IMG/VR virus record: IMGVR_UViG_3300021197_001179
Coordinates: 372-64,371 of that record
DNA: 64,000 nucleotides
From: a virus
Taxonomy: Duplodnaviria > Caudoviricetes
Direction: 5' to 3' (one strand)
How positions within the stretch are numbered: the first letter of the stretch is position 1; the number at the start of each line of letters is the position of its first letter. This document shows positions 1 to 64,000 of this stretch, in pieces. The notes under the pieces were generated by a model. That model was not told where the DNA came from. It saw only the letters and a list, made by a program, of their open reading frames with translations, and did no database searches. The position numbers and the translations under genes were made by a program.

Positions 1-7
1 CACGAAT

Positions 8-262
8 ATGGACGAGATTGAAAGAGTAAGAGTAGAAAATGACAATCTAAGTCTTCCGGTTCCTCAACCAATACCAACACCAGAATACAGAGAAGAAATC
101 GCGTGGTTTCATCCGGATGATGTTCAGAGAGCGTACACAAAACGTATAAACGGATACTCTGCTGCTATTCTAACAATGGCTGGTGGTGACATCATAGCAA
201 TTAAGATGTCAAGTGAAATGGAAGCTATGCTAGATTCTATGTTTGGTTTCCCTACTGAGTAA
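8..262 (+). CDS. hypothetical phage protein
   Basis: 84-aa ORF converging on the minus-strand operon; no motif recognised. Confidence 0.5.
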   Translation: MDEIERVRVENDNLSLPVPQPIPTPEYREEIAWFHPDDVQRAYTKRINGYSAAILTMAGGDIIAIKMSSEMEAMLDSMFGFPTE

Positions 263-628
263 GTCTTTAGCCCTCATATCTTTTCCAATCATATCACTTG
301 GTGATACTCCAAAGAACTTGGAGAAGTAGCACATCTCAATTAGTGTTGGGTGGAAATTGTATTTACCCTCACGACCAAACTCAGACATTCTGTCTTTCCT
401 AAATTTAAAACCATTTTCTCCAACCCTCTTGTATACTTCATTTTTGTTTAGGTTATGCTTCTCACATAAGAAATAGAAGTTCTCCATAAACAACTTTGAC
501 AACACTTCTGCTTGATCGTAAACTTGATTTGCCCAAGGCGTAGATTCTGCCTGAATCTTATCCCGAATTTCATCGGTGATGTTTGGTTTGAATTTGTATC
601 TCTTGTTATTCACACTATCATCAAACAA
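230..628 (-). CDS. putative XRE-like HTH DNA-binding protein
   Basis: C-terminal PTLIEMCYFSKFFGVSPSDMI resembles the end of XRE HTH domains; start codon uncertain. Confidence 0.45.
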   Translation of the reverse strand: MFDDSVNNKRYKFKPNITDEIRDKIQAESTPWANQVYDQAEVLSKLFMENFYFLCEKHNLNKNEVYKRVGENGFKFRKDRMSEFGREGKYNFHPTLIEMCYFSKFFGVSPSDMIGKDMRAKDLLSRETKHRI

Positions 629-653
629 AAAGCCCCATCCAAGGACAGGGCTT
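627..653 (-). terminator. intrinsic terminator after ssb
   Basis: minus strand AAGCCCTGTCC-TT-GGATGGGGCT followed by a T run. Confidence 0.7.
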
Positions 654-673
654 AATATAACTATTTGTTTTCT

Positions 674-1072
674 TTAGAATGGAAGATCATCCTCCGCCTC
701 CACTACAACAGATTTAGCAGCAGGTTTGGCTGATGTGTTGTTGCCATTCCCTCCAAGCATTGTCATGTTGAACGCTTTCACTTCTGTAGTGTAGCGGTCA
801 TTACCCTGCTTGTCTTCCCACTTGCGTGTGGTAATACTTCCTTCAATGTAAAGTTTATCACCTTTCTTTACCCACTTCTCAACGATGTCCACAAGCTTAC
901 CGTACACCACGATGTTGTGCCATTCGGTCTTCTCTTGGCGTTCACCGTTTTTGTCGGTGTACTTTTCGCTAGTTGCAAGAACCATGTTTGAAACCTTCCC
1001 ATTTTTCAACTCCTTAACCTCTGGGTCTTTACCCACGTTACCGATTAAGATTACCTTATTAACTGAACTCAT
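674..1072 (-). CDS. ssb: single-stranded DNA-binding protein
   Basis: VNKVILIGNVGKDPE, TEWHNIV, GDKLYIEG and acidic tail EDDLPF. Confidence 0.97.
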   Translation of the reverse strand: MSSVNKVILIGNVGKDPEVKELKNGKVSNMVLATSEKYTDKNGERQEKTEWHNIVVYGKLVDIVEKWVKKGDKLYIEGSITTRKWEDKQGNDRYTTEVKAFNMTMLGGNGNNTSAKPAAKSVVVEAEDDLPF

Positions 1073-1080
1073 ATTGCTTA

Positions 1081-1680
1081 TTATTTGGTTAGATATGTTC
1101 TTATTGCGTTTTCAGTTGCCTTGTCGATATCGTACATCTCAAGGGCTTTTTCAATTGTTCCGGCTTTCTTTGGGTCCTCAATCCAATCAAGAACCTTGTT
1201 GAACTCAGGTGTGCCGGCAACCACCTTCTTTCCTTTTTTTGATGCCGCTTTCTCAACGGCTGTCTTCTTCCTTGGGGCAGACTTTTTCTTTGGTGTTTCA
1301 ACCGCATCAAGGTCAGCTTCTGATTCGTCAAGTAGTAGCAGAGCAGACAATGCGTACTTCCTAGAGTAACTCGCAGAGCTTCCAAAACTCTGAGCAATGT
1401 CCATTCCTTTCCTTGATGGGTCAATCCCTGCTTGAGCCGTAGAACTAACTGCTTCACCTGGTGCAGTAATGTCTTCAATCATAACAGTAGACTCAATGTA
1501 TGGTATACCGGATACCTCCTTAATTGTGTCTGTCATGTACATAATAAGACCGTGTTTTGTTAATAGCGGCTTTACCGCCTCAAGAATATCTTCGCAAGAA
1601 CGATACTTGTATTTTCCGAAGCTATTGTATTGATTCTTAGGTGCTTTCAGTTCTGCCTGAAGCTTTACTAGTTTTTTCAT
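1081..1680 (-). CDS. ERF-family single-strand annealing protein
   Basis: LKAPKNQYNSFGKYKYRSCEDILEAVKPLL and GSSASYSRKYAL motifs. Confidence 0.92.
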   Translation of the reverse strand: MKKLVKLQAELKAPKNQYNSFGKYKYRSCEDILEAVKPLLTKHGLIMYMTDTIKEVSGIPYIESTVMIEDITAPGEAVSSTAQAGIDPSRKGMDIAQSFGSSASYSRKYALSALLLLDESEADLDAVETPKKKSAPRKKTAVEKAASKKGKKVVAGTPEFNKVLDWIEDPKKAGTIEKALEMYDIDKATENAIRTYLTK

Positions 1681-1712
1681 GTCCTCCTTATTGGGGTATA
1701 AAAATACTATTA

Positions 1713-2834
1713 TTATAGCAAGTATCCTACTTCTCTGTCGATTTTTTCTAGCTGAACACCAAGCACAAAATCATCGGGTTTACTTATTCTTACATCCAAT
1801 GTTTTGGTCTTATTTCCACCTCTTTTGTAGTACCTAGCATAGCCTTCACCAGAGAACTCAATCTTCTCAACTGACTCCTGTACGAACTTATGTTTGACCT
1901 TGTTCTCAACCTCACGCTTCTCCTTGTCAAGTATTTTAATCATAGCCTTAACTGTCTGAAGATGTTTGACCTGACCAAGTAGTTCGTCATCTCCCAACAT
2001 CCTTTCATCCTCCATCTCGTGTCGTTCTGACAAGTAGGTTGAATAGTTGTCGTTGTGATCAGCCTCCGGTTCGTACATCATAACCTCCTGTAGGTAGTCA
2101 TTGTACATTTCTTCATCATCTAAATGAAGAGCTTCGTGAGCTTTTTTATGTGCTTCTCTACCCTTCAAGACTCTTGCCCAAAAGTCAGCAGTCTTCTCAA
2201 TGATCATATCGATAATCGCTTCGTCTCTTTCAATTGGGAAAACCTTGAGATTTCTGCCATCAATGAGTACCGCAATCTCAGCATAGTCAGAACCCATTAT
2301 AAGCATCTGCTGGTGTACTTGTGAGATGTAGTAGTCAGGAATACCCCCATCATAAGCCTTTGAAACAAAACTGCTCATGGTCTTTATCTCAAGTGGAGCA
2401 TCATGTTCAAGTATCTCACCGGAGAATGTTCCATCGGCATTCAGTCTTGACGATCCTGCCTTAATAACCCTATCGTAGTTACAGAACAGCCAAGGGAAGT
2501 CAGGATTGCAAACACATCCTTTGAGATTGAACATCTTTCTCTGAATGATGCCTGATTCATAGTTGGTCATGTAGCCATTCTCCCTACCATCGTAATACTG
2601 CCACAGATTGGCAACGTATTCCTCTGTATGAATCCCATGAAAGGCTGCTTCAGACATAATGTCAATGCGTTCCTCTGTACCAACCTTGATATGATAAAGC
2701 TCCATCTTGGTCGGTCTGTATGGATTCAATCCACAGACAATGCCTGAGTCTGATGCTCCAAGTCCTTTCTTTCGGTATTCAAACCACTCAGGTGTTCTGT
2801 CTACCAATTCCGTTATCCATTCTTTCTTAATCAT
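1713..2834 (-). CDS. YqaJ-like (lambda exonuclease family) recombination exonuclease
   Basis: EWFEYRKKGLGASD, LEIKT, YISQVHQQM; adjacent to ERF. Confidence 0.9.
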   Translation of the reverse strand: MIKKEWITELVDRTPEWFEYRKKGLGASDSGIVCGLNPYRPTKMELYHIKVGTEERIDIMSEAAFHGIHTEEYVANLWQYYDGRENGYMTNYESGIIQRKMFNLKGCVCNPDFPWLFCNYDRVIKAGSSRLNADGTFSGEILEHDAPLEIKTMSSFVSKAYDGGIPDYYISQVHQQMLIMGSDYAEIAVLIDGRNLKVFPIERDEAIIDMIIEKTADFWARVLKGREAHKKAHEALHLDDEEMYNDYLQEVMMYEPEADHNDNYSTYLSERHEMEDERMLGDDELLGQVKHLQTVKAMIKILDKEKREVENKVKHKFVQESVEKIEFSGEGYARYYKRGGNKTKTLDVRISKPDDFVLGVQLEKIDREVGYLL

Positions 2835-3001
2835 CCCTCTTTCTTTATATAATTTTTCATAGCATCTAAAGCACTATTCCCTTCTCCATACTTCACTCTA
2901 TCAGGAAATGAAAAAAAGTCTGCTACAGATCCATTGTCAAATGCATACCACTTCTTAGTGTATGGATTGTAGGTTGTGAGTATTCCGTAGTATTTTTCCA
3001 T
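2831..3001 (-). CDS. 56-aa hypothetical protein (not in ORF track), paralog of 17888..18085
   Basis: Translated by hand: MEKYYGILTTYNPYTKKWYAFDNGSVADFFSFPDRVKYGEGNSALDAMKNYIKKEG; abuts both neighbours. Confidence 0.8.
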   Translation of the reverse strand: MEKYYGILTTYNPYTKKWYAFDNGSVADFFSFPDRVKYGEGNSALDAMKNYIKKEG

Positions 3002-3333
3002 CACACTTTGTATGTTGTGTATCTGACAGTAAGTTCTTCTCCAGGCTTTATGTTTCGTAGAGAGTACATATAGCTTCTTACTGGGAATCCTTTCTCCATC
3101 ACACTTGCCCCCTCCTCTTCTCTCATAATGATACAGTTAGGATTGTCTGAGTGATTGACAAACCCTCCAAGAGGTGTTCGTACTAGGTTGTCCTCAAACC
3201 GGATGTCAAATACGTGGGTAGCCCCCAAACATATGTCTTCATAAATTTCTTCGGTTGCAAATAATCCAAGTCCTTCAATCTCTGAATCTTTGATTGTCAG
3301 AAAGCAAGGTAATGGTCTGTAAGTTTTTGTCAT
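3001..3333 (-). CDS. SET-domain protein (putative lysine methyltransferase)
   Basis: SEIEGLGLFATE, GFVNHSDNPN, RNIKPGEELTVRY; likely start MTKTYRPL at 3333. Confidence 0.9.
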   Translation of the reverse strand: MTKTYRPLPCFLTIKDSEIEGLGLFATEEIYEDICLGATHVFDIRFEDNLVRTPLGGFVNHSDNPNCIIMREEEGASVMEKGFPVRSYMYSLRNIKPGEELTVRYTTYKV

Positions 3334-3343
3334 TGTTTTGATT

Positions 3344-5224
3344 TTAGTAAGGTAATTTATCGTCAAATATATCAGATTCTTTGTATGGGGTTCTAGCGTC
3401 AATCATTGACTGATTGTTTGCAGAACTATCGTAGAAAGTTTGCCTCTCTTCCAACGGATTGTTTCCGTTATCATAAAACCTTCCCTTTCTAGTGTCAAAT
3501 GTAAGCAATGCCTCTCCAGTTGTGCCATTCAACTCTTTCTTTTTAATCTTCTGTGAGATAAACTGAGATGTACTGTCAGCAGGATTAGAGTTGTAATATG
3601 GTCGATGAAACATGATGATGTTGTCGGCTTTGTTATTCCACATCGCTCCTCCCGCAAAGTCGTACACCCTTGGGCATTTGTAGTCCCCGGTTCTTTCGTC
3701 CTTCTGTATGGAACTGTTAGGGTGAGCCACAATCACCATGTAGACATTATTCTCTAAGGCAAACTTCTTTTGTACCCTAAAGAAGTCCTCTAGAAACTGA
3801 TCATCACGCATCCGAGTACTTCTGTCTCGGTATATTGCATTGAAAGGGTCGATCATGCAACCATCAATGTTGTGTCTGATCATAGCCTCAATAAACTTAC
3901 GGTTGATGTAGTCCTGACTTGGCATCGCCTTCTCAGGATATATAAAGTAAAACTTGTCGTTAATCTTTTCAGCGGCATCTCTATACTCTTGCTCAGACAT
4001 TTGGTTCTGATGGTGCTTATATGGAGACTTACCCACCAATGCATGAATCAATTGGTTGTAGAAAAACTTTGGTGGATATTGTTCTGGACTAAATACTGCC
4101 CACCGATACCCATCTTTCAATGCTTTCATTAGCATTAACTGTAGCATCATGGTAGACTTGCCAAAGTTTCCGATACCTCCAACAATTGTAATCTCGCCAC
4201 GCATCCACCTGAACCTTTCGTCTATGCTGTCAAAGTGTGTGGTTTCTCCCTTCTGATTGCCCGAATGGAAATCCTTCAGCATTTCATCAAAGATGTCGTT
4301 CAAGTAAATGACATCTTCCAACGGCTCATCTAAATGTTCTAATTCAGCCTCAATGTTCTCCCTGGTGACTGAGTTGATTAGTTTCTCATCCTCCGTAAAC
4401 TCAGCCGTACCAAAATCCTTCATGTAGTTCCGGTACACACTATTCAGAATCACATCTAATTCCTTGACCGTGAATGAACCTCCGCAGAAGTCAGCAATCA
4501 TAGGTTCTCGTATTTCTTCTTGTTCTAAACCAAATCTCAGACAACCACATGTAAGCTTGAACACAAAATTGTTTCTGTTTCCTTCGTAGAAACCTTCTCC
4601 CTTGTTCATCATCCAAGTCTTTAGCTTCTCGTAGATGGTGTTGTTGGTAGAGACTGTAATCTCCTTTCGTTCATACACCTTCTCCACAATCTGATCATAC
4701 ACCTCCCATTTAGTTTTGATGTGTATGTCCGGATCATAAGACTCAAAACAAATCCTACTCAGGTTTCTCCCTGACGGATCCAGGTTCGGAAAGTTCTCTA
4801 ACAGACTATCAAAGTGTTCAAGATGGCGTTCCGGATGCTTAACCTCCACTAATGCTTTTACACCATTGTTGCTAGGAGAAGTCCAACAAGCAATTATATA
4901 CTTGTTCTTAGATAGAGATTCTTTTACCTCAGAGGGCTTACAATCATCAAAGTCCAAACATATCAACCCCGTATAGCTAATGATGTTTGAATCATTACGA
5001 GACTTAAACACACCTGAGAACAATGGCGATGGAAGTTTCTTCTTGTATGAATCTCGTTCAGCACCATAAGGCAACCTACGAACCTGCTCAACAAGTTTTC
5101 TTGATGTACCATCCTTGATTCTTCTTAGGGCATTACCAACAGTTGTGACATGTTTTGAATCAATGTCAAACAGATCCTGGTAAATACTTATCTCCCTATC
5201 CCACAACTTTATTCTACTATCCAT
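3344..5224 (-). CDS. primase-helicase fusion (BT4734/VirE-N-like, PriCT, SF4 DnaB/Twinkle-like helicase)
   Basis: GLICLDFD, SPSNNGVK, RICFESYDP; EGNRNNFVFKL; Walker A GIGNFGKS, IDPFN, VAHP, GGAMWNNKAD. Confidence 0.88.
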   Translation of the reverse strand: MDSRIKLWDREISIYQDLFDIDSKHVTTVGNALRRIKDGTSRKLVEQVRRLPYGAERDSYKKKLPSPLFSGVFKSRNDSNIISYTGLICLDFDDCKPSEVKESLSKNKYIIACWTSPSNNGVKALVEVKHPERHLEHFDSLLENFPNLDPSGRNLSRICFESYDPDIHIKTKWEVYDQIVEKVYERKEITVSTNNTIYEKLKTWMMNKGEGFYEGNRNNFVFKLTCGCLRFGLEQEEIREPMIADFCGGSFTVKELDVILNSVYRNYMKDFGTAEFTEDEKLINSVTRENIEAELEHLDEPLEDVIYLNDIFDEMLKDFHSGNQKGETTHFDSIDERFRWMRGEITIVGGIGNFGKSTMMLQLMLMKALKDGYRWAVFSPEQYPPKFFYNQLIHALVGKSPYKHHQNQMSEQEYRDAAEKINDKFYFIYPEKAMPSQDYINRKFIEAMIRHNIDGCMIDPFNAIYRDRSTRMRDDQFLEDFFRVQKKFALENNVYMVIVAHPNSSIQKDERTGDYKCPRVYDFAGGAMWNNKADNIIMFHRPYYNSNPADSTSQFISQKIKKKELNGTTGEALLTFDTRKGRFYDNGNNPLEERQTFYDSSANNQSMIDARTPYKESDIFDDKLPY

Positions 5225-5991
5225 CCTTTTCCTTTCCTTGTGTATCCTTGTTCAGCCATGTAGGTGTTAACCATTTCATCTGTAGGGTTTGAATACCTAA
5301 CTGATGCACGTTTCCTTGCTTCAGACAAATCTATTGAATTTAGACTTGTCACACTATCATAATCTTCCCACACCTTTTGGTTCAAGTAAGTTATAGGATG
5401 TTTCCGAAACTTAACATCAGGAGTATCACTCAAGTACATGGGCAATGTGTCAATTATTTTTTGCTTAGAATCTACGTCTAGCTTTTCCCACTTTAACAAA
5501 GACTTGGCTTTAGATTTTCTAACTCCATACATCTCATAAAATCTGTCAAAAGATAACTCTATTGGTTCTTTGGTTATTGGTTCTTTGGTTAATGGTTTAT
5601 CTATACTGTCCTTGCTTTGCCCTGTGCTTTGCCCTTGCTTTGACCCGTGCTTTATCATTGCTTTGTCCAATGCTTTACCCCTTGCTATGTCCTTTTTTGG
5701 CACGGCACATAGACTAATTATGTTTGCAGAGTACTGATTCTTAGACCTTTCCACCATTACTATGAAGCCCCATTCAACAAGGTCGTTTAATGCTCGTCCA
5801 TATGTTTGATACTTCTTGACACCAATTGCTTCCATCGTCATCTGAGATGGGAATCCAAATTTCTCCTTACCTCCCAATCTGTTACAATGTTCACAGGCAA
5901 AGAAAAATATGGCTGAATGTATGGGCTTAATTAATTCAGGGTTCTCAAAACAGAAGTTGAACCACTTTCTTGATAAATCGTATCCTTTCAT
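5209..5991 (-). CDS. phage replication initiator (lambda O-like)
   Basis: N-terminal wHTH-like region, repeat-rich linker, C-terminal FDRFYEMY...RKHPITYLNQKVWED; directly upstream of the helicase. Confidence 0.75.
   Translation of the reverse strand: MKGYDLSRKWFNFCFENPELIKPIHSAIFFFACEHCNRLGGKEKFGFPSQMTMEAIGVKKYQTYGRALNDLVEWGFIVMVERSKNQYSANIISLCAVPKKDIARGKALDKAMIKHGSKQGQSTGQSKDSIDKPLTKEPITKEPIELSFDRFYEMYGVRKSKAKSLLKWEKLDVDSKQKIIDTLPMYLSDTPDVKFRKHPITYLNQKVWEDYDSVTSLNSIDLSEARKRASVRYSNPTDEMVNTYMAEQGYTRKGKGWIVE
5562..5688. repeat. iteron-like repeats inside the initiator gene (candidate origin)
   Basis: TGCTTT at 5613, 5625, 5636, 5648, 5659, 5671 and TGCTAT at 5683; TGGTT repeats at 5562-5597. 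Confidence 0.65.
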
Positions 5992-6614
5992 TTTTGCAAA
6001 CTTAACATTACTTCATTACATAATTCACTAGGTATCATGCTTCTCTCATAGCTTCCGCTTCTTCCCTGAGTCCCAGTTTTACTTCCCCTGGGCGCACGTT
6101 GGTGATTGCAATCAGGATTGCCATTGCGACATTGCGGTCTAGGTATCCAATCCAAACTATTAGTCCAAACATCTGTAGGCTTTGCACGATCATCGCCATA
6201 CTGACAATACCATATTGTATGTCTAGTAAACTCTTGCATCCACGGCATCTTCCTTAACATTCCCCTAGGGTTCTCAATAAAGAAAACCATAAGGGGATTG
6301 ATATCTAGCCATTGCTTAATAAGATGTATGAAGTGTTGATTTACCCGGTCACACTTTTTAGCGTAATCACTTTTCGGAATAATGCTATTGTGACGATGTG
6401 TGCTACACGCTGCAATACTGTATGTTTTACAGTCGGGACTTGCCCAGACTGCATCTGGAACAAAAGGTACATCGTCCAGAGTCATTTCCTCAACGTCTAT
6501 TTGTAGGTCTATACCATCGTATCCATCCCAATCAACGCTGTAGACTTCGTACCCTAGTTTTTCTGCGGATTTGCCTATTGACCTGGATCCCGCAAACAAT
6601 TCTAAGACCTTCAT
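5988..6614 (-). CDS. DNA cytosine-5 methyltransferase
   Basis: motif I VLELFAGS, catalytic WASPDC, IENP. Confidence 0.85.
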   Translation of the reverse strand: MKVLELFAGSRSIGKSAEKLGYEVYSVDWDGYDGIDLQIDVEEMTLDDVPFVPDAVWASPDCKTYSIAACSTHRHNSIIPKSDYAKKCDRVNQHFIHLIKQWLDINPLMVFFIENPRGMLRKMPWMQEFTRHTIWYCQYGDDRAKPTDVWTNSLDWIPRPQCRNGNPDCNHQRAPRGSKTGTQGRSGSYERSMIPSELCNEVMLSLQK

Positions 6615-7138
6615 ACTGTAGCCTCCTTTTTGTACTCAGTAGGCTTGTAAAATGTAAGTTTCTTATCAGTGGCATCCCAAGCAACCCTGTAGCCTAGATT
6701 ATTGAGAATCATAAAAATTCTCTCTCTGTACATTTGATCTGTCTGTATTAATTGATCAACTAATTTACGTGCGTGGATAACAGTTGCGTGATCTTTGCCA
6801 AACAATTCTGCAATAGAACTTAATGTCATTGTTGGTCTAATTTCCTTCAATGCCCACATAATGATTTGCCTTGGCTCCAGTATGTGTCTTTTCCTAGTCT
6901 GTTCTTTTATCATAGCAAAGCTAACTCCGTACTCATTCTCTACAGCTCTTACTATACTTTCAACGGATGATCTTATTCCTGTCAACTTATGCCCAAGTAA
7001 AGCCATTTCTCTCATTATGACTGCCTCTTGCAATTCATCAATTACTACATCCGGTATTGAAGCCAATACTTCTTTGTAAGTTGATGCGAAGCTCTCGCGA
7101 CTTAGGTCTAATTGAATATTCCTTTTTACTCCTTCCAT
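6611..7138 (-). CDS. DnaA C-terminal (domain IV)-like HTH protein
   Basis: TRKRHILEPRQIIMW...TLSSIAELFGKDHATVIHARK. Confidence 0.85.
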   Translation of the reverse strand: MEGVKRNIQLDLSRESFASTYKEVLASIPDVVIDELQEAVIMREMALLGHKLTGIRSSVESIVRAVENEYGVSFAMIKEQTRKRHILEPRQIIMWALKEIRPTMTLSSIAELFGKDHATVIHARKLVDQLIQTDQMYRERIFMILNNLGYRVAWDATDKKLTFYKPTEYKKEATV

Positions 7139-7329
7139 TATATTACTTTGTTAAGATTAATCCCCAAATGAAGAGCCATGGAGACAATGGCTAATTTTAC
7201 TTGTGCATGATTCTCTAGGTCTGCCAACCTTGCGTAATTAATTGCAGACCTCAAGTGTTCCGGAGTTCTGCAACTATTGACAACTGCTAGTGTTTTATCA
7301 ATCATCAGTCCTCCATATGTTCTTGACAT
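7138..7329 (-). CDS. hypothetical protein
   Basis: 63-aa ORF overlapping neighbours in the operon. Confidence 0.6.
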   Translation of the reverse strand: MSRTYGGLMIDKTLAVVNSCRTPEHLRSAINYARLADLENHAQVKLAIVSMALHLGINLNKVI

Positions 7330-7559
7330 TGCCTTTCGACCTCCGTCATCAGGTCAAGATCCTCAATCAACTGAGACACCTCCATTGGCTCACCGTCACC
7401 TAGATACTTTACAGATGTTACGTGTACCTCGTCAGGTGATCCTGGGTATCCTGATCCGTCCCCATAATTGTATACAGGGTCTTCTCCTTTGATAAATTCA
7501 AATTCAACTATTAATTCTGCTGCGCCTACTTCCATAGGCAATACGTGTAAATCACTCAT
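7305..7559 (-). CDS. hypothetical acidic protein
   Basis: 84 aa with YGDGSGYPGSP; A-rich leader. Confidence 0.7.
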   Translation of the reverse strand: MSDLHVLPMEVGAAELIVEFEFIKGEDPVYNYGDGSGYPGSPDEVHVTSVKYLGDGEPMEVSQLIEDLDLMTEVERQCQEHMED

Positions 7560-7628
7560 CTTATTTCTTTTGTTTTGTTAGTTATAGTATCCGTAAATTG
7601 CGCTTAATATGTGTAAAAATATGTATGA

Positions 7629-7636
7629 CAAAAATA
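7629..7636 (-). promoter_or_regulatory. Bacteroidota -7 promoter box for the replication operon
   Basis: TATTTTTG on the minus strand in the intergenic gap. Confidence 0.55.
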
Positions 7637-7669
7637 TCACTAAAGGTGTATTGTCTTCAATCCAATCTT

Positions 7670-8398
7670 TCATGTCTCCTCAATTAGTCGTTTAACAGAT
7701 TGAGGATAATATCTTCCGCCCTGTGATGTAAGGTATCCTTCGTGATTAAGTCTAGCGGCAATGTCCTTATAAATCATCCCTTGCCTACGTAATTCCTTGG
7801 CATATGGACGAGCGACATTCTTGTTCCTGTTAGACATAGATTTCAATCTCAAAGATTTAGAACTGGCTTCCCTAGCTTTAATTAAAGATAATTCAGGATC
7901 CGGATTACCTAATCTTTTAATGGTATCTCCAGCTTTGGTAACGTAGAAACCATTTTCTTCTATCTTATTCTTGATTGACTGTAGACCAGCTTTTGTACGA
8001 GAACTTATAGCCTCTGCTTCATTCTCTGCCATGGCTGCCATGATGTGTATGGTAAACTTATTGGCATCAGGCATATCGCAACAACGAAAGTCTACACCTG
8101 ATTGACTCAAACTGGAAATAAAATAAACCGACCTCGCTAATCGGTCAATCTTTGCAATTAAAAGCGTGGCTCCAGTAGCCCTACACTTATCGATTGCATT
8201 CTGTAGTACGGGTCTACTCTTTTTACCCGTTCCTGATTCTACTTCAGTATACTGACTGATAATCCGATCATCAGGGGTAATGTAATTGTTGACCATTCGT
8301 TTCTGAGCATCAAGTCCTAGACCCGACCTCCCTTGCTTCATGGTTGAAACTCTGTAGTATGCGACATATTCTCCCATGACTATCGATTTAAGTTCCAT
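7670..8398 (-). CDS. serine recombinase (resolvase/invertase family)
   Basis: YVAYYRVST catalytic Ser, EVESG, AKIDRLAR, ISSRTKAGL, C-terminal HTH; probable start at 8377. Confidence 0.93.
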   Translation of the reverse strand: MELKSIVMGEYVAYYRVSTMKQGRSGLGLDAQKRMVNNYITPDDRIISQYTEVESGTGKKSRPVLQNAIDKCRATGATLLIAKIDRLARSVYFISSLSQSGVDFRCCDMPDANKFTIHIMAAMAENEAEAISSRTKAGLQSIKNKIEENGFYVTKAGDTIKRLGNPDPELSLIKAREASSKSLRLKSMSNRNKNVARPYAKELRRQGMIYKDIAARLNHEGYLTSQGGRYYPQSVKRLIEET

Positions 8399-8571
8399 CC
8401 ATCTAATCCAGGGTAACCATCTTGCCAGTAGATCCTGGTAAGTTTAATCCCCTTTGTTATCAGTCCACATCTCCAAGATTTGTAGTCCTCCAGACTAGAG
8501 AACTTATTGATGCCAAACTTATCCTTGCCTTTTTCACGCACATAGTACGTTGCCATTCTTTCTCCTTCCAT
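8380..8571 (-). CDS. hypothetical protein
   Basis: 63 aa; TAATTTTG box 4 nt before ATG. Confidence 0.6.
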   Translation of the reverse strand: MEGERMATYYVREKGKDKFGINKFSSLEDYKSWRCGLITKGIKLTRIYWQDGYPGLDGWNLNR

Positions 8572-8580
8572 GTCGCAAAA

Positions 8581-8877
8581 TTAACAAGTCATTAGATAAC
8601 CCATGCGATCAGTATCTCTGGACCCCTGAGTTGTTTGCCTCCTAAGAGTGGATGCGTCAATCTTGTCTCCCATTCCAAACTTCTGCTTGACCTTCCTGAC
8701 TGCATCCTTCTTAGATTTCGCCCAGATGGTGTTGTACCCACCACCTTTCCAGTTGAAGAACCAATTGTATTCGCCATCTAGGTTCTTCATGTATGGCTCA
8801 ATAACTACGTGGTAGTCCTTGCTCAATCTTTTGATCAGGCGATTGATGTAGACCTGTTGCTCTTGTTCTGTTCTCAT
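8581..8877 (-). CDS. hypothetical early protein
   Basis: 98-aa ORF in a tightly packed run. Confidence 0.7.
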   Translation of the reverse strand: MRTEQEQQVYINRLIKRLSKDYHVVIEPYMKNLDGEYNWFFNWKGGGYNTIWAKSKKDAVRKVKQKFGMGDKIDASTLRRQTTQGSRDTDRMGYLMTC

Positions 8878-8878
8878 G

Positions 8879-9082
8879 TCAAAATAATTTTACAGTTACG
8901 ATTGCGTTTTTCTTTAGACCGGATAACTCTCCTGCCTTATTCTCCATTGCCTTGTTCAACGCTAGGCTCAAAGCTCCTCCCAATTGCTCGGTATCGCCTT
9001 CGAATAATTCCAAGTGCTTCTCCAATGCTCTAGATATTTCACTTATCTGTGCTAGTTTTTCTATTTCTTTTTCTTTCATCAC
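8879..9082 (-). CDS. hypothetical early protein
   Basis: 67-aa ORF in a tightly packed run. Confidence 0.6.
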   Translation of the reverse strand: MMKEKEIEKLAQISEISRALEKHLELFEGDTEQLGGALSLALNKAMENKAGELSGLKKNAIVTVKLF

Positions 9083-9606
9083 GTTAATGTTATAAGGTCG
9101 TACAATTCTCCATTGCAGTTCATGTCTTCGTATAAGTTATGGTCTTCAATACCTAAGTCATCAAATAGAACTGCTAGTTCGTTATGATCCCAATTTCCCA
9201 AAGGTTTTGTCCTCCAGTTGTCGCAGAAGTCATCGTAGAAACTAGCAAAACCGTCTCTAGATTTGAATCTATCTTCAACTATTTTCTGAGCAAACTCCTC
9301 TTCTAGAAACTGCTCGTGAACATGATGCAATTGTACAATTGGAATCTCAACAAAAATTCTGTCAGTACCATAGTTGTAATACTTCGGTCTTCCAAGAGCC
9401 TTAAACTTCATCTCTAGTTCAAATCCATGTTGATCTTCAACTTGCTTGGCAAAACGCTCAACGTGCATCTTTGCAAAGCCTTCGTAATCTATTTCTGCAT
9501 GGTGTTCATCATGCGGATCCAGTTGTTCTACTGCATCGTGCAGTAAGTCCATTGGGTAACTCTCGTAAAACCCACTAAAAGGTATTCTTACTTCTCTAGT
9601 TTTCAT
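9079..9606 (-). CDS. hypothetical acidic early protein
   Basis: 175 aa with IPFSGFYES, PKYYNYGTDRI, SRDGFASFY. Confidence 0.75.
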   Translation of the reverse strand: MKTREVRIPFSGFYESYPMDLLHDAVEQLDPHDEHHAEIDYEGFAKMHVERFAKQVEDQHGFELEMKFKALGRPKYYNYGTDRIFVEIPIVQLHHVHEQFLEEEFAQKIVEDRFKSRDGFASFYDDFCDNWRTKPLGNWDHNELAVLFDDLGIEDHNLYEDMNCNGELYDLITLT

Positions 9607-9896
9607 GCTTCCTGATTAAAAAATTCATTAACACTATCCTCATTACTCCAAAACCTCTTACAGTTAAGGTACGTACCCTTTGAGCCTGGAATCAACTCAT
9701 CTCGGCTAGGTATGCGATTGCCATAGTAATCGTTTCTAGCTTTCTTAGGTAACATACATACACCAATCTCTAAGAGATTCGCTGCGTGTCTTCCAACACT
9801 ACCTTCCAGATTCCAACAGTCACCAGAGTTAATCATTGCTTGAGTGCCATCGACATTGTAGTCTCTCTGCATCTGTTTTATTTGTGCGTAGTTCAT
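9603..9896 (-). CDS. hypothetical early protein
   Basis: 97 aa, ATGA overlap with neighbour. Confidence 0.75.
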   Translation of the reverse strand: MNYAQIKQMQRDYNVDGTQAMINSGDCWNLEGSVGRHAANLLEIGVCMLPKKARNDYYGNRIPSRDELIPGSKGTYLNCKRFWSNEDSVNEFFNQEA

Positions 9897-10096
9897 GCTT
9901 CCTGTAGGTCAGTCGGATTCTCACTTCCACACACTAAGCAAGTGGTCTGTGAAATAACAGGCGTGTCAGCTTCACATGGATCACAATATTTATAGTCTAA
10001 GCCTAGCTTATTAGCGTAATCATAGACTTTACTTGCTCCATCCTTGGTGTAAATCTGATAAGCCTTCTCATAAATCAATCTGTCTGAATCTTTCAT
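9893..10096 (-). CDS. small zinc-ribbon protein
   Basis: CDPC...CLVC. Confidence 0.65.
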   Translation of the reverse strand: MKDSDRLIYEKAYQIYTKDGASKVYDYANKLGLDYKYCDPCEADTPVISQTTCLVCGSENPTDLQEA

Positions 10097-10158
10097 GCTT
10101 TCTTGTTTTTAAATATTAAGTTGAATACTGGAATTAATACTATTGCTTTTTTTTGGTA

Positions 10159-10470
10159 TTAAGAAAGAATGAATGAAGTAATCTTGTAAGATGTGCCTCC
10201 CATCTTGAACTCTTGGAGCGTATCGAAGTTGATCATTCTATAATCACCTTTATGCACATCGTACACCGAAATCAATCCACGCTCAATCGGATTGTACTTT
10301 GCGCCCTTGCCGGTTAGACCTTTCCTGACACCTTTACGGCATACCATTTTACGCTCAGAACCATCTTTCTTTGTGAACTTCACGCTGAAGATTCTACCTG
10401 AGTTATAACTGATGATTTTGCCCATTGCTACGGCTGGACTTACCTCTACTGAATTTACCACGTTGTTCAT
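10159..10470 (-). CDS. SH3/WYL-like beta-barrel protein (DUF2693-like)
   Basis: IFSVKFTKKDGSERKM...VYDVHKGDYRMIN; start at 10470 after AAAACAAAAC. Confidence 0.7.
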   Translation of the reverse strand: MNNVVNSVEVSPAVAMGKIISYNSGRIFSVKFTKKDGSERKMVCRKGVRKGLTGKGAKYNPIERGLISVYDVHKGDYRMINFDTLQEFKMGGTSYKITSFILS

Positions 10471-10544
10471 GTTTTGTTTTTTGTGGTGTGTGCCTACTAT
10501 GGATTGAGGGTATTCGGCATCTCCCTTCACTATCATTAGCAAAT

Positions 10545-10581
10545 AAAAAAAGGCAGTCCGTAAGGTATTTACGAACCGCCT
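10545..10581 (-). terminator. intrinsic terminator
   Basis: minus strand AGGCGGTTCGTAA...TTACGGACTGCC then T7. Confidence 0.75.
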
Positions 10582-10586
10582 AATTA

Positions 10587-10979
10587 TTATCCAAATACTA
10601 TCTCATTCATGGTTGCCAACTGGAAGAAAACGTCTCCAGTAATGGCATCATCAGACTCACCAATCAAATCATTGAAGTGATCTGTATAATCCCTAGCCAT
10701 GACCTCTAATGCGCTCTTTACAGACTCCTGAGTAATTGTTCCAAGCCGAGTCTCATCCGAATCCTCAGCATCATAAATGGGTACGTGTGCGCCTTTCTTA
10801 ATCGCAGTCCAGATTGCAGTAGAATAACATGGATCTTCATCTCGTGAGACAATGTTCCTGACGGAAGACATTGAATCATCATTAAGCCAGTACCAGTAGT
10901 TAGAACCACCTTCTAACGCACTAACGAATAGAGTTTCTATTCTATCATCTTCTATTTCAAATGTTGCTTGGATCTTCAT
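10587..10979 (-). CDS. hypothetical acidic early protein
   Basis: 130 aa with ALEGGSNYW and DAITGDVFFQLATMNEIVFG. Confidence 0.75.
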   Translation of the reverse strand: MKIQATFEIEDDRIETLFVSALEGGSNYWYWLNDDSMSSVRNIVSRDEDPCYSTAIWTAIKKGAHVPIYDAEDSDETRLGTITQESVKSALEVMARDYTDHFNDLIGESDDAITGDVFFQLATMNEIVFG

Positions 10980-11461
10980 GCTTTCTGATTATTAGAGTTA
11001 GTAATGAAGTACCCATCGCCTAAGTTCCCTATCGCGGCATTATACCCTTCGATAAATGCATCTCGTTCATCAGATGTATCAAACTCGTGAATTGATGCTG
11101 ATTCGCAATCAGGCACAATCTTAACTGCATCTTCATACGTAGTACAATTCTCAAATCTATCCTCATCTTCAGAAGATGGTGCAATTAGAATATTGTACTG
11201 GGGCTTATGCATACCCACAAGTAGATCAGGCTCATGCTTTACGACAAACTCAAGGATGGCAATCTGAGCCATCTGTAGCATGGTAATACCATGTTGGTTG
11301 GAAACCAATTCCAAATTATTAATGCAATCCCATATAACCACTCTATTCGCATCTATCGACACGTTGTACTTGGCATAATCATTTTCGTCACACACACAAT
11401 GTATGACATTAATCGCCTGATGTACGGCATTCCAATCGGTATTCAAAAATGACTTTTTCAT
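10976..11461 (-). CDS. hypothetical early protein
   Basis: ORF; likely start MKKSFLN at 11461, downstream of the hairpin element. Confidence 0.7.
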   Translation of the reverse strand: MKKSFLNTDWNAVHQAINVIHCVCDENDYAKYNVSIDANRVVIWDCINNLELVSNQHGITMLQMAQIAILEFVVKHEPDLLVGMHKPQYNILIAPSSEDEDRFENCTTYEDAVKIVPDCESASIHEFDTSDERDAFIEGYNAAIGNLGDGYFITNSNNQKA

Positions 11462-11483
11462 GTTAAATGTTTTAATGAATGAA

Positions 11484-11544
11484 TGTTTTGCACCCCGAAA
11501 CCCCATGTCGATTAAATCACGACATGGGGCATTCAGAGATATGT
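11484..11544 (-). repeat. conserved intergenic hairpin element, copy 1
   Basis: CCCCATGTCG/CGACATGGGG stem, G.U-rich outer stem, followed by GGTGCAAAACA. Confidence 0.7.
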
Positions 11545-11551
11545 TCAGCGG

Positions 11552-12028
11552 CTAAATTAAGAAGTTATCAACCAGTTTTGCAAGTAGTATCATAATAATT
11601 ACCATTACAATCCACTTGGCATACTTCCATTCCATTGCCTGATCCAAGTCTTCCGCTTGGCATGGCACATGGTATACTGTATCCTGAGATCTGATCATTA
11701 ACACCCTTTCCTGATCACGATGCAACCACACATGACTACCGCCTCTTCCGCAACTCCAGTTATCGGAAACAATTTCATTTTCCCGTTCGAAATCTTCCAT
11801 GCATTCTATCGCATCAGCTATATCGCCATGTACAAACCGCAGTATCAAATCAGATTTCAACTCCTCGTTAATTGACTGACATTCTGATATATCACTTGCC
11901 ATGTCAAAATGATTCTCGGCATTAGCATTCCATTGTTCTACCAGTTCGCGAACTCTATTTACCAAAGGATGATTTAGATCGTCAATAGATGGTACTGGCA
12001 TATCGTAATTGATTTCTAGCTTTCTCAT
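11552..12028 (-). CDS. hypothetical protein with C-terminal transmembrane helix
   Basis: 158 aa, WIVMVIIMILLAKLV. Confidence 0.7.
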   Translation of the reverse strand: MRKLEINYDMPVPSIDDLNHPLVNRVRELVEQWNANAENHFDMASDISECQSINEELKSDLILRFVHGDIADAIECMEDFERENEIVSDNWSCGRGGSHVWLHRDQERVLMIRSQDTVYHVPCQAEDLDQAMEWKYAKWIVMVIIMILLAKLVDNFLI

Positions 12029-12030
12029 GG

Positions 12031-12555
12031 TTAGTAGCTTAAATGGTTATCGTCTGTAGGTGTGCCTGATTTAATGCATTCCTTTGCGAACCTGATAACA
12101 GTCTCATCATAATCTCGATTAGCTTGTTCCCAGTATTCAGAATTGTGTACGTGATTGCGAACCACATATGCACAAGCAATGTCATAGATCTGATCGAATG
12201 TTTGAAACAACGTTCCTGATATCAAATCTTCACGTTGTATAACAGAAACTGCTAGTGCAATTTCCTTACAATAGACCTCCTTAAATCGCTCCAAGGCTTC
12301 AATGTACAGTCCAGTATCTAACGTCTTCAGATGTACTTTAGCAGTTAGCTTATTACCATACTCATTAATCATGTGGTTGTAATCTTCCTCCTCGTCAAAA
12401 AATTCGCCATCCACATATTTACTAAGCATATCGCTTTCCAGTACATCGTCACGTTGGTGATATTTGTAGAGGTAGGTACATACAATGTCCCAATAGTTTT
12501 CGGATAGGCTATTTTCAAGGCTATCAACTACGTAGTTTTTCAAGTCAATTTTCAT
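12031..12555 (-). CDS. hypothetical acidic early protein
   Basis: 174-aa ORF with A-rich leader. Confidence 0.7.
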   Translation of the reverse strand: MKIDLKNYVVDSLENSLSENYWDIVCTYLYKYHQRDDVLESDMLSKYVDGEFFDEEEDYNHMINEYGNKLTAKVHLKTLDTGLYIEALERFKEVYCKEIALAVSVIQREDLISGTLFQTFDQIYDIACAYVVRNHVHNSEYWEQANRDYDETVIRFAKECIKSGTPTDDNHLSY

Positions 12556-12593
12556 GTTATTGTTATTATGGTTAGTTACTAATTTATGTTCGT

Positions 12594-12878
12594 TTAATAG
12601 CCTGAGAGCATTCGTTTCTCATCAGATGCATGCTCTCTATCAATTCTATCTAAATGCATTGCACGATCAATGTCAATGGCATCAGAATCAGTTAATTCTA
12701 GTACCTGATATTCGCCTAGGTCATCATCATCAGGGTACATGTCTATTAAATAATCTGTTGCCATTTCAGAACTGGCAAATACACCGTAGTTCTTAAAGTC
12801 TAGCATTAAATTTCCAGCCCAGTCTTTAATCACAAAAAACTGAACACTATCAACATTGGTATTTTTCATGTTACTCAT
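12594..12878 (-). CDS. hypothetical acidic early protein
   Basis: 94-aa ORF. Confidence 0.7.
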   Translation of the reverse strand: MSNMKNTNVDSVQFFVIKDWAGNLMLDFKNYGVFASSEMATDYLIDMYPDDDDLGEYQVLELTDSDAIDIDRAMHLDRIDREHASDEKRMLSGY

Positions 12879-12891
12879 TTTGGTTATGAAT

Positions 12892-12959
12892 TGTTTGTCA
12901 CCTAAAAAGCCGATGCAGAATTAACTACATCGGCTAAGATTAGGTATGTGATTGGATCA
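12892..12959 (-). repeat. conserved intergenic hairpin element, copy 2
   Basis: TGATCCAATCACATACCTAA..AGCCGATG..CATCGGCT..TTAGGTG. Confidence 0.75.
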
Positions 12960-13568
12960 GTGAATTACCAGTCCAACTTTGTTGGTTTCATTGAACCACT
13001 TTGTTGCCATCAGGTCGCTGGACATGGCATCAGCATAGCCAGCCTGATGTAACTCTTCATAGGATTGGAATATACGTGCATGTCGATGTCTCTCTGGATC
13101 TATCATGTGATCTACGGTAGATCCTTCCGAGAAGATGATATCGTAGTTCTCAGGCAAATCTTTCACAATAAACAATGGAATAGATTTGGTATAACTGTAG
13201 AAACGAACGTTAGGTAGCTTCTCAGCAATCTTCATCCACTTGTTAATGTATTCAGGGCTGTAGTAATCGCCTGAGTCATGGACCCTAAGGTATTCTACCT
13301 TGTTCTTTTTGATAGCTTCTACCATGTCATCTACAAAGCTATCTAACTTGGTTTGCTGGTATCGCCAAGCAAATGCTGGTTTCACATTGCTCCATGCATA
13401 TGCACCTTTCTGAGCGTAGCAGAACTTAGCACAAGCTCCAGCAAATGGACATGTTCGTTTGCCAGTATCAGGGTCTTCAAATGCTGGTATACCAAAGTTC
13501 ATGACTTTAGCACCAACAACTTTACTGGTCTTTTTTAACTTGGAATTTTGGGTTAATAATTTAGGCAT
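12957..13568 (-). CDS. Gp88-like protein (radical-SAM-like Cys cluster)
   Basis: LLTQNSKL, TCPFAGACAKFCYA, RVHDSGDYYS, FYSYTK; start MPKLL at 13568. Confidence 0.8.
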   Translation of the reverse strand: MPKLLTQNSKLKKTSKVVGAKVMNFGIPAFEDPDTGKRTCPFAGACAKFCYAQKGAYAWSNVKPAFAWRYQQTKLDSFVDDMVEAIKKNKVEYLRVHDSGDYYSPEYINKWMKIAEKLPNVRFYSYTKSIPLFIVKDLPENYDIIFSEGSTVDHMIDPERHRHARIFQSYEELHQAGYADAMSSDLMATKWFNETNKVGLVIH

Positions 13569-13592
13569 GATTAATAGGTTAAATGTTAGTAA

Positions 13593-13660
13593 TGTTTTGC
13601 ACCTGAAAACCCCATGCAAAATCAATTACATGGGGCAAGATCAGGTATGTGATTGGATCA
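13593..13660 (-). repeat. conserved intergenic hairpin element, copy 3
   Basis: TGATCCAATCACATACCTGA..CCCCATG..CATGGGG..TCAGGTGCAAAACA. Confidence 0.75.
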
Positions 13661-13882
13661 CTTATCGCATTCAGATTTGTATGCTTGATATCCAAGGTAA
13701 ATCATCGGAATGATTACGGCTATAGCCGCTACAATTGCAGTCTTCAGATTAGCTATGGAACTGGCACTAAGATCAGGAGACAATGATCCTGCCGTATAAA
13801 GATCCACTAGGATACACGTATACATAAATAGGATAGCTGGAAGGACTCTAAGGTAGATTGCTTTGATAATTACTTTTTGCAT
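13658..13882 (-). CDS. small two-TM membrane protein
   Basis: two hydrophobic segments in 74 aa. Confidence 0.65.
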   Translation of the reverse strand: MQKVIIKAIYLRVLPAILFMYTCILVDLYTAGSLSPDLSASSIANLKTAIVAAIAVIIPMIYLGYQAYKSECDK

Positions 13883-13902
13883 GGTTACTTGTTTTTGGGT
13901 AT

Positions 13903-13933
13903 AAAAAAACCAGCTGGGATCACTTCCAGCTGG
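13903..13933 (-). terminator. intrinsic terminator
   Basis: CCAGCTGG..CCAGCTGG hairpin then T7 on the minus strand. Confidence 0.7.
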
Positions 13934-13942
13934 CGATTAGAA

Positions 13943-14158
13943 TTAGAGATTGTTGTCGGTGATATCGTGGTTTTCTAGGATTTCAATTACTTCTTGAACT
14001 GCTTTTTGATTGATGTTGAATAACGTAGTATCTTGATCAGTTTTGATATCGCGAATACCACGTTCGATGATCTGCTGGAGAATGATAGATCCCCAGCCTA
14101 GATGATTTTCCTTTGCGATCTTGTTAGATGCTTTCTTAATGGATTGTACTGCACTCAT
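13943..14158 (-). CDS. hypothetical early protein
   Basis: 71-aa ORF with A-rich leader. Confidence 0.65.
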   Translation of the reverse strand: MSAVQSIKKASNKIAKENHLGWGSIILQQIIERGIRDIKTDQDTTLFNINQKAVQEVIEILENHDITDNNL

Positions 14159-14187
14159 GTTTTCTATTGTTTTTGGATTAGTTTAAT

Positions 14188-14403
14188 TTAAGTTAGAAAC
14201 GTAATCATTTTTGTATCAATAAAGGAAGGTATTAAATAGGCATGCCATTCGCCTGAATCTAATTTATATTCGGCTACTTCCTCAGCTATAATTGATGGCA
14301 GTGTAACATATGCACAGTCCTTATATATCTCGTGTTGTTCATCATTTCCCGATACATATACATCGTTGTAATAAACCTTTACTAATTTGCTTGTGTTTTC
14401 CAT
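14188..14403 (-). CDS. hypothetical early protein
   Basis: 71-aa ORF. Confidence 0.65.
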   Translation of the reverse strand: MENTSKLVKVYYNDVYVSGNDEQHEIYKDCAYVTLPSIIAEEVAEYKLDSGEWHAYLIPSFIDTKMITFLT

Positions 14404-14415
14404 TTTGTGTTTCGA

Positions 14416-14652
14416 TTAGTATAATTCAGATGTTTCAATTCTTTTCACTTCGTATGCTGGTAACTCATCGCACCAGCATTGGTACTTATCAAATGCATCT
14501 TGGCATTTGCGATCGATCCTTTCGTACTGCTTGGAATCGTAGCCAAATTCACCATCGATTTCATTTCGCTGGTTATCTAACTGGTTGTACTTAACCAATG
14601 CGCGAATTGCCGCATTGAATGCTCTCTTGTTGATACTGTTTTTTGCTTCCAT
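14416..14652 (-). CDS. hypothetical early protein
   Basis: 78-aa ORF; TACATTGC promoter-like box upstream. Confidence 0.7.
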   Translation of the reverse strand: MEAKNSINKRAFNAAIRALVKYNQLDNQRNEIDGEFGYDSKQYERIDRKCQDAFDKYQCWCDELPAYEVKRIETSELY

Positions 14653-14895
14653 GATTGGATGTTTAAATGTTTGTTTGATCGCAATGTAATAAACATTTCT
14701 GATGTGTTAACGATCCTGATGTATAATGATCTCAGTATAGGTGAAACACAAGAGAATAGTAAGAGACCCGGAAAGAGTTTTTCCAGTATAATGCCAGGCG
14801 AATGCTCGGATCCTGGGAAGCATTTGCAGTTGATAGAATTGCGCGTAATGAATACAACGAGTTGTGAGTTGGTAACAGAAACATGTGTATGGGAA

Positions 14896-15072
14896 TTAAG
14901 AGTTGTTTGTGATCTCAACTTCTCCGATCACCTTGCATCCGAACTGCATCATCTTTCTGCACCAGTTGTGCATGTGACGATTATCGTTGAACGTTTTCTC
15001 AAAGGACTGGTATTGTCCTCTGGAGTTTTTCATATCGATGATGTAGGTTACTTTCTTCTGATCTTTTTTCAT
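14896..15072 (-). CDS. 58-aa first gene of the minus-strand block (not in ORF track)
   Basis: MKKDQKKVTYIIDMKNSRGQYQSFEKTFNDNRHMHNWCRKMMQFGCKVIGEVEITNNS; leader AAAACAAACGAC and TAACGTTG box. Confidence 0.7.
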   Translation of the reverse strand: MKKDQKKVTYIIDMKNSRGQYQSFEKTFNDNRHMHNWCRKMMQFGCKVIGEVEITNNS

Positions 15073-15409
15073 GTCGTTTGTTTTGATGATACAACGTTAC
15101 TGGACGCGATCGTAACCTATTTACGTGGTGAATAACAGATGTGATCTGTTCCATTCAGATGTGTTAACCACCAGCATGATGTCACCAGCAGTAGCCTCCA
15201 GCAGTAGGTCACCAATAGCGGATTGCTGGAACTGGAATTGGTCTCAGAATTTGACCCCCCACCCAGCTGGAGACGGGGGTAGGTTTTGGAGCCGGATCGA
15301 TGCGCCCATGATATATATACTCCACCCTCATGTACCCATTTTATACCCCTCCCAAAAAAAACACACCTCTCACACTAACCGGATCGTTATGATTTATTAA
15401 CTTGCGCCT
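15073..15409. other. non-coding strand-switch region, candidate genome end or packaging region
   Basis: divergent gene blocks; ACCCCC..GGGGGT inverted repeat, ATATATATA, C-rich tracts, short CCAGCA repeats. Confidence 0.5.
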
Positions 15410-15709
15410 ATGGAAGTAGTATTATTATCAGCATTGAGCATTATTGGCTTACAACAAGTTGTAGAGGTCTTAGTTTGGGATTTTACAGGCAAGTCTATTG
15501 ACACGATTATTTATTCTTGGAACACTAAGAACATAAAATGGCAAAAGGTTTTAAAGCCGGTCATTCTTTGTCCTTTATGTATGAGTAGCGTATGGGGTAC
15601 TATCTTTTACTTCACCTTTAGTTTCTTTTATGGTGGTGGAGTCTTGGGATGGATACCTAGCATTTTCGCTATAGCAGGGGCGGTAACAGTTTTAAATAGA
15701 TTACGATAA
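15410..15709 (+). CDS. membrane protein with CPLC motif (DUF1360-like)
   Basis: hydrophobic helices, LCPLCMSSVWG. Confidence 0.65.
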   Translation: MEVVLLSALSIIGLQQVVEVLVWDFTGKSIDTIIYSWNTKNIKWQKVLKPVILCPLCMSSVWGTIFYFTFSFFYGGGVLGWIPSIFAIAGAVTVLNRLR

Positions 15710-15978
15710 TGGAGAAGAACCGGAGGAAGGTATTTAAGTTTTTGCAGGAGTTTGGCATGGATGCTTTGGTTGCAGATGGATTTGATGATGCTATTGTTGG
15801 TGTTGTTTTACAGGATGAGCATCCTAAAGTTGTTTACGATTCTTACAAGTGCATTGACATGCTTATTGAGGAGGGGATGAGTGAAGAGGAAGCGACTGAG
15901 TATTTTGATTACAATGTATCTGGGTCTTACGTTGGTAAGCAGACCCCTATATTTATTTACCCGATATCAGGAATATAA
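15709..15978 (+). CDS. conserved hypothetical phage protein
   Basis: ADGFDDAIVG...EEATEYFDYNVSGSYVGKQTPIF. Confidence 0.8.
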   Translation: MEKNRRKVFKFLQEFGMDALVADGFDDAIVGVVLQDEHPKVVYDSYKCIDMLIEEGMSEEEATEYFDYNVSGSYVGKQTPIFIYPISGI

Positions 15979-15979
15979 G

Positions 15980-16243
15980 ATGGACGAGGAACAAGAATTA
16001 GCATTTAAGTCGATTGTATTTGCACAAGCATTTGTTGACTGTATAGATGAGCTTGAGGGCAGTAGTTTTTACAAGCACAGGGTTAAGCAGTTTGGAAAGT
16101 CTTTTGTAAGTGAGGCAGACAAGTTATTGTCTTCTGCTTATGCCGGACCGGACTTTAATATGGGTTTGGTTTCTTTGCTTGAGGAGTGTCACGATGCTAT
16201 AGAAGAAGTTTTGGAAAGCAAGGTTAAAAAAGACTCAGAATGA
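15980..16243 (+). CDS. hypothetical protein
   Basis: likely start MDEEQELAF. Confidence 0.65.
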   Translation: MDEEQELAFKSIVFAQAFVDCIDELEGSSFYKHRVKQFGKSFVSEADKLLSSAYAGPDFNMGLVSLLEECHDAIEEVLESKVKKDSE

Positions 16244-16542
16244 AAGCTGTAATACGATCCTGGGCTGATAGGCTTGGAGTTGATGATTGGGATATAAGTA
16301 CTGAGCGTATAGATCCTGAACAAGTAGATTACGATGGTGAGAAGTACTTTGTGGGTATAGAGAGGGATTTTGATAACAGGAAGGCTGTCATTTACCACGA
16401 CATTCCATTGGATGAGGAGAGCATAGTCCACGAGCTTTTGCACATAGCTTTTCCGCAGGGTGATGATGAGGATTACTATGAGTACGAGAAGTTTATTACC
16501 AGGACAACGAAGGACACTATATTTTTACACCACCTAAACTAA
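16240..16542 (+). CDS. small zincin-like protein
   Basis: IVHELLHI (HExxH). Confidence 0.65.
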   Translation: MKAVIRSWADRLGVDDWDISTERIDPEQVDYDGEKYFVGIERDFDNRKAVIYHDIPLDEESIVHELLHIAFPQGDDEDYYEYEKFITRTTKDTIFLHHLN

Positions 16543-16543
16543 A

Positions 16544-16723
16544 ATGGAGATAGGAAGCTTAGAAGTTACGAGATATAATTACGAGACAATAGATGGCGAA
16601 CCCAAGATTGTCATATCGATGGTAAAGGTTATTGACAACAAGGGTAAATACGTGAAGTTTGCGAAATTAAAAAACGTAGAACCTTATTTATCAAAGTACC
16701 CTATAACATTCAAAGAGAAATGA
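16544..16723 (+). CDS. 59-aa hypothetical protein (not in ORF track)
   Basis: MEIGSLEVTRYNYETIDGEPKIVISMVKVIDNKGKYVKFAKL..; fills the gap and overlaps the next ATG. Confidence 0.65.
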   Translation: MEIGSLEVTRYNYETIDGEPKIVISMVKVIDNKGKYVKFAKLKNVEPYLSKYPITFKEK

Positions 16724-16929
16724 ACCCACAGCGGCACGTAGAGAGTGTACTTAAACGATGTTTTGAAGTCTATCCATCGAAAGGAAGGAAGCACAGGAAG
16801 TTTTTTAAGAATCTTGTAAGCCAGGGCAGTATGCCTGAGAAGATGGCTGGTATGATTACCAAGATAATTGAAGACCCTAACTGTGTGTACATAGTGAAGG
16901 CTGACGGAACCTTGAAGATTCTTGACTAA
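16720..16929 (+). CDS. hypothetical protein
   Basis: 69 aa, ATGA overlap. Confidence 0.6.
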   Translation: MNPQRHVESVLKRCFEVYPSKGRKHRKFFKNLVSQGSMPEKMAGMITKIIEDPNCVYIVKADGTLKILD

Positions 16930-17006
16930 ACCAAAACAAATGATTGATCAAACCTTAACGGCAATAGCTTTTACTCTTTTGATATTATGCGTATTTTTAA
17001 TTATAG

Positions 17007-17222
17007 ATGCTAAATGCAATGACCGAGACTGAGGAAAGTTACTACAACGCCTACCAGCTATTGATAGGTGCTACAGACTACGATAAGCTTGCAGAGCAGA
17101 AGGTGTTTTATTTGCCTGAGAACCACGAGAATCCTGTTGTAACGCTCAAGTACTATGAAATCACAGAGGACTACGAGAAGTGTCAAGAAATATTAGATTC
17201 ATTGAACGAGAAATACAAATGA
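17007..17222 (+). CDS. hypothetical protein with UVR-like tail
   Basis: YYEITEDYEKCQEI. Confidence 0.6.
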   Translation: MLNAMTETEESYYNAYQLLIGATDYDKLAEQKVFYLPENHENPVVTLKYYEITEDYEKCQEILDSLNEKYK

Positions 17223-17334
17223 GCAAGAGCAAGCCTATAAAGAATTACCGAGAATCAAGGATTTTTGTTAGGGTATTAAAAAAACCAATCCTAGGAGGAG
17301 AGTACACCGGTAAGAGAGCAAAGGACGTAGAACC

Positions 17335-17877
17335 ATGATAGGCGTAGCGATTGATCCGAGCTTGAGTAATACGTGTCTTACTGCGTTTGAATTTGGTGGT
17401 GATTTAGGTGTAGACCTTACCGTCATTGATTCGGTAACAATATCGACACAGAAGAACCAGAACAAGAAGGTTAGAGCCTCTTCAGACCTCATTGAGAGAT
17501 GTGTGGACCTTTACAAGGGTTCTAAACAGTTCATAGAGCGTTACAATCCGCAGATTATATTCGCAGAGACACCGAGTGGTAGTCAATCTGCAAGTGGAAT
17601 GAAGAACTACGGTGTTAGTTGCTTTCTGTTAGCATCATTATCTCAAAGATGCATAGAGGTAACTCCACAGGAGGTGAAGATGGCAAGCGTAGGGAGAAAG
17701 AATGCCAGCAAGAAAGATATGATTGCTTGGGCTTACGAGCAGCATCCGGAGGCTCCTTGGGTTATTAGAAATGACTTTCCACTTATGAAGCAGGAACACC
17801 TGGCTGATTCGATAGGAGTAATACACGCAGGACTACGGACAAAGGAATTTGATTGGATACAACAATGTATTGGCTAA
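17335..17877 (+). CDS. RuvC-like Holliday junction resolvase
   Basis: VAIDPSLSNT, IFAETP, VTPQEVK..GRKNASKKDMI, EHLADSIG. Confidence 0.88.
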   Translation: MIGVAIDPSLSNTCLTAFEFGGDLGVDLTVIDSVTISTQKNQNKKVRASSDLIERCVDLYKGSKQFIERYNPQIIFAETPSGSQSASGMKNYGVSCFLLASLSQRCIEVTPQEVKMASVGRKNASKKDMIAWAYEQHPEAPWVIRNDFPLMKQEHLADSIGVIHAGLRTKEFDWIQQCIG

Positions 17878-17887
17878 ATAAAACGAT

Positions 17888-18085
17888 ATGAAAAAACAGA
17901 GAATGCACTACTATGGCATATTAGCCACGTACAACCCATATGACGATACATGGTACGCCTTTTACAGGGACGATATGGCTGAGTACTTTACCGACAGGGA
18001 TAATGTAGACACAGGAAAAGGAAAGAGTGCGCTATCGGCTATGAACGACTATATATCTAAGAAGATTACTTCCGCTTTCTCTTAA
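17888..18085 (+). CDS. hypothetical protein, paralog of 2831..3001
   Basis: YYGILATYNPY..WYAF..GKGKSALSAMNDYI. Confidence 0.75.
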   Translation: MKKQRMHYYGILATYNPYDDTWYAFYRDDMAEYFTDRDNVDTGKGKSALSAMNDYISKKITSAFS

Positions 18086-18498
18086 AGGGTTCCGCTAAAA
18101 GAACTTCCATTCTTTTTATATATGGATTTTCCTGACTTAGTTTTGAATCTTTTAATTTTAGATCCCTTATTTTTCCTATAAGCCTTCATAGCGTCTTTCT
18201 TATCTTTCCCCTTTTTCCAAGAGCCTGCCGCAAATTTTTCTGCACGTTTTTGTTTTTTAAACTCGTACACCTCTCCTGCCTCTAAGGCTTGTTTATATGA
18301 CTGACTTTTTTTCTTTCCCTTTTTATCAAAAGTAATAGTCGGGGCGGCATGGTATTTATCACCAGCCGTCCACCAACCCATCCTATGAGTCTCTACATTG
18401 CCTGAAGGGAGCTTATTACCTACCCCCTTTCGGATACTACGAGCGTGTTTTTTTCTTCCCTTTTTTATGGGGTTAGGAGTTTTATTAGATTTTTTCAT
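18082..18498 (-). CDS. highly basic hypothetical protein
   Basis: Lys-rich 138 aa, AEKFAAGSWK. Confidence 0.7.
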   Translation of the reverse strand: MKKSNKTPNPIKKGRKKHARSIRKGVGNKLPSGNVETHRMGWWTAGDKYHAAPTITFDKKGKKKSQSYKQALEAGEVYEFKKQKRAEKFAAGSWKKGKDKKDAMKAYRKNKGSKIKRFKTKSGKSIYKKNGSSFSGTL

Positions 18499-18770
18499 TT
18501 TTTCTTTTTTCTCTTAGGTTGCTTTTTCTTGCATCCTTTGCCCCTGGCTCTTTTATCCCCCGGCATATCTTTTTTAGAGCCTCTGTTTACGGAACGCTTC
18601 TTTTTTACCACACCCTTCTCTGTGTGTGACATATCGTACTTATCACCTTTCTTGACTGTGCCTTTTTTTAGAGCTTTACGTCTTGCTTTGTTACGAGCAG
18701 CACGTTTCTTTTTCTGTTCTTTAGAGGATTGAAACTTTTTGTACTCTTTTTTATAGTTTCTTGCAGCCAT
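18495..18770 (-). CDS. basic protein, degenerate HNH-like
   Basis: MAARNYKKEY..RAARNKARR..KGDKYDMSH..SVNRG; start at 18770. Confidence 0.7.
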   Translation of the reverse strand: MAARNYKKEYKKFQSSKEQKKKRAARNKARRKALKKGTVKKGDKYDMSHTEKGVVKKKRSVNRGSKKDMPGDKRARGKGCKKKQPKRKKKK

Positions 18771-18774
18771 ATAA

Positions 18775-18795
18775 CAAAGATAACGCTTATCTTTG
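18775..18795. promoter_or_regulatory. back-to-back promoter pair
   Basis: CAAAGATAA-CGC-TTATCTTTG gives TATCTTTG on both strands, each 4 nt from an ATG. Confidence 0.75.
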
Positions 18796-18799
18796 ATAC

Positions 18800-19192
18800 A
18801 TGGACAATGGCATAAGCGAAGCAACACAGAGGATCATGAATGATTTAGCTGTGTCGGATGAAAAGGGATACAAGGAATACGGAACCACTATAGACAGAAT
18901 TGACTACGATCATGCATCGTGGCTAAAAGAAGCTTACGATGAGTGTCTTGATATGTCTAAATATCTTCGTAGAGCATTGGACACACATGAAGATTCTATT
19001 CCTGTACGTCAAGTATCTGACTTCCTACTTGAAATCAACGCATCTATCCAAGCAAGCATGGGTATTGGCAGTGACGCAGAAGAAAAAGCCAGGAACAAAA
19101 GAATATGCGATCAGATAATCTCTAAGTGTGAAGAGATAGACCCTAAAAGGTTTAAGAGACTAGCCCAGACTCAAGCACCTTCAGTAGCATAA
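18800..19192 (+). CDS. MazG-like / all-alpha NTP pyrophosphatase-like protein
   Basis: GYKEYGTTIDR..WLKEAYDECLDMSKYL. Confidence 0.55.
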   Translation: MDNGISEATQRIMNDLAVSDEKGYKEYGTTIDRIDYDHASWLKEAYDECLDMSKYLRRALDTHEDSIPVRQVSDFLLEINASIQASMGIGSDAEEKARNKRICDQIISKCEEIDPKRFKRLAQTQAPSVA

Positions 19193-19376
19193 GCAGCCTT
19201 TCGTAGTAAGGCAGGTAAGTCTTGTTGCCAGAGTTTGCTTCTAAGACAGATACGTGACTTTCAATCATCATTGACACGTTAGATACTTTAGCCTCCGGTG
19301 ATATTTGTACTTCATTGTCATAGTTCCTGAACGGAGCTAGACGTTTTTTAAGCTCACTCAGCGGAATCCTTTCCAT
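19152..19376 (-). CDS. hypothetical protein
   Basis: 74 aa, YLPYYERL. Confidence 0.65.
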   Translation of the reverse strand: MERIPLSELKKRLAPFRNYDNEVQISPEAKVSNVSMMIESHVSVLEANSGNKTYLPYYERLLMLLKVLESGLVS

Positions 19377-19590
19377 TCTCTCTTTGCTCTAGCATAAAAT
19401 CAGCGTAACGATATCTCATTACTGCAATTAACTTTAATCCAAGGTCTACGGACTTTACTGTGTCGTTGAAATCAACCTCAATCCCCAGCTTCTCACAAAC
19501 CAATCTCATGCTCTCTGGGTCTTTCGGCATCGGTATGGCTTGAACCTCTAGGCTCATTGCAATCTCATCCCTTAAAGTCTTTTCATCCAT
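19354..19590 (-). CDS. hypothetical protein
   Basis: TLRDEIAM...YRYADFMLEQR. Confidence 0.7.
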   Translation of the reverse strand: MDEKTLRDEIAMSLEVQAIPMPKDPESMRLVCEKLGIEVDFNDTVKSVDLGLKLIAVMRYRYADFMLEQRENGKDSAE

Positions 19591-20050
19591 AGTAAAACAT
19601 TGTTAATTTATCCTTGTATCCTTCTTTTTCTTTTAGTCCTTTTGGGATTCTACCAACCTCTTTGAAGTTCAATCCCTTTAACAGCTTGATAATCAATAAG
19701 TTAGACTCAGAAACATTGGCAAATAGGTTGAAGTAAGAGAACTCGGTTACAAATATATCCATCAAATTAGTTCCTAACCCAATATTCCGAACATCAGGAT
19801 GCACGCACATTGCAAGTTCCATATTATGATAAGTTGATTTTGTTATGCCCATTGATCCTAAAACCACACCAACTATCTTTTTATCTAGCTCCACAACTTT
19901 TATGTGAGTGTATTTACTAATCGTTGCTTGAGAAATCCTTCCGCAAGCTTCCTCCGGTGTAATCATCATACCTTCAGAATCTTTTGCACAAAGCTTCACA
20001 AGAGCTTCTATCTCGTATCCTTCTGTTATATTTGCGTCTCTAATCAGCAT
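19583..20050 (-). CDS. GNAT-family acetyltransferase
   Basis: VHPDVRNIGLGTNLM (motif A), N..IIKLLKGLNFKEVG. Confidence 0.88.
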   Translation of the reverse strand: MLIRDANITEGYEIEALVKLCAKDSEGMMITPEEACGRISQATISKYTHIKVVELDKKIVGVVLGSMGITKSTYHNMELAMCVHPDVRNIGLGTNLMDIFVTEFSYFNLFANVSESNLLIIKLLKGLNFKEVGRIPKGLKEKEGYKDKLTMFYYG

Positions 20051-20098
20051 AAGCCGAAATTAGAAAAAGATTCTTATATTACAAGTAAAGGTTTAAAA

Positions 20099-20347
20099 AT
20101 GTCAAAAAGGAAAGAAGGAGCAGTCAGGAACGATGAGATTCAAGAGCTTAATACCAAAGCAAGAAAATTGGCTGATAAGTATTCGCCAGATTTAAGTAAA
20201 CTACAAAAAGTACGGATTGATAACAGCACTTATATTTACATTGATCATGGTAAAGATCCGGTACTGGCTAAAAAAAGATTCATCGACAAAATGAATGATA
20301 GACCTATGAATATTAGGTACAAAAACTATGATACCGACAAAGAATAA
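20099..20347 (+). CDS. hypothetical protein
   Basis: likely start MSKRKEG; VRIDNSTYIYI. Confidence 0.6.
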   Translation: MSKRKEGAVRNDEIQELNTKARKLADKYSPDLSKLQKVRIDNSTYIYIDHGKDPVLAKKRFIDKMNDRPMNIRYKNYDTDKE

Positions 20348-20363
20348 TCATTATATTTGTTGT

Positions 20364-20456
20364 ACTCATTTTCGTAGCCTTGACGCTTCAGTCGGCTGGT
20401 TAAATGTTTTCATGTTTTGTTTTGGCAGGGGTCTTTAGTCGGACCCCTGTTTTTTT
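20364..20456 (+). ncRNA. candidate small RNA complementary to translation start regions
   Basis: TATATTTG box at 20352-20359, internal hairpin, U-rich CAU tract, terminator CAGGGGTC/GACCCCTG plus T7. Confidence 0.55.
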
Positions 20457-20459
20457 GAT

Positions 20460-20870
20460 ATGATACCAAGAAAGAAAAAAGTCTGCAAAGAGTGCGGTAA
20501 GACCGACTACATCTTCAGTAAAGGAAGGTGCAAGCCTTGTGCTGCAAAGGGTTACAAGAAGATTGGTCCGTCAAAAAATGTGAAAGCCAAGATAGACCTA
20601 GACACCAACTTCTACAAGGAGATATGGTCTGAAAGGTTTCATTACTGCGAGAACTGTCACAAAGACCTGGGAGATAAATGGGAGCGATATATGTTTTCCC
20701 ACATATTGAGCAAGGGGGCGCACCCTGCGTTTAGACACGACAAGGACAACATCAACATTCTGTGTCTAGAGTGTCATCAAAAATGGGAATTTGGCGATAA
20801 GAAGAGCATGAATATATATCCGGAAAACGAAGAGATAATTCAGATGCTCAGAGAGAAAATCCTTAATTGA
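20460..20870 (+). CDS. HNH/NinG-like zinc-binding nuclease
   Basis: CKEC, CKPC, CENC, SHILSKGAHP, NINILCLECH. Confidence 0.8.
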   Translation: MIPRKKKVCKECGKTDYIFSKGRCKPCAAKGYKKIGPSKNVKAKIDLDTNFYKEIWSERFHYCENCHKDLGDKWERYMFSHILSKGAHPAFRHDKDNINILCLECHQKWEFGDKKSMNIYPENEEIIQMLREKILN

Positions 20871-20911
20871 TTTAAAATCAGTATCTTAGCAGTGTTTTAA
20901 AACGAAACGCT

Positions 20912-21112
20912 ATGAATGAAAAATGGAATTTAGTTTCCGTTATTAGACCTGAAACACACAAGGATGTGTTATTCAGTGATGGTAAAAAGTTCTTCGATGG
21001 CTTTTTGGGTTGTGACAGAACAGTGTACAGAAATACTGCTGAAATTCCGGTAGCGGAGCCTAAAGCACTGTACTGGTCTGAAAAGCCTAAGTTGTCAAAG
21101 AATAACAAATAG
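20912..21112 (+). CDS. hypothetical protein
   Basis: 66-aa ORF. Confidence 0.55.
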   Translation: MNEKWNLVSVIRPETHKDVLFSDGKKFFDGFLGCDRTVYRNTAEIPVAEPKALYWSEKPKLSKNNK

Positions 21113-21280
21113 GTCTTTACTCCAACACTTCGGAGTGTAGCCAGGATCAAACTCTCCAAGGACAAACCCTTTAGAGAGCCAGAACTCCTTTCCCTCTTCG
21201 TCAAGGTCTTCACACATAAATATCTCTATATCTTCTCTGTGTTCGTGAGTCTTTAATTTAAAGACAGTGCCTGGAGCCAT
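21095..21280 (-). CDS. hypothetical protein
   Basis: likely start MAPGTVF. Confidence 0.45.
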   Translation of the reverse strand: MAPGTVFKLKTHEHREDIEIFMCEDLDEEGKEFWLSKGFVLGEFDPGYTPKCWSKDLFVIL

Positions 21281-21311
21281 CCACAAGAAACTTTTTTGTA
21301 ATATTGCATTC

Positions 21312-21647
21312 ATGGATACAAATATAGCGGAAGCTTTCCTTGATGCAATGGATTTTAACTTTGTTAAGTCAGTAATCCGTTCAAATAAGGCTTTAAAAGC
21401 ACTATGGGGAGGAACAACGCCTTCAAGATCAGACCTTTCTAGGGTAATTACCAATATGGTTAAGCGTGTTGATGAGTATCCGGAAGCAGAGGACTGCGTG
21501 AATGGAATTGTGGTAAGAAAGTACTCAGATATTATTCGCCTGGACTTCCTTTATCTTTCTTACACTTTTCATCTAGATAAATCTTCAGAAGATACTCAGG
21601 AAGAGACTCCGCAAGCTTCTGACTCTTATCAAGAACCTTCTTCATAG
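21312..21647 (+). CDS. hypothetical protein
   Basis: likely start MDTNIAEAFLDAMDF. Confidence 0.55.
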   Translation: MDTNIAEAFLDAMDFNFVKSVIRSNKALKALWGGTTPSRSDLSRVITNMVKRVDEYPEAEDCVNGIVVRKYSDIIRLDFLYLSYTFHLDKSSEDTQEETPQASDSYQEPSS

Positions 21648-21826
21648 AGTCTTTTAGTCCGTAACGGATTACGATCTTCTTTTTCTTAGGGTCTATATTT
21701 ATTTTCATAGTGAGTTGTATATTTCTAGTGTACCTATTACCAATACTGATAATCCAATTAGTATTATAAAGACTATCAGTAAAAGGTAAAGTATAAATCT
21801 TATTTCTTCTACTATTTCGTTAAACT

Positions 21827-22915
21827 TCATAGGTTGTGTGTTATACGGGCTACCTGCCCATGTTTCTTACTGTGTACAAAGGCTTCTATAGCTTTCTTAG
21901 CACCAATGTATCCATTCCTATGATGCCATGAATCAGCGGCACTAGGTGTTCTTAAATACTCAACCGTGACACCAGTAAAATCTTTACCCGATAGAAACTT
22001 GTGAGTCTGTTTGTGGTGGATGTGATGCAGGTATATATATCTCATTTCACACCTAACCCAGAGTTTTGGAGTCTCTTGCGCCATTATCAATGGCAGGTTG
22101 TCAAGCTTCGCTCCATCTCCGTGGTTGGTTCCGATTAGATTAACTCCGTATGGAGTGTATTTTCTGTGAGCCAAACCAACATCAAAGGTTACGTTATTAC
22201 TTAGCCTGAAATAAGCCTCTAGCGTTTGCGCCAACATCCAGCCACTCATGTAGTCGTGGTTTGATGGATTGAATATGACATGTACGTTTGCTACCGGAAG
22301 CAGTCTCTCAATAGCCCTGACATACATATCTTTGGCTGCTGTGAATGCTTGTCCCCAAGTTCCAGATGTGTCTTGAGGAGTTCCCTTAGTGGTTGTTCTG
22401 TGAGGAGTATCTGTATGAAGAACATCATTGCCGATTACAAAGAATATCTTGTCAATTTCAAACCCAGAAGCTTTAGCGAGTATCCCATCAATACCCTCAT
22501 CTACTTGGCTGACTGCCGTCTGTATATCGTAGTGCCGACCTGTTTCGTCCAGGGAAGCCAGCTTGCCTACATGTATATCAGACGGGTCTAGCACCAAGCA
22601 ATGAGGATCTGATAGCGGTTTTCTTTTAATCGGGGTAAATGTAGGAGAATATTCTCTAAGCTCTTCAAGTATTGGGTCAAATGTTTCTTCTACTACTTTA
22701 GAAGTTAATCCTCCACTTTTAGTTACTACTGAAAACCTAAGTTCTCCGGATGCGGATTGCCAATGTTTAACGCTTACAACGTCATCTTTTTCAATTCCAC
22801 GTTCTGCTAGATGAAGGTCAAGTGCGGTATTACCATTAACACTGACATTGTTTCCCCTGTACTCATTAATTATATCTTGTTCGTCTGGAGAGAGTCTAAA
22901 TCTTTTGTTTCCCAT
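21827..22915 (-). CDS. calcineurin-like metallophosphoesterase (Mre11/SbcD-like)
   Basis: SDIHVG, GNDVLH, SNHD, NHGD, HIHH. Confidence 0.85.
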   Translation of the reverse strand: MGNKRFRLSPDEQDIINEYRGNNVSVNGNTALDLHLAERGIEKDDVVSVKHWQSASGELRFSVVTKSGGLTSKVVEETFDPILEELREYSPTFTPIKRKPLSDPHCLVLDPSDIHVGKLASLDETGRHYDIQTAVSQVDEGIDGILAKASGFEIDKIFFVIGNDVLHTDTPHRTTTKGTPQDTSGTWGQAFTAAKDMYVRAIERLLPVANVHVIFNPSNHDYMSGWMLAQTLEAYFRLSNNVTFDVGLAHRKYTPYGVNLIGTNHGDGAKLDNLPLIMAQETPKLWVRCEMRYIYLHHIHHKQTHKFLSGKDFTGVTVEYLRTPSAADSWHHRNGYIGAKKAIEAFVHSKKHGQVARITHNL

Positions 22916-22924
22916 ATTACGAAT

Positions 22925-23425
22925 TTACGGAATATCCCTTTCGTATATAGCTACTTTGTTTAAAGTAGCCTTTAAGGGTTTGCTTAATTTGCTTTGATTA
23001 ATAGTTCTGAAATACATATATGGTTTACTTGATAGAACTACTAAAGCCAATATATCATCTTCAGACTTGTTTTTTATAATAGGATCATTAGGCTGGAACA
23101 ACCAGCTATTTGGAAAACCTGATGTAACCAAGCAAGATTTAACATGAATATTCTTGGTGTGAACCTTGATGTCTGCATCAAAGCTTTTTGACCTAGAATC
23201 GTATATCATAAAGTCAGGAGCAGAAGGATTTTTCTTCTTAGACACCAAGTAATCATGCACTAAAACCTCCGCTATTTTGCCGTAGTAAATGTCTTGAGTT
23301 ACTTTCTCTAAGTTGCTTTGATTTCTCCTTGAGTACTCATTCGTGTTTGATACCGCACACTCTTCTGCAAACACCTTACAGATTCTCTGTTCGTACTTGG
23401 ACGGCTTCCTTAATTCTATCTTCAT
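22925..23425 (-). CDS. putative PD-(D/E)XK-type nuclease
   Basis: GKIAE..PD..FDADI..IHVKS; start MKIELRK at 23425. Confidence 0.5.
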   Translation of the reverse strand: MKIELRKPSKYEQRICKVFAEECAVSNTNEYSRRNQSNLEKVTQDIYYGKIAEVLVHDYLVSKKKNPSAPDFMIYDSRSKSFDADIKVHTKNIHVKSCLVTSGFPNSWLFQPNDPIIKNKSEDDILALVVLSSKPYMYFRTINQSKLSKPLKATLNKVAIYERDIP

Positions 23426-23431
23426 GTTGTT

Positions 23432-23491
23432 AAAAAAAAGAAGGGGCAACACCCGAAAGTGTCACCCCAAGGAAGGAGAAAGGAAAGGAAT
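23432..23491 (-). ncRNA. candidate CU-rich small RNA
   Basis: TACATTTG box at 23502-23495, UUCCUUUCCUUUCUCCUUCC tract, UUCG-capped hairpin with G.U pairs, U8. Confidence 0.5.
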
Positions 23492-23613
23492 ACACAAATG
23501 TAACAATAAATACCCTTCAAAAAACCTACCTTGGTTTGTTTGCTCGGCAAGATAGCATAAAAATATAAACATCAAAATAAATAAGTATTTTTGTAATTCA
23601 CGCAACTATTTGT

Positions 23614-25533
23614 ATGAAGCCGAAGAAAGGACCGGAAATAATAATAAACGGTAAGCCTAAGAAGCCCAAATTTATATGGGAAGGCAAACCCAAGATGAGC
23701 AAAGCTGAAGAAGCTAAGTGGTGGCTGAAAGAGCAGGAAAGGTGGGTAGAAGGCTATAAAGGTCTTAAAGGACTTCACTACTTCTATCTCACACAAATTA
23801 AGATTAAGACTCCTAGAGGTCAACTAATTAATCCTTGGTGGAGAGATGTTGACGAATGGGTTATAGATGAATACTACGAAGCTACAAAGCTTGGACAGGA
23901 TTTATGCATCTACAAACGTAGGGGGATAGGACTGTCTGTATTGTTTGCTCCTGGTGTTGGTTTATGGAAAGCTATGACTTCGCCAGGATCAACATCACTT
24001 CTCACATCAAACAACAGAAGTAAGACTGAAAAGTTATTTAACGAAAAGGTTGCGGTTGCTTATGACAATCTAGATGATTGGATAAAACCTGAGAAGAAGT
24101 CTCAAAGGATGACCGGTTATATGACCATTGACATCAAAGACCACACAGGGCAGACTACAAAGAATATGTCTAACATCCTCGCAAGGCAAACGAGTGACAA
24201 CAGAAAAGATGCGGCTAACTTTGAATCAGAACGTGCTACTCACGCATTTATTGATGAGCTATTCCTACACGATTACGCTTCGGAAGTAAGACAATCTATT
24301 CAGGCTTGTTTGATGGATGACTTTGAAAAAATTGCTCCTGTTGTATTTGGTGGTTCTGCTGGTATTGTTTCTGAGTCTGGTATCAAGGAAGCGGAAATGA
24401 TGTGGAAAGAGGCTGAGTCATTGAATGTCCGTACAGTCTTTATTCCCGGTACTATGGGGATTAGTCGTGCGCCTGAATTTGACGATAAAGGTCAGATGAC
24501 AGGAAGATTCTACAACTTCTGTCCGAATGGTTGGTCTGACAAAGATGGAGCAGCAGAGTGGATTGAAAAAAGAAGAGAGCATCTTGACAAGTCAGATGAC
24601 AAACGTGACTACATTGGTTTCGTTAAGTCTTACCCTGTTGAGATAGATGACATCTTTGAGATGAACAATGTCGGTATAATCCCAGAAGACATTCTTCCAA
24701 AGATAAACGCACAGAAGAAAAAGATAGTTGCAGAGCCAAGACCGGTAAATACTTATGACCTTGTAGAGAAGGGGGATAGAGTTGTTGCGGTTGCAAACAA
24801 CAAGGGTATGTTTACGATACTTGAGCATCCTGTTTCAGGAGAAGAGTATAGAGCTGGAACTGACCCCATACCAATGGTGGATACGTCAGACATGGATACC
24901 AAGAAAGCTTTGAAAACAGGTAAGCGTTCTGTCCATTCAACGATAGTCAAACGTCCAAGTACGCAAGAATACGTTGCGTTCTATCAAAGAAGAACAAACG
25001 ACCCAATTACAATATACCAAGAAACTATGCTATTGCAGCGTTACTACAACAACTGCAAGAATATGGTGGAACGGAATGAAGGTAGGGTTCTTATGGATCA
25101 GTATAGGTCATTTGGAACTTGGTCTTTCTTAGCAAACCAACCTATAATTACCGGAGCTAAATCATTTGATAGAAAAGCAGCTAAAGGTTTTCACAAAGAC
25201 AAATGGAATCGTGATACTATTTACAATATGTTCTTTGAGTATCTTAGAAACCATTGCAGTAAGATTTGGTTCTTAGATGTAATAAATCAACTGCCTGATT
25301 TTCACGTAAGCAACACTGACCTTTTAGATGCTTTGGTATCTTGCGAGTTGTTTGATAGAGATGAATACAAGAAATCAGAAAAAAATAAATCGGTAAAATT
25401 CAAGGAGGTGAGTTATGTTACAACTGACGAAAGGGGGAGGCGTGTGACAAAGTGGCAAAAAATACCGATATTTGAAGTTGGAGAAGAACATCCTATTAAA
25501 AGGGATGTAGCAACATGGAACACAAGGGGTTAA
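23614..25533 (+). CDS. terL: terminase large subunit (crAss-like)
   Basis: GLHYFYL, KRRGIGLS Walker A variant, FIDE Walker B, AGTDP nuclease motif, DLLDA. Confidence 0.9.
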   Translation: MKPKKGPEIIINGKPKKPKFIWEGKPKMSKAEEAKWWLKEQERWVEGYKGLKGLHYFYLTQIKIKTPRGQLINPWWRDVDEWVIDEYYEATKLGQDLCIYKRRGIGLSVLFAPGVGLWKAMTSPGSTSLLTSNNRSKTEKLFNEKVAVAYDNLDDWIKPEKKSQRMTGYMTIDIKDHTGQTTKNMSNILARQTSDNRKDAANFESERATHAFIDELFLHDYASEVRQSIQACLMDDFEKIAPVVFGGSAGIVSESGIKEAEMMWKEAESLNVRTVFIPGTMGISRAPEFDDKGQMTGRFYNFCPNGWSDKDGAAEWIEKRREHLDKSDDKRDYIGFVKSYPVEIDDIFEMNNVGIIPEDILPKINAQKKKIVAEPRPVNTYDLVEKGDRVVAVANNKGMFTILEHPVSGEEYRAGTDPIPMVDTSDMDTKKALKTGKRSVHSTIVKRPSTQEYVAFYQRRTNDPITIYQETMLLQRYYNNCKNMVERNEGRVLMDQYRSFGTWSFLANQPIITGAKSFDRKAAKGFHKDKWNRDTIYNMFFEYLRNHCSKIWFLDVINQLPDFHVSNTDLLDALVSCELFDRDEYKKSEKNKSVKFKEVSYVTTDERGRRVTKWQKIPIFEVGEEHPIKRDVATWNTRG

Positions 25534-25724
25534 AGGATAGGAAAGTAAAGTGGGTAGGAAGAGATGGGAATACTAAGACGGGCAACTTTTTGGCTGTCGG
25601 ATACAAGGGTGATATAAATAACGGTTTGACCACATACGCAATTATAATAAGAGACTTAGACGGCAGGGCTTGTGAGCTTCCGTTCCCATCAATAAAATTT
25701 ATGACAGATGATACTGGACAATAG
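25515..25724 (+). CDS. hypothetical protein
   Basis: 69 aa bridging terminase and portal. Confidence 0.55.
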   Translation: MEHKGLKDRKVKWVGRDGNTKTGNFLAVGYKGDINNGLTTYAIIIRDLDGRACELPFPSIKFMTDDTGQ

Positions 25725-27996
25725 TCACAGCCTAGAAATAGTTTACGATAGACCTGATAGCTATTTCGACAAGAAAGAAATAGAAAAGAAGTACGGAAGT
25801 TTAGAAAACTGGTACGCACAGAATGTTCGCTTCATATCAGCTCACTACAATATTGCATCTAATACAGATGAGACTGCAAGAGAGGGGAGAGAGGGTGTTA
25901 AGCGTTGGGCTGAGATGACTCCGGTTGATCAGATTATAAACAACTACCGATACTTTATGGGTACGCAAGAGAACTTCAACTTTGCGTATTTAACTGAAGA
26001 CGATAAAGGCGGTGAGCTTCCAGCTCCATACGTAAAAGGCGAGCAGATATTTGAGCTGATGGAGTATATGCGTGGTGGAATCAGAAAAGTTATTAATTCC
26101 TCTAAGATTTCAGTAGAAAGCCTAGACCCATCTAAAATCTCTAAGAAGATGGAGAAGGTTCAAATGATTAAATTGAAAAAAGACCTTGCTGAGTTCTTTA
26201 ACAAAATGCAGTCAGAATATGGCATGGGGTTTTTTCCAGAAGGCATTGGCAACGATGTTGATATGGATGAAGCTATTGAAAAGGTTATGAAGTCTCCAAT
26301 AGATGACATGGAGGAGTATGGTCTTGATTTAATTAACGATATAGTAAACAGAAACAGATTAAAGGACAAAATGATGAGAGCCTTTACTGACTGTGCTATT
26401 GGAAGGTACTGTGGTGTTTATGTAGATGAGATGCATGGCAGACCTTACACAGAGGTAATTCCACCATACAATCTTATACTTGACTTTGGAAACGACTCAG
26501 ACTATAATGAACAAGCAGAATTTGTAGGATGGGTTTCTTTTATGACACCAGAAGAGATTAGCTATCGGTACGACCTTACAGATGAAGAAAGAAGCTTAGT
26601 TAAAGATATGTCAATTACAGATCCTGGTATTGGATTTGAATTACTCAATCACTACAATGGAGGTAGCGGTTCAGATGTAGGTTTTAATTGGTGGGGAGGT
26701 CCTAACGGAAACAATTACAGACAAGTTGCAGTGGTAACTGGTTTTTGGATTACAGAAGTTCCGGAAGACAAAAAGGTAAAGAAAGACAAAAAGGGAGGGA
26801 AGAAAGCTGCACCTATTCATGGTAATGATTCTGAACGTTACACTTATCTTAGAATAGACAGGGCTACTATTATTGGTAATGCCATCATAACAGATTACGG
26901 TCAAGACTACAATGTGGTTTATGACTCTATGGACCCTAGCCGACCAATGCTCCCTGTACGTACATTCATTCCTAACATGATGATGGGGATGAATCGTTCT
27001 GTTGTTGACAGGATGAAGAAGCTACAGGATGACATTGATGCTTATGAATACAAGATACGTCAGAACATAGGTAAAGACCTTGGTAAGGTTTACTTGATAA
27101 ACGGACATAAACTTGGAGAGGGGGATACAGTAAGAGAACTTGTAGCCAACTTGAAGAAGTATGGTATGCACGTTACAGATGGTTCGGACGGAGAAGACCC
27201 TAACGTGCTTGATGGGCAAAGAATGGTTGAGACTGTTGACATGACGCTTGATCAAAACGTAATCCGTTACACGCAGTTGATTCAAGAGAAGGAACGTATG
27301 ATGAAAGAAATCATTAACGCTTCTAAGGTGTCTATGGGTCAATTGACAAGCTATGTTGGTTACGGATCACAACAACAATCTATTAGTCAGAATCAACTAG
27401 GGATGGCAACATTCTATGATGGCTTTATGACTTACTACACATACCTACTTCAGTATATAATCAACAAGGCTAAGATTATGTTGATGGATATGGATGGTGA
27501 AGAGGCTGCTGATGTTATGTTGTCTGAAGACGCTATAAAGTTCTTTAAGAACACTAGAGAATTTCAATTAGAAGACCTTATGGTTAAGGTTGACATTGAA
27601 GATGTAATTGATGATCAAGCCAGAACAAGACTACTTACTGTTGCTCAAGCTATGGCTCAAAATGTACAACAAACTGGTTTTGATTGGGATGACTACATTG
27701 AGCTTGAAACTGCACGTACTTATACTGAGTTGAAAGATAAGATGTCTATGAAGATTAAGAAGCGTAAGTTTAAGCAACAACAACAGCAACAAATGGCTAT
27801 GTTGCAGCAACAAGCTGAAGCCGAGAAGCAAAGACAGTTCGCAATGCAACAGCAGGAGATGGCAGAAGGCGGCAGAAACGCTAGAGAAGAAGCTAAACTT
27901 AGACAAAAATCAATGCAGCCCGTTGCTGATCAAGAGGCTCAAATAGTTGCAGATAAGCAGCGTCAAGAAGAAGGACTTGAAGGTCCGGCTGTATAG
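25708..27996 (+). CDS. portal protein
   Basis: 762 aa after terminase, SVVDRMKKLQD, Gln-rich C-terminal coiled coil. Confidence 0.85.
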   Translation: MILDNSHSLEIVYDRPDSYFDKKEIEKKYGSLENWYAQNVRFISAHYNIASNTDETAREGREGVKRWAEMTPVDQIINNYRYFMGTQENFNFAYLTEDDKGGELPAPYVKGEQIFELMEYMRGGIRKVINSSKISVESLDPSKISKKMEKVQMIKLKKDLAEFFNKMQSEYGMGFFPEGIGNDVDMDEAIEKVMKSPIDDMEEYGLDLINDIVNRNRLKDKMMRAFTDCAIGRYCGVYVDEMHGRPYTEVIPPYNLILDFGNDSDYNEQAEFVGWVSFMTPEEISYRYDLTDEERSLVKDMSITDPGIGFELLNHYNGGSGSDVGFNWWGGPNGNNYRQVAVVTGFWITEVPEDKKVKKDKKGGKKAAPIHGNDSERYTYLRIDRATIIGNAIITDYGQDYNVVYDSMDPSRPMLPVRTFIPNMMMGMNRSVVDRMKKLQDDIDAYEYKIRQNIGKDLGKVYLINGHKLGEGDTVRELVANLKKYGMHVTDGSDGEDPNVLDGQRMVETVDMTLDQNVIRYTQLIQEKERMMKEIINASKVSMGQLTSYVGYGSQQQSISQNQLGMATFYDGFMTYYTYLLQYIINKAKIMLMDMDGEEAADVMLSEDAIKFFKNTREFQLEDLMVKVDIEDVIDDQARTRLLTVAQAMAQNVQQTGFDWDDYIELETARTYTELKDKMSMKIKKRKFKQQQQQQMAMLQQQAEAEKQRQFAMQQQEMAEGGRNAREEAKLRQKSMQPVADQEAQIVADKQRQEEGLEGPAV

Positions 27997-28032
27997 TGTT
28001 GTAAATCAATAAATTATAATTAACTTTGTAAA

Positions 28033-29253
28033 ATGGAAGAAATTAAAGGAGACATTGTTATGGAAGATAGCAATGAAAACACGGAAGAACAAGTTGAGGA
28101 ACAAGTTGAGGAACAAGGTTCTTTGAATTATGATGTTGAAGTATCTCTTGAGGAAACTGAAGAGCAAGAGATTCTTGACAAGCTAATGGCTGACAATCCT
28201 GGCAAAGAGGAGTCTGACCTTACTGAGGACATTGAAAAACTCAAAGAGGAGACGCTTACCGCTAAGAGAGAACAGGCTGTTGAAGACCTCAAAAAAATTG
28301 ATGAGGTTAAGGCTCGTGAAGGAAATTCTGAGTTGTCTGATGAGGATGCTTGGGAGATTGCTCTAAAAGAAGAAGAGGAGTCTACTGCTAAAACGCAAGA
28401 GGATAATATCCTAAAAGACCCTTTCTCCGTAGAGAAAAAGACTGAAAGCACACCTCCTACACAGAGTAACGAACAGCAGTTGCAGGAAATGCAACAGAAA
28501 GTATCTCAAGCAGAAGCTGTATTACAAGACCCATTGATTGATGGGTATCTAAAGTTCAAGCAATCTGGGAATGGTAGCTTCAGAGAATATTTAAAGTCTT
28601 TTGAGCTGGACAAGGATTACGATGCTATGCCCGACAAGAAATTGTACGAGATGTCAATTAAAAGGCTAGATCTTACAGAAGAAGAACTTGAATACGAAAT
28701 GGATAGGTTTGAAGACCTTTCTCCAGTTCAAAGAAAGTTGGAGGCTCGTAAGATGAGGGCAGAGTTAAAAGCAGAGCAAGAAGATAGAATAAAGAATGTT
28801 GCATTTGACAATTCTCAGCAATCAGCAGAGAAACAAAAGCAAATGCAAGAGATGCAGAAACAGAATCACGAAAAATTCGTGGGACTTACAAAGTCTATGG
28901 CTGGAAAAGGTTATTACGGTTTAAATCTTACCGAAGAAATGACCAAGCAAATCCATGACCATGTAGTCTCCGGCAAAATAGGCTTCATCAATACAGATGG
29001 TACTGTGAATGTCAACAAGATGTTTGACTTTGCTGCTTGGGAATTATTTAAGAAGGATGTCCTTCAGAATAAAGTTCATCAAGGCAAGGTCAAAGGTCAA
29101 ACGGCAGAGTTTGTCAAACGTGCTGCTCCGAAGAGAACGGGTTTAAAAACCACAAGAGTAGGAGGCAAATCAAATGACTACAACGCATACTTGAAAGCTA
29201 GAGGTGATGCCGCAGGAAGAAGAGGGGTGAGTAATGGGAATATTACTCTTTGA
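28033..29253 (+). CDS. scaffold-like protein
   Basis: acidic coiled-coil protein between portal and capsid; TAACTTTG box 4 nt before ATG. Confidence 0.7.
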   Translation: MEEIKGDIVMEDSNENTEEQVEEQVEEQGSLNYDVEVSLEETEEQEILDKLMADNPGKEESDLTEDIEKLKEETLTAKREQAVEDLKKIDEVKAREGNSELSDEDAWEIALKEEEESTAKTQEDNILKDPFSVEKKTESTPPTQSNEQQLQEMQQKVSQAEAVLQDPLIDGYLKFKQSGNGSFREYLKSFELDKDYDAMPDKKLYEMSIKRLDLTEEELEYEMDRFEDLSPVQRKLEARKMRAELKAEQEDRIKNVAFDNSQQSAEKQKQMQEMQKQNHEKFVGLTKSMAGKGYYGLNLTEEMTKQIHDHVVSGKIGFINTDGTVNVNKMFDFAAWELFKKDVLQNKVHQGKVKGQTAEFVKRAAPKRTGLKTTRVGGKSNDYNAYLKARGDAAGRRGVSNGNITL

Positions 29254-29278
29254 TAATTTTTAATTAAACACATTTAAA

Positions 29279-30646
29279 ATGGCACAAACTAGTCCATTAA
29301 ACGTAGCAGATAACTTGACCATACGGTCATTGTCTGACCGTAACGATTTCCGAAATGTGTATGATCTTTCAGGAGGTTATAACAAATTCGGAATGATTGT
29401 CAACGTGCTTAACATGCCTTTCGGTGGTGGTAAGCAGTTTGACACAGATAGATATGAGAAGTCAGTAATGGGTCGTGGACACGTTATTGCTCAAATATCT
29501 GCACAGGCTGCTCCAGTTGGAACTACTATGGTTCTTTCTCTTGCTCCTCAAGGAACTCCTCCAGCACCAGTTGACTCTTTCAGAGTTGGTGACGTTGTAG
29601 TTGCTGCTGATCACAGTGTATCCGGAAAGGTTATAGCTACTGTTCCTGGGTCAATCACAATTGAGGCTACTGAGTCTACCATTGCTAACATGCAAACTGC
29701 ATTTGCTGTTAATGCTTATGTTAAGGTTCTTGGCGATAGCTCTCCAAACTTCTACTCTGACGGAAAATCTCCTCTATATGAGTTCCCAGAGTTGATTTAC
29801 AACCGTTCTGCTGTCAAGCGTGATACTTACTTAGCTTCTCGTAGAGAGAACATCAAGTCTCGTATCTACTACAAAGATAAGTTTTGGGGTGATGCACAAC
29901 TAGACCTTATGGTTCAGCGATTCCTTCGTCAGATGGAAAAGCAAATGTTGTTCTCTAACCTTGCTAACTTTACATCTCAAGTAGGCGGAGAAACTGACTT
30001 GAACGGTGGTGTAAGATGGTCTATCATCAACAGAGGTGGTGAGTACCTTCCACTTGCTTCTGCTTTGACTCAAGCTCAGTTCGACAACTTCCTTGCTAAC
30101 GTGTGGTCTCGTAAGGCATCTCGTACTACTCCATTGACATTGTTCATGGGTCGTGGTATGATGCAGCACATTCAGCGTACTTTTACTGATGGTTACATCA
30201 CTAACGCTGGTTCTTACAACACATTCGGTGGCACTGAAGTTAAGGGTATTGACGTTCGTACTTACTCTATCGCTGGTGTTGACGTTGGTTTTGTAGAGCT
30301 TCCAGTATTGAATGATACTGAGTTCTTCCCAGAATTGACTACGGTTGCTGGATTGTCTAATCCTTACCGTCAGCAGCATACACTATTCGCTCTTGATCTT
30401 GATCCAATTGAGGTTAAAGGTGGTGGTCTTGCTCCTGCTATTGAGAAAATCTTCCGAGGTCCTTCTGAGTTCTACGCTGGTTACATTAAGGGCATGGCTG
30501 ATGCTGGAGTCCCAACTGCTGAGAACTTTAAAGATTACTCAGTTGATATCGTAAGTTCAGTTGATGCTCACAGATGTGATGTAATGGCTGACAACGGAAT
30601 CGACATGATCGGTAAGTTCTCTGGAATGATTGAATTGATAGCTTAA
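29279..30646 (+). CDS. major capsid protein
   Basis: 455 aa, position, strongly biased codons, RQMEKQMLFS..GGVRWSI. Confidence 0.85.
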   Translation: MAQTSPLNVADNLTIRSLSDRNDFRNVYDLSGGYNKFGMIVNVLNMPFGGGKQFDTDRYEKSVMGRGHVIAQISAQAAPVGTTMVLSLAPQGTPPAPVDSFRVGDVVVAADHSVSGKVIATVPGSITIEATESTIANMQTAFAVNAYVKVLGDSSPNFYSDGKSPLYEFPELIYNRSAVKRDTYLASRRENIKSRIYYKDKFWGDAQLDLMVQRFLRQMEKQMLFSNLANFTSQVGGETDLNGGVRWSIINRGGEYLPLASALTQAQFDNFLANVWSRKASRTTPLTLFMGRGMMQHIQRTFTDGYITNAGSYNTFGGTEVKGIDVRTYSIAGVDVGFVELPVLNDTEFFPELTTVAGLSNPYRQQHTLFALDLDPIEVKGGGLAPAIEKIFRGPSEFYAGYIKGMADAGVPTAENFKDYSVDIVSSVDAHRCDVMADNGIDMIGKFSGMIELIA

Positions 30647-30673
30647 TTTATAATCTTTTAATACTTAGAAAAA

Positions 30674-31429
30674 ATGAATAAAGATATCGAAATCGTTTTA
30701 AATACAACAGACGTTGTTGCTGCTGCATTTGACGTAGCTGATGGTATTGTTACAGTAGACTCCTTTTCATTCCCTTGGAAGAAAATACAAAGGATGCGAG
30801 AAGCTACTGCTGTCAACGCTGCAACTGGTTTAATTACCGTAACTCCTGCTACACCTACTCTTGGACTTGAGTACAGATTTACTCTTGTTCAGTATGTAGC
30901 TGATGCTCGTAGAGAAGTAGCTGTTAGTTATACTGCTGACGCTGCTGACGTAGCGGCTGGTGTTAATAGCATTGTAACCAAATTAAAAACACTGATTACT
31001 GCTTACGTTAGTGGCGGAAGTCTTGATGTTACTTTTGGTGGAAGTGCTTCAACTGTTCAGATTTACTCAACATTAACTAATCCTTTGATTAACATTGGTG
31101 GGCTTCTTAATGCTACTGCTACTCCTGCTTTAGCTGGAACTGCTGGCGTTAACATGGGAGCAATCCTTGCATCTGAAGGTGTTGTAGATTCTTTTGACGC
31201 AACAGCTCCTACATCAGGTCTATTGTACACTTCCTTTACGTTTGAACTAATGTTGCCAAAAGGTTACGGAGGTATTAATCATCAAACGGATGATCAAGCT
31301 GTAAATTTAGTTCTATACTTAGACGAAGGTGGAACAGCGTTTACTGCTTTAAGAGATGAAATTAGAGAGGTTGCTGCTGGTAAAGATCCAGACGGAACAG
31401 CAGCAGAAGAAATCCTTGGACAGGACTAA
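30674..31429 (+). CDS. auxiliary capsid/decoration protein
   Basis: Ala/Thr/Val-rich, follows capsid gene, biased codons. Confidence 0.6.
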   Translation: MNKDIEIVLNTTDVVAAAFDVADGIVTVDSFSFPWKKIQRMREATAVNAATGLITVTPATPTLGLEYRFTLVQYVADARREVAVSYTADAADVAAGVNSIVTKLKTLITAYVSGGSLDVTFGGSASTVQIYSTLTNPLINIGGLLNATATPALAGTAGVNMGAILASEGVVDSFDATAPTSGLLYTSFTFELMLPKGYGGINHQTDDQAVNLVLYLDEGGTAFTALRDEIREVAAGKDPDGTAAEEILGQD

Positions 31430-31455
31430 TCGCTAAGACTAATCAGTTAATTTTA

Positions 31456-31488
31456 AGAAGAGGTGGCATTTTGTCACCTCTTTTTTTT
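31456..31488 (+). terminator. intrinsic terminator
   Basis: AAGAGGTGGC-ATTTT-GTCACCTCTT plus T run; TATATTTG box follows immediately. Confidence 0.8.
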
Positions 31489-31514
31489 ATATTTGATTCC
31501 TAACAAAAAGGAAA

Positions 31515-32441
31515 ATGAAAGAAATAGCAATCATAAGACCTAAAGAACTTAGTAACGTAAAACAAGCGATTACCCTTAGTTCTACTTATAATTTAAGGGG
31601 TAAGGAATACTCTCTCAGCCAACACGGAGAGGTTAGAGCTGGAAACATAGAGTCTAACAGAGGTGATTTAAGATTTGACGGAGTTACCACTCAAAAATCT
31701 ATTCAGGCAAACTCATATTCTGAAATAGAAGATGAAATTGAATTTTGGTTAAGCCATCCTCTTGTTGAGAATGTTAATGGCGATAAAAAAAATACAGCCA
31801 AGTTCTCTATTGAAATACTAGAGGAAACTAAGTCTAAGAAGCGTTCTAAGACCGTTAACATCAATAAGGTTATCTCTACGGTTTATGGCATGTCTGAGGC
31901 GCAGAGAAAGGATGTAATGTACTTTTTTAAGCAAGACCCACGAGAGATGTCTGATGATGACATTAAGTTGGTTTTAGTAGACATTAGTGAAGGCATCCTT
32001 ATTAGAGAGCCTAATAGCACCAGGTTTATCGAAACCTTTGGCTCCTTGAGTAAATCAAGTGTAGCAGAAAGGGTTGAGATGATGGTTTATGTCAACAAGG
32101 GCATAGCTACTAGCTTTGTTACTGAAGATGCAGACAAGTTCTACATCGGTGATGTTCTTATCGGTAAGGATGAGGATGACATCGCATTGTTCTTCAAGGA
32201 CAATCCACAGATGTATGATAATCTTGTCCGGTCATTGGCTGAAGGAGGAGATGAGACCGCATACAATGAAGCTCACGAAGAAGAGGCAACAGATGAGGAA
32301 ACTCCATTTGCAGTAAGAATAAAGTGGGAAAAGTTGTACAAGAAGTACAAAATGAAAGGAAAGTTTCCTGCTGACTTAGAGAAGGCTATTGATCGCATCA
32401 ATGCTTACGAAAAAAAGAATGGATTGACTATAAGTGAGTAA
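31515..32441 (+). CDS. hypothetical morphogenesis-region protein
   Basis: 308 aa in the position of the crAss-like post-capsid gene. Confidence 0.65.
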   Translation: MKEIAIIRPKELSNVKQAITLSSTYNLRGKEYSLSQHGEVRAGNIESNRGDLRFDGVTTQKSIQANSYSEIEDEIEFWLSHPLVENVNGDKKNTAKFSIEILEETKSKKRSKTVNINKVISTVYGMSEAQRKDVMYFFKQDPREMSDDDIKLVLVDISEGILIREPNSTRFIETFGSLSKSSVAERVEMMVYVNKGIATSFVTEDADKFYIGDVLIGKDEDDIALFFKDNPQMYDNLVRSLAEGGDETAYNEAHEEEATDEETPFAVRIKWEKLYKKYKMKGKFPADLEKAIDRINAYEKKNGLTISE

Positions 32442-32461
32442 TCAACCTTCTATCTTACTAT

Positions 32462-32495
32462 AAAGCCCTGACCTAACGGTTGGGGCTTTCTTTTT
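32462..32495 (+). terminator. intrinsic terminator
   Basis: AAAGCCCTGACC-TAAC-GGTTGGGGCTTT plus T run. Confidence 0.8.
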
Positions 32496-32526
32496 ATGTG
32501 TCCATAACAATGCGTATCTTTGCTAT

Positions 32527-33624
32527 ATGACTACAGGATTAGATCTTTCAAAACTATTCGATGATAAGATCGATAATAGTTACTCAGACTACGTAAGTGT
32601 TGAAAAGAAGCAGAGAGCCTTTGACAACGCATTCCTGCGTATCATAGAGAACAAGTATCGTGGAATGGACACTCAGAAAGAGTTTGATGAGTTGTCTGAG
32701 TTAATCGTTATTGACAAAGAGTTCGACATCAACAACAATAGGTTTAGAACGGTAGACGTTCCTGTTTCTTCTGTTATTACAGGTGCTACAACTACATTCG
32801 ACTTTGGTGCTGAACATAATCTAATTGTTGGAGATACATTTGTTGTATCAGATACTGTTGGTGGTACAGACGTAAACGAAACATTTGTAGTTGCAACTGC
32901 ACCTACACCAACTAGGGTTACTTCCACCACGATTTTTACATCAGGAACAGTAACTGCTAACACAGGTTCTGTTTCATACAGCAAGATGCTGTCAGACTAT
33001 CTACACCTCCTGGCAATGAAGTGTCGCATGTACACCAATGCTGCTGGAGATGATGTCTATAGGATGTATAATGGTACTCCAGGGATAATAGAGTTCTTTA
33101 CTCCGGTAACCTTGAGAGATGGCGAGAGAATACTAATCACCGAATTAGGTGTGAATATGGATTTACCTCTTGTAAATACCGAGGCATATGTTAAAAGAGT
33201 CTCTGAGTTTAAATACAAATTGTATTCTGATGAGCATCTAACAACTGGAGTTCAGGTGCAGGGCATCTACTCTAGCGGAACTGTTGTCAAGGAGATTGAA
33301 TATGAGTACGGAAAGTACTACCAAAGTGACAGAAGAATCTCTGAGTTAGGACTTCCAACAATTGAGAAGCCTAAGTATAATCAAAGTGAGAACTTTTTTA
33401 AGGTGTTCCCCGAAGAGCATAATTGCGACAAGGTTACAGTTGACTACGTTAGGAAGCCTTCTGTGACTGTTCTAGTGGGAGATGACACACAAGATCTTGA
33501 GTTGTATTACAGTGAGACATTGCTTTATCGTTTGACTGACGAGGCTGTTAAGATGTTCTACCAAGAAACAAGAGACCCTAATCAGTATATGGTTGCTGAC
33601 AAAGAAATGATTGACAACCCATAA
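32527..33624 (+). CDS. tail ring/adaptor protein with inserted beta modules
   Basis: DELSELIV, VDYVRKP, HNLIVGDTFVVS module; position. Confidence 0.65.
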   Translation: MTTGLDLSKLFDDKIDNSYSDYVSVEKKQRAFDNAFLRIIENKYRGMDTQKEFDELSELIVIDKEFDINNNRFRTVDVPVSSVITGATTTFDFGAEHNLIVGDTFVVSDTVGGTDVNETFVVATAPTPTRVTSTTIFTSGTVTANTGSVSYSKMLSDYLHLLAMKCRMYTNAAGDDVYRMYNGTPGIIEFFTPVTLRDGERILITELGVNMDLPLVNTEAYVKRVSEFKYKLYSDEHLTTGVQVQGIYSSGTVVKEIEYEYGKYYQSDRRISELGLPTIEKPKYNQSENFFKVFPEEHNCDKVTVDYVRKPSVTVLVGDDTQDLELYYSETLLYRLTDEAVKMFYQETRDPNQYMVADKEMIDNP

Positions 33625-33705
33625 TGGTTAGTACTACAATGGTGATGTTTGAATGGGAAATAGATATTACCGATGACTACATTGATGAAATAATATACGA
33701 ATACC

Positions 33706-34365
33706 TTGAAGACTAAAGAATGCATAGAATTGATACAACTCGCTGATGAGGGAGGTGTATTCACCGATGAGTCTCGTTACGACATAGGGACTATGATTGC
33801 AGTTTTAAATGCTGCTAGAGGTTTTGCTATTACAGAATTGCACAAGCAGAACAATCGTATTCATCCTAGTTTCTTGCAGAGGGTCTATCCGGAGTACAAA
33901 AAAGAGTTGCAGCAGGATGATTGCTATACCCTGTTTGAGGTTCCTAAGACGGTTGGCATAAATAACCAAATCGATGGGCTTATGTATGTTGGAACGATTG
34001 ACGGGAAGAACTCTTTCTGGAAGATACGTACACGTATGCAAGCTAACTCAAGAAGAAATCACAGGATTCATAGCATTGCAATGGATAAACACGTACACTT
34101 CTTGTATGACAACACAAGAGGATATTTGGAGGTGTATGACGATAAAGTAAAGTACATATTGGTAGAGGGGATATTTGGAGACCCTACGTCAATACCGGGC
34201 TTCAACTTGGAGGAGGATGATTACCCCATCACAATGGACGCTATGAAGCGCATTGAGGATATGGTAAGAACAGGAACAATAAGAGATGTACTTAGGGTTC
34301 CTATTAATAAAATATCCAACTCTGCTGAAGATTCAAATGTTCAGCGTGACATCAAGACGAAATGA
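33706..34365 (+). CDS. tail ring protein
   Basis: ILVEGIFGDP..EDDYPIT; TTG start. Confidence 0.65.
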   Translation: MKTKECIELIQLADEGGVFTDESRYDIGTMIAVLNAARGFAITELHKQNNRIHPSFLQRVYPEYKKELQQDDCYTLFEVPKTVGINNQIDGLMYVGTIDGKNSFWKIRTRMQANSRRNHRIHSIAMDKHVHFLYDNTRGYLEVYDDKVKYILVEGIFGDPTSIPGFNLEEDDYPITMDAMKRIEDMVRTGTIRDVLRVPINKISNSAEDSNVQRDIKTK

Positions 34366-35048
34366 TTGAAGTAGGTAAATATAGCATTGTAAGCCTACAG
34401 GATGCTGTAGAGTCTGCAAAGGAGATGCTACGCATTCAGGATACAACAGAATTTGACGGGTTCCTATTGCGTAAGGCTGACGAAGCAATGAGGCACGTAG
34501 GTGACCTTACAACGTATGTAAAGAGGGTTTGCACCCTTTCTGTAGTTGATGGTAGAGCAAAGCTCCCTATGGGCTTTATTCGGCTTCTAGGGGTAAGGAT
34601 GTCTGATTCAAACGGAAACTGTTTTGACCAGCCTTACCTGGATCTTGCATTTATAACTGATTGCGGTTGTGACACTACAGCTACCAATGGTAATTCATAC
34701 CATGAGGTATTTGAAGTTCAGGACGGCTATATTGTATTTCATAACCCCAATGACCTTTCTGCTTCAGAGATTAAATTAGCTTATCTTTCTAGAAGTGTAG
34801 ATGACGATGGACTGATGCTAATGTCTGAAAGACATGAAAGAGGTGTTGAAGCCTACTTGTGTTATCACTTTACACTTTCTTTCTTTGAAAGATTTCCGGT
34901 AAATATTCGGCAAGAGTATCAGAGAATATGGAAGAACCAAAAGCAACATTTAAAAGGAATGGCTCAGAGAGAGCGTTTTGAGGAGAACAAGCGAGAAATC
35001 GCTGCTGTCTTAAACGCTTGGATAACATCTGACAGAAACGATAGATAA
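34362..35048 (+). CDS. tail ring protein
   Basis: GRAKLP, IKLAYLSRSVDDDGL. Confidence 0.65.
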   Translation: MIEVGKYSIVSLQDAVESAKEMLRIQDTTEFDGFLLRKADEAMRHVGDLTTYVKRVCTLSVVDGRAKLPMGFIRLLGVRMSDSNGNCFDQPYLDLAFITDCGCDTTATNGNSYHEVFEVQDGYIVFHNPNDLSASEIKLAYLSRSVDDDGLMLMSERHERGVEAYLCYHFTLSFFERFPVNIRQEYQRIWKNQKQHLKGMAQRERFEENKREIAAVLNAWITSDRNDR

Positions 35049-38000
35049 TGGCGGATCAACCAGTAAGATTCAATCCTGTCGGTAATATGGACAAGGATGC
35101 AGACCCTCGCTATGTGCGCCAGGGTAACTACATAGATGCCAAAAACATACAAAAACTAACAGAGAAGGGGGAGACAGGAGGGTCTGTGATTCCTACAAAA
35201 GGCAACAAGTATGCTTTTGATTTAGGTAGTGTGACCGCCCAAAGTAAGAAGTATAGGATTGAGAAAGCCGAAATTGAGAACACATACACACCTTCAAGTT
35301 TTACTACGACTAGTAAAGGAGGGGTTTACACTTCAATTACTTTTTCATTTAGCAATCCCCCTGCCGTATTGATTGGGGAACAAATAACAATCTCAGGAGC
35401 TTCTCCTTCAGCCTTAAATGGAACATTTTATGTAGAAGGTATAAGTAATACCGGATTTACAATAGGTACTGTAATCCCCGGTTCTTTAAATCAAGTCTGG
35501 AGTTTAGGAATACCGACAAGTACCACAATTAGTTTTCCTTCAACATCTATAATAACATTAGGGTCTTTTCAGATTCAGTTCTGGAGTATGAATGAAGACC
35601 AGTTGATTTCTACTATAGGTAATGATGGAACTGTATCTAGCATTGAAACGGGGATACAAAATAGCAATATTGGACCTTACGTCAACACAACTTCCACATC
35701 GGACTATGTTGAGGTAGAATTAACTGCATATGATTACTATGATTATCATATAAAATCTACGGGTGATAACTATCTGAAGGTATACGCTATTCAGGAAGCT
35801 ATTCCTAAAAACGTAGCTGGACCCCTTAAAGCAAACGGTTCACACGACCTTTTAGGAGACCTTTTTATAACGTCCTCAACGCTTGACTTAGAGCCTCAGA
35901 AGCTTAACTTAACAGTTATAAATGTTGGGCTTACCGGTCCCATAACTAGCGTTGTTTTTAATACTAATCATAACTTCCAAGTTGGAGATTGGATTGGCAT
36001 AAGAGAATCTAATGCGAGTTGGTTAAATGGAGTCTTTTTGGTTAACTCTGTTCCATCTTCAACAGAAATTGGTATTGTCACAGCAATTGCTTGGGCTGGA
36101 GTGCCGAGTTATGATCCGTTTGATGTAGGCGATGAGCAGGTGTATCTCAATCCAAAGTCAATTGGAGAGATAGGTGTTGCCACATACAATCAAGATTCTG
36201 ATGTATGGACATACACAAGGCTGCTTCGTTCTATGCAACTTAATTTTGTATTAGAACATGCAAATGATATAACCGGAAGAGATGACATAAGAAGAAAGAC
36301 TCTTTACTATACTGATGATTTCAACAACAGAAGGGCTTTCTATTACTATGGAGATTACGAAACAGATGGAGCCTTAAACTTCGTCAATAGCGAAAACTTT
36401 TACTTCTATGATATAGTCTCAGAGCAATCTGAAGTTTCTGCCGCACAAATAGGTGCTGATGTGGAACTGTATCAGCAGATGGCTGGTGGGTCTATTAAAT
36501 CAGGAAACAAGAGGTACTTCTGTTATTTGGTTGATTTTTTTGGCAACCAATCAGCTTACTCGTATTTAAGTAATATTGTAAGTGCTTACTCAGCGACTCC
36601 AAGTGGAACCGCTTATGGTGACGATGTTGATGTAAATACAGGTAAGCTAAATAGGATTCTTATATCAGACATAGATAGAAGATTCTTCCAGTATATAGCT
36701 TTAGGTTACGTAGATTATGTAGAAGATGTAGTTACTGCTTTTGTTCTTTCAGAGCAAGACATTACTGCAAACTCTATGGTAATTAACCATAATGGCTCAG
36801 AAACTGCATTTGCAGTAGACCTTGCTGATATTCCTATTAGTCTACAGAAGACCCCTAAGAAGGCTTTGAATGTGGACATCATAGACAACAGGCTAGTCTT
36901 TTCAAATCTGCAAGAAGAACCAAAAAGAGACATAAGAGATTGGGCTAAGACATTTAAGCATAGGATAAAAAACAAGTTCATTACTGAATCTACTAAATTT
37001 CAGATAGGAGAGTACCAAGACGTACACACCATACATGATGATTTAGGTTACATGATTAACGAAACCTACAGATTCGGTGTGCAAGTTAGATGGACTGACA
37101 ATGGTCAGTGGTCAGAAGCTGCATGGGTTGATGATATTAAAGTTGATTTTGACACTGATAATACGGTAAACCCATTTAATGACAATCGTAGAGATCAAAC
37201 GGGGAGTGATTTGTTGACCAATTATGACTTGACAGAAAGCCTATATGATTTCAATAATCCACTTCCATTACCTATAAATCCAGACACTGGAGAAGAAGCA
37301 GTTGGGATTGGAGTCCCCCCTAGATATCCTAACACAGCTAAAGTAAAGGTGGCTTACGTAGAGTTCTTTGGCTTTGACTTTACCTACGAAATAAATGGAG
37401 AGCCCCTATCAAACTTAATAGATAAGATAAAGATTGTTCGTGTAGAATGTATTCCTGAAGTATTAGCTACGGGAGCCTCTGTCCTATCTGTTGGTATGGG
37501 TTCTACCGTAGAAGACGCTGATTTTGGGAGTTTTGTTGGTGAAACTTTGGTTAACAATCAGTTTGATATGGAGTACACCCAAGATAACATGGTTGACTCA
37601 ACCAATTATTTGAGCTTGCCTTCTTCAATTGATCCTGAATTGTCCAATGTTGAATTTAGCAACATAACAGGTCAAACTATTTCGATTACAAACCCCACCT
37701 TTCCTTTAGCTTATGGATTCAACAACGGGAATATATACAAAAACGTACTTCCATCGTTATGTTTGACTGAGCATCAAGCTGACCCTCCTTTTAATTGGAA
37801 GACCTTTAAAGGAACTTTTCACGAGTATCCTTTTGCATATGGTAGTCCTGTTCAAGGCGGTATTAGACCGATATTCTTTTTTGATTACGGTCCTACCATG
37901 ATATCAAACAAGAGTAGAAAAGACTATCAGTTTTATATCGATAGCAACAGCTACTATAATCAGTTTGGTTTTACTTTGGGTGGAGAAATAAACCCTCCAT

Positions 38001-40708
38001 TATTCCCAGCTCTTAGTCTTCCAAACACTCCGCACGTTACACCTAATTTCAGAAGGTGTTGGTATTCTGGAGAAATTTTAGGTCCAAACCCAACCTATCC
38101 TGCTAATTATTATAATAAAATTGAAAACCTTGGATATCCAGATTTTGAATTTAGGGGTAGTGTAGAATTTCACAACATAACTCCTCTTTACTATTATGGA
38201 GAGGATGCAAATCCAACGTCCCTTCCTAGTAGCGGTCAAAATATGAACGGAGGGTTTACTGGGGGTGATCACGGAAAGCCATTTGGGACTCTTGTAAGAT
38301 TGGCAAACGAACAGCTTACTAGAATAATGGCAGAGCCTACGGCTCTAAAGTATCGTAATGCTGTTTATAGATATTACCCATTTTGGGTAAACAGAAGGAT
38401 TCTTTCTATATACGCTCCAGACTTATTGCTAGGGCAGTCAAATGTTGCACCTGCTGCAAAACTTCATGTATTTGGGGAGTACAGGGTTTCAAAATTTCAC
38501 CAAGGTGATTTTGTAAATGGACTATTTGTAAATGATGCCGTTGTTCCTTCTGGTTACACAGAGTATGGTGCTGAAAATTTTGGAACTACCTATGATGAAT
38601 ATGAAGTACAAAGCACCCATGAAATAGGAGATGGGGGTTCGGACTCTATATATCCTGATGCTAAGTTCCGAAAAGGATATAGCGCACATGCTAGAAATTG
38701 GGAGGGTTCAGGGGCTGGAGACTTAGACAGCCAACCATATGCTAGATATGAAAATCTTTGGCAAAACAAAGGCGGTTTAGTAATTAGGGTTGATGGAGAT
38801 TCTGATTTAGATTTAAGAGACCAACTTACTGGTGTTAAATCTCCAAATAAGAATACTGATTACGGAGTTTACTACATACACTTATTTCAAGAAAACAGAG
38901 GTAAGTATGGTGCTACCGGAGATTCTATTTACATTGATACTGGAAAATCTTTTAGAGTTGATCAGCTTTCTTTTGACGTAAATGGTTTAGTAGAAAAAGA
39001 CCAACTAAAAATATTTGGAGGAGATACCTTCACTCAGTCATTTTATTTAGGTGCTAGAAGAGTTAATGGCAACTTAGCAGAAGGCGGTTGGAATACAGAT
39101 GATTTTTCTGGAACAGAGGGTCCAGGATGGGGTGGTGGAATGAAGTTCTATTCTCAAAATAGGATTAACGCTCAGATGAGAACTGACGATGCTGACGCTT
39201 TCTTATATCCTTCAGACGTAACTAATCAAGGAACTTGGCTTCAAGACTATGAAGCGGGATTTGGATTTAACTTTAGATACAATCCATCATATACTCCAGA
39301 AAACGGAATCCTTTCTTACAATTCTATAAACGATAGACTTCTTAAACAACAGACAGACCTACCGTCTAGAATAGATTACAGTCAGAAGTATGAACAGCAA
39401 ACGCTTGATGACAAGAATCAATCTTTCCTTCCGTTAAACTTCAAGGACATAGACCAAACATTCGGTGAGATTATTTCACACAAGAATGTCAATGGAGAGT
39501 TATTTACATTACAGCCTAGAAAGTTCCAAGCTCAGTACTTCCACGCAACAGGTCAACTACAGACAGATGTCGCGGAGGGGTTGAACATAGTTATCGGTGA
39601 CGGTGCTGTTTTATCAAGAGACGGGCAGACTCTTTCTGCCTACGGAACACAGCATAAGTGGTCTGTAATAAAGGGCAGAAGTCCAGGCGGTAAAGATGTT
39701 CTATACTGGTTTAATCAAGAGTCCAAGTTAATTATGAGGTTTGGTGCTGATGGAACTGTGGTGCTTTCGGATGTAAAGGGTCTTAGATCATTTTTAGAAA
39801 ATGATGCAAGATGGACGGAAGGCAAAGACACACCTTATGTGGGAGATGGAGTAAGAGTTGTATGGGATGACGAGTACAAGGAGGCTATTTGGACTTGGAG
39901 GGGTGTAAGGAAAGTTGGAGGATGGGTTTCAAACGAAGCCGAAAGAGTTCCTATTGGAACACCACCACAACCTATAATTCAAGTAGAGTATATTGTAGGT
40001 CAAGTAGTCAGTAATCCTAACGCACCATCGGATACATTTGATAATATACCAAGACTATACAGGTGTACCGTAACTCATAGCAACACTAATAATTACGAGC
40101 CTGGTGTAGGAGTATCTTGGGAACAAGTATGGGAACAGATTCCATACGAAGATGAAGAGTATTATACTTGGTTCACACTTGCATTTAATGAGATGACAAA
40201 CGGATTCTCTTCGTTCTACTCTCACCATCCTAAGATTTACTTCCCTTGGAAGAATAAGTTCTTATCTGCACATCCTACTCAGGAGCAAAAGATATACGAG
40301 CATAGGAAGGGGGAATACACTACATGGTACACCACTCAAGTGGAAGGTGAAAGACCTGTTGAGTTGTCTGAGGACGCTTACATTGAGGGTGTAGTAAACT
40401 ATCTACCAGAGTCAAGCAAGAAGTTTGTAGCCACACAAGTTATAAGTGACAATGAGCCTGATAGAATGGACTTTAAAACACTTAATCAAGAGAGTTTCTT
40501 GAACATTGGTGAGTTTGATGACCACGATGACCATTGGAGGTCTCCGATAAAGAATGACTCAACTGTAAGTGGCAACCCTTCCGGAGACACAAAATCATTA
40601 ATGGGAGACTTTATAAAAGTTAAGTTTTTCTTTACAAAAAAGACCTACAATAGGCTATACAACTTTGTTGTGAAGCTAAGAGAAAGATTAAGAATCTATA
40701 GAAGTTAA
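35048..40708 (+). CDS. tail muzzle/stabilisation protein (P22 gp10-like, crAss-like)
   Basis: GNMDKDADP..YIDAKNI, YYTDDFN, NRLVFSNL, ETYRFGV, TLAFNE..FSSFYS. Confidence 0.8.
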   Translation: MADQPVRFNPVGNMDKDADPRYVRQGNYIDAKNIQKLTEKGETGGSVIPTKGNKYAFDLGSVTAQSKKYRIEKAEIENTYTPSSFTTTSKGGVYTSITFSFSNPPAVLIGEQITISGASPSALNGTFYVEGISNTGFTIGTVIPGSLNQVWSLGIPTSTTISFPSTSIITLGSFQIQFWSMNEDQLISTIGNDGTVSSIETGIQNSNIGPYVNTTSTSDYVEVELTAYDYYDYHIKSTGDNYLKVYAIQEAIPKNVAGPLKANGSHDLLGDLFITSSTLDLEPQKLNLTVINVGLTGPITSVVFNTNHNFQVGDWIGIRESNASWLNGVFLVNSVPSSTEIGIVTAIAWAGVPSYDPFDVGDEQVYLNPKSIGEIGVATYNQDSDVWTYTRLLRSMQLNFVLEHANDITGRDDIRRKTLYYTDDFNNRRAFYYYGDYETDGALNFVNSENFYFYDIVSEQSEVSAAQIGADVELYQQMAGGSIKSGNKRYFCYLVDFFGNQSAYSYLSNIVSAYSATPSGTAYGDDVDVNTGKLNRILISDIDRRFFQYIALGYVDYVEDVVTAFVLSEQDITANSMVINHNGSETAFAVDLADIPISLQKTPKKALNVDIIDNRLVFSNLQEEPKRDIRDWAKTFKHRIKNKFITESTKFQIGEYQDVHTIHDDLGYMINETYRFGVQVRWTDNGQWSEAAWVDDIKVDFDTDNTVNPFNDNRRDQTGSDLLTNYDLTESLYDFNNPLPLPINPDTGEEAVGIGVPPRYPNTAKVKVAYVEFFGFDFTYEINGEPLSNLIDKIKIVRVECIPEVLATGASVLSVGMGSTVEDADFGSFVGETLVNNQFDMEYTQDNMVDSTNYLSLPSSIDPELSNVEFSNITGQTISITNPTFPLAYGFNNGNIYKNVLPSLCLTEHQADPPFNWKTFKGTFHEYPFAYGSPVQGGIRPIFFFDYGPTMISNKSRKDYQFYIDSNSYYNQFGFTLGGEINPPLFPALSLPNTPHVTPNFRRCWYSGEILGPNPTYPANYYNKIENLGYPDFEFRGSVEFHNITPLYYYGEDANPTSLPSSGQNMNGGFTGGDHGKPFGTLVRLANEQLTRIMAEPTALKYRNAVYRYYPFWVNRRILSIYAPDLLLGQSNVAPAAKLHVFGEYRVSKFHQGDFVNGLFVNDAVVPSGYTEYGAENFGTTYDEYEVQSTHEIGDGGSDSIYPDAKFRKGYSAHARNWEGSGAGDLDSQPYARYENLWQNKGGLVIRVDGDSDLDLRDQLTGVKSPNKNTDYGVYYIHLFQENRGKYGATGDSIYIDTGKSFRVDQLSFDVNGLVEKDQLKIFGGDTFTQSFYLGARRVNGNLAEGGWNTDDFSGTEGPGWGGGMKFYSQNRINAQMRTDDADAFLYPSDVTNQGTWLQDYEAGFGFNFRYNPSYTPENGILSYNSINDRLLKQQTDLPSRIDYSQKYEQQTLDDKNQSFLPLNFKDIDQTFGEIISHKNVNGELFTLQPRKFQAQYFHATGQLQTDVAEGLNIVIGDGAVLSRDGQTLSAYGTQHKWSVIKGRSPGGKDVLYWFNQESKLIMRFGADGTVVLSDVKGLRSFLENDARWTEGKDTPYVGDGVRVVWDDEYKEAIWTWRGVRKVGGWVSNEAERVPIGTPPQPIIQVEYIVGQVVSNPNAPSDTFDNIPRLYRCTVTHSNTNNYEPGVGVSWEQVWEQIPYEDEEYYTWFTLAFNEMTNGFSSFYSHHPKIYFPWKNKFLSAHPTQEQKIYEHRKGEYTTWYTTQVEGERPVELSEDAYIEGVVNYLPESSKKFVATQVISDNEPDRMDFKTLNQESFLNIGEFDDHDDHWRSPIKNDSTVSGNPSGDTKSLMGDFIKVKFFFTKKTYNRLYNFVVKLRERLRIYRS

Positions 40709-40730
40709 GTATATTTGTAAATAGAGTAAA

Positions 40731-41678
40731 ATGGCGGAAACATCAGGTAGTTCATCAGGTAGTTCATCAGGCGGTGATTCAGGAGGCGGAGGAAACTTTG
40801 CAGGTTGGATTGGTACAATAGTACAAGGGGTAACAGGAGGCATCCAAATGGGTGTCGCAATGGATTCGTTATCTAGACTACCCGGTTACAAACAATACTC
40901 AACAGGCGCAGACTTAGAGACAGCCACTTTGATGGCACGTAGGGCTGCACAGCAGGGAATGTCTCCTGCTGAAAGGGCTGTAGCAGAACAACAAATCGGA
41001 ACTGCTCAAAGCAGAACACAACGTGCGATGGAACAGAGAGGCTTGGGTAACCTAGCCGCTGCTGTGTCTCAGATAAGAACTACTGAGGCAATGAATCAGC
41101 TTGCTGCACAGAACGCACAGATTAAACGTCAAAGCCTTGGGCAGTATTCTCAACTTGCAGGTCAAATTCAAGCCATAGAAAGTCAGAACATTCAGTCGTT
41201 TAATCAAATGTTAATGTCTCAACAAACAGCTCTAGGTCAAGCTGCACAAGCAGGTTTTAAAAACCTTGCAGGTACTGGGGCTTCAATTGCAGAGGCTACT
41301 GAAGGACAAGGTGTTATGGATAAGCAGACTTATTCAGATGATCAAATTCTTCAAATAGAGCAAATGAAGCAGAACAGACCAATGGAGAGAACTCCTGATT
41401 CAACTATAATGAAGATGTCAGATTCTGATTTACAGGATCAAATGCAAAACCAATTTTTTACGGGAGAAGCAGCAGCTAGGACATCACCGGAATATCAAGC
41501 TGGATTAATGCCTCAAATGGATTTCAATGCTAATAATTACTTTGGCGATATGGGATATACCGAACCAACATTTGTTGGTGGGGGGCAAAATGCTCCATTT
41601 TTTGATACTACTTCTACGGGGGCAATGGCTCCGGGTGGTGTTGACGCAGGAACATATACACACGTATTTGAAGAATAA
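40731..41678 (+). CDS. putative ejection/pilot protein
   Basis: Gly/Ala/Gln-rich with N-terminal hydrophobic segment; TATATTTG box upstream. Confidence 0.6.
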   Translation: MAETSGSSSGSSSGGDSGGGGNFAGWIGTIVQGVTGGIQMGVAMDSLSRLPGYKQYSTGADLETATLMARRAAQQGMSPAERAVAEQQIGTAQSRTQRAMEQRGLGNLAAAVSQIRTTEAMNQLAAQNAQIKRQSLGQYSQLAGQIQAIESQNIQSFNQMLMSQQTALGQAAQAGFKNLAGTGASIAEATEGQGVMDKQTYSDDQILQIEQMKQNRPMERTPDSTIMKMSDSDLQDQMQNQFFTGEAAARTSPEYQAGLMPQMDFNANNYFGDMGYTEPTFVGGGQNAPFFDTTSTGAMAPGGVDAGTYTHVFEE

Positions 41679-41680
41679 TC

Positions 41681-43183
41681 ATGGCAAAAGGACCCTTTGG
41701 TAACCCACTAAGTACTGGTATTGCATTGAACTTTGAGGTCGATATGACCCCATATCGTGATATGCATGCTAGGAAGATGAAGAAGCTTGACGATCAGAAG
41801 AAAGAAGAAAAAAAGAAAGAACAGGAGTTTAAAAACATACTCAAGAATCTAGCATATGATGATTCTAAGATTCACGAAAGAATGCGTGGAAAAGCTAAAA
41901 CAGCATATGCCGGGGCGATAAACGACATGATGGGTATGAGGGGAACGGGAGATTACGGGGCTATGATGCAAACGGCTGCTTCCCTTGAAAGTGAGCTTAA
42001 TTACTATCGTGATGTAACAAGAGATTTTGATGCATACGACAAACAAGACAGAACTAAAAATTATGTTGACCAGGGATACATAGATGCTTTTAATAATGTT
42101 GCTGGTATTTCTGATGCTGAATTAGCAGACAGATATCAGAACATAGTTAATGTTGATGATAAACGAGGTGGTTTGTTTTCTTCTAAAGTTAGAAGGTTAA
42201 ATGATGTTGATTTTGTAAACAAAGCAATACAAGGTCTTCCTGATAGATTTAGAAGAGATGCTGATGGCAATGTTGTTAAAGGTGAATACAATCCTCAAAC
42301 AGGGAAGTACTTCTTTGACATGGAGAAAATCGCTGACAAAGAAGGATTTAAAAACGCATTAGCTGAGAGGTATGTGATGGAAACTGGTCAAGAAGGAATT
42401 GGACATTTGTCTCAAATCTTCGGTCTTTCGGCAGATGATTTTGAGGGCACGAATAAACCTCAAGTGTATGCAAGGCAAAGAATTGACCAACTACTTCCTT
42501 CGGAAAAGCTAGAGGCTACAGAAAAGATTATTAGTCAACCAACCGAATCAAGTGCAGGTAAGGGTACTAGATTTGAAGATAAGTTTAAAGTAGACTTTAT
42601 TGATTACCAAAGAGATTTCGAACAAGCGTCAGGTATTACTGATGAAAGAATTTTTGGAATGCAATTAAACACCATAGTAGACCCTAAATCAAGGGCTAAA
42701 GGGGGGGTTGCTAAGAGAGTTACTCTTAGTGATGGTTTTAGGTCTATAGGAGGTGCAGCTTTTAAGCCAACTCCGAAAAAAGGATTTTCAAGAAAGAAAA
42801 TGGAAGCGATTGTTGATGGAATTTATGCTAAAGGAAAAGACAACACTATTTATCTGGGGTACACTTATCCGGACAAACGTGGAGATATAGAGGAAGTAGT
42901 TTTTCATATTGAGCCTATCATAAAACCAACTTTTGAGGACCAAGGAGTTATTCAATTTGTAAGGGCTTCAGGAATGTCTAAGGGTCAATTTAAGGCATAC
43001 TACAACCAAGTTGCAGAGTCGGCAGGTATGCCTTTATGGAAAGACGGGAGTGATAGTGGTAAGCCGGCAAGAAGAACAGAGATAAATGAATCTGAAATAG
43101 CAGAAATAGCACGACAGAAAGGCTATCCTGAAGCAGAATACAGACAACTTCTACTAGATAACGGAATTAAAATAATACCATAA
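41681..43183 (+). CDS. putative internal virion/ejection protein
   Basis: 500 aa, coiled-coil N-terminus, position. Confidence 0.55.
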   Translation: MAKGPFGNPLSTGIALNFEVDMTPYRDMHARKMKKLDDQKKEEKKKEQEFKNILKNLAYDDSKIHERMRGKAKTAYAGAINDMMGMRGTGDYGAMMQTAASLESELNYYRDVTRDFDAYDKQDRTKNYVDQGYIDAFNNVAGISDAELADRYQNIVNVDDKRGGLFSSKVRRLNDVDFVNKAIQGLPDRFRRDADGNVVKGEYNPQTGKYFFDMEKIADKEGFKNALAERYVMETGQEGIGHLSQIFGLSADDFEGTNKPQVYARQRIDQLLPSEKLEATEKIISQPTESSAGKGTRFEDKFKVDFIDYQRDFEQASGITDERIFGMQLNTIVDPKSRAKGGVAKRVTLSDGFRSIGGAAFKPTPKKGFSRKKMEAIVDGIYAKGKDNTIYLGYTYPDKRGDIEEVVFHIEPIIKPTFEDQGVIQFVRASGMSKGQFKAYYNQVAESAGMPLWKDGSDSGKPARRTEINESEIAEIARQKGYPEAEYRQLLLDNGIKIIP

Positions 43184-43184
43184 T

Positions 43185-46100
43185 ATGGGTTTTGAAGGCA
43201 CAGTAAGTTACGATGAGTTTGGCATTCCAATTAAATCAAAAGCTGAAGAAGTAGCTGTTGATGAGTTTGGCATTCCAATAAAAAAAAAAGAAGAGACCGA
43301 AGTTTCCAAATCCCCTTCACAAGATGGAGAATCAGAATTTACAGAGCCTGAGACAGGAGTAGATGAGTATGGAAACGAAGTAAGTTTACGCCCTGGTTCT
43401 GAAGAACAAAAACCCTTCTATGCTCTTGATGAAGAAAAGTACAGGGCAGAAAAAGATTCTGAAGAAGAAGAGGTTGAGCCTACCGGACCTACCGGAGCTA
43501 CCGGAGCTGATGGTGCTTATCAAGATGAGGGCGCATATGGTGTTGCCGTCACCCCAACTGGTGCTGCTGTAGATTTAGACCAGCCTTATTATAGGGAACA
43601 AGATAAGATTAGACGAGAAGTAGCAAGTAATCAATCCGTTTTTGGTATTGATAAGCCAGACGAAGATCTTCGTAATTACACTGCTATACCTTTACCTGTA
43701 GACGTTGAAAGTAATGAAGATGTAAAAGGCTATTTGAGTTCTCAGGTTGGTGATGTTCAAAACCTAGTAAATAGGGCATTATTAAACCCACAAGAATATG
43801 GGTATCCTGAAAGACTATCGTCTGCAAGCGAAGAAGACATTCAGACTCTTGTAAATGAGATGTGGAAATTTTCATCTCCTAAATTTGAGTCTTCCTCTGT
43901 TTCAGGACAGACACCATATGGGGTTTCCGTAGAGACCGAAACACAACCACTTCCTTTAGATTCTCAAGGAGATAACTTTATAAACCTTGACGAGTCTTAC
44001 TTCAGGAATGTAGCAAGAAAGGCTATTGATGATTACACTAGTTTATTTGAAGCTAATAGGAATAATGAAATTTTAGAGGAGTCTGTTAGATATTACTATG
44101 ATAACGGCTATGCTCCAGAGGCAATAATGGGATCCTTATACAGAGATCTTTCATTGCAGGATGTCGAAAAAATGCCCCAAGAAGAAAGGGATTTGTATGA
44201 TAACGTTGTAGAGCTAAAGAATATATCAGAACAACTAAACTCTTCTTCAAAACAATCTACAAAGAACGCAGGGCTTCAAACAAGGTACAATGACCTATTG
44301 TTAAAAAACAAAAGTCTAAGAAACACAATAGGAAAAGATAGAAAGCCTCTTTACAACATGCTTACAGGTAAACCTGTTGATAAGCTTGATGGCAATTCAA
44401 TGAACCTGTCATTTGCAATAGAAGATGCAAAGGAGAAGCTTACGTATGAAGATAATATAGAAGACTTATACATTAAAGCTTCTTTGGCTTCTAATGAGAA
44501 TATAAGTTATGGTCTAAAAACCAAGAAAGACATTAAGATACCATTGTCTGATATAGACTCTAGGGCTGCAATAAATTACTTGGAATCAAAAGGATACAAG
44601 AGAAAAAGTGCTGGTTACAGAGTTGTCGGATTTGATCAGGTTTCTCTTTCTGACGTAGCTAACTTTAGCGTAAGAGGATCAATTAATGAAGAATTATCTG
44701 AAGAGGCAGAAAGGTGGCTAGACAGGAATACTGATTTAATGGTTGACAGGATAGCCGCAAGAGATATGTCGTTGCTCAATTTAGACCCAGGTAAGTACAG
44801 AAAAGAACAAATTACACTGCCTATTTTGGGTGATATATACCCAACAAGGATGGCAGAAGTTATTGGAGAGGAAGTTCTTCCTAAAGGGATGACTGAAGAG
44901 ATAGGGCTGTCTGATGTAAAACTTGTGGATAGCGCAATAAGACAACTCAAAAATAGCGGAATTAGTCTTACGGAAAAACAAGAAGAAAACGCAGAGAGAA
45001 CTTTCGGATTAGAAGTTCAAGAAGGAGTGTCGGCTTTCGCCCCAATGTTGGTTGAACTGGCGGTGTTGAATAAAGCCGCTGGAGCGTTAAAGGTGGCTAG
45101 TGGATTAGACAAAGTACTTAAAGCGTATAAAGCAGGGAACAAATTTCAAAGGGGTACAGCAATATTAGCAGATGCCATTATTGAAGAGGGGACTATGCAG
45201 GTTGCCGGATTACAGCCCGGTGCTGGAGCTTCTTTTAGCATTATGGGTAATCGCCTTAGAAAGTATGGATTAGATAAGTTTCCTCTTAAATTTAAGGGGG
45301 AATTTGCTAGGATAAACAAGCTTGCAGATAGCGTGTGGAGCAATTCAATGACGGGTGCTGTTACCATGGAGTTTGCCTCTAATGTAGAAGCTGCTATAGA
45401 GGACATTATGGGTGGAGAAACTATGCAGAACCACTTTGAGCAGAATTATTCAGATTTATCTGAAGTTGGTAAAAGAGGCTTAGTAAATGCCTTTGTATTT
45501 AACATAATTGGAGGTAGAGGTTTAGTCGGAAAAGGTAAATCCGGATTCAGAATAAGAAGAATGGAGGAGGCTCGTGATGAGCTTCAACGTAAGGGACATA
45601 ATTCAGAAGCTAAAGAATTAACAAATTACATAAACCAATACTACGCAGGTAAGCCGGGCAAATCTCAGAATCTTTCATACAACGATATGAAATTATTCGT
45701 TGATAATATGCCTGAAAACGAATCTCAAACATTTACAGTTTCATCTCTTGAAGAGGTTCCTGAAGAATTTAGAGATAGAGTAAAAAGAGAACTAGAAGTT
45801 GAGAGGGAAGTTGATAGAACTTTCTTAGGTATTCCTTTGGGCAAAAAAACAACTAAAGAGGGAATTGCATATTCTTACGAAGTTACAGGCAAAGAAATGC
45901 GTGAGTACTTGAGTAAGACACAAGGAGAAAAAACTGATTCTGAGTTTAAAGACGATTTCAACAAATCCGAAAGAGAAGTAATGCGTAGGGAGTCTGTAGA
46001 AAAAGAGCCTACCGCTGAACCAAAACCGGAACCACCAAAAGAACAAAAAGATGATACGAAAACTACCGAACAAAAAACAAATCTCAGAGAAATAACAAGC

Positions 46101-49100
46101 GAGGAAAGAAAAGAAAGCGTGTTGCCTGAACATGACAACTTAGGTATGTCAGATAAAAAATTCAAGCTGAAAAATGAATCATCCTTTGGGGATAAAGGAT
46201 CTGTTGGAGTGTATGTAGATCCAGCTAATGGGTCAGAGGATGTGTTTATGGTTATCCCTGACAGAACTGATGACTCAAATTATATTGGGTATAAAAGAGT
46301 TTACGAAAACGGAAAGCCAACAAATAAGTTTTCTATAAAAGCAGAAATGTCAAACTCTAAAAAGGGTGACACAAAAAAATCTTTTCAAGCCGTATCAGAA
46401 GCACTCCCCGAAGGTCATGTTTTAATTGAAACAGAAAATATATCTTCAGATGGGTTGATTCTTTGGTCTAATCAAATAAAAAACAACTACTCACCTACTG
46501 GCAACGTGTTTGAGGTAGGCGTTAATTTAGAGGGTAAGAAAGTAGTATTGGGAGGTACACGAAGTACGGGAAGTTTCTCAAAGGGCAATTTTACGGAAGA
46601 AGAGTCGGTAAAGGCTGAAAAAGAACTTAATAAACTTATTGAAAATATAGAGGGGGCAAAGGTTGTTAGAAAAAAAATATCACCACCTGGAACGCCTAAT
46701 CTATACCACTTTAGATTAACGCTTCCTGAACTAAAAATAGATGATACGAAAACTACCGAACAAAAACTTGTGGAGGCTGGTGAGCAAGTCAGGGAAGAAC
46801 CTGGGCGAGTTCAAGAGCCGGAAAGCGGCAGAGAAGAGGGAGAGACAAGTGATGTACTTCAAAAACAAGAAGAAGTAGATATTGAAGGAGTAGAAGGAAA
46901 AAAGGTAACCATTTCCGAAGACCATCCTATAGACGAGTTAAATCTCGATCCTGATAGGTTTCAGTACAAGGTAGAAGGCTTAGAGGAAACAGGAGCTACA
47001 GGCTCACTAAAAGGGGTAAGACAATTTAACAAAGAACTAGCAGGAGTTGTTTTAGCTTGGAAAGACCCAGCAGATGGCAAGACTTATGTTGTTAACGGGC
47101 ATAATAGGGTTAATCTAGCAAAACAAACTGGTACAGATGTTATTGATATACGATATATAGAAGCTGATAACGCTCAAGAAGCTAGAGCTTTAGGAGCTTT
47201 AACAAACATAGCTGAAGGCAAAGGAACAGCTTTAGATGCTGCTAAATATTTTAGAGACACTGAAACCACAAAACAAGAATTAGAAGATTTAGGGCTACGC
47301 ATAACAGATAAAATTGCTAACGATGGAATATCTTTATCTAATCTTAGTGATAGACTTTTTGATTTAGTGGCTCAAGGAAAGGTAACAAAAGAAAGGGGAG
47401 TAATCATTGGTGGTAAGATAACAAGCAAAGACGTTCAGGAGCAGGTGTATAAGATGATTACACCAAAAATGACCAATAAGCATTTATCTGAGATAGCAGA
47501 CATGGCTGAAACTGCTCCAAAAGAAACAGCCACAGAGCAGACTCTTTTTGGAGAAACGGAAACTGAGAAAGCAGCTATAATTGAAAAAGCAAAGTTACTG
47601 TCTGATATACGTTCTAAATTAGTTCGTGATAAAAACATTTTTGGTAACGCAGCTAAAAATGCGGAGAGATTAGAAGAAGCTGGAAATAAAATAGCTATAG
47701 AAGAAAGTGCCGACATTAGTAAAGAAGCAGCAACAGTTCTTGGTGTGTTTGATGCTATTAAAAACACAACACCGGAAATAACACAAATAATTAATAACAC
47801 GGTCAAGGAATTAAAAGATGAGAAATCAAGAAAAAAGAGAAAAGAGCTTACAGAGTCAGCTTACTCAAGAATCAAGGAAGCCATACCAGCCGCTATCAAA
47901 GGAGTCGAAAGAAGTAGTGTCCAAAGAGGTGAAGAAGTACCTAAAGATACTGGAGTCGCTAGGGCTGAGAAAGCCGAACCAAAAAAAGTAACTAAGGAAA
48001 AGCCAACTGAATCAGAGATTGAACTAGCTCAAGACCTTCTTAGTGAAATAGAAGCTGAGAAAAAAACCAAAGATACCACACCAAAAACTGAACCTGCACC
48101 AAAAGAGGCTGCTCCTGATGCTAAAACTCAACCCAACGAGCTTTATAAAAAAGTTACGGCTGTTGAGGGTGACCTTAAAGAAACAGAGTATCAGATACAA
48201 GGAAATTCTGATGTTATAAAGAAACGTGGAGGAATTAAAAACAAAAAAGGGGAAGAAACATTTGACAACGGACCAAATACCTTTGAATCAAGATTTAAAG
48301 ATAAGTTTCGTGTTAAAGATCCTGCTTTTGGAGATGCAAGAAATTTAGCAAGAGCAAAGGGCGCAGGGACTACGGGTAAGGTTGTTTCGGACATTAAAAC
48401 AATTGACGGTAAGAGGTTCCTAAGGCTTGCGTTTAATGGAGGAGACACAAGAGGAGGAGCAGCCGCAGGGGTAACCATAAAAATACCTGAAGGTGTTGAT
48501 GTAAAAGTATTTAGCGGCATACATAAGAAAGCGTTTCAAGAGGCAATAGATAAAAATATTGCAGACCCAAAAAACAATGAATACGACAAGGCATATTCTA
48601 CGTATGACTTTATTATGAAAGAGAAGCAGATAATGGCTGACATGAACAAAGCCAAATCTGCTCAAATTTCTAAAATAAAAAAATCCAATGAACCTGTTCC
48701 CGTTAAGGAGAAGCCAGTAACTACCCCTAAAGCAGAGCCTTCCGCACCTAAGATAACTTCAAATGTATCTCTTGGTGTAAGGGGGACTTTGTTTGAACCA
48801 GATAGACCTCTTATTGATAAAGGTGATAAACCAGCTAGACAAATTGATCATATAGATGAATTTGGCGAAGAATATAGAGAATACTACCCAGCATTTGCCT
48901 GGGGACCAGAGTATGGTCCATATAACAAAACCAAAAATGGAGATATATCTTCACACGTATGGTCAAATATTGCAGGTAAACCAACCTTAATTCTTGGTGT
49001 TGTGGGTCCAGAAATGAGAGAGGTTGGAAGACCGTCTTCTGTAGGAACGGTTTTTACTTTTGAAACCGTAGCTGATGCTAGAAAAGCTCAACCTAAAATA

Positions 49101-52100
49101 GAGCAAGACTTTAGAAAATTACTTAAAAGATTTGAAGATAAGCTTAAAGAAGGTCCTAAAGGTTTCGCCCTGCAAGAAGATGTTGCTCCTGTTATACATA
49201 AATGGGCTACGCAATACACAAAACGAAATAACGAACCTGCTCCTAAAGGAGATGTGCCTCAATTTAGAAAGGCAAAGCCCAAAAAGCTAAAGTGGACTAA
49301 GACCGTGGAGAAGTCTATGGCTAGTTCTCCAATTTCAAAGAGAGATGAAACTCTTAGAAAAGCAGTTGTTGATTTAGTTGAGGGTAAGTTGACAATGAAT
49401 GAATTTAGGGAAATTCAGGACAGAGTTTCTCCAACAGGACCAATCGAAACATTCTTCGGTGCTATAACAGAAGCCAGAGCAAAAAGAGCTTTGAGAAAGA
49501 CGCAAGCTGAGAAGTACGGAGACTTCTCTCAGCTAAAAGAAGGTGATTTTGTAGAGGGAAGACTTGATATTCCAGCATACTTAGCTAAAAATGCATGGAT
49601 AGATTCCATACACGAATACAGCAAGGCAACAGGTAGAGCAGGTAAGCCAATATCATACTTACCTGCAATGTACTTTTCGGGAGGGAAAGATGGAAAGGTT
49701 GTGTTTTCTACAGACCCAAGAGATGCCATCAACATAGCTTCTGGTGCTATTCCAAAGTCAACCATAGCCAGAGTTCAGGGCAACTATAAAAAAGTCCCTG
49801 GGGAATGGAATACAATGGATGAAATGGGTAAAGCTGCTGAGAAGTTTTTTGAGCAGGAAATATTCAATAATCCAGAATGGAGGCAAATGGGTATGAATCC
49901 ATTTAGAAGGTCTGATTTTTGGGATAGAGAAAACGGAAGAAGTGTTGAAAGTGCCGATGAAGTTTTTATGATCGGAGGTCTTGTGTATGGAAAGAACATT
50001 GAGTACTCTACCAAATCAAAACTGTTAGAAGATCAAGGAATTGCACTTGAAGGTGCTTTTGGGGTTTCTCAGATAAAATACATTTCTGTTCCAAATCAAA
50101 TAACAAAAGAGGGATTGTTCAAACAGTCTGAGTTGGACGATATTGAATCAAAGACTCCGGAGTTATATCAGGAAATAATAGACCGTAAAACTGTAAACAG
50201 AGATGGAAAAATAAAGTACACTCTAAACATGGTCAATCCTGATGGCAGTAAAGGTGGTCTAAAAATATTAGAAGAAAACCATCCTGACATATACAAAAGG
50301 GTTAAGCCTCTGTTTACCACATTTGTTGGAAAAGGAACTTCTCCTCTACTTGATTCTGAAGGGAACGTAGTAAAGTTTAGTAAACTGCCTATTGATAAGG
50401 AGGGTGTTGAAGCAAGAAAGACTGATGAGACTGTCTCTAATGTGATTGACAACATGAATAGTGTTGAACTCGTCAACGAAGGTGTTGAAGTAGGTAAGCC
50501 GAAAACCACTGACAAAAAGATAGACGTTAAGGCTCTCAACAAAAGGGTTGCGAAGCCATACGAGATTGTAAAATGGGAAGACTTTGAAGGGCTTCCTTTT
50601 GTGTTTACTATAACCGATGCCCTTACAACTGGAAATACAAAAAACCCCAACACAGGAAACACCATAAAAAACCTTTACGGTGGAATCGGATTTACAAACA
50701 GCAAGGGCAATTTAGGAGAAAACGCATGGGCAAGCGTAACTCCAACAGTTAGCGGTAAGTACATTGCAAACGCCTTAGAAGTATACGAAAACAACAAGGA
50801 ACAACTTGATAGGTGGTGGGCTGATAATCCTGAGTACAACGGTCTTGTTCCTATGGCGGTTGTTAAGATGGGTCCAGACGGAATAGTTTCCAACGAGGCA
50901 TTGTTCCGGGTAGCTAATGATAATATAAAGACTCACATCCCACCAGCCAATAGAAAGGCTGCGTTAACAGCCCTTGTGGGTACTGTAAATGCAAGAATAG
51001 CTCAATTAGAAGAGGCTGTCAATAAAGGCAGAACATTAAAATCTTTAGCAAACGAAAAAGCAGGTGAAAAAGTAGAAGGAGGCAAAGCCACTAAGAAAAA
51101 CATAGAGAGCTACGAAAAGCAAATAGGTCAAAACAAAGCCATACTGGATGTTGTAAAGAAAAATAAGATAACCAAAATTGACGGACTTCTTGACACCCTT
51201 ATGGAACTTCCTTTAGGGACAAGGGCTATCGTTTCTAAAAATGTATTCTATGGTGACTTTAAGGCTGAGAAGCCTGGTAAACCAGGAAAGGATGTGGCAA
51301 TAGCTTTATTGGAGGGGCTTGATGTTGATGCAAGAAAGTACATTAACATTAAGAGTCTAGCTGAAATAATAGAGGAAAAATCATTTAGTGACATACCTGA
51401 CTCACACATTGTATCTATTGTAGGAGTTGACGTTCTAAACCCAAAAATAAACGTCACGACAAAAGGTAAACAGATTCTGCGAGAGGATATAAAAAGGTTC
51501 AATAAAGAGGGTAAAAAGGCTGAAGCAAAAAGGCTTCAAGAAATACTTGACAATGCAGGTAAAGCCATACATCCTAACTACCCATTTGCAGTACCCGGCA
51601 GATCCATCGGTATTCTTGAGTCTCCAGTTCACATGGGAGATGCTTTTGCTGAAGCATATGCAAGTGCATTAGCTATAGTCACCAAGAACGAAGCAGAACA
51701 AAAAGCAATAAAAGAAGCTTCTGCTTTAAAACAAGGAATACCGGTTCAAATGGGACTTCCAAACAAAGCTTTTAGAGGTGCTATTGCAAGAACCAAATCA
51801 ACTGAAGTTGACAAACTAATCAGTTTTGCAAACAGGGCTTTCCCTTCTGCAAATGTATTTACATCTCCAGAAGCTTGGGAAAGGATTATGAATCGTCCTA
51901 ATGTCCGAAAAAGGGTTGTTGACGGAGAGACTGTGTATGGACTTACAATCCAGGGGGATATTTATCTCAACCCCAAGTTCAAGGAGTTCAACACACCTAT
52001 TCACGAGTACGGTCACCTTTGGGGGGACATGATTGAGGCTGACAACCCTGCTTTATTTAATAAAGGTAAGGAGCTTGTAAAGCAAACAGAAGCTTACAAG

Positions 52101-55100
52101 AGAAACCTGAAAGAGTCAGAGGAAGTTTACGGTAAAGGAACCAGAGAAGCCGAGATGGATGCTGTTAAAGAAACAATGGCAGAACTTATAGGTGATAAGG
52201 GTGAGAAAATAGCCAACGAAAGTGTAAAACAAGGTTGGAAAGAATGGTTACTTGGTCTTTGGAAATACTTGCAGTCTAAGTTTCCAAACCTTAAATCATT
52301 GACATTAAAGGACATAGAGAACCTTACACTTGACCAATTCCTTGGAGGTGCTTTGAGAGACATTATGTCTGGTAAAGAAATAACTTTTAAGAAGTCTAAG
52401 AATAAGTCTCCTATGAAGAGGAGTGCAAAGGGTGCTAACGAAAATATTTTTGCAGAAAATATTGAAGCAGCTTTAGCAAAAGGCGCATCTCTTGAAGCAA
52501 TAAAGGAAGCGTACAAACGAAAAATAAGACAGGAAAATGTTGGCAATCCTGCTGAAATATCAAGGCTTACAGTTGAGCTTGAAAAGGCTATTGCTCAGTT
52601 CAGCAAAAAGCCATTGGTTGGAAAGAACACACCGACAGACCTACAAGATAAGCTTGGTATTGAGTTTAAAGATGGCAACAAGTTAGAGGTTAACAGAAAA
52701 ACTCTTTCTTCTTGGGTAAACAACACATTTAAGAAAGGTTATTCAGCCGGAGCCAAAGACGAGAGAACCAAAAAGGCTGAAATCAATCGTGTTAAAAAGA
52801 GCATTGAAAATCAGATTGCATCGCTATTGAATACAATGGTCAAAGCTCAAGGAAAGGGATTAATATCAACTCAAAAAAGTCTTGCTATAGTCAATAAGTT
52901 CAGGAAGACAAACCTGTTGAATCCAGATTCAGTCGAAAGATTTGTATCATACTTTGATAATGCGCTTACAAAAGCTGGCTATGTAAAGAAAATAGCTGAA
53001 GCAAACGATTTAAGAAAAAAGATTCGATCAAAGCAAAAAGACGAAAAGGTAGATGTTGCCTTAACAGACGTTGCAAAGAAGTTTACAAAAATAGACCCAA
53101 ACAAGCTGTCTGACATAGATGAATACATCGAAATAGCTAAGAGTGTATTAAATGGTGTAAGTAAATCAAAAGCGGGAAAAGACGGTATTAACTGGAGGTC
53201 TGCTTTTGACATAGACAAAGTAAATAACTACTTGGAATCAAAGTTAAAAGACCAAGAGGAAGAAGCTTTGTCAAGGATGGAAGAGAAGTTTATGAAAACG
53301 TTTGGCATTGACCCTGAAGGTAAGTTCACCAGACAACAGATGATGGAGGCTCTGAAACAAATAAAGGACGAGTCTCTTGATAGAGCCAAGGAAACCAAAA
53401 TAAGAACGGAAGCAGTTAATGTCTTTAACACATACAAGGCAATAATTGAAAGAATGCTTTCAGATAAAGAAGACCCGTTTTCTTTTCCAAAGACAGGTAT
53501 TCCAAGTGTTGACCGAAACACAGAGAAGCTAATTACAAGGTTCGTAAACATGGACCCGAAAAGGCTTGAGATTACTGATTTGATTCAAGCCGTAGATGCC
53601 CTGAATAATTTCTTGGTTAATCAAACAACCGGAGGTCTTGAGAAGATTGTAAGTAGATACGAAGGAGCTACGGGAGTGGAAAGCCTGGTTTTAAAGAAAA
53701 AGATAAAAGCAATTCCGATTAGACTTGGAAGCAAGTTTATAGGTAGAGCAGTAACTGAGAAGATATCTACAATCCCGGTGATGCTTGAGCAAATGTTTGT
53801 TGGTTCAAGAAAAGCTTTAGTTGTTGCAGAAACCTCCGGTTATAGCGATATCTCTGAGGGCAATGCTGCTGCTCTTAAAAACACAGAGAAGGTAAGAGAC
53901 TTATACATAGACAAGTTCAAAAACAAAAAACCTAATGGAGAAAAATTCTCTAGCGCAGCCAATATAACGGAAAGAGGAATGCTTGCCTTTATGATGAGGT
54001 CTACATTAGACAACAATCCTGATAAAATACAGGACACGTTTGATCGAAGAAAAAACCTTATGAAGGAAAACATAGAGGTTTTAAAAGAAGCTATGGGACC
54101 AGAGGGCAGTAGAAACAAGACAAATGAAAAGCTGTATGATCTTTACAAAGAAGCATACGACAAAATCCTTGAGGGTTCCGACAATATTTCCGAGGTACAA
54201 TCAAAAACAGACCCAATTAACAAACAAGCCGTTGATTTTTGGGTTGTAGAGTTCAATAAGATACTCCCTAATTTACAAGCAGTTTCTACAAACATCTACA
54301 ACAGTGAGCTTGTATTAGAGAAATATTACAATCCTGATATTTACAGGACATTAGAACGTACAGGTGGGCAACAATTAGAGTATGATGAATCAAAAGGGTC
54401 TTTCAATGATTTAACATCGGGCATTTACGAAAAGAAGAGTCCAATGATGATTCGGGTTAAAAAGCCAACTAGATTGCCTAAAGAAAGGTACATAAGCCTT
54501 GAATTTGATTTGAATAATATTCACGCTTATGAAGCTGCTTTGGTTGACATCAACACTGCCACCGGTATCCAGGTATATTCTGGGTTTGTAAACAACAAAG
54601 CGTTCTTTAATAAGCTTATCGAAGACCCAAGGGATAGGACTTTGTTCCGGACACGTATGGAACAATACATGCGAGACATAAGAAACAAGAACTACATTAA
54701 CGACCCTTACGGCAGAAAAGTGGTGGAATGGACTGACTTTATATCTAGGGTTGGTACTACACAAGCTCTGGGGGGATTAACTCAGGCTCCTAAACAGTTT
54801 ATTCCTGTAATGGTAAACACTGCCATAAATGCTGGTACTTTAGATTTGAATGTCTCAACATTGTTTAACCCTGATGTCATTGAGGCTATCGCAAATTCAG
54901 GGATGCCAATCGCTAATAGAGGAATAAGGTCTCAGACCCAAATAGAGGGGATGAGAAAACAGCTAAGAAATCTAGCTGCTTTCGAAGGAAACAAAGCAGA
55001 AAAAGCTGTAAAAAATATACAGGATTTCTGGCTTGAGACGTTCCTGAAAAAGCCTGATGTGTTGGCGGCACAATCATCTTTTATCACTTACTATAAAAAA

Positions 55101-56432
55101 GAGCTTAAAAGGCTTGGTTACGATATAAGTGACATTCAATGGAAAGACCATAAATGGAATAAGAAAGCTGCTAGATATGCTCAACAAATGGTTGATCGCC
55201 AGCAAAATGTATCGGACCCGGAAATGATGGGGACATTCCTTACTTCTAAGGAAACAACCAATATTTTTCTCAGAAAGGTCTTTATACCATTTCAGTCTTT
55301 TGTTTTGAATCAGAAGTCTAGAATGTATGCTGATTTAACCGTGTTGAATAAGGGAGGTTCTAATGAAGATAAAGAAGCAGCAGCACGTTCTCTTGCAGGT
55401 TTACTAGCTGAATTAAGTATCTTTTACATGCTTGGCATTTGGTTTACGGAATTGTACGAAAAGGCTGGTAAATATATTGCTGGATCTTATGGGTTTGGAG
55501 AGAAAGAAGATGAGGATGAAATAGTCAGAAAGATGAACGAGGAGTATGACAACAGGGCTTGGTGGATGAAAACAGCAAGAAAGGTTTCTACCTCTTTAAC
55601 CACAGATATAATCTCTCCTTTCCCCCTTGTAGATGACCCTATAAAAATGGGAGTCAATGAGCTTATTGAATTGACAAAACCAGAGACATCTACTCCTTAT
55701 GAAGAGTACAAAAAAGATTTGGAAAAACTCTCAGACCCAATTGGAAAGGAGAAGGCTGAATTAGCTCTTGGTTATTTAAAAGTTCAGATAGAATCCACGA
55801 GGGACATTTACCCGGAATCTTACAGATTGCAAATGCCTGTTTATGAAAAGCTTTTAAAAGAGTATGAAAATAACGACACAAAAAAATACTCAACAACTAG
55901 AAAAGAAGCTGAAAAGGCAATGAGAGACTTCCAACAAGGGGAAATACCTTTCTATTTGTATGAGCGTAGGACTGATGAACTTTTAAACTCACTTGGTGTG
56001 CTTGGAATAGGTGCTAAATCATTCACCAAAACTTTTGAGACATTCGACATGATTGACGGTGAGTTTGAAAAAGAGTACATGGGGACTAAAAACAAGATGA
56101 AGATTCAAGACCCGGACGGAAATCTACCTAAACTTATGATGGAAACTGGGGCAATTCAAATTGCAACTGCATTTTTTGGAGGAAAAGAAATCGCATCAGT
56201 TGCCGACAATGTGATTAAAGAAGTTAAAAAGGGCGCAAAAACTGAGGGTCAAATCAAAACCGAAAGAATAGAGGAGATAAAGAAATACATTCTTGAAGAG
56301 AGTGGTCGCGAAGATGATGTTCAAGATATATACAAGGAAATGTTACAGCTTTCTAAAGAAATATATTCAAAACCATTGATTGAACTCACAGACAAAGAGT
56401 TTAAAAGAATAGACGCAATGGTAGACTACTAA
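43185..56432 (+). CDS. giant polyvalent virion/ejection protein (ParB-like, zincin HExxH, possible GNAT-like module)
   Basis: 4415 aa; DPDRFQYK..YVVNGHNR; NTPIHEYGHLW; Pro/Glu/Lys linkers. Confidence 0.8.
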   Translation: MGFEGTVSYDEFGIPIKSKAEEVAVDEFGIPIKKKEETEVSKSPSQDGESEFTEPETGVDEYGNEVSLRPGSEEQKPFYALDEEKYRAEKDSEEEEVEPTGPTGATGADGAYQDEGAYGVAVTPTGAAVDLDQPYYREQDKIRREVASNQSVFGIDKPDEDLRNYTAIPLPVDVESNEDVKGYLSSQVGDVQNLVNRALLNPQEYGYPERLSSASEEDIQTLVNEMWKFSSPKFESSSVSGQTPYGVSVETETQPLPLDSQGDNFINLDESYFRNVARKAIDDYTSLFEANRNNEILEESVRYYYDNGYAPEAIMGSLYRDLSLQDVEKMPQEERDLYDNVVELKNISEQLNSSSKQSTKNAGLQTRYNDLLLKNKSLRNTIGKDRKPLYNMLTGKPVDKLDGNSMNLSFAIEDAKEKLTYEDNIEDLYIKASLASNENISYGLKTKKDIKIPLSDIDSRAAINYLESKGYKRKSAGYRVVGFDQVSLSDVANFSVRGSINEELSEEAERWLDRNTDLMVDRIAARDMSLLNLDPGKYRKEQITLPILGDIYPTRMAEVIGEEVLPKGMTEEIGLSDVKLVDSAIRQLKNSGISLTEKQEENAERTFGLEVQEGVSAFAPMLVELAVLNKAAGALKVASGLDKVLKAYKAGNKFQRGTAILADAIIEEGTMQVAGLQPGAGASFSIMGNRLRKYGLDKFPLKFKGEFARINKLADSVWSNSMTGAVTMEFASNVEAAIEDIMGGETMQNHFEQNYSDLSEVGKRGLVNAFVFNIIGGRGLVGKGKSGFRIRRMEEARDELQRKGHNSEAKELTNYINQYYAGKPGKSQNLSYNDMKLFVDNMPENESQTFTVSSLEEVPEEFRDRVKRELEVEREVDRTFLGIPLGKKTTKEGIAYSYEVTGKEMREYLSKTQGEKTDSEFKDDFNKSEREVMRRESVEKEPTAEPKPEPPKEQKDDTKTTEQKTNLREITSEERKESVLPEHDNLGMSDKKFKLKNESSFGDKGSVGVYVDPANGSEDVFMVIPDRTDDSNYIGYKRVYENGKPTNKFSIKAEMSNSKKGDTKKSFQAVSEALPEGHVLIETENISSDGLILWSNQIKNNYSPTGNVFEVGVNLEGKKVVLGGTRSTGSFSKGNFTEEESVKAEKELNKLIENIEGAKVVRKKISPPGTPNLYHFRLTLPELKIDDTKTTEQKLVEAGEQVREEPGRVQEPESGREEGETSDVLQKQEEVDIEGVEGKKVTISEDHPIDELNLDPDRFQYKVEGLEETGATGSLKGVRQFNKELAGVVLAWKDPADGKTYVVNGHNRVNLAKQTGTDVIDIRYIEADNAQEARALGALTNIAEGKGTALDAAKYFRDTETTKQELEDLGLRITDKIANDGISLSNLSDRLFDLVAQGKVTKERGVIIGGKITSKDVQEQVYKMITPKMTNKHLSEIADMAETAPKETATEQTLFGETETEKAAIIEKAKLLSDIRSKLVRDKNIFGNAAKNAERLEEAGNKIAIEESADISKEAATVLGVFDAIKNTTPEITQIINNTVKELKDEKSRKKRKELTESAYSRIKEAIPAAIKGVERSSVQRGEEVPKDTGVARAEKAEPKKVTKEKPTESEIELAQDLLSEIEAEKKTKDTTPKTEPAPKEAAPDAKTQPNELYKKVTAVEGDLKETEYQIQGNSDVIKKRGGIKNKKGEETFDNGPNTFESRFKDKFRVKDPAFGDARNLARAKGAGTTGKVVSDIKTIDGKRFLRLAFNGGDTRGGAAAGVTIKIPEGVDVKVFSGIHKKAFQEAIDKNIADPKNNEYDKAYSTYDFIMKEKQIMADMNKAKSAQISKIKKSNEPVPVKEKPVTTPKAEPSAPKITSNVSLGVRGTLFEPDRPLIDKGDKPARQIDHIDEFGEEYREYYPAFAWGPEYGPYNKTKNGDISSHVWSNIAGKPTLILGVVGPEMREVGRPSSVGTVFTFETVADARKAQPKIEQDFRKLLKRFEDKLKEGPKGFALQEDVAPVIHKWATQYTKRNNEPAPKGDVPQFRKAKPKKLKWTKTVEKSMASSPISKRDETLRKAVVDLVEGKLTMNEFREIQDRVSPTGPIETFFGAITEARAKRALRKTQAEKYGDFSQLKEGDFVEGRLDIPAYLAKNAWIDSIHEYSKATGRAGKPISYLPAMYFSGGKDGKVVFSTDPRDAINIASGAIPKSTIARVQGNYKKVPGEWNTMDEMGKAAEKFFEQEIFNNPEWRQMGMNPFRRSDFWDRENGRSVESADEVFMIGGLVYGKNIEYSTKSKLLEDQGIALEGAFGVSQIKYISVPNQITKEGLFKQSELDDIESKTPELYQEIIDRKTVNRDGKIKYTLNMVNPDGSKGGLKILEENHPDIYKRVKPLFTTFVGKGTSPLLDSEGNVVKFSKLPIDKEGVEARKTDETVSNVIDNMNSVELVNEGVEVGKPKTTDKKIDVKALNKRVAKPYEIVKWEDFEGLPFVFTITDALTTGNTKNPNTGNTIKNLYGGIGFTNSKGNLGENAWASVTPTVSGKYIANALEVYENNKEQLDRWWADNPEYNGLVPMAVVKMGPDGIVSNEALFRVANDNIKTHIPPANRKAALTALVGTVNARIAQLEEAVNKGRTLKSLANEKAGEKVEGGKATKKNIESYEKQIGQNKAILDVVKKNKITKIDGLLDTLMELPLGTRAIVSKNVFYGDFKAEKPGKPGKDVAIALLEGLDVDARKYINIKSLAEIIEEKSFSDIPDSHIVSIVGVDVLNPKINVTTKGKQILREDIKRFNKEGKKAEAKRLQEILDNAGKAIHPNYPFAVPGRSIGILESPVHMGDAFAEAYASALAIVTKNEAEQKAIKEASALKQGIPVQMGLPNKAFRGAIARTKSTEVDKLISFANRAFPSANVFTSPEAWERIMNRPNVRKRVVDGETVYGLTIQGDIYLNPKFKEFNTPIHEYGHLWGDMIEADNPALFNKGKELVKQTEAYKRNLKESEEVYGKGTREAEMDAVKETMAELIGDKGEKIANESVKQGWKEWLLGLWKYLQSKFPNLKSLTLKDIENLTLDQFLGGALRDIMSGKEITFKKSKNKSPMKRSAKGANENIFAENIEAALAKGASLEAIKEAYKRKIRQENVGNPAEISRLTVELEKAIAQFSKKPLVGKNTPTDLQDKLGIEFKDGNKLEVNRKTLSSWVNNTFKKGYSAGAKDERTKKAEINRVKKSIENQIASLLNTMVKAQGKGLISTQKSLAIVNKFRKTNLLNPDSVERFVSYFDNALTKAGYVKKIAEANDLRKKIRSKQKDEKVDVALTDVAKKFTKIDPNKLSDIDEYIEIAKSVLNGVSKSKAGKDGINWRSAFDIDKVNNYLESKLKDQEEEALSRMEEKFMKTFGIDPEGKFTRQQMMEALKQIKDESLDRAKETKIRTEAVNVFNTYKAIIERMLSDKEDPFSFPKTGIPSVDRNTEKLITRFVNMDPKRLEITDLIQAVDALNNFLVNQTTGGLEKIVSRYEGATGVESLVLKKKIKAIPIRLGSKFIGRAVTEKISTIPVMLEQMFVGSRKALVVAETSGYSDISEGNAAALKNTEKVRDLYIDKFKNKKPNGEKFSSAANITERGMLAFMMRSTLDNNPDKIQDTFDRRKNLMKENIEVLKEAMGPEGSRNKTNEKLYDLYKEAYDKILEGSDNISEVQSKTDPINKQAVDFWVVEFNKILPNLQAVSTNIYNSELVLEKYYNPDIYRTLERTGGQQLEYDESKGSFNDLTSGIYEKKSPMMIRVKKPTRLPKERYISLEFDLNNIHAYEAALVDINTATGIQVYSGFVNNKAFFNKLIEDPRDRTLFRTRMEQYMRDIRNKNYINDPYGRKVVEWTDFISRVGTTQALGGLTQAPKQFIPVMVNTAINAGTLDLNVSTLFNPDVIEAIANSGMPIANRGIRSQTQIEGMRKQLRNLAAFEGNKAEKAVKNIQDFWLETFLKKPDVLAAQSSFITYYKKELKRLGYDISDIQWKDHKWNKKAARYAQQMVDRQQNVSDPEMMGTFLTSKETTNIFLRKVFIPFQSFVLNQKSRMYADLTVLNKGGSNEDKEAAARSLAGLLAELSIFYMLGIWFTELYEKAGKYIAGSYGFGEKEDEDEIVRKMNEEYDNRAWWMKTARKVSTSLTTDIISPFPLVDDPIKMGVNELIELTKPETSTPYEEYKKDLEKLSDPIGKEKAELALGYLKVQIESTRDIYPESYRLQMPVYEKLLKEYENNDTKKYSTTRKEAEKAMRDFQQGEIPFYLYERRTDELLNSLGVLGIGAKSFTKTFETFDMIDGEFEKEYMGTKNKMKIQDPDGNLPKLMMETGAIQIATAFFGGKEIASVADNVIKEVKKGAKTEGQIKTERIEEIKKYILEESGREDDVQDIYKEMLQLSKEIYSKPLIELTDKEFKRIDAMVDY
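46049..46766 (+). repeat. 28-bp direct repeat pair
   Basis: AGATGATACGAAAACTACCGAACAAAAA at 46049-46076 and 46739-46766. Confidence 0.95.
46741..46878 (+). CDS. nested out-of-frame 45-aa basic protein
   Basis: MIRKLPNKNLWRLVSKSGKNLGEFKSRKAAEKRERQVMYFKNKKK; A-rich context before ATG. Confidence 0.7.
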   Translation: MIRKLPNKNLWRLVSKSGKNLGEFKSRKAAEKRERQVMYFKNKKK

Positions 56433-56473
56433 GCACGTTGTTACATCTCCTCAAAATTCCGTACCTTTGAGAT

Positions 56474-56845
56474 ATGCCGAAAGATGCATGCTATAAGAAG
56501 GTAAAAGCCAAGTATAAGGTTTTCCCTAGTGCAAGGGCATCTCAAGCTATAGCCAAGTGCCGAAAGAAAAAAGGCAAGGTTACAAAAAGTAAGAAGGGCG
56601 CAAGCCTGAAGAGATGGGATAAGGAAAAGTGGGTTGATACTCGTACCGGAAAGGCATGTGGTGCTGGAGGTAAAAATGAGTATTGCAGACCCACAAAGCG
56701 TGTTTCTAAAAAGACTCCGAAAACTAAGTCGGAAATGTCCAAGTCAGAACTCGCTAGGAAGAAGAGGGAGAAGAAGAAAGTGGGAATGGGTAAGAGAGTA
56801 AAACCTGTTAGAAGAAAAACGACTCGTGGCGGCAAAAAAAGGTAG
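56474..56845 (+). CDS. conserved basic phage protein
   Basis: DACYKKVKAKYKVFPSARAS..LKRWDKEKWVD..YCRP; TACCTTTG box 4 nt before ATG. Confidence 0.8.
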   Translation: MPKDACYKKVKAKYKVFPSARASQAIAKCRKKKGKVTKSKKGASLKRWDKEKWVDTRTGKACGAGGKNEYCRPTKRVSKKTPKTKSEMSKSELARKKREKKKVGMGKRVKPVRRKTTRGGKKR

Positions 56846-57140
56846 TTGTAACGTAAGTAGGGCGAAATCCACTATGAAGCGTTTAGGAATCAAGGGTTTT
56901 AACAAGCCTAAGAGAACTCCTTCACACGCCAAGAAGAGTCACATCGTAATGGCTAAAGATGGTTGTAAGACCAAACTTATCCGTTTCGGTGAGCAGGGAG
57001 CATCAACTGCTGGCAAGCCAAAGAAAGGTGAGTCAGACAAGATGAAGAAGAAGAGGGCGAGTTTTAAAGCTCGTCACAGAGCGAATATTAAAAAAGGTAA
57101 AATGTCTGCCGCCTATTGGGCAAACAAAGTAAAATGGTAA
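56826..57140 (+). CDS. conserved basic phage protein (DUF6321-like)
   Basis: NKPKRTPSH..KLIRFGEQG..SFKARH..SAAYWANKVKW. Confidence 0.8.
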   Translation: MAAKKGSCNVSRAKSTMKRLGIKGFNKPKRTPSHAKKSHIVMAKDGCKTKLIRFGEQGASTAGKPKKGESDKMKKKRASFKARHRANIKKGKMSAAYWANKVKW

Positions 57141-57143
57141 GAT

Positions 57144-57335
57144 ATGGCTTACGGTAAAATGTACGGAAAGAAAAGCAAGCCCTCAATGAAGAAGGGTGGT
57201 GCTAAAAAGTCTAAGGCGTTTAAGCCACACATGATGTACAGCAAGGCTGGGAAAGGTGTTAAGGCTAACACAAAAGCACAACACTTGGCACTTAAAGCTA
57301 AAGGCTACACTCACACAAAGCCTAAAAAGAAGTAA
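57144..57335 (+). CDS. small basic protein
   Basis: FKPHMMY..HLALKAKGYTH. Confidence 0.75.
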   Translation: MAYGKMYGKKSKPSMKKGGAKKSKAFKPHMMYSKAGKGVKANTKAQHLALKAKGYTHTKPKKK

Positions 57336-57338
57336 GAC

Positions 57339-58187
57339 ATGGCAATTACTGCGATATCACACAGTGTATGTTTAGATTGTAGCGAAAACTCTTTCACTAT
57401 CACCGGTACTAAAACAGGTGCTATAGGGGGGACTCCTGGCTCTACATTGTATGTTACAGATCCTAGCGGAAATCTTACCGAGTATGACGCAATGGACCTA
57501 TATAACAATGGGACTCAAACCATTGCGGCTGGAACAACAAACATAACGGCTTCTAACTCTGTAAGTTCTGTAACCCTTGATTGGGGGACGGTAGCTATCA
57601 ATACGACATACTCGTTTATATTCAGAACAATGATTAATGGGTATGTTCAAGATTACGTAATCAGCTATCTTTCTGATTCTACTGCCACCAACGCTGAAGT
57701 TGGAAATAATTTAGCTGATTTGCTAAATACAATTTCCCCCATTGTAAACATTCAAACCACAGCTTATAGTGGTTCTGGAAGTGCTATTACAATTACCGCA
57801 AACTCAGGAGTTTTCTTTGGAGTTGCTGACCTTAATAATCTTACATCTACATCTTCTACCCCAAACACTTCTACGACTACTGCAACATTTGCAGATGGAA
57901 TCTATATCGTAAAGTGGGTTGTGACAGATAGTGGGGCTGCTAATCCATCTCCATCAATTACCAACTCTATCTTCCTATGTAACGTAGAGAAGTGTGTAAG
58001 AGAGAAAGCGTCCAAGGTAGACGTAGGTTGTGGGTGTTGCGGAAGCAGAGAGTCTGAGGAGGCTATGGATGCCATTCTATACTTGGAGGGAATCAAGTCT
58101 GCTGTTGCTTGTGGAAAACTAGAAAAAGCAAAGACCATACTAAGTGGTCTTGAAAATATTTGTAATAATGATTGTAAACACTGTTAA
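57339..58187 (+). CDS. tail structural protein with Cys-rich C-terminus (hub-like)
   Basis: FADGIYIV, CGCC, CNNDCKHC. Confidence 0.6.
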   Translation: MAITAISHSVCLDCSENSFTITGTKTGAIGGTPGSTLYVTDPSGNLTEYDAMDLYNNGTQTIAAGTTNITASNSVSSVTLDWGTVAINTTYSFIFRTMINGYVQDYVISYLSDSTATNAEVGNNLADLLNTISPIVNIQTTAYSGSGSAITITANSGVFFGVADLNNLTSTSSTPNTSTTTATFADGIYIVKWVVTDSGAANPSPSITNSIFLCNVEKCVREKASKVDVGCGCCGSRESEEAMDAILYLEGIKSAVACGKLEKAKTILSGLENICNNDCKHC

Positions 58188-58189
58188 TT

Positions 58190-58879
58190 ATGGGATGTAA
58201 TTCATGTTCAGACATAACTCTTCCGGGCGTTGCTGGATCACAAGGTGCAAGTGGAGAACAAGGGTCTCAAGGACCGATAGGTAACACCGGACCTGCTGGA
58301 TCTTCTGTTTCTGTAATAGAAATAGACACATCAATAGTTGCTAGTAGAGAAAGTAATTACCCTACTAGCCCAAATAAGAGGGTGTCAATTCCGGCAGATA
58401 CTTGGAAAGTTGTTGATGACATGGTTGAATTAGAATTGATGTTTCAAACAAGCGGAAAGTACACTCCTGGATCAGAACCATTTATGAAGGTTGAGTTAGG
58501 TGGTTTTCCCGTTAAAATCTATTGCGGAAACGTAAACAACGAGATTGCATTTAGATCAGACATGGCTATTAGGGGTGGTCAGAATCAGATTGTTAAAATG
58601 AAGATTCAACTTCCTATGACTGATGCTGGCAGTGTTATGCCAATCCTTGAGACATCTGTATATGCCGGAACGTCAGCAGGTACAGAAAAATTTAGTTTGG
58701 CTTATGACACATCTTCACCCATAAGTTCATCGTATGGTCGTTGTGATGCCACTACGGGTCTTACTTTAAATAGTTCAATTGACTTGGACGTTTATATGAA
58801 AGACACTTACTCTGGAGATAACCCACAGTCATTTAATATGATTTACTACAAGCTCCTCTCTTATAAGAAGATAACATGA
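58190..58879 (+). CDS. collagen-repeat tail protein
   Basis: MGCNSC then Gly-X-Y repeats. Confidence 0.7.
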   Translation: MGCNSCSDITLPGVAGSQGASGEQGSQGPIGNTGPAGSSVSVIEIDTSIVASRESNYPTSPNKRVSIPADTWKVVDDMVELELMFQTSGKYTPGSEPFMKVELGGFPVKIYCGNVNNEIAFRSDMAIRGGQNQIVKMKIQLPMTDAGSVMPILETSVYAGTSAGTEKFSLAYDTSSPISSSYGRCDATTGLTLNSSIDLDVYMKDTYSGDNPQSFNMIYYKLLSYKKIT

Positions 58880-60105
58880 TTGAATCAAAAAATGTAATAG
58901 ACCTGACCACAATAGCGTCAGGTACGATAAACATCCCTGTTGAGAACACTGTACCGCCAAGTTGCGTGTATGGTGATACTTCTAATTACTACAGGGTAAC
59001 TGCGACTTCTGAGGTAACACTTACGGGTAACTTAACTTTTGCGGCATTAGGAACTCCTACTGCCAATACATTTGTTAAATTTTACTTTGAAAAGGCTATT
59101 ATAGTAGGGTCTAACTCAGTTAACATTTTCGGAACGGACATAAATGCAATTGCAGGAGTAAGTTTGGCTGGTGAGTTGTTCGGAACTGGAGTTAATGATC
59201 CATTAACTGTAGACTGTTTGTATAATTCAACTACGGCATCGTGGTCTGTGTCAGTTAACGTAAATTTTGTAGCCCCAAGCACTCCGGTAATAACGTCTAA
59301 AATAAAAGACGCTGCTGTTACCACAGCCAAGATTGCCGATCTTAATGTAACAACCGGTAAGCTTGCTGCATCAGCAGTAACCCTAGCTAAAGTTCAAAAC
59401 GTAGCTGCTAACTCTGTGTTGGTTAGAGACGCTAACTCTTCAGGGGTACTTACAGAAAAGGCTTTGGCTACCACACAGATTCTTATCGGTGACGGCACAG
59501 GCTTTACTGCTGCTGCACTTAGTGGGGATGTTACAATGACCAATGCAGGTGTTGTAACACTTGCGACTAACTCAGTTGTTACTGCTGACATTACAGATGC
59601 TAATGTTACCACAGCTAAACTTGCTGACGGTGCGGCTACTCTAGCAAAACTAGGAAGCACAGGAAAGCTTGCAAGTGCTTACGCTGATGTAGGTACTCCT
59701 GCATCAACAGTAGAAACGACATTGTTCACAACGACTCTTGCAGCATCTCAATTAGCTGCTGACGGAGAGTCTGTAAGGATGACCGCATATGGTGAAACTG
59801 CTGCGAATGCAAACACCAAAACTCTGAAGGTTTATTTAGCGTCAAGTGTTATCGCTCAAAACAGTACCACAACAGCACCTAATGGAAAAAACTGGAAAAT
59901 TGTTGCTGACGTAACTAGGTCGGGAGCAACTTCTGCCGTAGAGCATGTTTCAATTGAATTTGATGGGGTAGCTGCTGAAATTGACGTAAGTAAAGTAGGA
60001 GCAACTTGGTCTAATGCTAATGATTTATTTGTTACTGGAACCAACGGAACAAGTGCTGCAAACGATATTATATTAAAACAAGTAATTGTAGAGTACATTA
60101 AATAA
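58876..60105 (+). CDS. tail fibre protein
   Basis: VTTAKIAD-type repeats, LSGDVT. Confidence 0.75.
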   Translation: MIESKNVIDLTTIASGTINIPVENTVPPSCVYGDTSNYYRVTATSEVTLTGNLTFAALGTPTANTFVKFYFEKAIIVGSNSVNIFGTDINAIAGVSLAGELFGTGVNDPLTVDCLYNSTTASWSVSVNVNFVAPSTPVITSKIKDAAVTTAKIADLNVTTGKLAASAVTLAKVQNVAANSVLVRDANSSGVLTEKALATTQILIGDGTGFTAAALSGDVTMTNAGVVTLATNSVVTADITDANVTTAKLADGAATLAKLGSTGKLASAYADVGTPASTVETTLFTTTLAASQLAADGESVRMTAYGETAANANTKTLKVYLASSVIAQNSTTTAPNGKNWKIVADVTRSGATSAVEHVSIEFDGVAAEIDVSKVGATWSNANDLFVTGTNGTSAANDIILKQVIVEYIK

Positions 60106-60743
60106 TGTCTTTTCAGGTAATAAATAACGCTAATGATTTGCTCATCTATGATGTGACAAATGACAACGTAAACTATTACGCTAAATCAGGTCTTACGGTT
60201 AATGTGCTTGGAGGTGCTGTTACATTGACTTCCACAAACCCTGATGGTACAAGTCAGATTGTAATGTCTACAAGATACACAGACGTTACTGTTCCATCTT
60301 CAACAAGCGCATATGACTTAGCCACAAAAATATATGGCTATATTAATTCTTCTGGAGGTGCTATAAACTCAAAGCAAGTGATACTTACCTCCTCACAGAT
60401 TCTTGCCTTAAATTCCACTCCAATTACTTTGGTTGATGGAATTGCTGGCGTAGAAATACAAGTGATTAGCGCAGCTATACACCTAAAGTTCAACTCCTCA
60501 TCTTACTCCTCTCACACCACGCTTGCCATTGGAAGCACATCAAATCCAGACGGTCAAGCGTCTTTAAATTGTTTGGGGGCTAGTTCAGATGTGAGGGGAA
60601 CGATGGCATTGCTTACGGACGGAACAACTTCCAACATGCATACTGGAGAAAATATCGTAGCAACTGTTGTTTCTGGAAACCCAAGCGGAGGAAACAGCGA
60701 TGTTGTAGTTGATGTAACTTATAGGACTGTTAACATTCCATAA
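60105..60743 (+). CDS. tail-associated structural protein
   Basis: LTSSQILALNSTPITLV. Confidence 0.65.
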   Translation: MSFQVINNANDLLIYDVTNDNVNYYAKSGLTVNVLGGAVTLTSTNPDGTSQIVMSTRYTDVTVPSSTSAYDLATKIYGYINSSGGAINSKQVILTSSQILALNSTPITLVDGIAGVEIQVISAAIHLKFNSSSYSSHTTLAIGSTSNPDGQASLNCLGASSDVRGTMALLTDGTTSNMHTGENIVATVVSGNPSGGNSDVVVDVTYRTVNIP

Positions 60744-61498
60744 TGAACTTCACTAGACAGAACATAAAAAACAGGACAGTACTCGCAAGGTGCTGCTATT
60801 CCGACATGATAATTGATATGATGGAAGCTTCAGCTAGTGGCGATACTGAGCTTTACAATTGCATAAAGAAGAAGGCTTGGATGCTACGCTACGCTATATC
60901 TCAGATGTGCGAGTATGAGTCTGACAATATTTTTGGGGCTAACATAGGGAGCGACCCTACGGCACAAGCTTATGTTGCCGTTAATACAACGACATTCCCA
61001 ACTTCGGTAGCTGGAGCAACGACATTAACGTCATTAAAATTTAGTGGCGGCAAAGGTGTTTCAGGTGCGGTTGATATAGCTACACCAGGTCTATCACTTA
61101 GTACCGGTGTAGATAAGTATTACAATGTTGTTTCAAAACTATCTAAGAATATAAACTCTTACAGTAGAGCTAATAAATACACTGATGGTATTTATGATGT
61201 AAAGTCTAAAATAGATATTGCAGGAGTTAAAGCTGCTGCACCAGAACTCATAACAACTGTAACTTATGACAGAAGTAATTTTGGTGCTGCTGTGGCGGCT
61301 TCTATTATTTATTCTGATAGCGCAGGAACGGTTGTAACAACAACTTTAGATAGCGATACTGAAGCTCCAGCACCAACATCATCTTCTTTCACAAATAACA
61401 TAGCAAGAAAATTCCTCAACCAAATGGATGAGTATTGTGGATGTCCATGTGGAGATAATTCAAACTTAACTAACGACACCCTTCCAAAATATATATAA
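60743..61498 (+). CDS. tail structural protein with Cys motifs
   Basis: RCC, YCGCPCG. Confidence 0.55.
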   Translation: MNFTRQNIKNRTVLARCCYSDMIIDMMEASASGDTELYNCIKKKAWMLRYAISQMCEYESDNIFGANIGSDPTAQAYVAVNTTTFPTSVAGATTLTSLKFSGGKGVSGAVDIATPGLSLSTGVDKYYNVVSKLSKNINSYSRANKYTDGIYDVKSKIDIAGVKAAAPELITTVTYDRSNFGAAVAASIIYSDSAGTVVTTTLDSDTEAPAPTSSSFTNNIARKFLNQMDEYCGCPCGDNSNLTNDTLPKYI

Positions 61499-61860
61499 TG
61501 GCAACCTTAACATCAACACTACAATTGGTAAGTTCTGACGTAAGTTCAGATGCGTTATCAATTAACCAAACAAAAGCTCTTACAGTAACAAATCCTTCTG
61601 TAGACATAGCAAGACAATCTGTAGCCACTACAGGTCAGTTTAACATACTTACCACTGCGAACAGTAGCATCACATATGTTTATTTAAAAAACGCTGACGC
61701 AACTAACATCATCACAATAAAAGATGACGCTGGTAATTCTCACATGGACCTTGGTCCTGGCGAGATGGCTTTCTTTCCGGTAAAAGGTGGAGTAGGATTA
61801 GAGGCAACAGCTAACTCAGCTCCTTGTGTTCTTGAATACGGATTTTGGACTAAATCATAA
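61498..61860 (+). CDS. structural protein
   Basis: YVYLKN, LGPGEMAFFP. Confidence 0.65.
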   Translation: MATLTSTLQLVSSDVSSDALSINQTKALTVTNPSVDIARQSVATTGQFNILTTANSSITYVYLKNADATNIITIKDDAGNSHMDLGPGEMAFFPVKGGVGLEATANSAPCVLEYGFWTKS

Positions 61861-61870
61861 ATAAAAAATT

Positions 61871-62170
61871 ATGTCAAAATTATCACCAGGCGAAGTAGAA
61901 AGCCTATCACAATTAAGAAAAGTATCTGGCACGGGTGGCTTTAAATTACTTACGGGTACAGGCGCACACACTTCTTTGACGGGATATGCTATTGTAGCTA
62001 ATACCGATACTGTGTTTACTGTGTTTAAAATAGATGGAGTAGATAGCGTGGCTAAACAAGGTCTTGCAAGTCAAACCATTAAAGCAGGAGCATACTTACC
62101 AGTTCCTGAAGGACAGGCAATCACAGACATCCAATTGGCTTCTGGAGACTGCATAATCTACAATCTGTAA
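61871..62170 (+). CDS. structural protein
   Basis: 99 aa, ITDIQLASG. Confidence 0.65.
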   Translation: MSKLSPGEVESLSQLRKVSGTGGFKLLTGTGAHTSLTGYAIVANTDTVFTVFKIDGVDSVAKQGLASQTIKAGAYLPVPEGQAITDIQLASGDCIIYNL

Positions 62171-62173
62171 GAT

Positions 62174-63406
62174 ATGGCTATAGGTGTAGGATTAACAGGA
62201 CCACGCAGTAGTGGAGGAGGTGGAGGTACATGTACTTCACGAGCATGGGTACGTAACCCAGATTGGCTGGACCTTCCAGCATTATCAGATGGAGATAATA
62301 TTATCTATGTTTTAAACAAGGTTAAAGATGGAGTACCGAACTTCTTTACGTTCTACTCAACTATAGCTTCAAGTGGTCAATACACGGTTGACCTCTATAA
62401 TGATGGAACGGCTGTTACTACTCATAACCATAATACGCAAGCAGACTTTGACCTTGATTACGCAAAAGGAACAACAGAGGTAACTGAACCAAACGGTGAT
62501 ACTTACAAGCAGATTATTACAAAGATTACTGGTAATTTTCTAAACCCGTATTTTTACAAGAAACACGGGAGTGTAAGTAATACTACAAATTCTCCTATTT
62601 TATCTGTAAAGATGGCAAGTCAGACTGTTACAAGTCTTCAATATCTATTTAGGGGTGCATCAAATCAAGTCTTGCATAAAAATCTCGAAGAGTTTGAATA
62701 TGTTGGAACTTGTAATGCAACGTCTTTTCTTTACGCTTTTCAAAGCGCACCAAGACTAGGTAAAATAAAGGGGACTTTTAGTAGTCTAACGACTCTGCAA
62801 CAAGCGTTTAATGGAGGCGGTGACGCTGATTTTAGCGAAATGGAATTAGGTAGTGTGTCCTCAATGGCGTGTACACAAGCGTTTATAACTGGAAGAATAA
62901 GAGAAATGTTTAAAGTGGATTTCTTTAAAGGAGCATCTAGTACCAATGCTACTTTTCAAAGTTCAAGGATTGAGTACTTCGGAAAAGCTTCTGCTCCAAT
63001 GGAATTTAACGGGCTGTCTGGTGCAACTGGACTCTATCGTCTGTTCTACGGGTGTAGCAACCTTAAAGCTGCGTATTTTAGATATTGCGCCCCCGAAAAG
63101 ACTCAGCAAATGTTTTATCAAAATAATGTTCTTGAAACAGTATCAGGTATTGATGGATCAAATATTACTAACGCAACAGCAATGTTTGACCAAGCTTATA
63201 GCTTAAGTACTTTAGAACTTACTAATATGGGAATTTCATTTAGCCTTAATGATTGTAATTTCAATAGAGCTGGACTTGTAAATGTTTTTAATGATCTTCC
63301 ATCCGCAACTGCCACAATTACTGTAACCGATAACCCTGGAACAGGAGACTTGACTGCTGAAGATTTAGCAATAGCCACTGATAAAGGGTGGACCGTAACA
63401 ACTTAG
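62174..63406 (+). CDS. tail/receptor-binding protein with BspA-like (DUF285) repeats
   Basis: WVRNPDWL, repeats such as VTSLQYLF, LFYGCSNL, ATAMFDQAYSL, ATDKGWTVT. Confidence 0.7.
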   Translation: MAIGVGLTGPRSSGGGGGTCTSRAWVRNPDWLDLPALSDGDNIIYVLNKVKDGVPNFFTFYSTIASSGQYTVDLYNDGTAVTTHNHNTQADFDLDYAKGTTEVTEPNGDTYKQIITKITGNFLNPYFYKKHGSVSNTTNSPILSVKMASQTVTSLQYLFRGASNQVLHKNLEEFEYVGTCNATSFLYAFQSAPRLGKIKGTFSSLTTLQQAFNGGGDADFSEMELGSVSSMACTQAFITGRIREMFKVDFFKGASSTNATFQSSRIEYFGKASAPMEFNGLSGATGLYRLFYGCSNLKAAYFRYCAPEKTQQMFYQNNVLETVSGIDGSNITNATAMFDQAYSLSTLELTNMGISFSLNDCNFNRAGLVNVFNDLPSATATITVTDNPGTGDLTAEDLAIATDKGWTVTT

Positions 63407-63416
63407 GAAATAAGAT

Positions 63417-63650
63417 ATGCCAAAAGCTATACCAACAACTCCAGCATTTTACAAGCAAACAACTGAACCTTCAGAATATTGGGCTGTAGGATTGCATAAA
63501 GTAACTAATGCTAATTATGAGTTACTGATTGAAGACCACGAAGAGTATACCTATCCTGTAGATGGGTGGGAGTATCATGCAACTCCTCCCCCTGCTTTTG
63601 TAACATGGCATGAAGAAAACTTCCCACCCGATCCTGAGATAGAAGAATGA
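63417..63650 (+). CDS. small tail-associated protein
   Basis: YTYPVDGWEY. Confidence 0.65.
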   Translation: MPKAIPTTPAFYKQTTEPSEYWAVGLHKVTNANYELLIEDHEEYTYPVDGWEYHATPPPAFVTWHEENFPPDPEIEE

Positions 63651-63651
63651 T

Positions 63652-64000
63652 ATGAAAGCCTTTGAATTGAGTACACTATTGAAACTAGGAGTGCCTTACA
63701 TAGTATTCTTTTTTGCGCCCATCACGGCAGCAATCATTGGACTAGCAGTCCTAATATTCTTTGACGTTATAACCGGATGCAGAGCAGCCAAGCTAAGAGG
63801 CGAGGAGATACGCTCCAATCGAATGGCAAGAACGGTAAGCAAGATTATTTTCTACTCTATCGCTATTATTTTAAGTAGAGTAATGGAAGTATCTTTTATG
63901 GATTGGATGCCTGTTGCTAAGTTAACTGCTGGATACATTGCAATAGTTGAGTTCAAGTCCAACATGGAGAACATCGCAAGCATCACAGGCGTTGACATCT
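63652..64000 (+). CDS. phage holin (partial, runs off the window)
   Basis: FFAPI..LIFFDVITG..IRSNRMARTVSKIIFY..EFKSNMENI. Confidence 0.8.
   Translation, partial: MKAFELSTLLKLGVPYIVFFFAPITAAIIGLAVLIFFDVITGCRAAKLRGEEIRSNRMARTVSKIIFYSIAIILSRVMEVSFMDWMPVAKLTAGYIAIVEFKSNMENIASITGVDI

Follow-up and report, generated by a model that had tools for sequence, protein, structure and literature searches.

A probable conserved small phage gene, one base out of frame within a giant structural-block gene

The question raised by this locus is whether a short open reading frame (ORF), lying one base out of frame within the gene of a giant phage protein, is a second gene or an accident of the reading frame. 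The window, which is the whole stretch of 64,000 nucleotides that was analysed, comes from a Caudoviricetes virus (IMG/VR record IMGVR_UViG_3300021197_001179). The following features of it are needed here.

43185..56432, plus strand: giant ORF of 4415 amino acids, in the structural gene block
25708-27996: portal gene, upstream of the giant ORF
58876-60105: tail-fibre-like gene, downstream of the giant ORF
46741..46878, plus strand: candidate nested small gene, 45 codons and a TAG stop, in the +1 frame of the giant ORF
46740..46880, plus strand: giant-frame reading of the dual-coding cassette (residues 1186-1232), acidic and rich in E, G and Q

Retranslation gave the ORF and its peptide in the +1 frame as an earlier note on this DNA had described them. 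The plus strand at 46741-46878 encodes MIRKLPNKNLWRLVSKSGKNLGEFKSRKAAEKRERQVMYFKNKKK, followed by the stop, and the giant frame across the same bases reads DDTKTTEQKLVEAGEQVREEPGRVQEPESGREEGETSDVLQKQEEVD. By hand count from the translation the small protein is strongly basic, with a net charge of about +13; a hand count of the cassette in the giant frame gives about -10. A TAG stands immediately 5' of the small-gene ATG. The length of the small ORF is ordinary: in the +1 frame of the giant gene it ranks only ninth in length among stop-free runs and fourth among ATG ORFs. It is homology, not length, that puts it beyond chance. The local GC is 0.47-0.48, compared with about 0.38 for the giant gene.

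The giant protein itself is mostly unfamiliar to the databases. Its sole recognised region, residues 1246-1572, matches phrog_21 (PHROGs, E 1.1e-60), and a Pfam search of the protein gave no credible match, with one at E 0.081 below the cut-off. An HExxH-like motif can be read in it by eye. A blastn search of the giant region against phages gave no match, a protein scan of viral_contigs confirmed no close relative of the window's giant region, and a tblastn search of the portal protein against the phage collection also gave no match. When the window giant is compared with two distant counterparts (the giants of loci L008 and L011), the cassette is the only similarity that BLASTP detects, and among 13 other giants the peak of conservation is again the cassette.

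Searches with the 45-residue peptide lead to a large family. A word search of 5.8 billion proteins gave three matches (best E 1.5e-7), and an exhaustive search of 1.84 billion representatives gave 191 protein clusters at E<=1e-3, free-standing homologues included (best E 5.2e-10). The matched proteins are either free proteins of 42-79 amino acids or in-frame domains of larger phage proteins. In viral contigs at least 384 loci were confirmed among 599 stretches with the pattern, and the 80 loci that were kept comprise 28 free ORFs of 42-79 amino acids, 50 in-frame parts of ORFs of 134-1007 amino acids and two nested cases. The family of small stand-alone basic phage proteins that the earlier note had named is thus real (191 clusters, with free ORFs), and the pattern given for it, MIRKL..(W/Y)RL.S..KNLG.F.S..AA.K.ER.V.YFK, agrees with the consensus of a 26-sequence alignment, MIRKLxxKxxxRLxSKxGKNLGTFxSxxAAxKRERQVxYFKH. 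The window peptide begins with the N-terminal MIRK, retains all the positions that are nearly invariant in this alignment (S15, G18, L21, G22, R33, F40 and K41) and is 45-68% identical to the 25 other aligned members.

Existing models hardly cover this family. Searches of Pfam and PHROGs with the 45-residue peptide gave no match at E<=10; phrog_3684 matches 9 of 59 family members, the window peptide not among them. None of the 59 matches NCBIfam, and their Pfam search gave no credible match, so that neither collection has a model for the family; weak matches to Pfam AP2 appear in three members (best E 0.031). A sequence profile search of the PDB with the small protein gave nothing significant (best E 1.2), and the matches in the ESM Atlas are only clusters of 44-49 amino acids named 'hypothetical protein'. 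The module also forms the in-frame C-terminal end of numerous other proteins, and in-frame copies are accompanied by domains typical of very large multidomain phage proteins: Phage_Mu_F, Zeta_toxin/AAA_33, ParB_N, Amidoligase_2, His_Phos_1, lysozyme, NT5C and Acb1; this in-frame occurrence in many other large phage proteins had been missed by the earlier note. As judged from sequence comparison, the small protein is a member of an old and widespread phage family that carries no name.

The same nesting, in the same relative frame, is found in 16 further loci, namely L008, L011 and all 14 of the metagenome loci L089-L102, which together with the window makes 17 loci and 14 unique DNA versions. 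Each of the 16 has an intact small ORF, placed in the +1 frame relative to an open frame of 2425-3875 amino acids. L089-L102 are the metagenome loci that are at least 75% identical to the small protein of L011, the first sequence of the query alignment; the count leaves out L108-L112 (partial matches of 47-69%) and L106 and L107 (matched over residues 22-44 only). Both an exact DNA pattern scan and a subfamily protein scan of viral_contigs recovered only L008 and L011. Runs X1, X2 and X3 supply close relatives of the window. The small ORF is unaltered in contigs of X1 and X2, and X3 shows no change in the 61 nucleotides of the ORF that it covers (46818-46878), with five changes at giant-frame third positions just downstream. 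Contigs of X4 and short contigs of X1 span the stretch only in part, and nothing is inferred from their gaps. An accumulation of stops in the small frame of relatives, which the earlier note had named as evidence against a gene, was not seen; the small ORF is intact in all 14 unique versions.

How the small protein could be translated depends on the region in front of its ATG:

46716..46740, plus strand: A-rich stretch upstream of the ATG, without Shine-Dalgarno, the presumed internal initiation region

The segment of 41 nucleotides from -25 to +15 folds at 0.0 kcal/mol, compared with a giant-gene mean of -4.7 (sd 2.8), which places it in the top 4%. Similar A-rich starts that lack Shine-Dalgarno are seen in most genes of this phage. 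The sequence G-ATG-AT is identical in all 14 versions. At the first Asp codon of the giant frame, GAC in place of GAT would be synonymous and would destroy the ATG, yet the ATG is kept in 14 of 14. Upstream of the ATG the small frame is closed by a stop at a distance of 0-8 codons in 13 of the 14 versions and of 27 codons in L099; this stop abuts the ATG in eight, which are the window and seven others (L011, L089, L092, L093, L096 and L097 among them). A scan for sigma-70-like promoters around the ORF gave one site against 1.5 expected, i.e. background, and a terminator scan of the same surroundings found none. The sole RNA run listed contained 0.10 of the words sampled. Judging by the conserved ATG and the unstructured A-rich start, the small protein would most likely arise by separate initiation at this internal ATG.

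Another option is a programmed +1 frameshift out of the giant frame, which would give, beside the full-length giant, a product of about 1190 amino acids that ends in the basic domain. Exactly this architecture is found in P0013, a cluster of 1070 amino acids whose N-terminal part is giant-like (61% identity with the giants of L102, L094 and L089) and runs in frame into the small protein, where the product ends. P0013 suggests that a fused product exists, or is at least tolerated, somewhere, and C-terminal in-frame copies of the domain are numerous in other proteins. On our own reading the window also offers an A-AAA-A slip site in ACG-AAA-ACT. Yet this site was rejected, as it is not conserved among the 14 versions: eight of them read ACG-CAA-GTT, and no slippery motif is conserved in the set. 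Where the stop abuts the ATG, the shift would have to fall inside the ORF; the ATG is kept although GAC would be synonymous in the giant frame, which a frameshift does not account for, and P0013 resembles a deletion variant when it is compared with L100. We consider the frameshift improbable, although it survives better than the other alternatives. Residues 995-1024 of P0013 seemed to align a second time, to the small frame of L100, but this match came from a spurious extension of the alignment, and no repeat of 12 nucleotides or more is present there.

The pattern of substitutions shows which of the two frames is being maintained. The 14 versions are related, 13 of them forming one subclade and the window standing on a long branch, so the counts that follow are not independent events. 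Over codon positions 1/2/3 of the small frame the minimum number of changes is 22/11/41, and Fitch changes counted on the tree are 25/18/60 (chi-square p 4e-7). Frame-specific dN/dS, which the earlier note had proposed, also favours the small frame: the NG86 pN/pS is 0.24 for the small frame and 1.54 for the giant frame, a pair that is meaningful only as a contrast, not as two estimates, because standard dN/dS is biased in overlapping regions. The small frame is more identical than the giant frame in 91 of 91 pairs. Counted by giant-frame codon positions, the changes in the cassette are 33/14/7, whilst the flanks show the normal coding pattern (86/86/110, and 307/246/452 for the downstream flank); changes per codon in the cassette are about one-third of those in the flanks.

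Codon usage gives a second signature. Codons ending in T make up 0.95% of the nested copies and 24.7% of 20 free-standing genes of the family, and the frame equivalent to the giant one is free of stops in all 14 nested copies but in none of the 20 free-standing genes, which have 1-8 stops each. The near-absence of T-ending codons thus keeps the giant frame open. It also explains the high GC3 of the nested copies, which is common to all of them whatever the GC of the genome and is absent from the free-standing genes (GC3 of 0.14-0.78), so that the high GC3 is not a mark of recent transfer. A recent foreign origin, suggested by the high local GC, was dropped for this reason. Taken together, the small frame appears to be under purifying selection and the giant frame appears only to be kept open. 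The earlier reading of the main frame as a linker agrees with this, since the reversed codon pattern and the lack of T-ending codons describe an acidic stretch that needs only to stay open.

These data also bear on whether the small ORF could be an unexpressed relic or passenger, either a recent capture or a former in-frame domain that was frameshifted, with only the giant frame functional. At first sight the local GC looks foreign, and in-frame copies are common in other large phage proteins. However, the GC3 is accounted for by the avoidance of T-ending codons in all nested copies, 14 diverged versions keep the ATG, the stop and the signature residues of the family, and the changes fall mostly at small-frame third positions and least at giant-frame third positions, which is the reverse of what coding by the giant frame alone would give. 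We regard a relic as very unlikely.

The features at the 5' edge of the cassette are given below.

46045..46076, plus strand: upstream copy of a 32-nucleotide direct repeat, 31/32 identical to the other copy and 690 nucleotides from it
46735..46766, plus strand: downstream copy of the repeat, covering the 6 nucleotides before the ATG and the first 26 nucleotides of the gene
46051-46095, plus strand: truncated pseudo-start of the small gene, MIRKLPNKKQISEK and a stop, carried by the upstream repeat copy
46049..46738, plus strand: segment of 690 nucleotides (230 codons), present or absent in natural variants, abutting the small-gene start

A contig of 7408 nucleotides from run X2 joins 46048 to 46739, skipping the 690 nucleotides, and has the small ORF without any difference. 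Indels concentrate at this edge: besides the 690-nucleotide one, there are about 70 extra residues in L100 and about 220 in L102 relative to P0013. One may ask whether the conservation reflects an element at the nucleotide level (a recombination hot spot, a packaging signal or an RNA structure) and not a second protein, given that no DNA of the region is better conserved than the cassette and that the indels cluster at its 5' edge, the 690-nucleotide one between the 32-nucleotide repeats. Such an element would predict neither a three-base periodicity in one frame nor protein homology to hundreds of free-standing genes with different DNA, and we give it next to no weight. Equally little credence goes to the idea that the giant ORF should be split into two genes, separated by a free-standing small gene across which the main frame is open by accident: free-standing is the usual state of the family and the small ORF has its own start and stop, but the giant-equivalent frame is open in every nested copy and in no free-standing gene, no giant-frame Met follows for several hundred residues past the cassette, and the phrog_21-like region begins just 14 residues after it.

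The explanation that fits best is that 46741-46878 is probably a functional overlapping gene inside the giant gene. In this marine phage clade the small ORF lies wholly inside a structural-block gene of 2400-4400 amino acids, one base out of frame. Ribosomes would read the giant protein straight through the cassette, making an acidic linker-like stretch that may vary freely as long as it gains no stop codon, and the small protein would start separately at the internal ATG, in an A-rich unstructured stretch like that of most genes of the phage. As for the origin, the giant frame was most likely extended over a small gene that already existed, for instance when a stop codon was lost and the genes on either side fused, and the 'linker' would then be the overprinted frame and the younger of the two. 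The nesting is much rarer than the family itself, which suggests that the small frame is the older one and that 'absorbed gene', the term of the earlier note, is a fair description; the copy is complete, with its own ATG and stop. The further claim that linkers of giant proteins systematically hide genes finds no support in the window. Among the 18 stop-free runs of at least 38 codons in alternative frames of the window giant, only the run of the small gene lacks T-ending codons and has the dual-coding signature, and the longest alternative-frame ATG ORF (57 amino acids, 47818-47991) has no homologue.

What the small protein does can be approached through its structure. An AlphaFold2 model from a 59-sequence alignment (pLDDT 91.3, pTM 0.65) has strands at residues 2-5, 10-14 and 20-24 and a helix at 27-44, and the small protein is predicted with confidence to have this compact beta-beta-beta-alpha fold. 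A Foldseek search of the PDB with the model gave nothing at E<=0.001, and in VIA-align, with Z values of 5.5 or less, no family stands out. The AP2/ERF domain and the N-terminal DNA-binding domain of lambda integrase likewise consist of three antiparallel strands followed by one helix. The model aligns to the GCC-box binding domain 2gcc with Z 4.7 and to the lambda Int DNA-binding domain 2wcc with Z 4.2, scores that are not above those of unrelated fragments (dimethylformamidase 5.5, DegV 5.3, YaiA 5.3, and PH/FERM pieces). Our best guess, which is a tentative one and somewhat short of even chances, is that the small protein binds nucleic acid and possibly tethers proteins to phage DNA for packaging or co-injection.

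Embedded same-strand genes with internal starts are known from phages, such as the Rz/Rz1 spanin genes of phage lambda and B within A, E within D and K in phiX174. The present locus resembles them in that a complete small gene lies in a larger one, in another frame, with both maintained; here the inner ORF is wholly inside the outer ORF and both frames are open in the 17 loci (14 unique versions). In those systems the pair is functionally linked, or the inner gene is restricted to a lineage and thought to be overprinted. The window differs in that the inner family is much older than the nesting, the outer frame appears free to drift and the host gene is a virion-block giant of 2400-4400 amino acids.

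Overlapping genes, as treated in PMC8227390, PMC6195259 and PMC2268670, set two frames on one DNA in adaptive conflict. Overprinting is usually pictured as the rise of a new protein within an older gene. At this locus the inner protein is the one that belongs to an old and widespread family, and the frame that is probably new makes up a part of the outer giant protein. A test that identifies the ancestral frame by codon usage would give a misleading answer at this locus, since the third positions of the small gene are distorted by dual coding. Very large multidomain phage proteins are also the subject of work on polyvalent proteins of phages and conjugative elements (Iyer et al., 2017, PMC5512222), the main text of which contains none of the terms 'overlapping', 'frameshift' and 'out of frame'. 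Domain sets of the polyvalent type are seen in other carriers of the in-frame module, whereas the window giant has a single PHROG region.

A bolder hypothesis is that the nesting itself is functional. The basic small protein (about +13) and the acidic giant stretch (about -10), made from the same 138 bases on the same message, would bind each other, and the giant, as a virion or ejection protein, would take up or release the small one, which might for instance be a DNA-binding partner that enters together with the genome. In a wider form of the hypothesis, where giant phage proteins are otherwise hypervariable, their best conserved 'linkers' could owe this conservation to a second gene that they carry. 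We hold this to be a long shot.

Standard annotation drops ORFs that lie inside longer ORFs, and the small gene is invisible in all 17 loci for that reason, although nothing else in its host gene of 7-13 kb is so well conserved at the DNA level. Further cases could be searched for by the signature of this one, with T-ending codons nearly absent from the inner frame and the codon-position pattern of substitutions reversed in the outer frame. The finding also draws attention to the family as a very widespread module, fused to Acb1, MuF, zeta-toxin-like kinases and nucleotide-metabolising enzymes. For the dsDNA phages it offers a case, supported by comparison, in which the inner gene is probably ancestral and part of the outer protein would have been overprinted upon it, the reverse of the usual story.

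The earlier note had claimed that a small gene lies out of frame within the giant protein of this 64-kb virus record, and this was confirmed: positions 46741–46878 of the plus strand translate to MIRKLPNKNLWRLVSKSGKNLGEFKSRKAAEKRERQVMYFKNKKK*, in the +1 frame relative to a 4415-amino acid open reading frame (ORF), and the ATG is immediately preceded by TAG. The nested ORF is not exceptional in length, ranking 9th among stop-free runs and 4th among ATG ORFs in the giant gene's +1 frame. The giant gene is located in the structural block, between a portal gene (5') and a tail-fibre-like gene (3'). Pfam gives no credible match to the window's giant protein, and the sole region that PHROGs recognises is residues 1246–1572 (phrog_21, E 1.1e-60). 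The DEFGIPIK-repeat N-terminal region resembles the N-terminus of P0013, a metagenomic protein cluster (48% over 71 amino acids).

Features of the giant gene and its nested ORF
43185–56432, giant ORF
43212–43242 and 43260–43290, 31-nt tandem-like repeat opening the giant gene, with copies 48 nt apart (DEFGIPIK repeated)
46045–46076 and 46735–46766, 32-nt direct repeats flanking the 690-nt (230-codon) giant-gene segment 46049–46738
46741–46878, plus strand, nested ORF

The 45-residue peptide has no match in Pfam or PHROGs. A word-indexed protein search returned three small proteins of 47–54 amino acids (best E 1.5e-7). When 1.84 billion representatives were searched exhaustively, 191 proteins matched at E<=1e-3 (best 5.2e-10), some of them free-standing, so that the stand-alone homologs predicted in the earlier note do exist. 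All the nearly invariant positions of a 26-sequence alignment are kept in the window peptide, which by its sequence is a member of a real family. Pfam and NCBIfam hold no model covering this family (59 members), and phrog_3684, whose function is unassigned in PHROGs, matches 9 of the 59.

Among the search matches, free-standing members have ~44–75 amino acids and start with MIRK; in other members the same 40–45 residues are an in-frame module, at the N-terminus, at the C-terminus or internally, within proteins of up to 1473 amino acids. Among deposited phage genomes, Stenotrophomonas phage RAS14 encodes a 67-amino acid member and Aeromonas phage 1233 has one as a free-standing ORF without annotation, while in Klebsiella phage KP15 and its relatives the module is located at the C-terminus of the gp57B/Acb1 protein (Pfam Acb1 E 2.1e-47). 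In KP15 this gene occupies 955–1578 of locus L001 (NC_014036.1 99630–100253), with the small module in frame and C-terminal of the Acb1 match (residues 15–159); KP15-like gp57B/Acb1 is an anti-CBASS phosphodiesterase carrying a beta-beta-beta-alpha module. By tblastn the peptide matches 176 phage records, mostly Klebsiella, Enterobacter, Cronobacter and Citrobacter phages. Further proteins that carry the module in frame contain Phage_Mu_F, His_Phos_1, Zeta_toxin/AAA_33, ParB_N, Amidoligase_2, lysozyme, NT5C, cytidylyltransferase-like and DUF5661 domains. A recurrent protein of ~250 amino acids (ORFs of 247–250 in L012, L014, L015, L017, L019, L020, L022, L029, L036 and L052) carries the module close to the N-terminal end, and the conserved sequence FFKH(L/F)D(K/H)SKADD...IDLT.ADEFSYSA comes after it; some of these carriers sit on contigs of 267–481 kb. 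One free-standing 46-amino acid member (L073, 3064–3192) is antisense within a 789-amino acid stop-to-stop frame on the opposite strand (context GC 0.57), an overlap that could be chance in GC-rich DNA.

An AlphaFold2 model of the small protein (59-sequence alignment, pLDDT 91.3) confidently predicts three strands and a helix. Foldseek with this model gave no match at E<=0.001, and VIA-align gave Z values of at most 5.5, where AP2/ERF (4.7) and the N-terminal domain of lambda Int (4.2) stand alongside many unrelated matches, so we regard the fold matches as non-specific.

An 8-sequence alignment, scanned against viral contigs, gave at least 384 confirmed loci among 599 pattern stretches. Eighty were kept and classed by their ORF, taking as its start the first ATG, GTG or TTG past the upstream stop: 28 are free small ORFs (42–79 amino acids), 50 are in-frame parts of ORFs of 134–1007 amino acids and two (L008 and L011) are nested as in the window, with an intact 44–46-amino acid ORF in the +1 frame of a 2918- or 3329-amino acid open frame. 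A metagenome scan with a subfamily alignment confirmed 24 loci, and nesting was checked in 19 of them (L089–L107). The 14 loci with at least 75% identity to the first alignment sequence, the L011 small protein, are all nested in the same relative frame (L089–L102; open frames of 2425–3875 amino acids). Including the window, nesting is found in 17 loci with 14 unique sequences of the cassette, that is, of the dual-coding segment. The accumulation of stops in the small frame of relatives, which the earlier note had set against its own proposal, is not seen in L008, L011 or L089–L102. Within the giant protein the cassette is at residue 1186 in the window, 1116 in L008 and 1286 in L011, and it is the sole BLASTP similarity at E<1e-3 between the window's giant and those of L008 and L011.

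Substitutions were counted in the 14 unique cassettes, using 42 aligned codons. The minimum changes at small-frame positions 1/2/3 are 22/11/41 (14/7/33 without the window), and a FastTree tree gives 25/18/60 Fitch changes (p 4e-7 by chi-square against equal counts; position 3 against 2, p 2e-6). The frame-specific comparison suggested in the earlier note gives NG86 pN/pS, summed over pairs, of 0.24 for the small frame vs 1.54 for the giant frame. All pairs (91 of 91) have the higher amino acid identity in the small frame. Because the sequences share ancestry and overlaps bias dN/dS, we take these counts and the flank comparison below as a qualitative contrast, which is unambiguous. In the 13 giants other than the window's, third positions vary most in both flanks, as is normal, and the cassette pattern is reversed, with about one third of the changes per codon of the flanks; their identity profile peaks at the cassette (0.68–0.73 vs 0.01–0.48 elsewhere).

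Changes at giant-frame positions 1/2/3 in the 13 giants
Upstream flank, 60 gap-free columns: 86/86/110
Cassette, 41 gap-free columns: 33/14/7
Downstream flank, 227 gap-free columns: 307/246/452

The third positions also differ between nested and free-standing copies.

Codon ending and the giant-equivalent frame
20 unique free-standing genes: T-ending codons 24.7%; GC3 0.14–0.78, following context; context GC 0.30–0.57; frame open in 0 of 20, with 1–8 stops each
14 nested versions: T-ending codons 0.95% (window 0 of 45); GC3 0.70–0.89; genome-context GC 0.37–0.45; frame open in 14 of 14

Based on these counts, the giant frame is held open by selection on the third positions of the small gene. 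The scarcity of T-ending codons and the open giant frame in every nested version, vs none of the free-standing genes, mean that the giant protein is really read through the cassette, as an acidic E/G/Q-rich stretch. Avoidance of T-ending codons also explains the local rise in GC; recent transfer is not needed as its source, GC3 being raised in the nested copies. The suggestion that linkers in such giants systematically hide genes found no support in the window: among the 18 alternative-frame stop-free runs of at least 38 codons in its giant gene, the nested ORF alone is free of T-ending codons, and the longest alternative-frame ATG ORF has no homologue.

Since the family occurs far more widely than the nesting does, the small frame is probably the older one, and the giant-frame reading of the 138 bases would be the overprinted frame. 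A stop codon may have been lost and the flanking genes fused across a free-standing small gene, a path that would be viable step by step; such stop-codon loss and fusion is among the routes listed in PMC2268670. Another possible option is that an in-frame module was converted to a nested gene by two compensating frameshifts, although the intermediate would be deleterious. Absorption of a small gene, as first proposed, is supported and strengthened by the comparative evidence of nesting, selection and third positions.

As for how the small protein would be made, we favour internal initiation, because the start codon is conserved (G-ATG-AT in 14 of 14 versions, though GAC is synonymous in the giant frame), the nearest small-frame stop upstream is 0–8 codons from the ATG in 13 of 14 versions, the window's phage genes (~40 start contexts) mostly have A/T-rich leaders without a Shine-Dalgarno motif, the window's small-gene start region is within the least structured 4–5% of giant-gene segments, and the cassette contains no conserved slippery site. 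These start contexts suggest a host with Shine-Dalgarno-independent initiation, e.g. Bacteroidota. A few minus-strand genes of the window have GGAGG-like motifs, e.g. upstream of 1680 and 6614. Around the nested ORF, sigma-70 and terminator signals are at background. That the small frame is instead reached from the giant frame, by frameshift or fusion, has a low probability: P0013 (1070 amino acids) does join ~1024 N-terminal residues of giant type in frame to the small protein, followed by a stop, yet the window's AAAA run is CAAGTT in 8 of the 14 unique versions. The N-terminal region of P0013 is 61% identical to the giants of metagenome loci L102, L094 and L089, and in the small-protein part the invariant F40 is replaced by L. 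Beside L100, another nested metagenome locus, P0013 resembles a deletion variant, and it may be such a variant, or else reflect a split gene or an artefact of assembly.

The window stretch is present in seawater and marine metagenome runs. In contigs of run X1 the ORF is identical to the window throughout, and in run X3 there are 0 changes in the covered 61 nt of the ORF, with five changes just downstream, all at giant-frame third positions. A contig of run X2, identical to the window over 46739–47023, joins 46048 to 46739, so that exactly 690 nt between the 32-nt direct repeats are missing. Natural variants thus exist with and without the 230-codon domain that adjoins the start codon, and the small ORF is intact in both. 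The upstream repeat copy bears a truncated pseudo-start, MIRKLPNKKQISEK*. Compared with P0013, L100 has ~70 extra residues and L102 ~220. Indel clustering just 5' of the cassette seems to extend to further loci as well.

Rz/Rz1 and phiX174 are the comparison systems for nested overlapping genes. The literature on overlapping genes and phages returned by our search contains general work and none that deals with this small-protein family or with nested genes in giant phage proteins. The polyvalent-protein paper (PMC5512222) uses none of the terms 'overlapping', 'frameshift' and 'out of frame' in its main text; its supplements may name the module. Nested overlapping genes are already known as a kind; the family described here is an unnamed, widespread small protein module.
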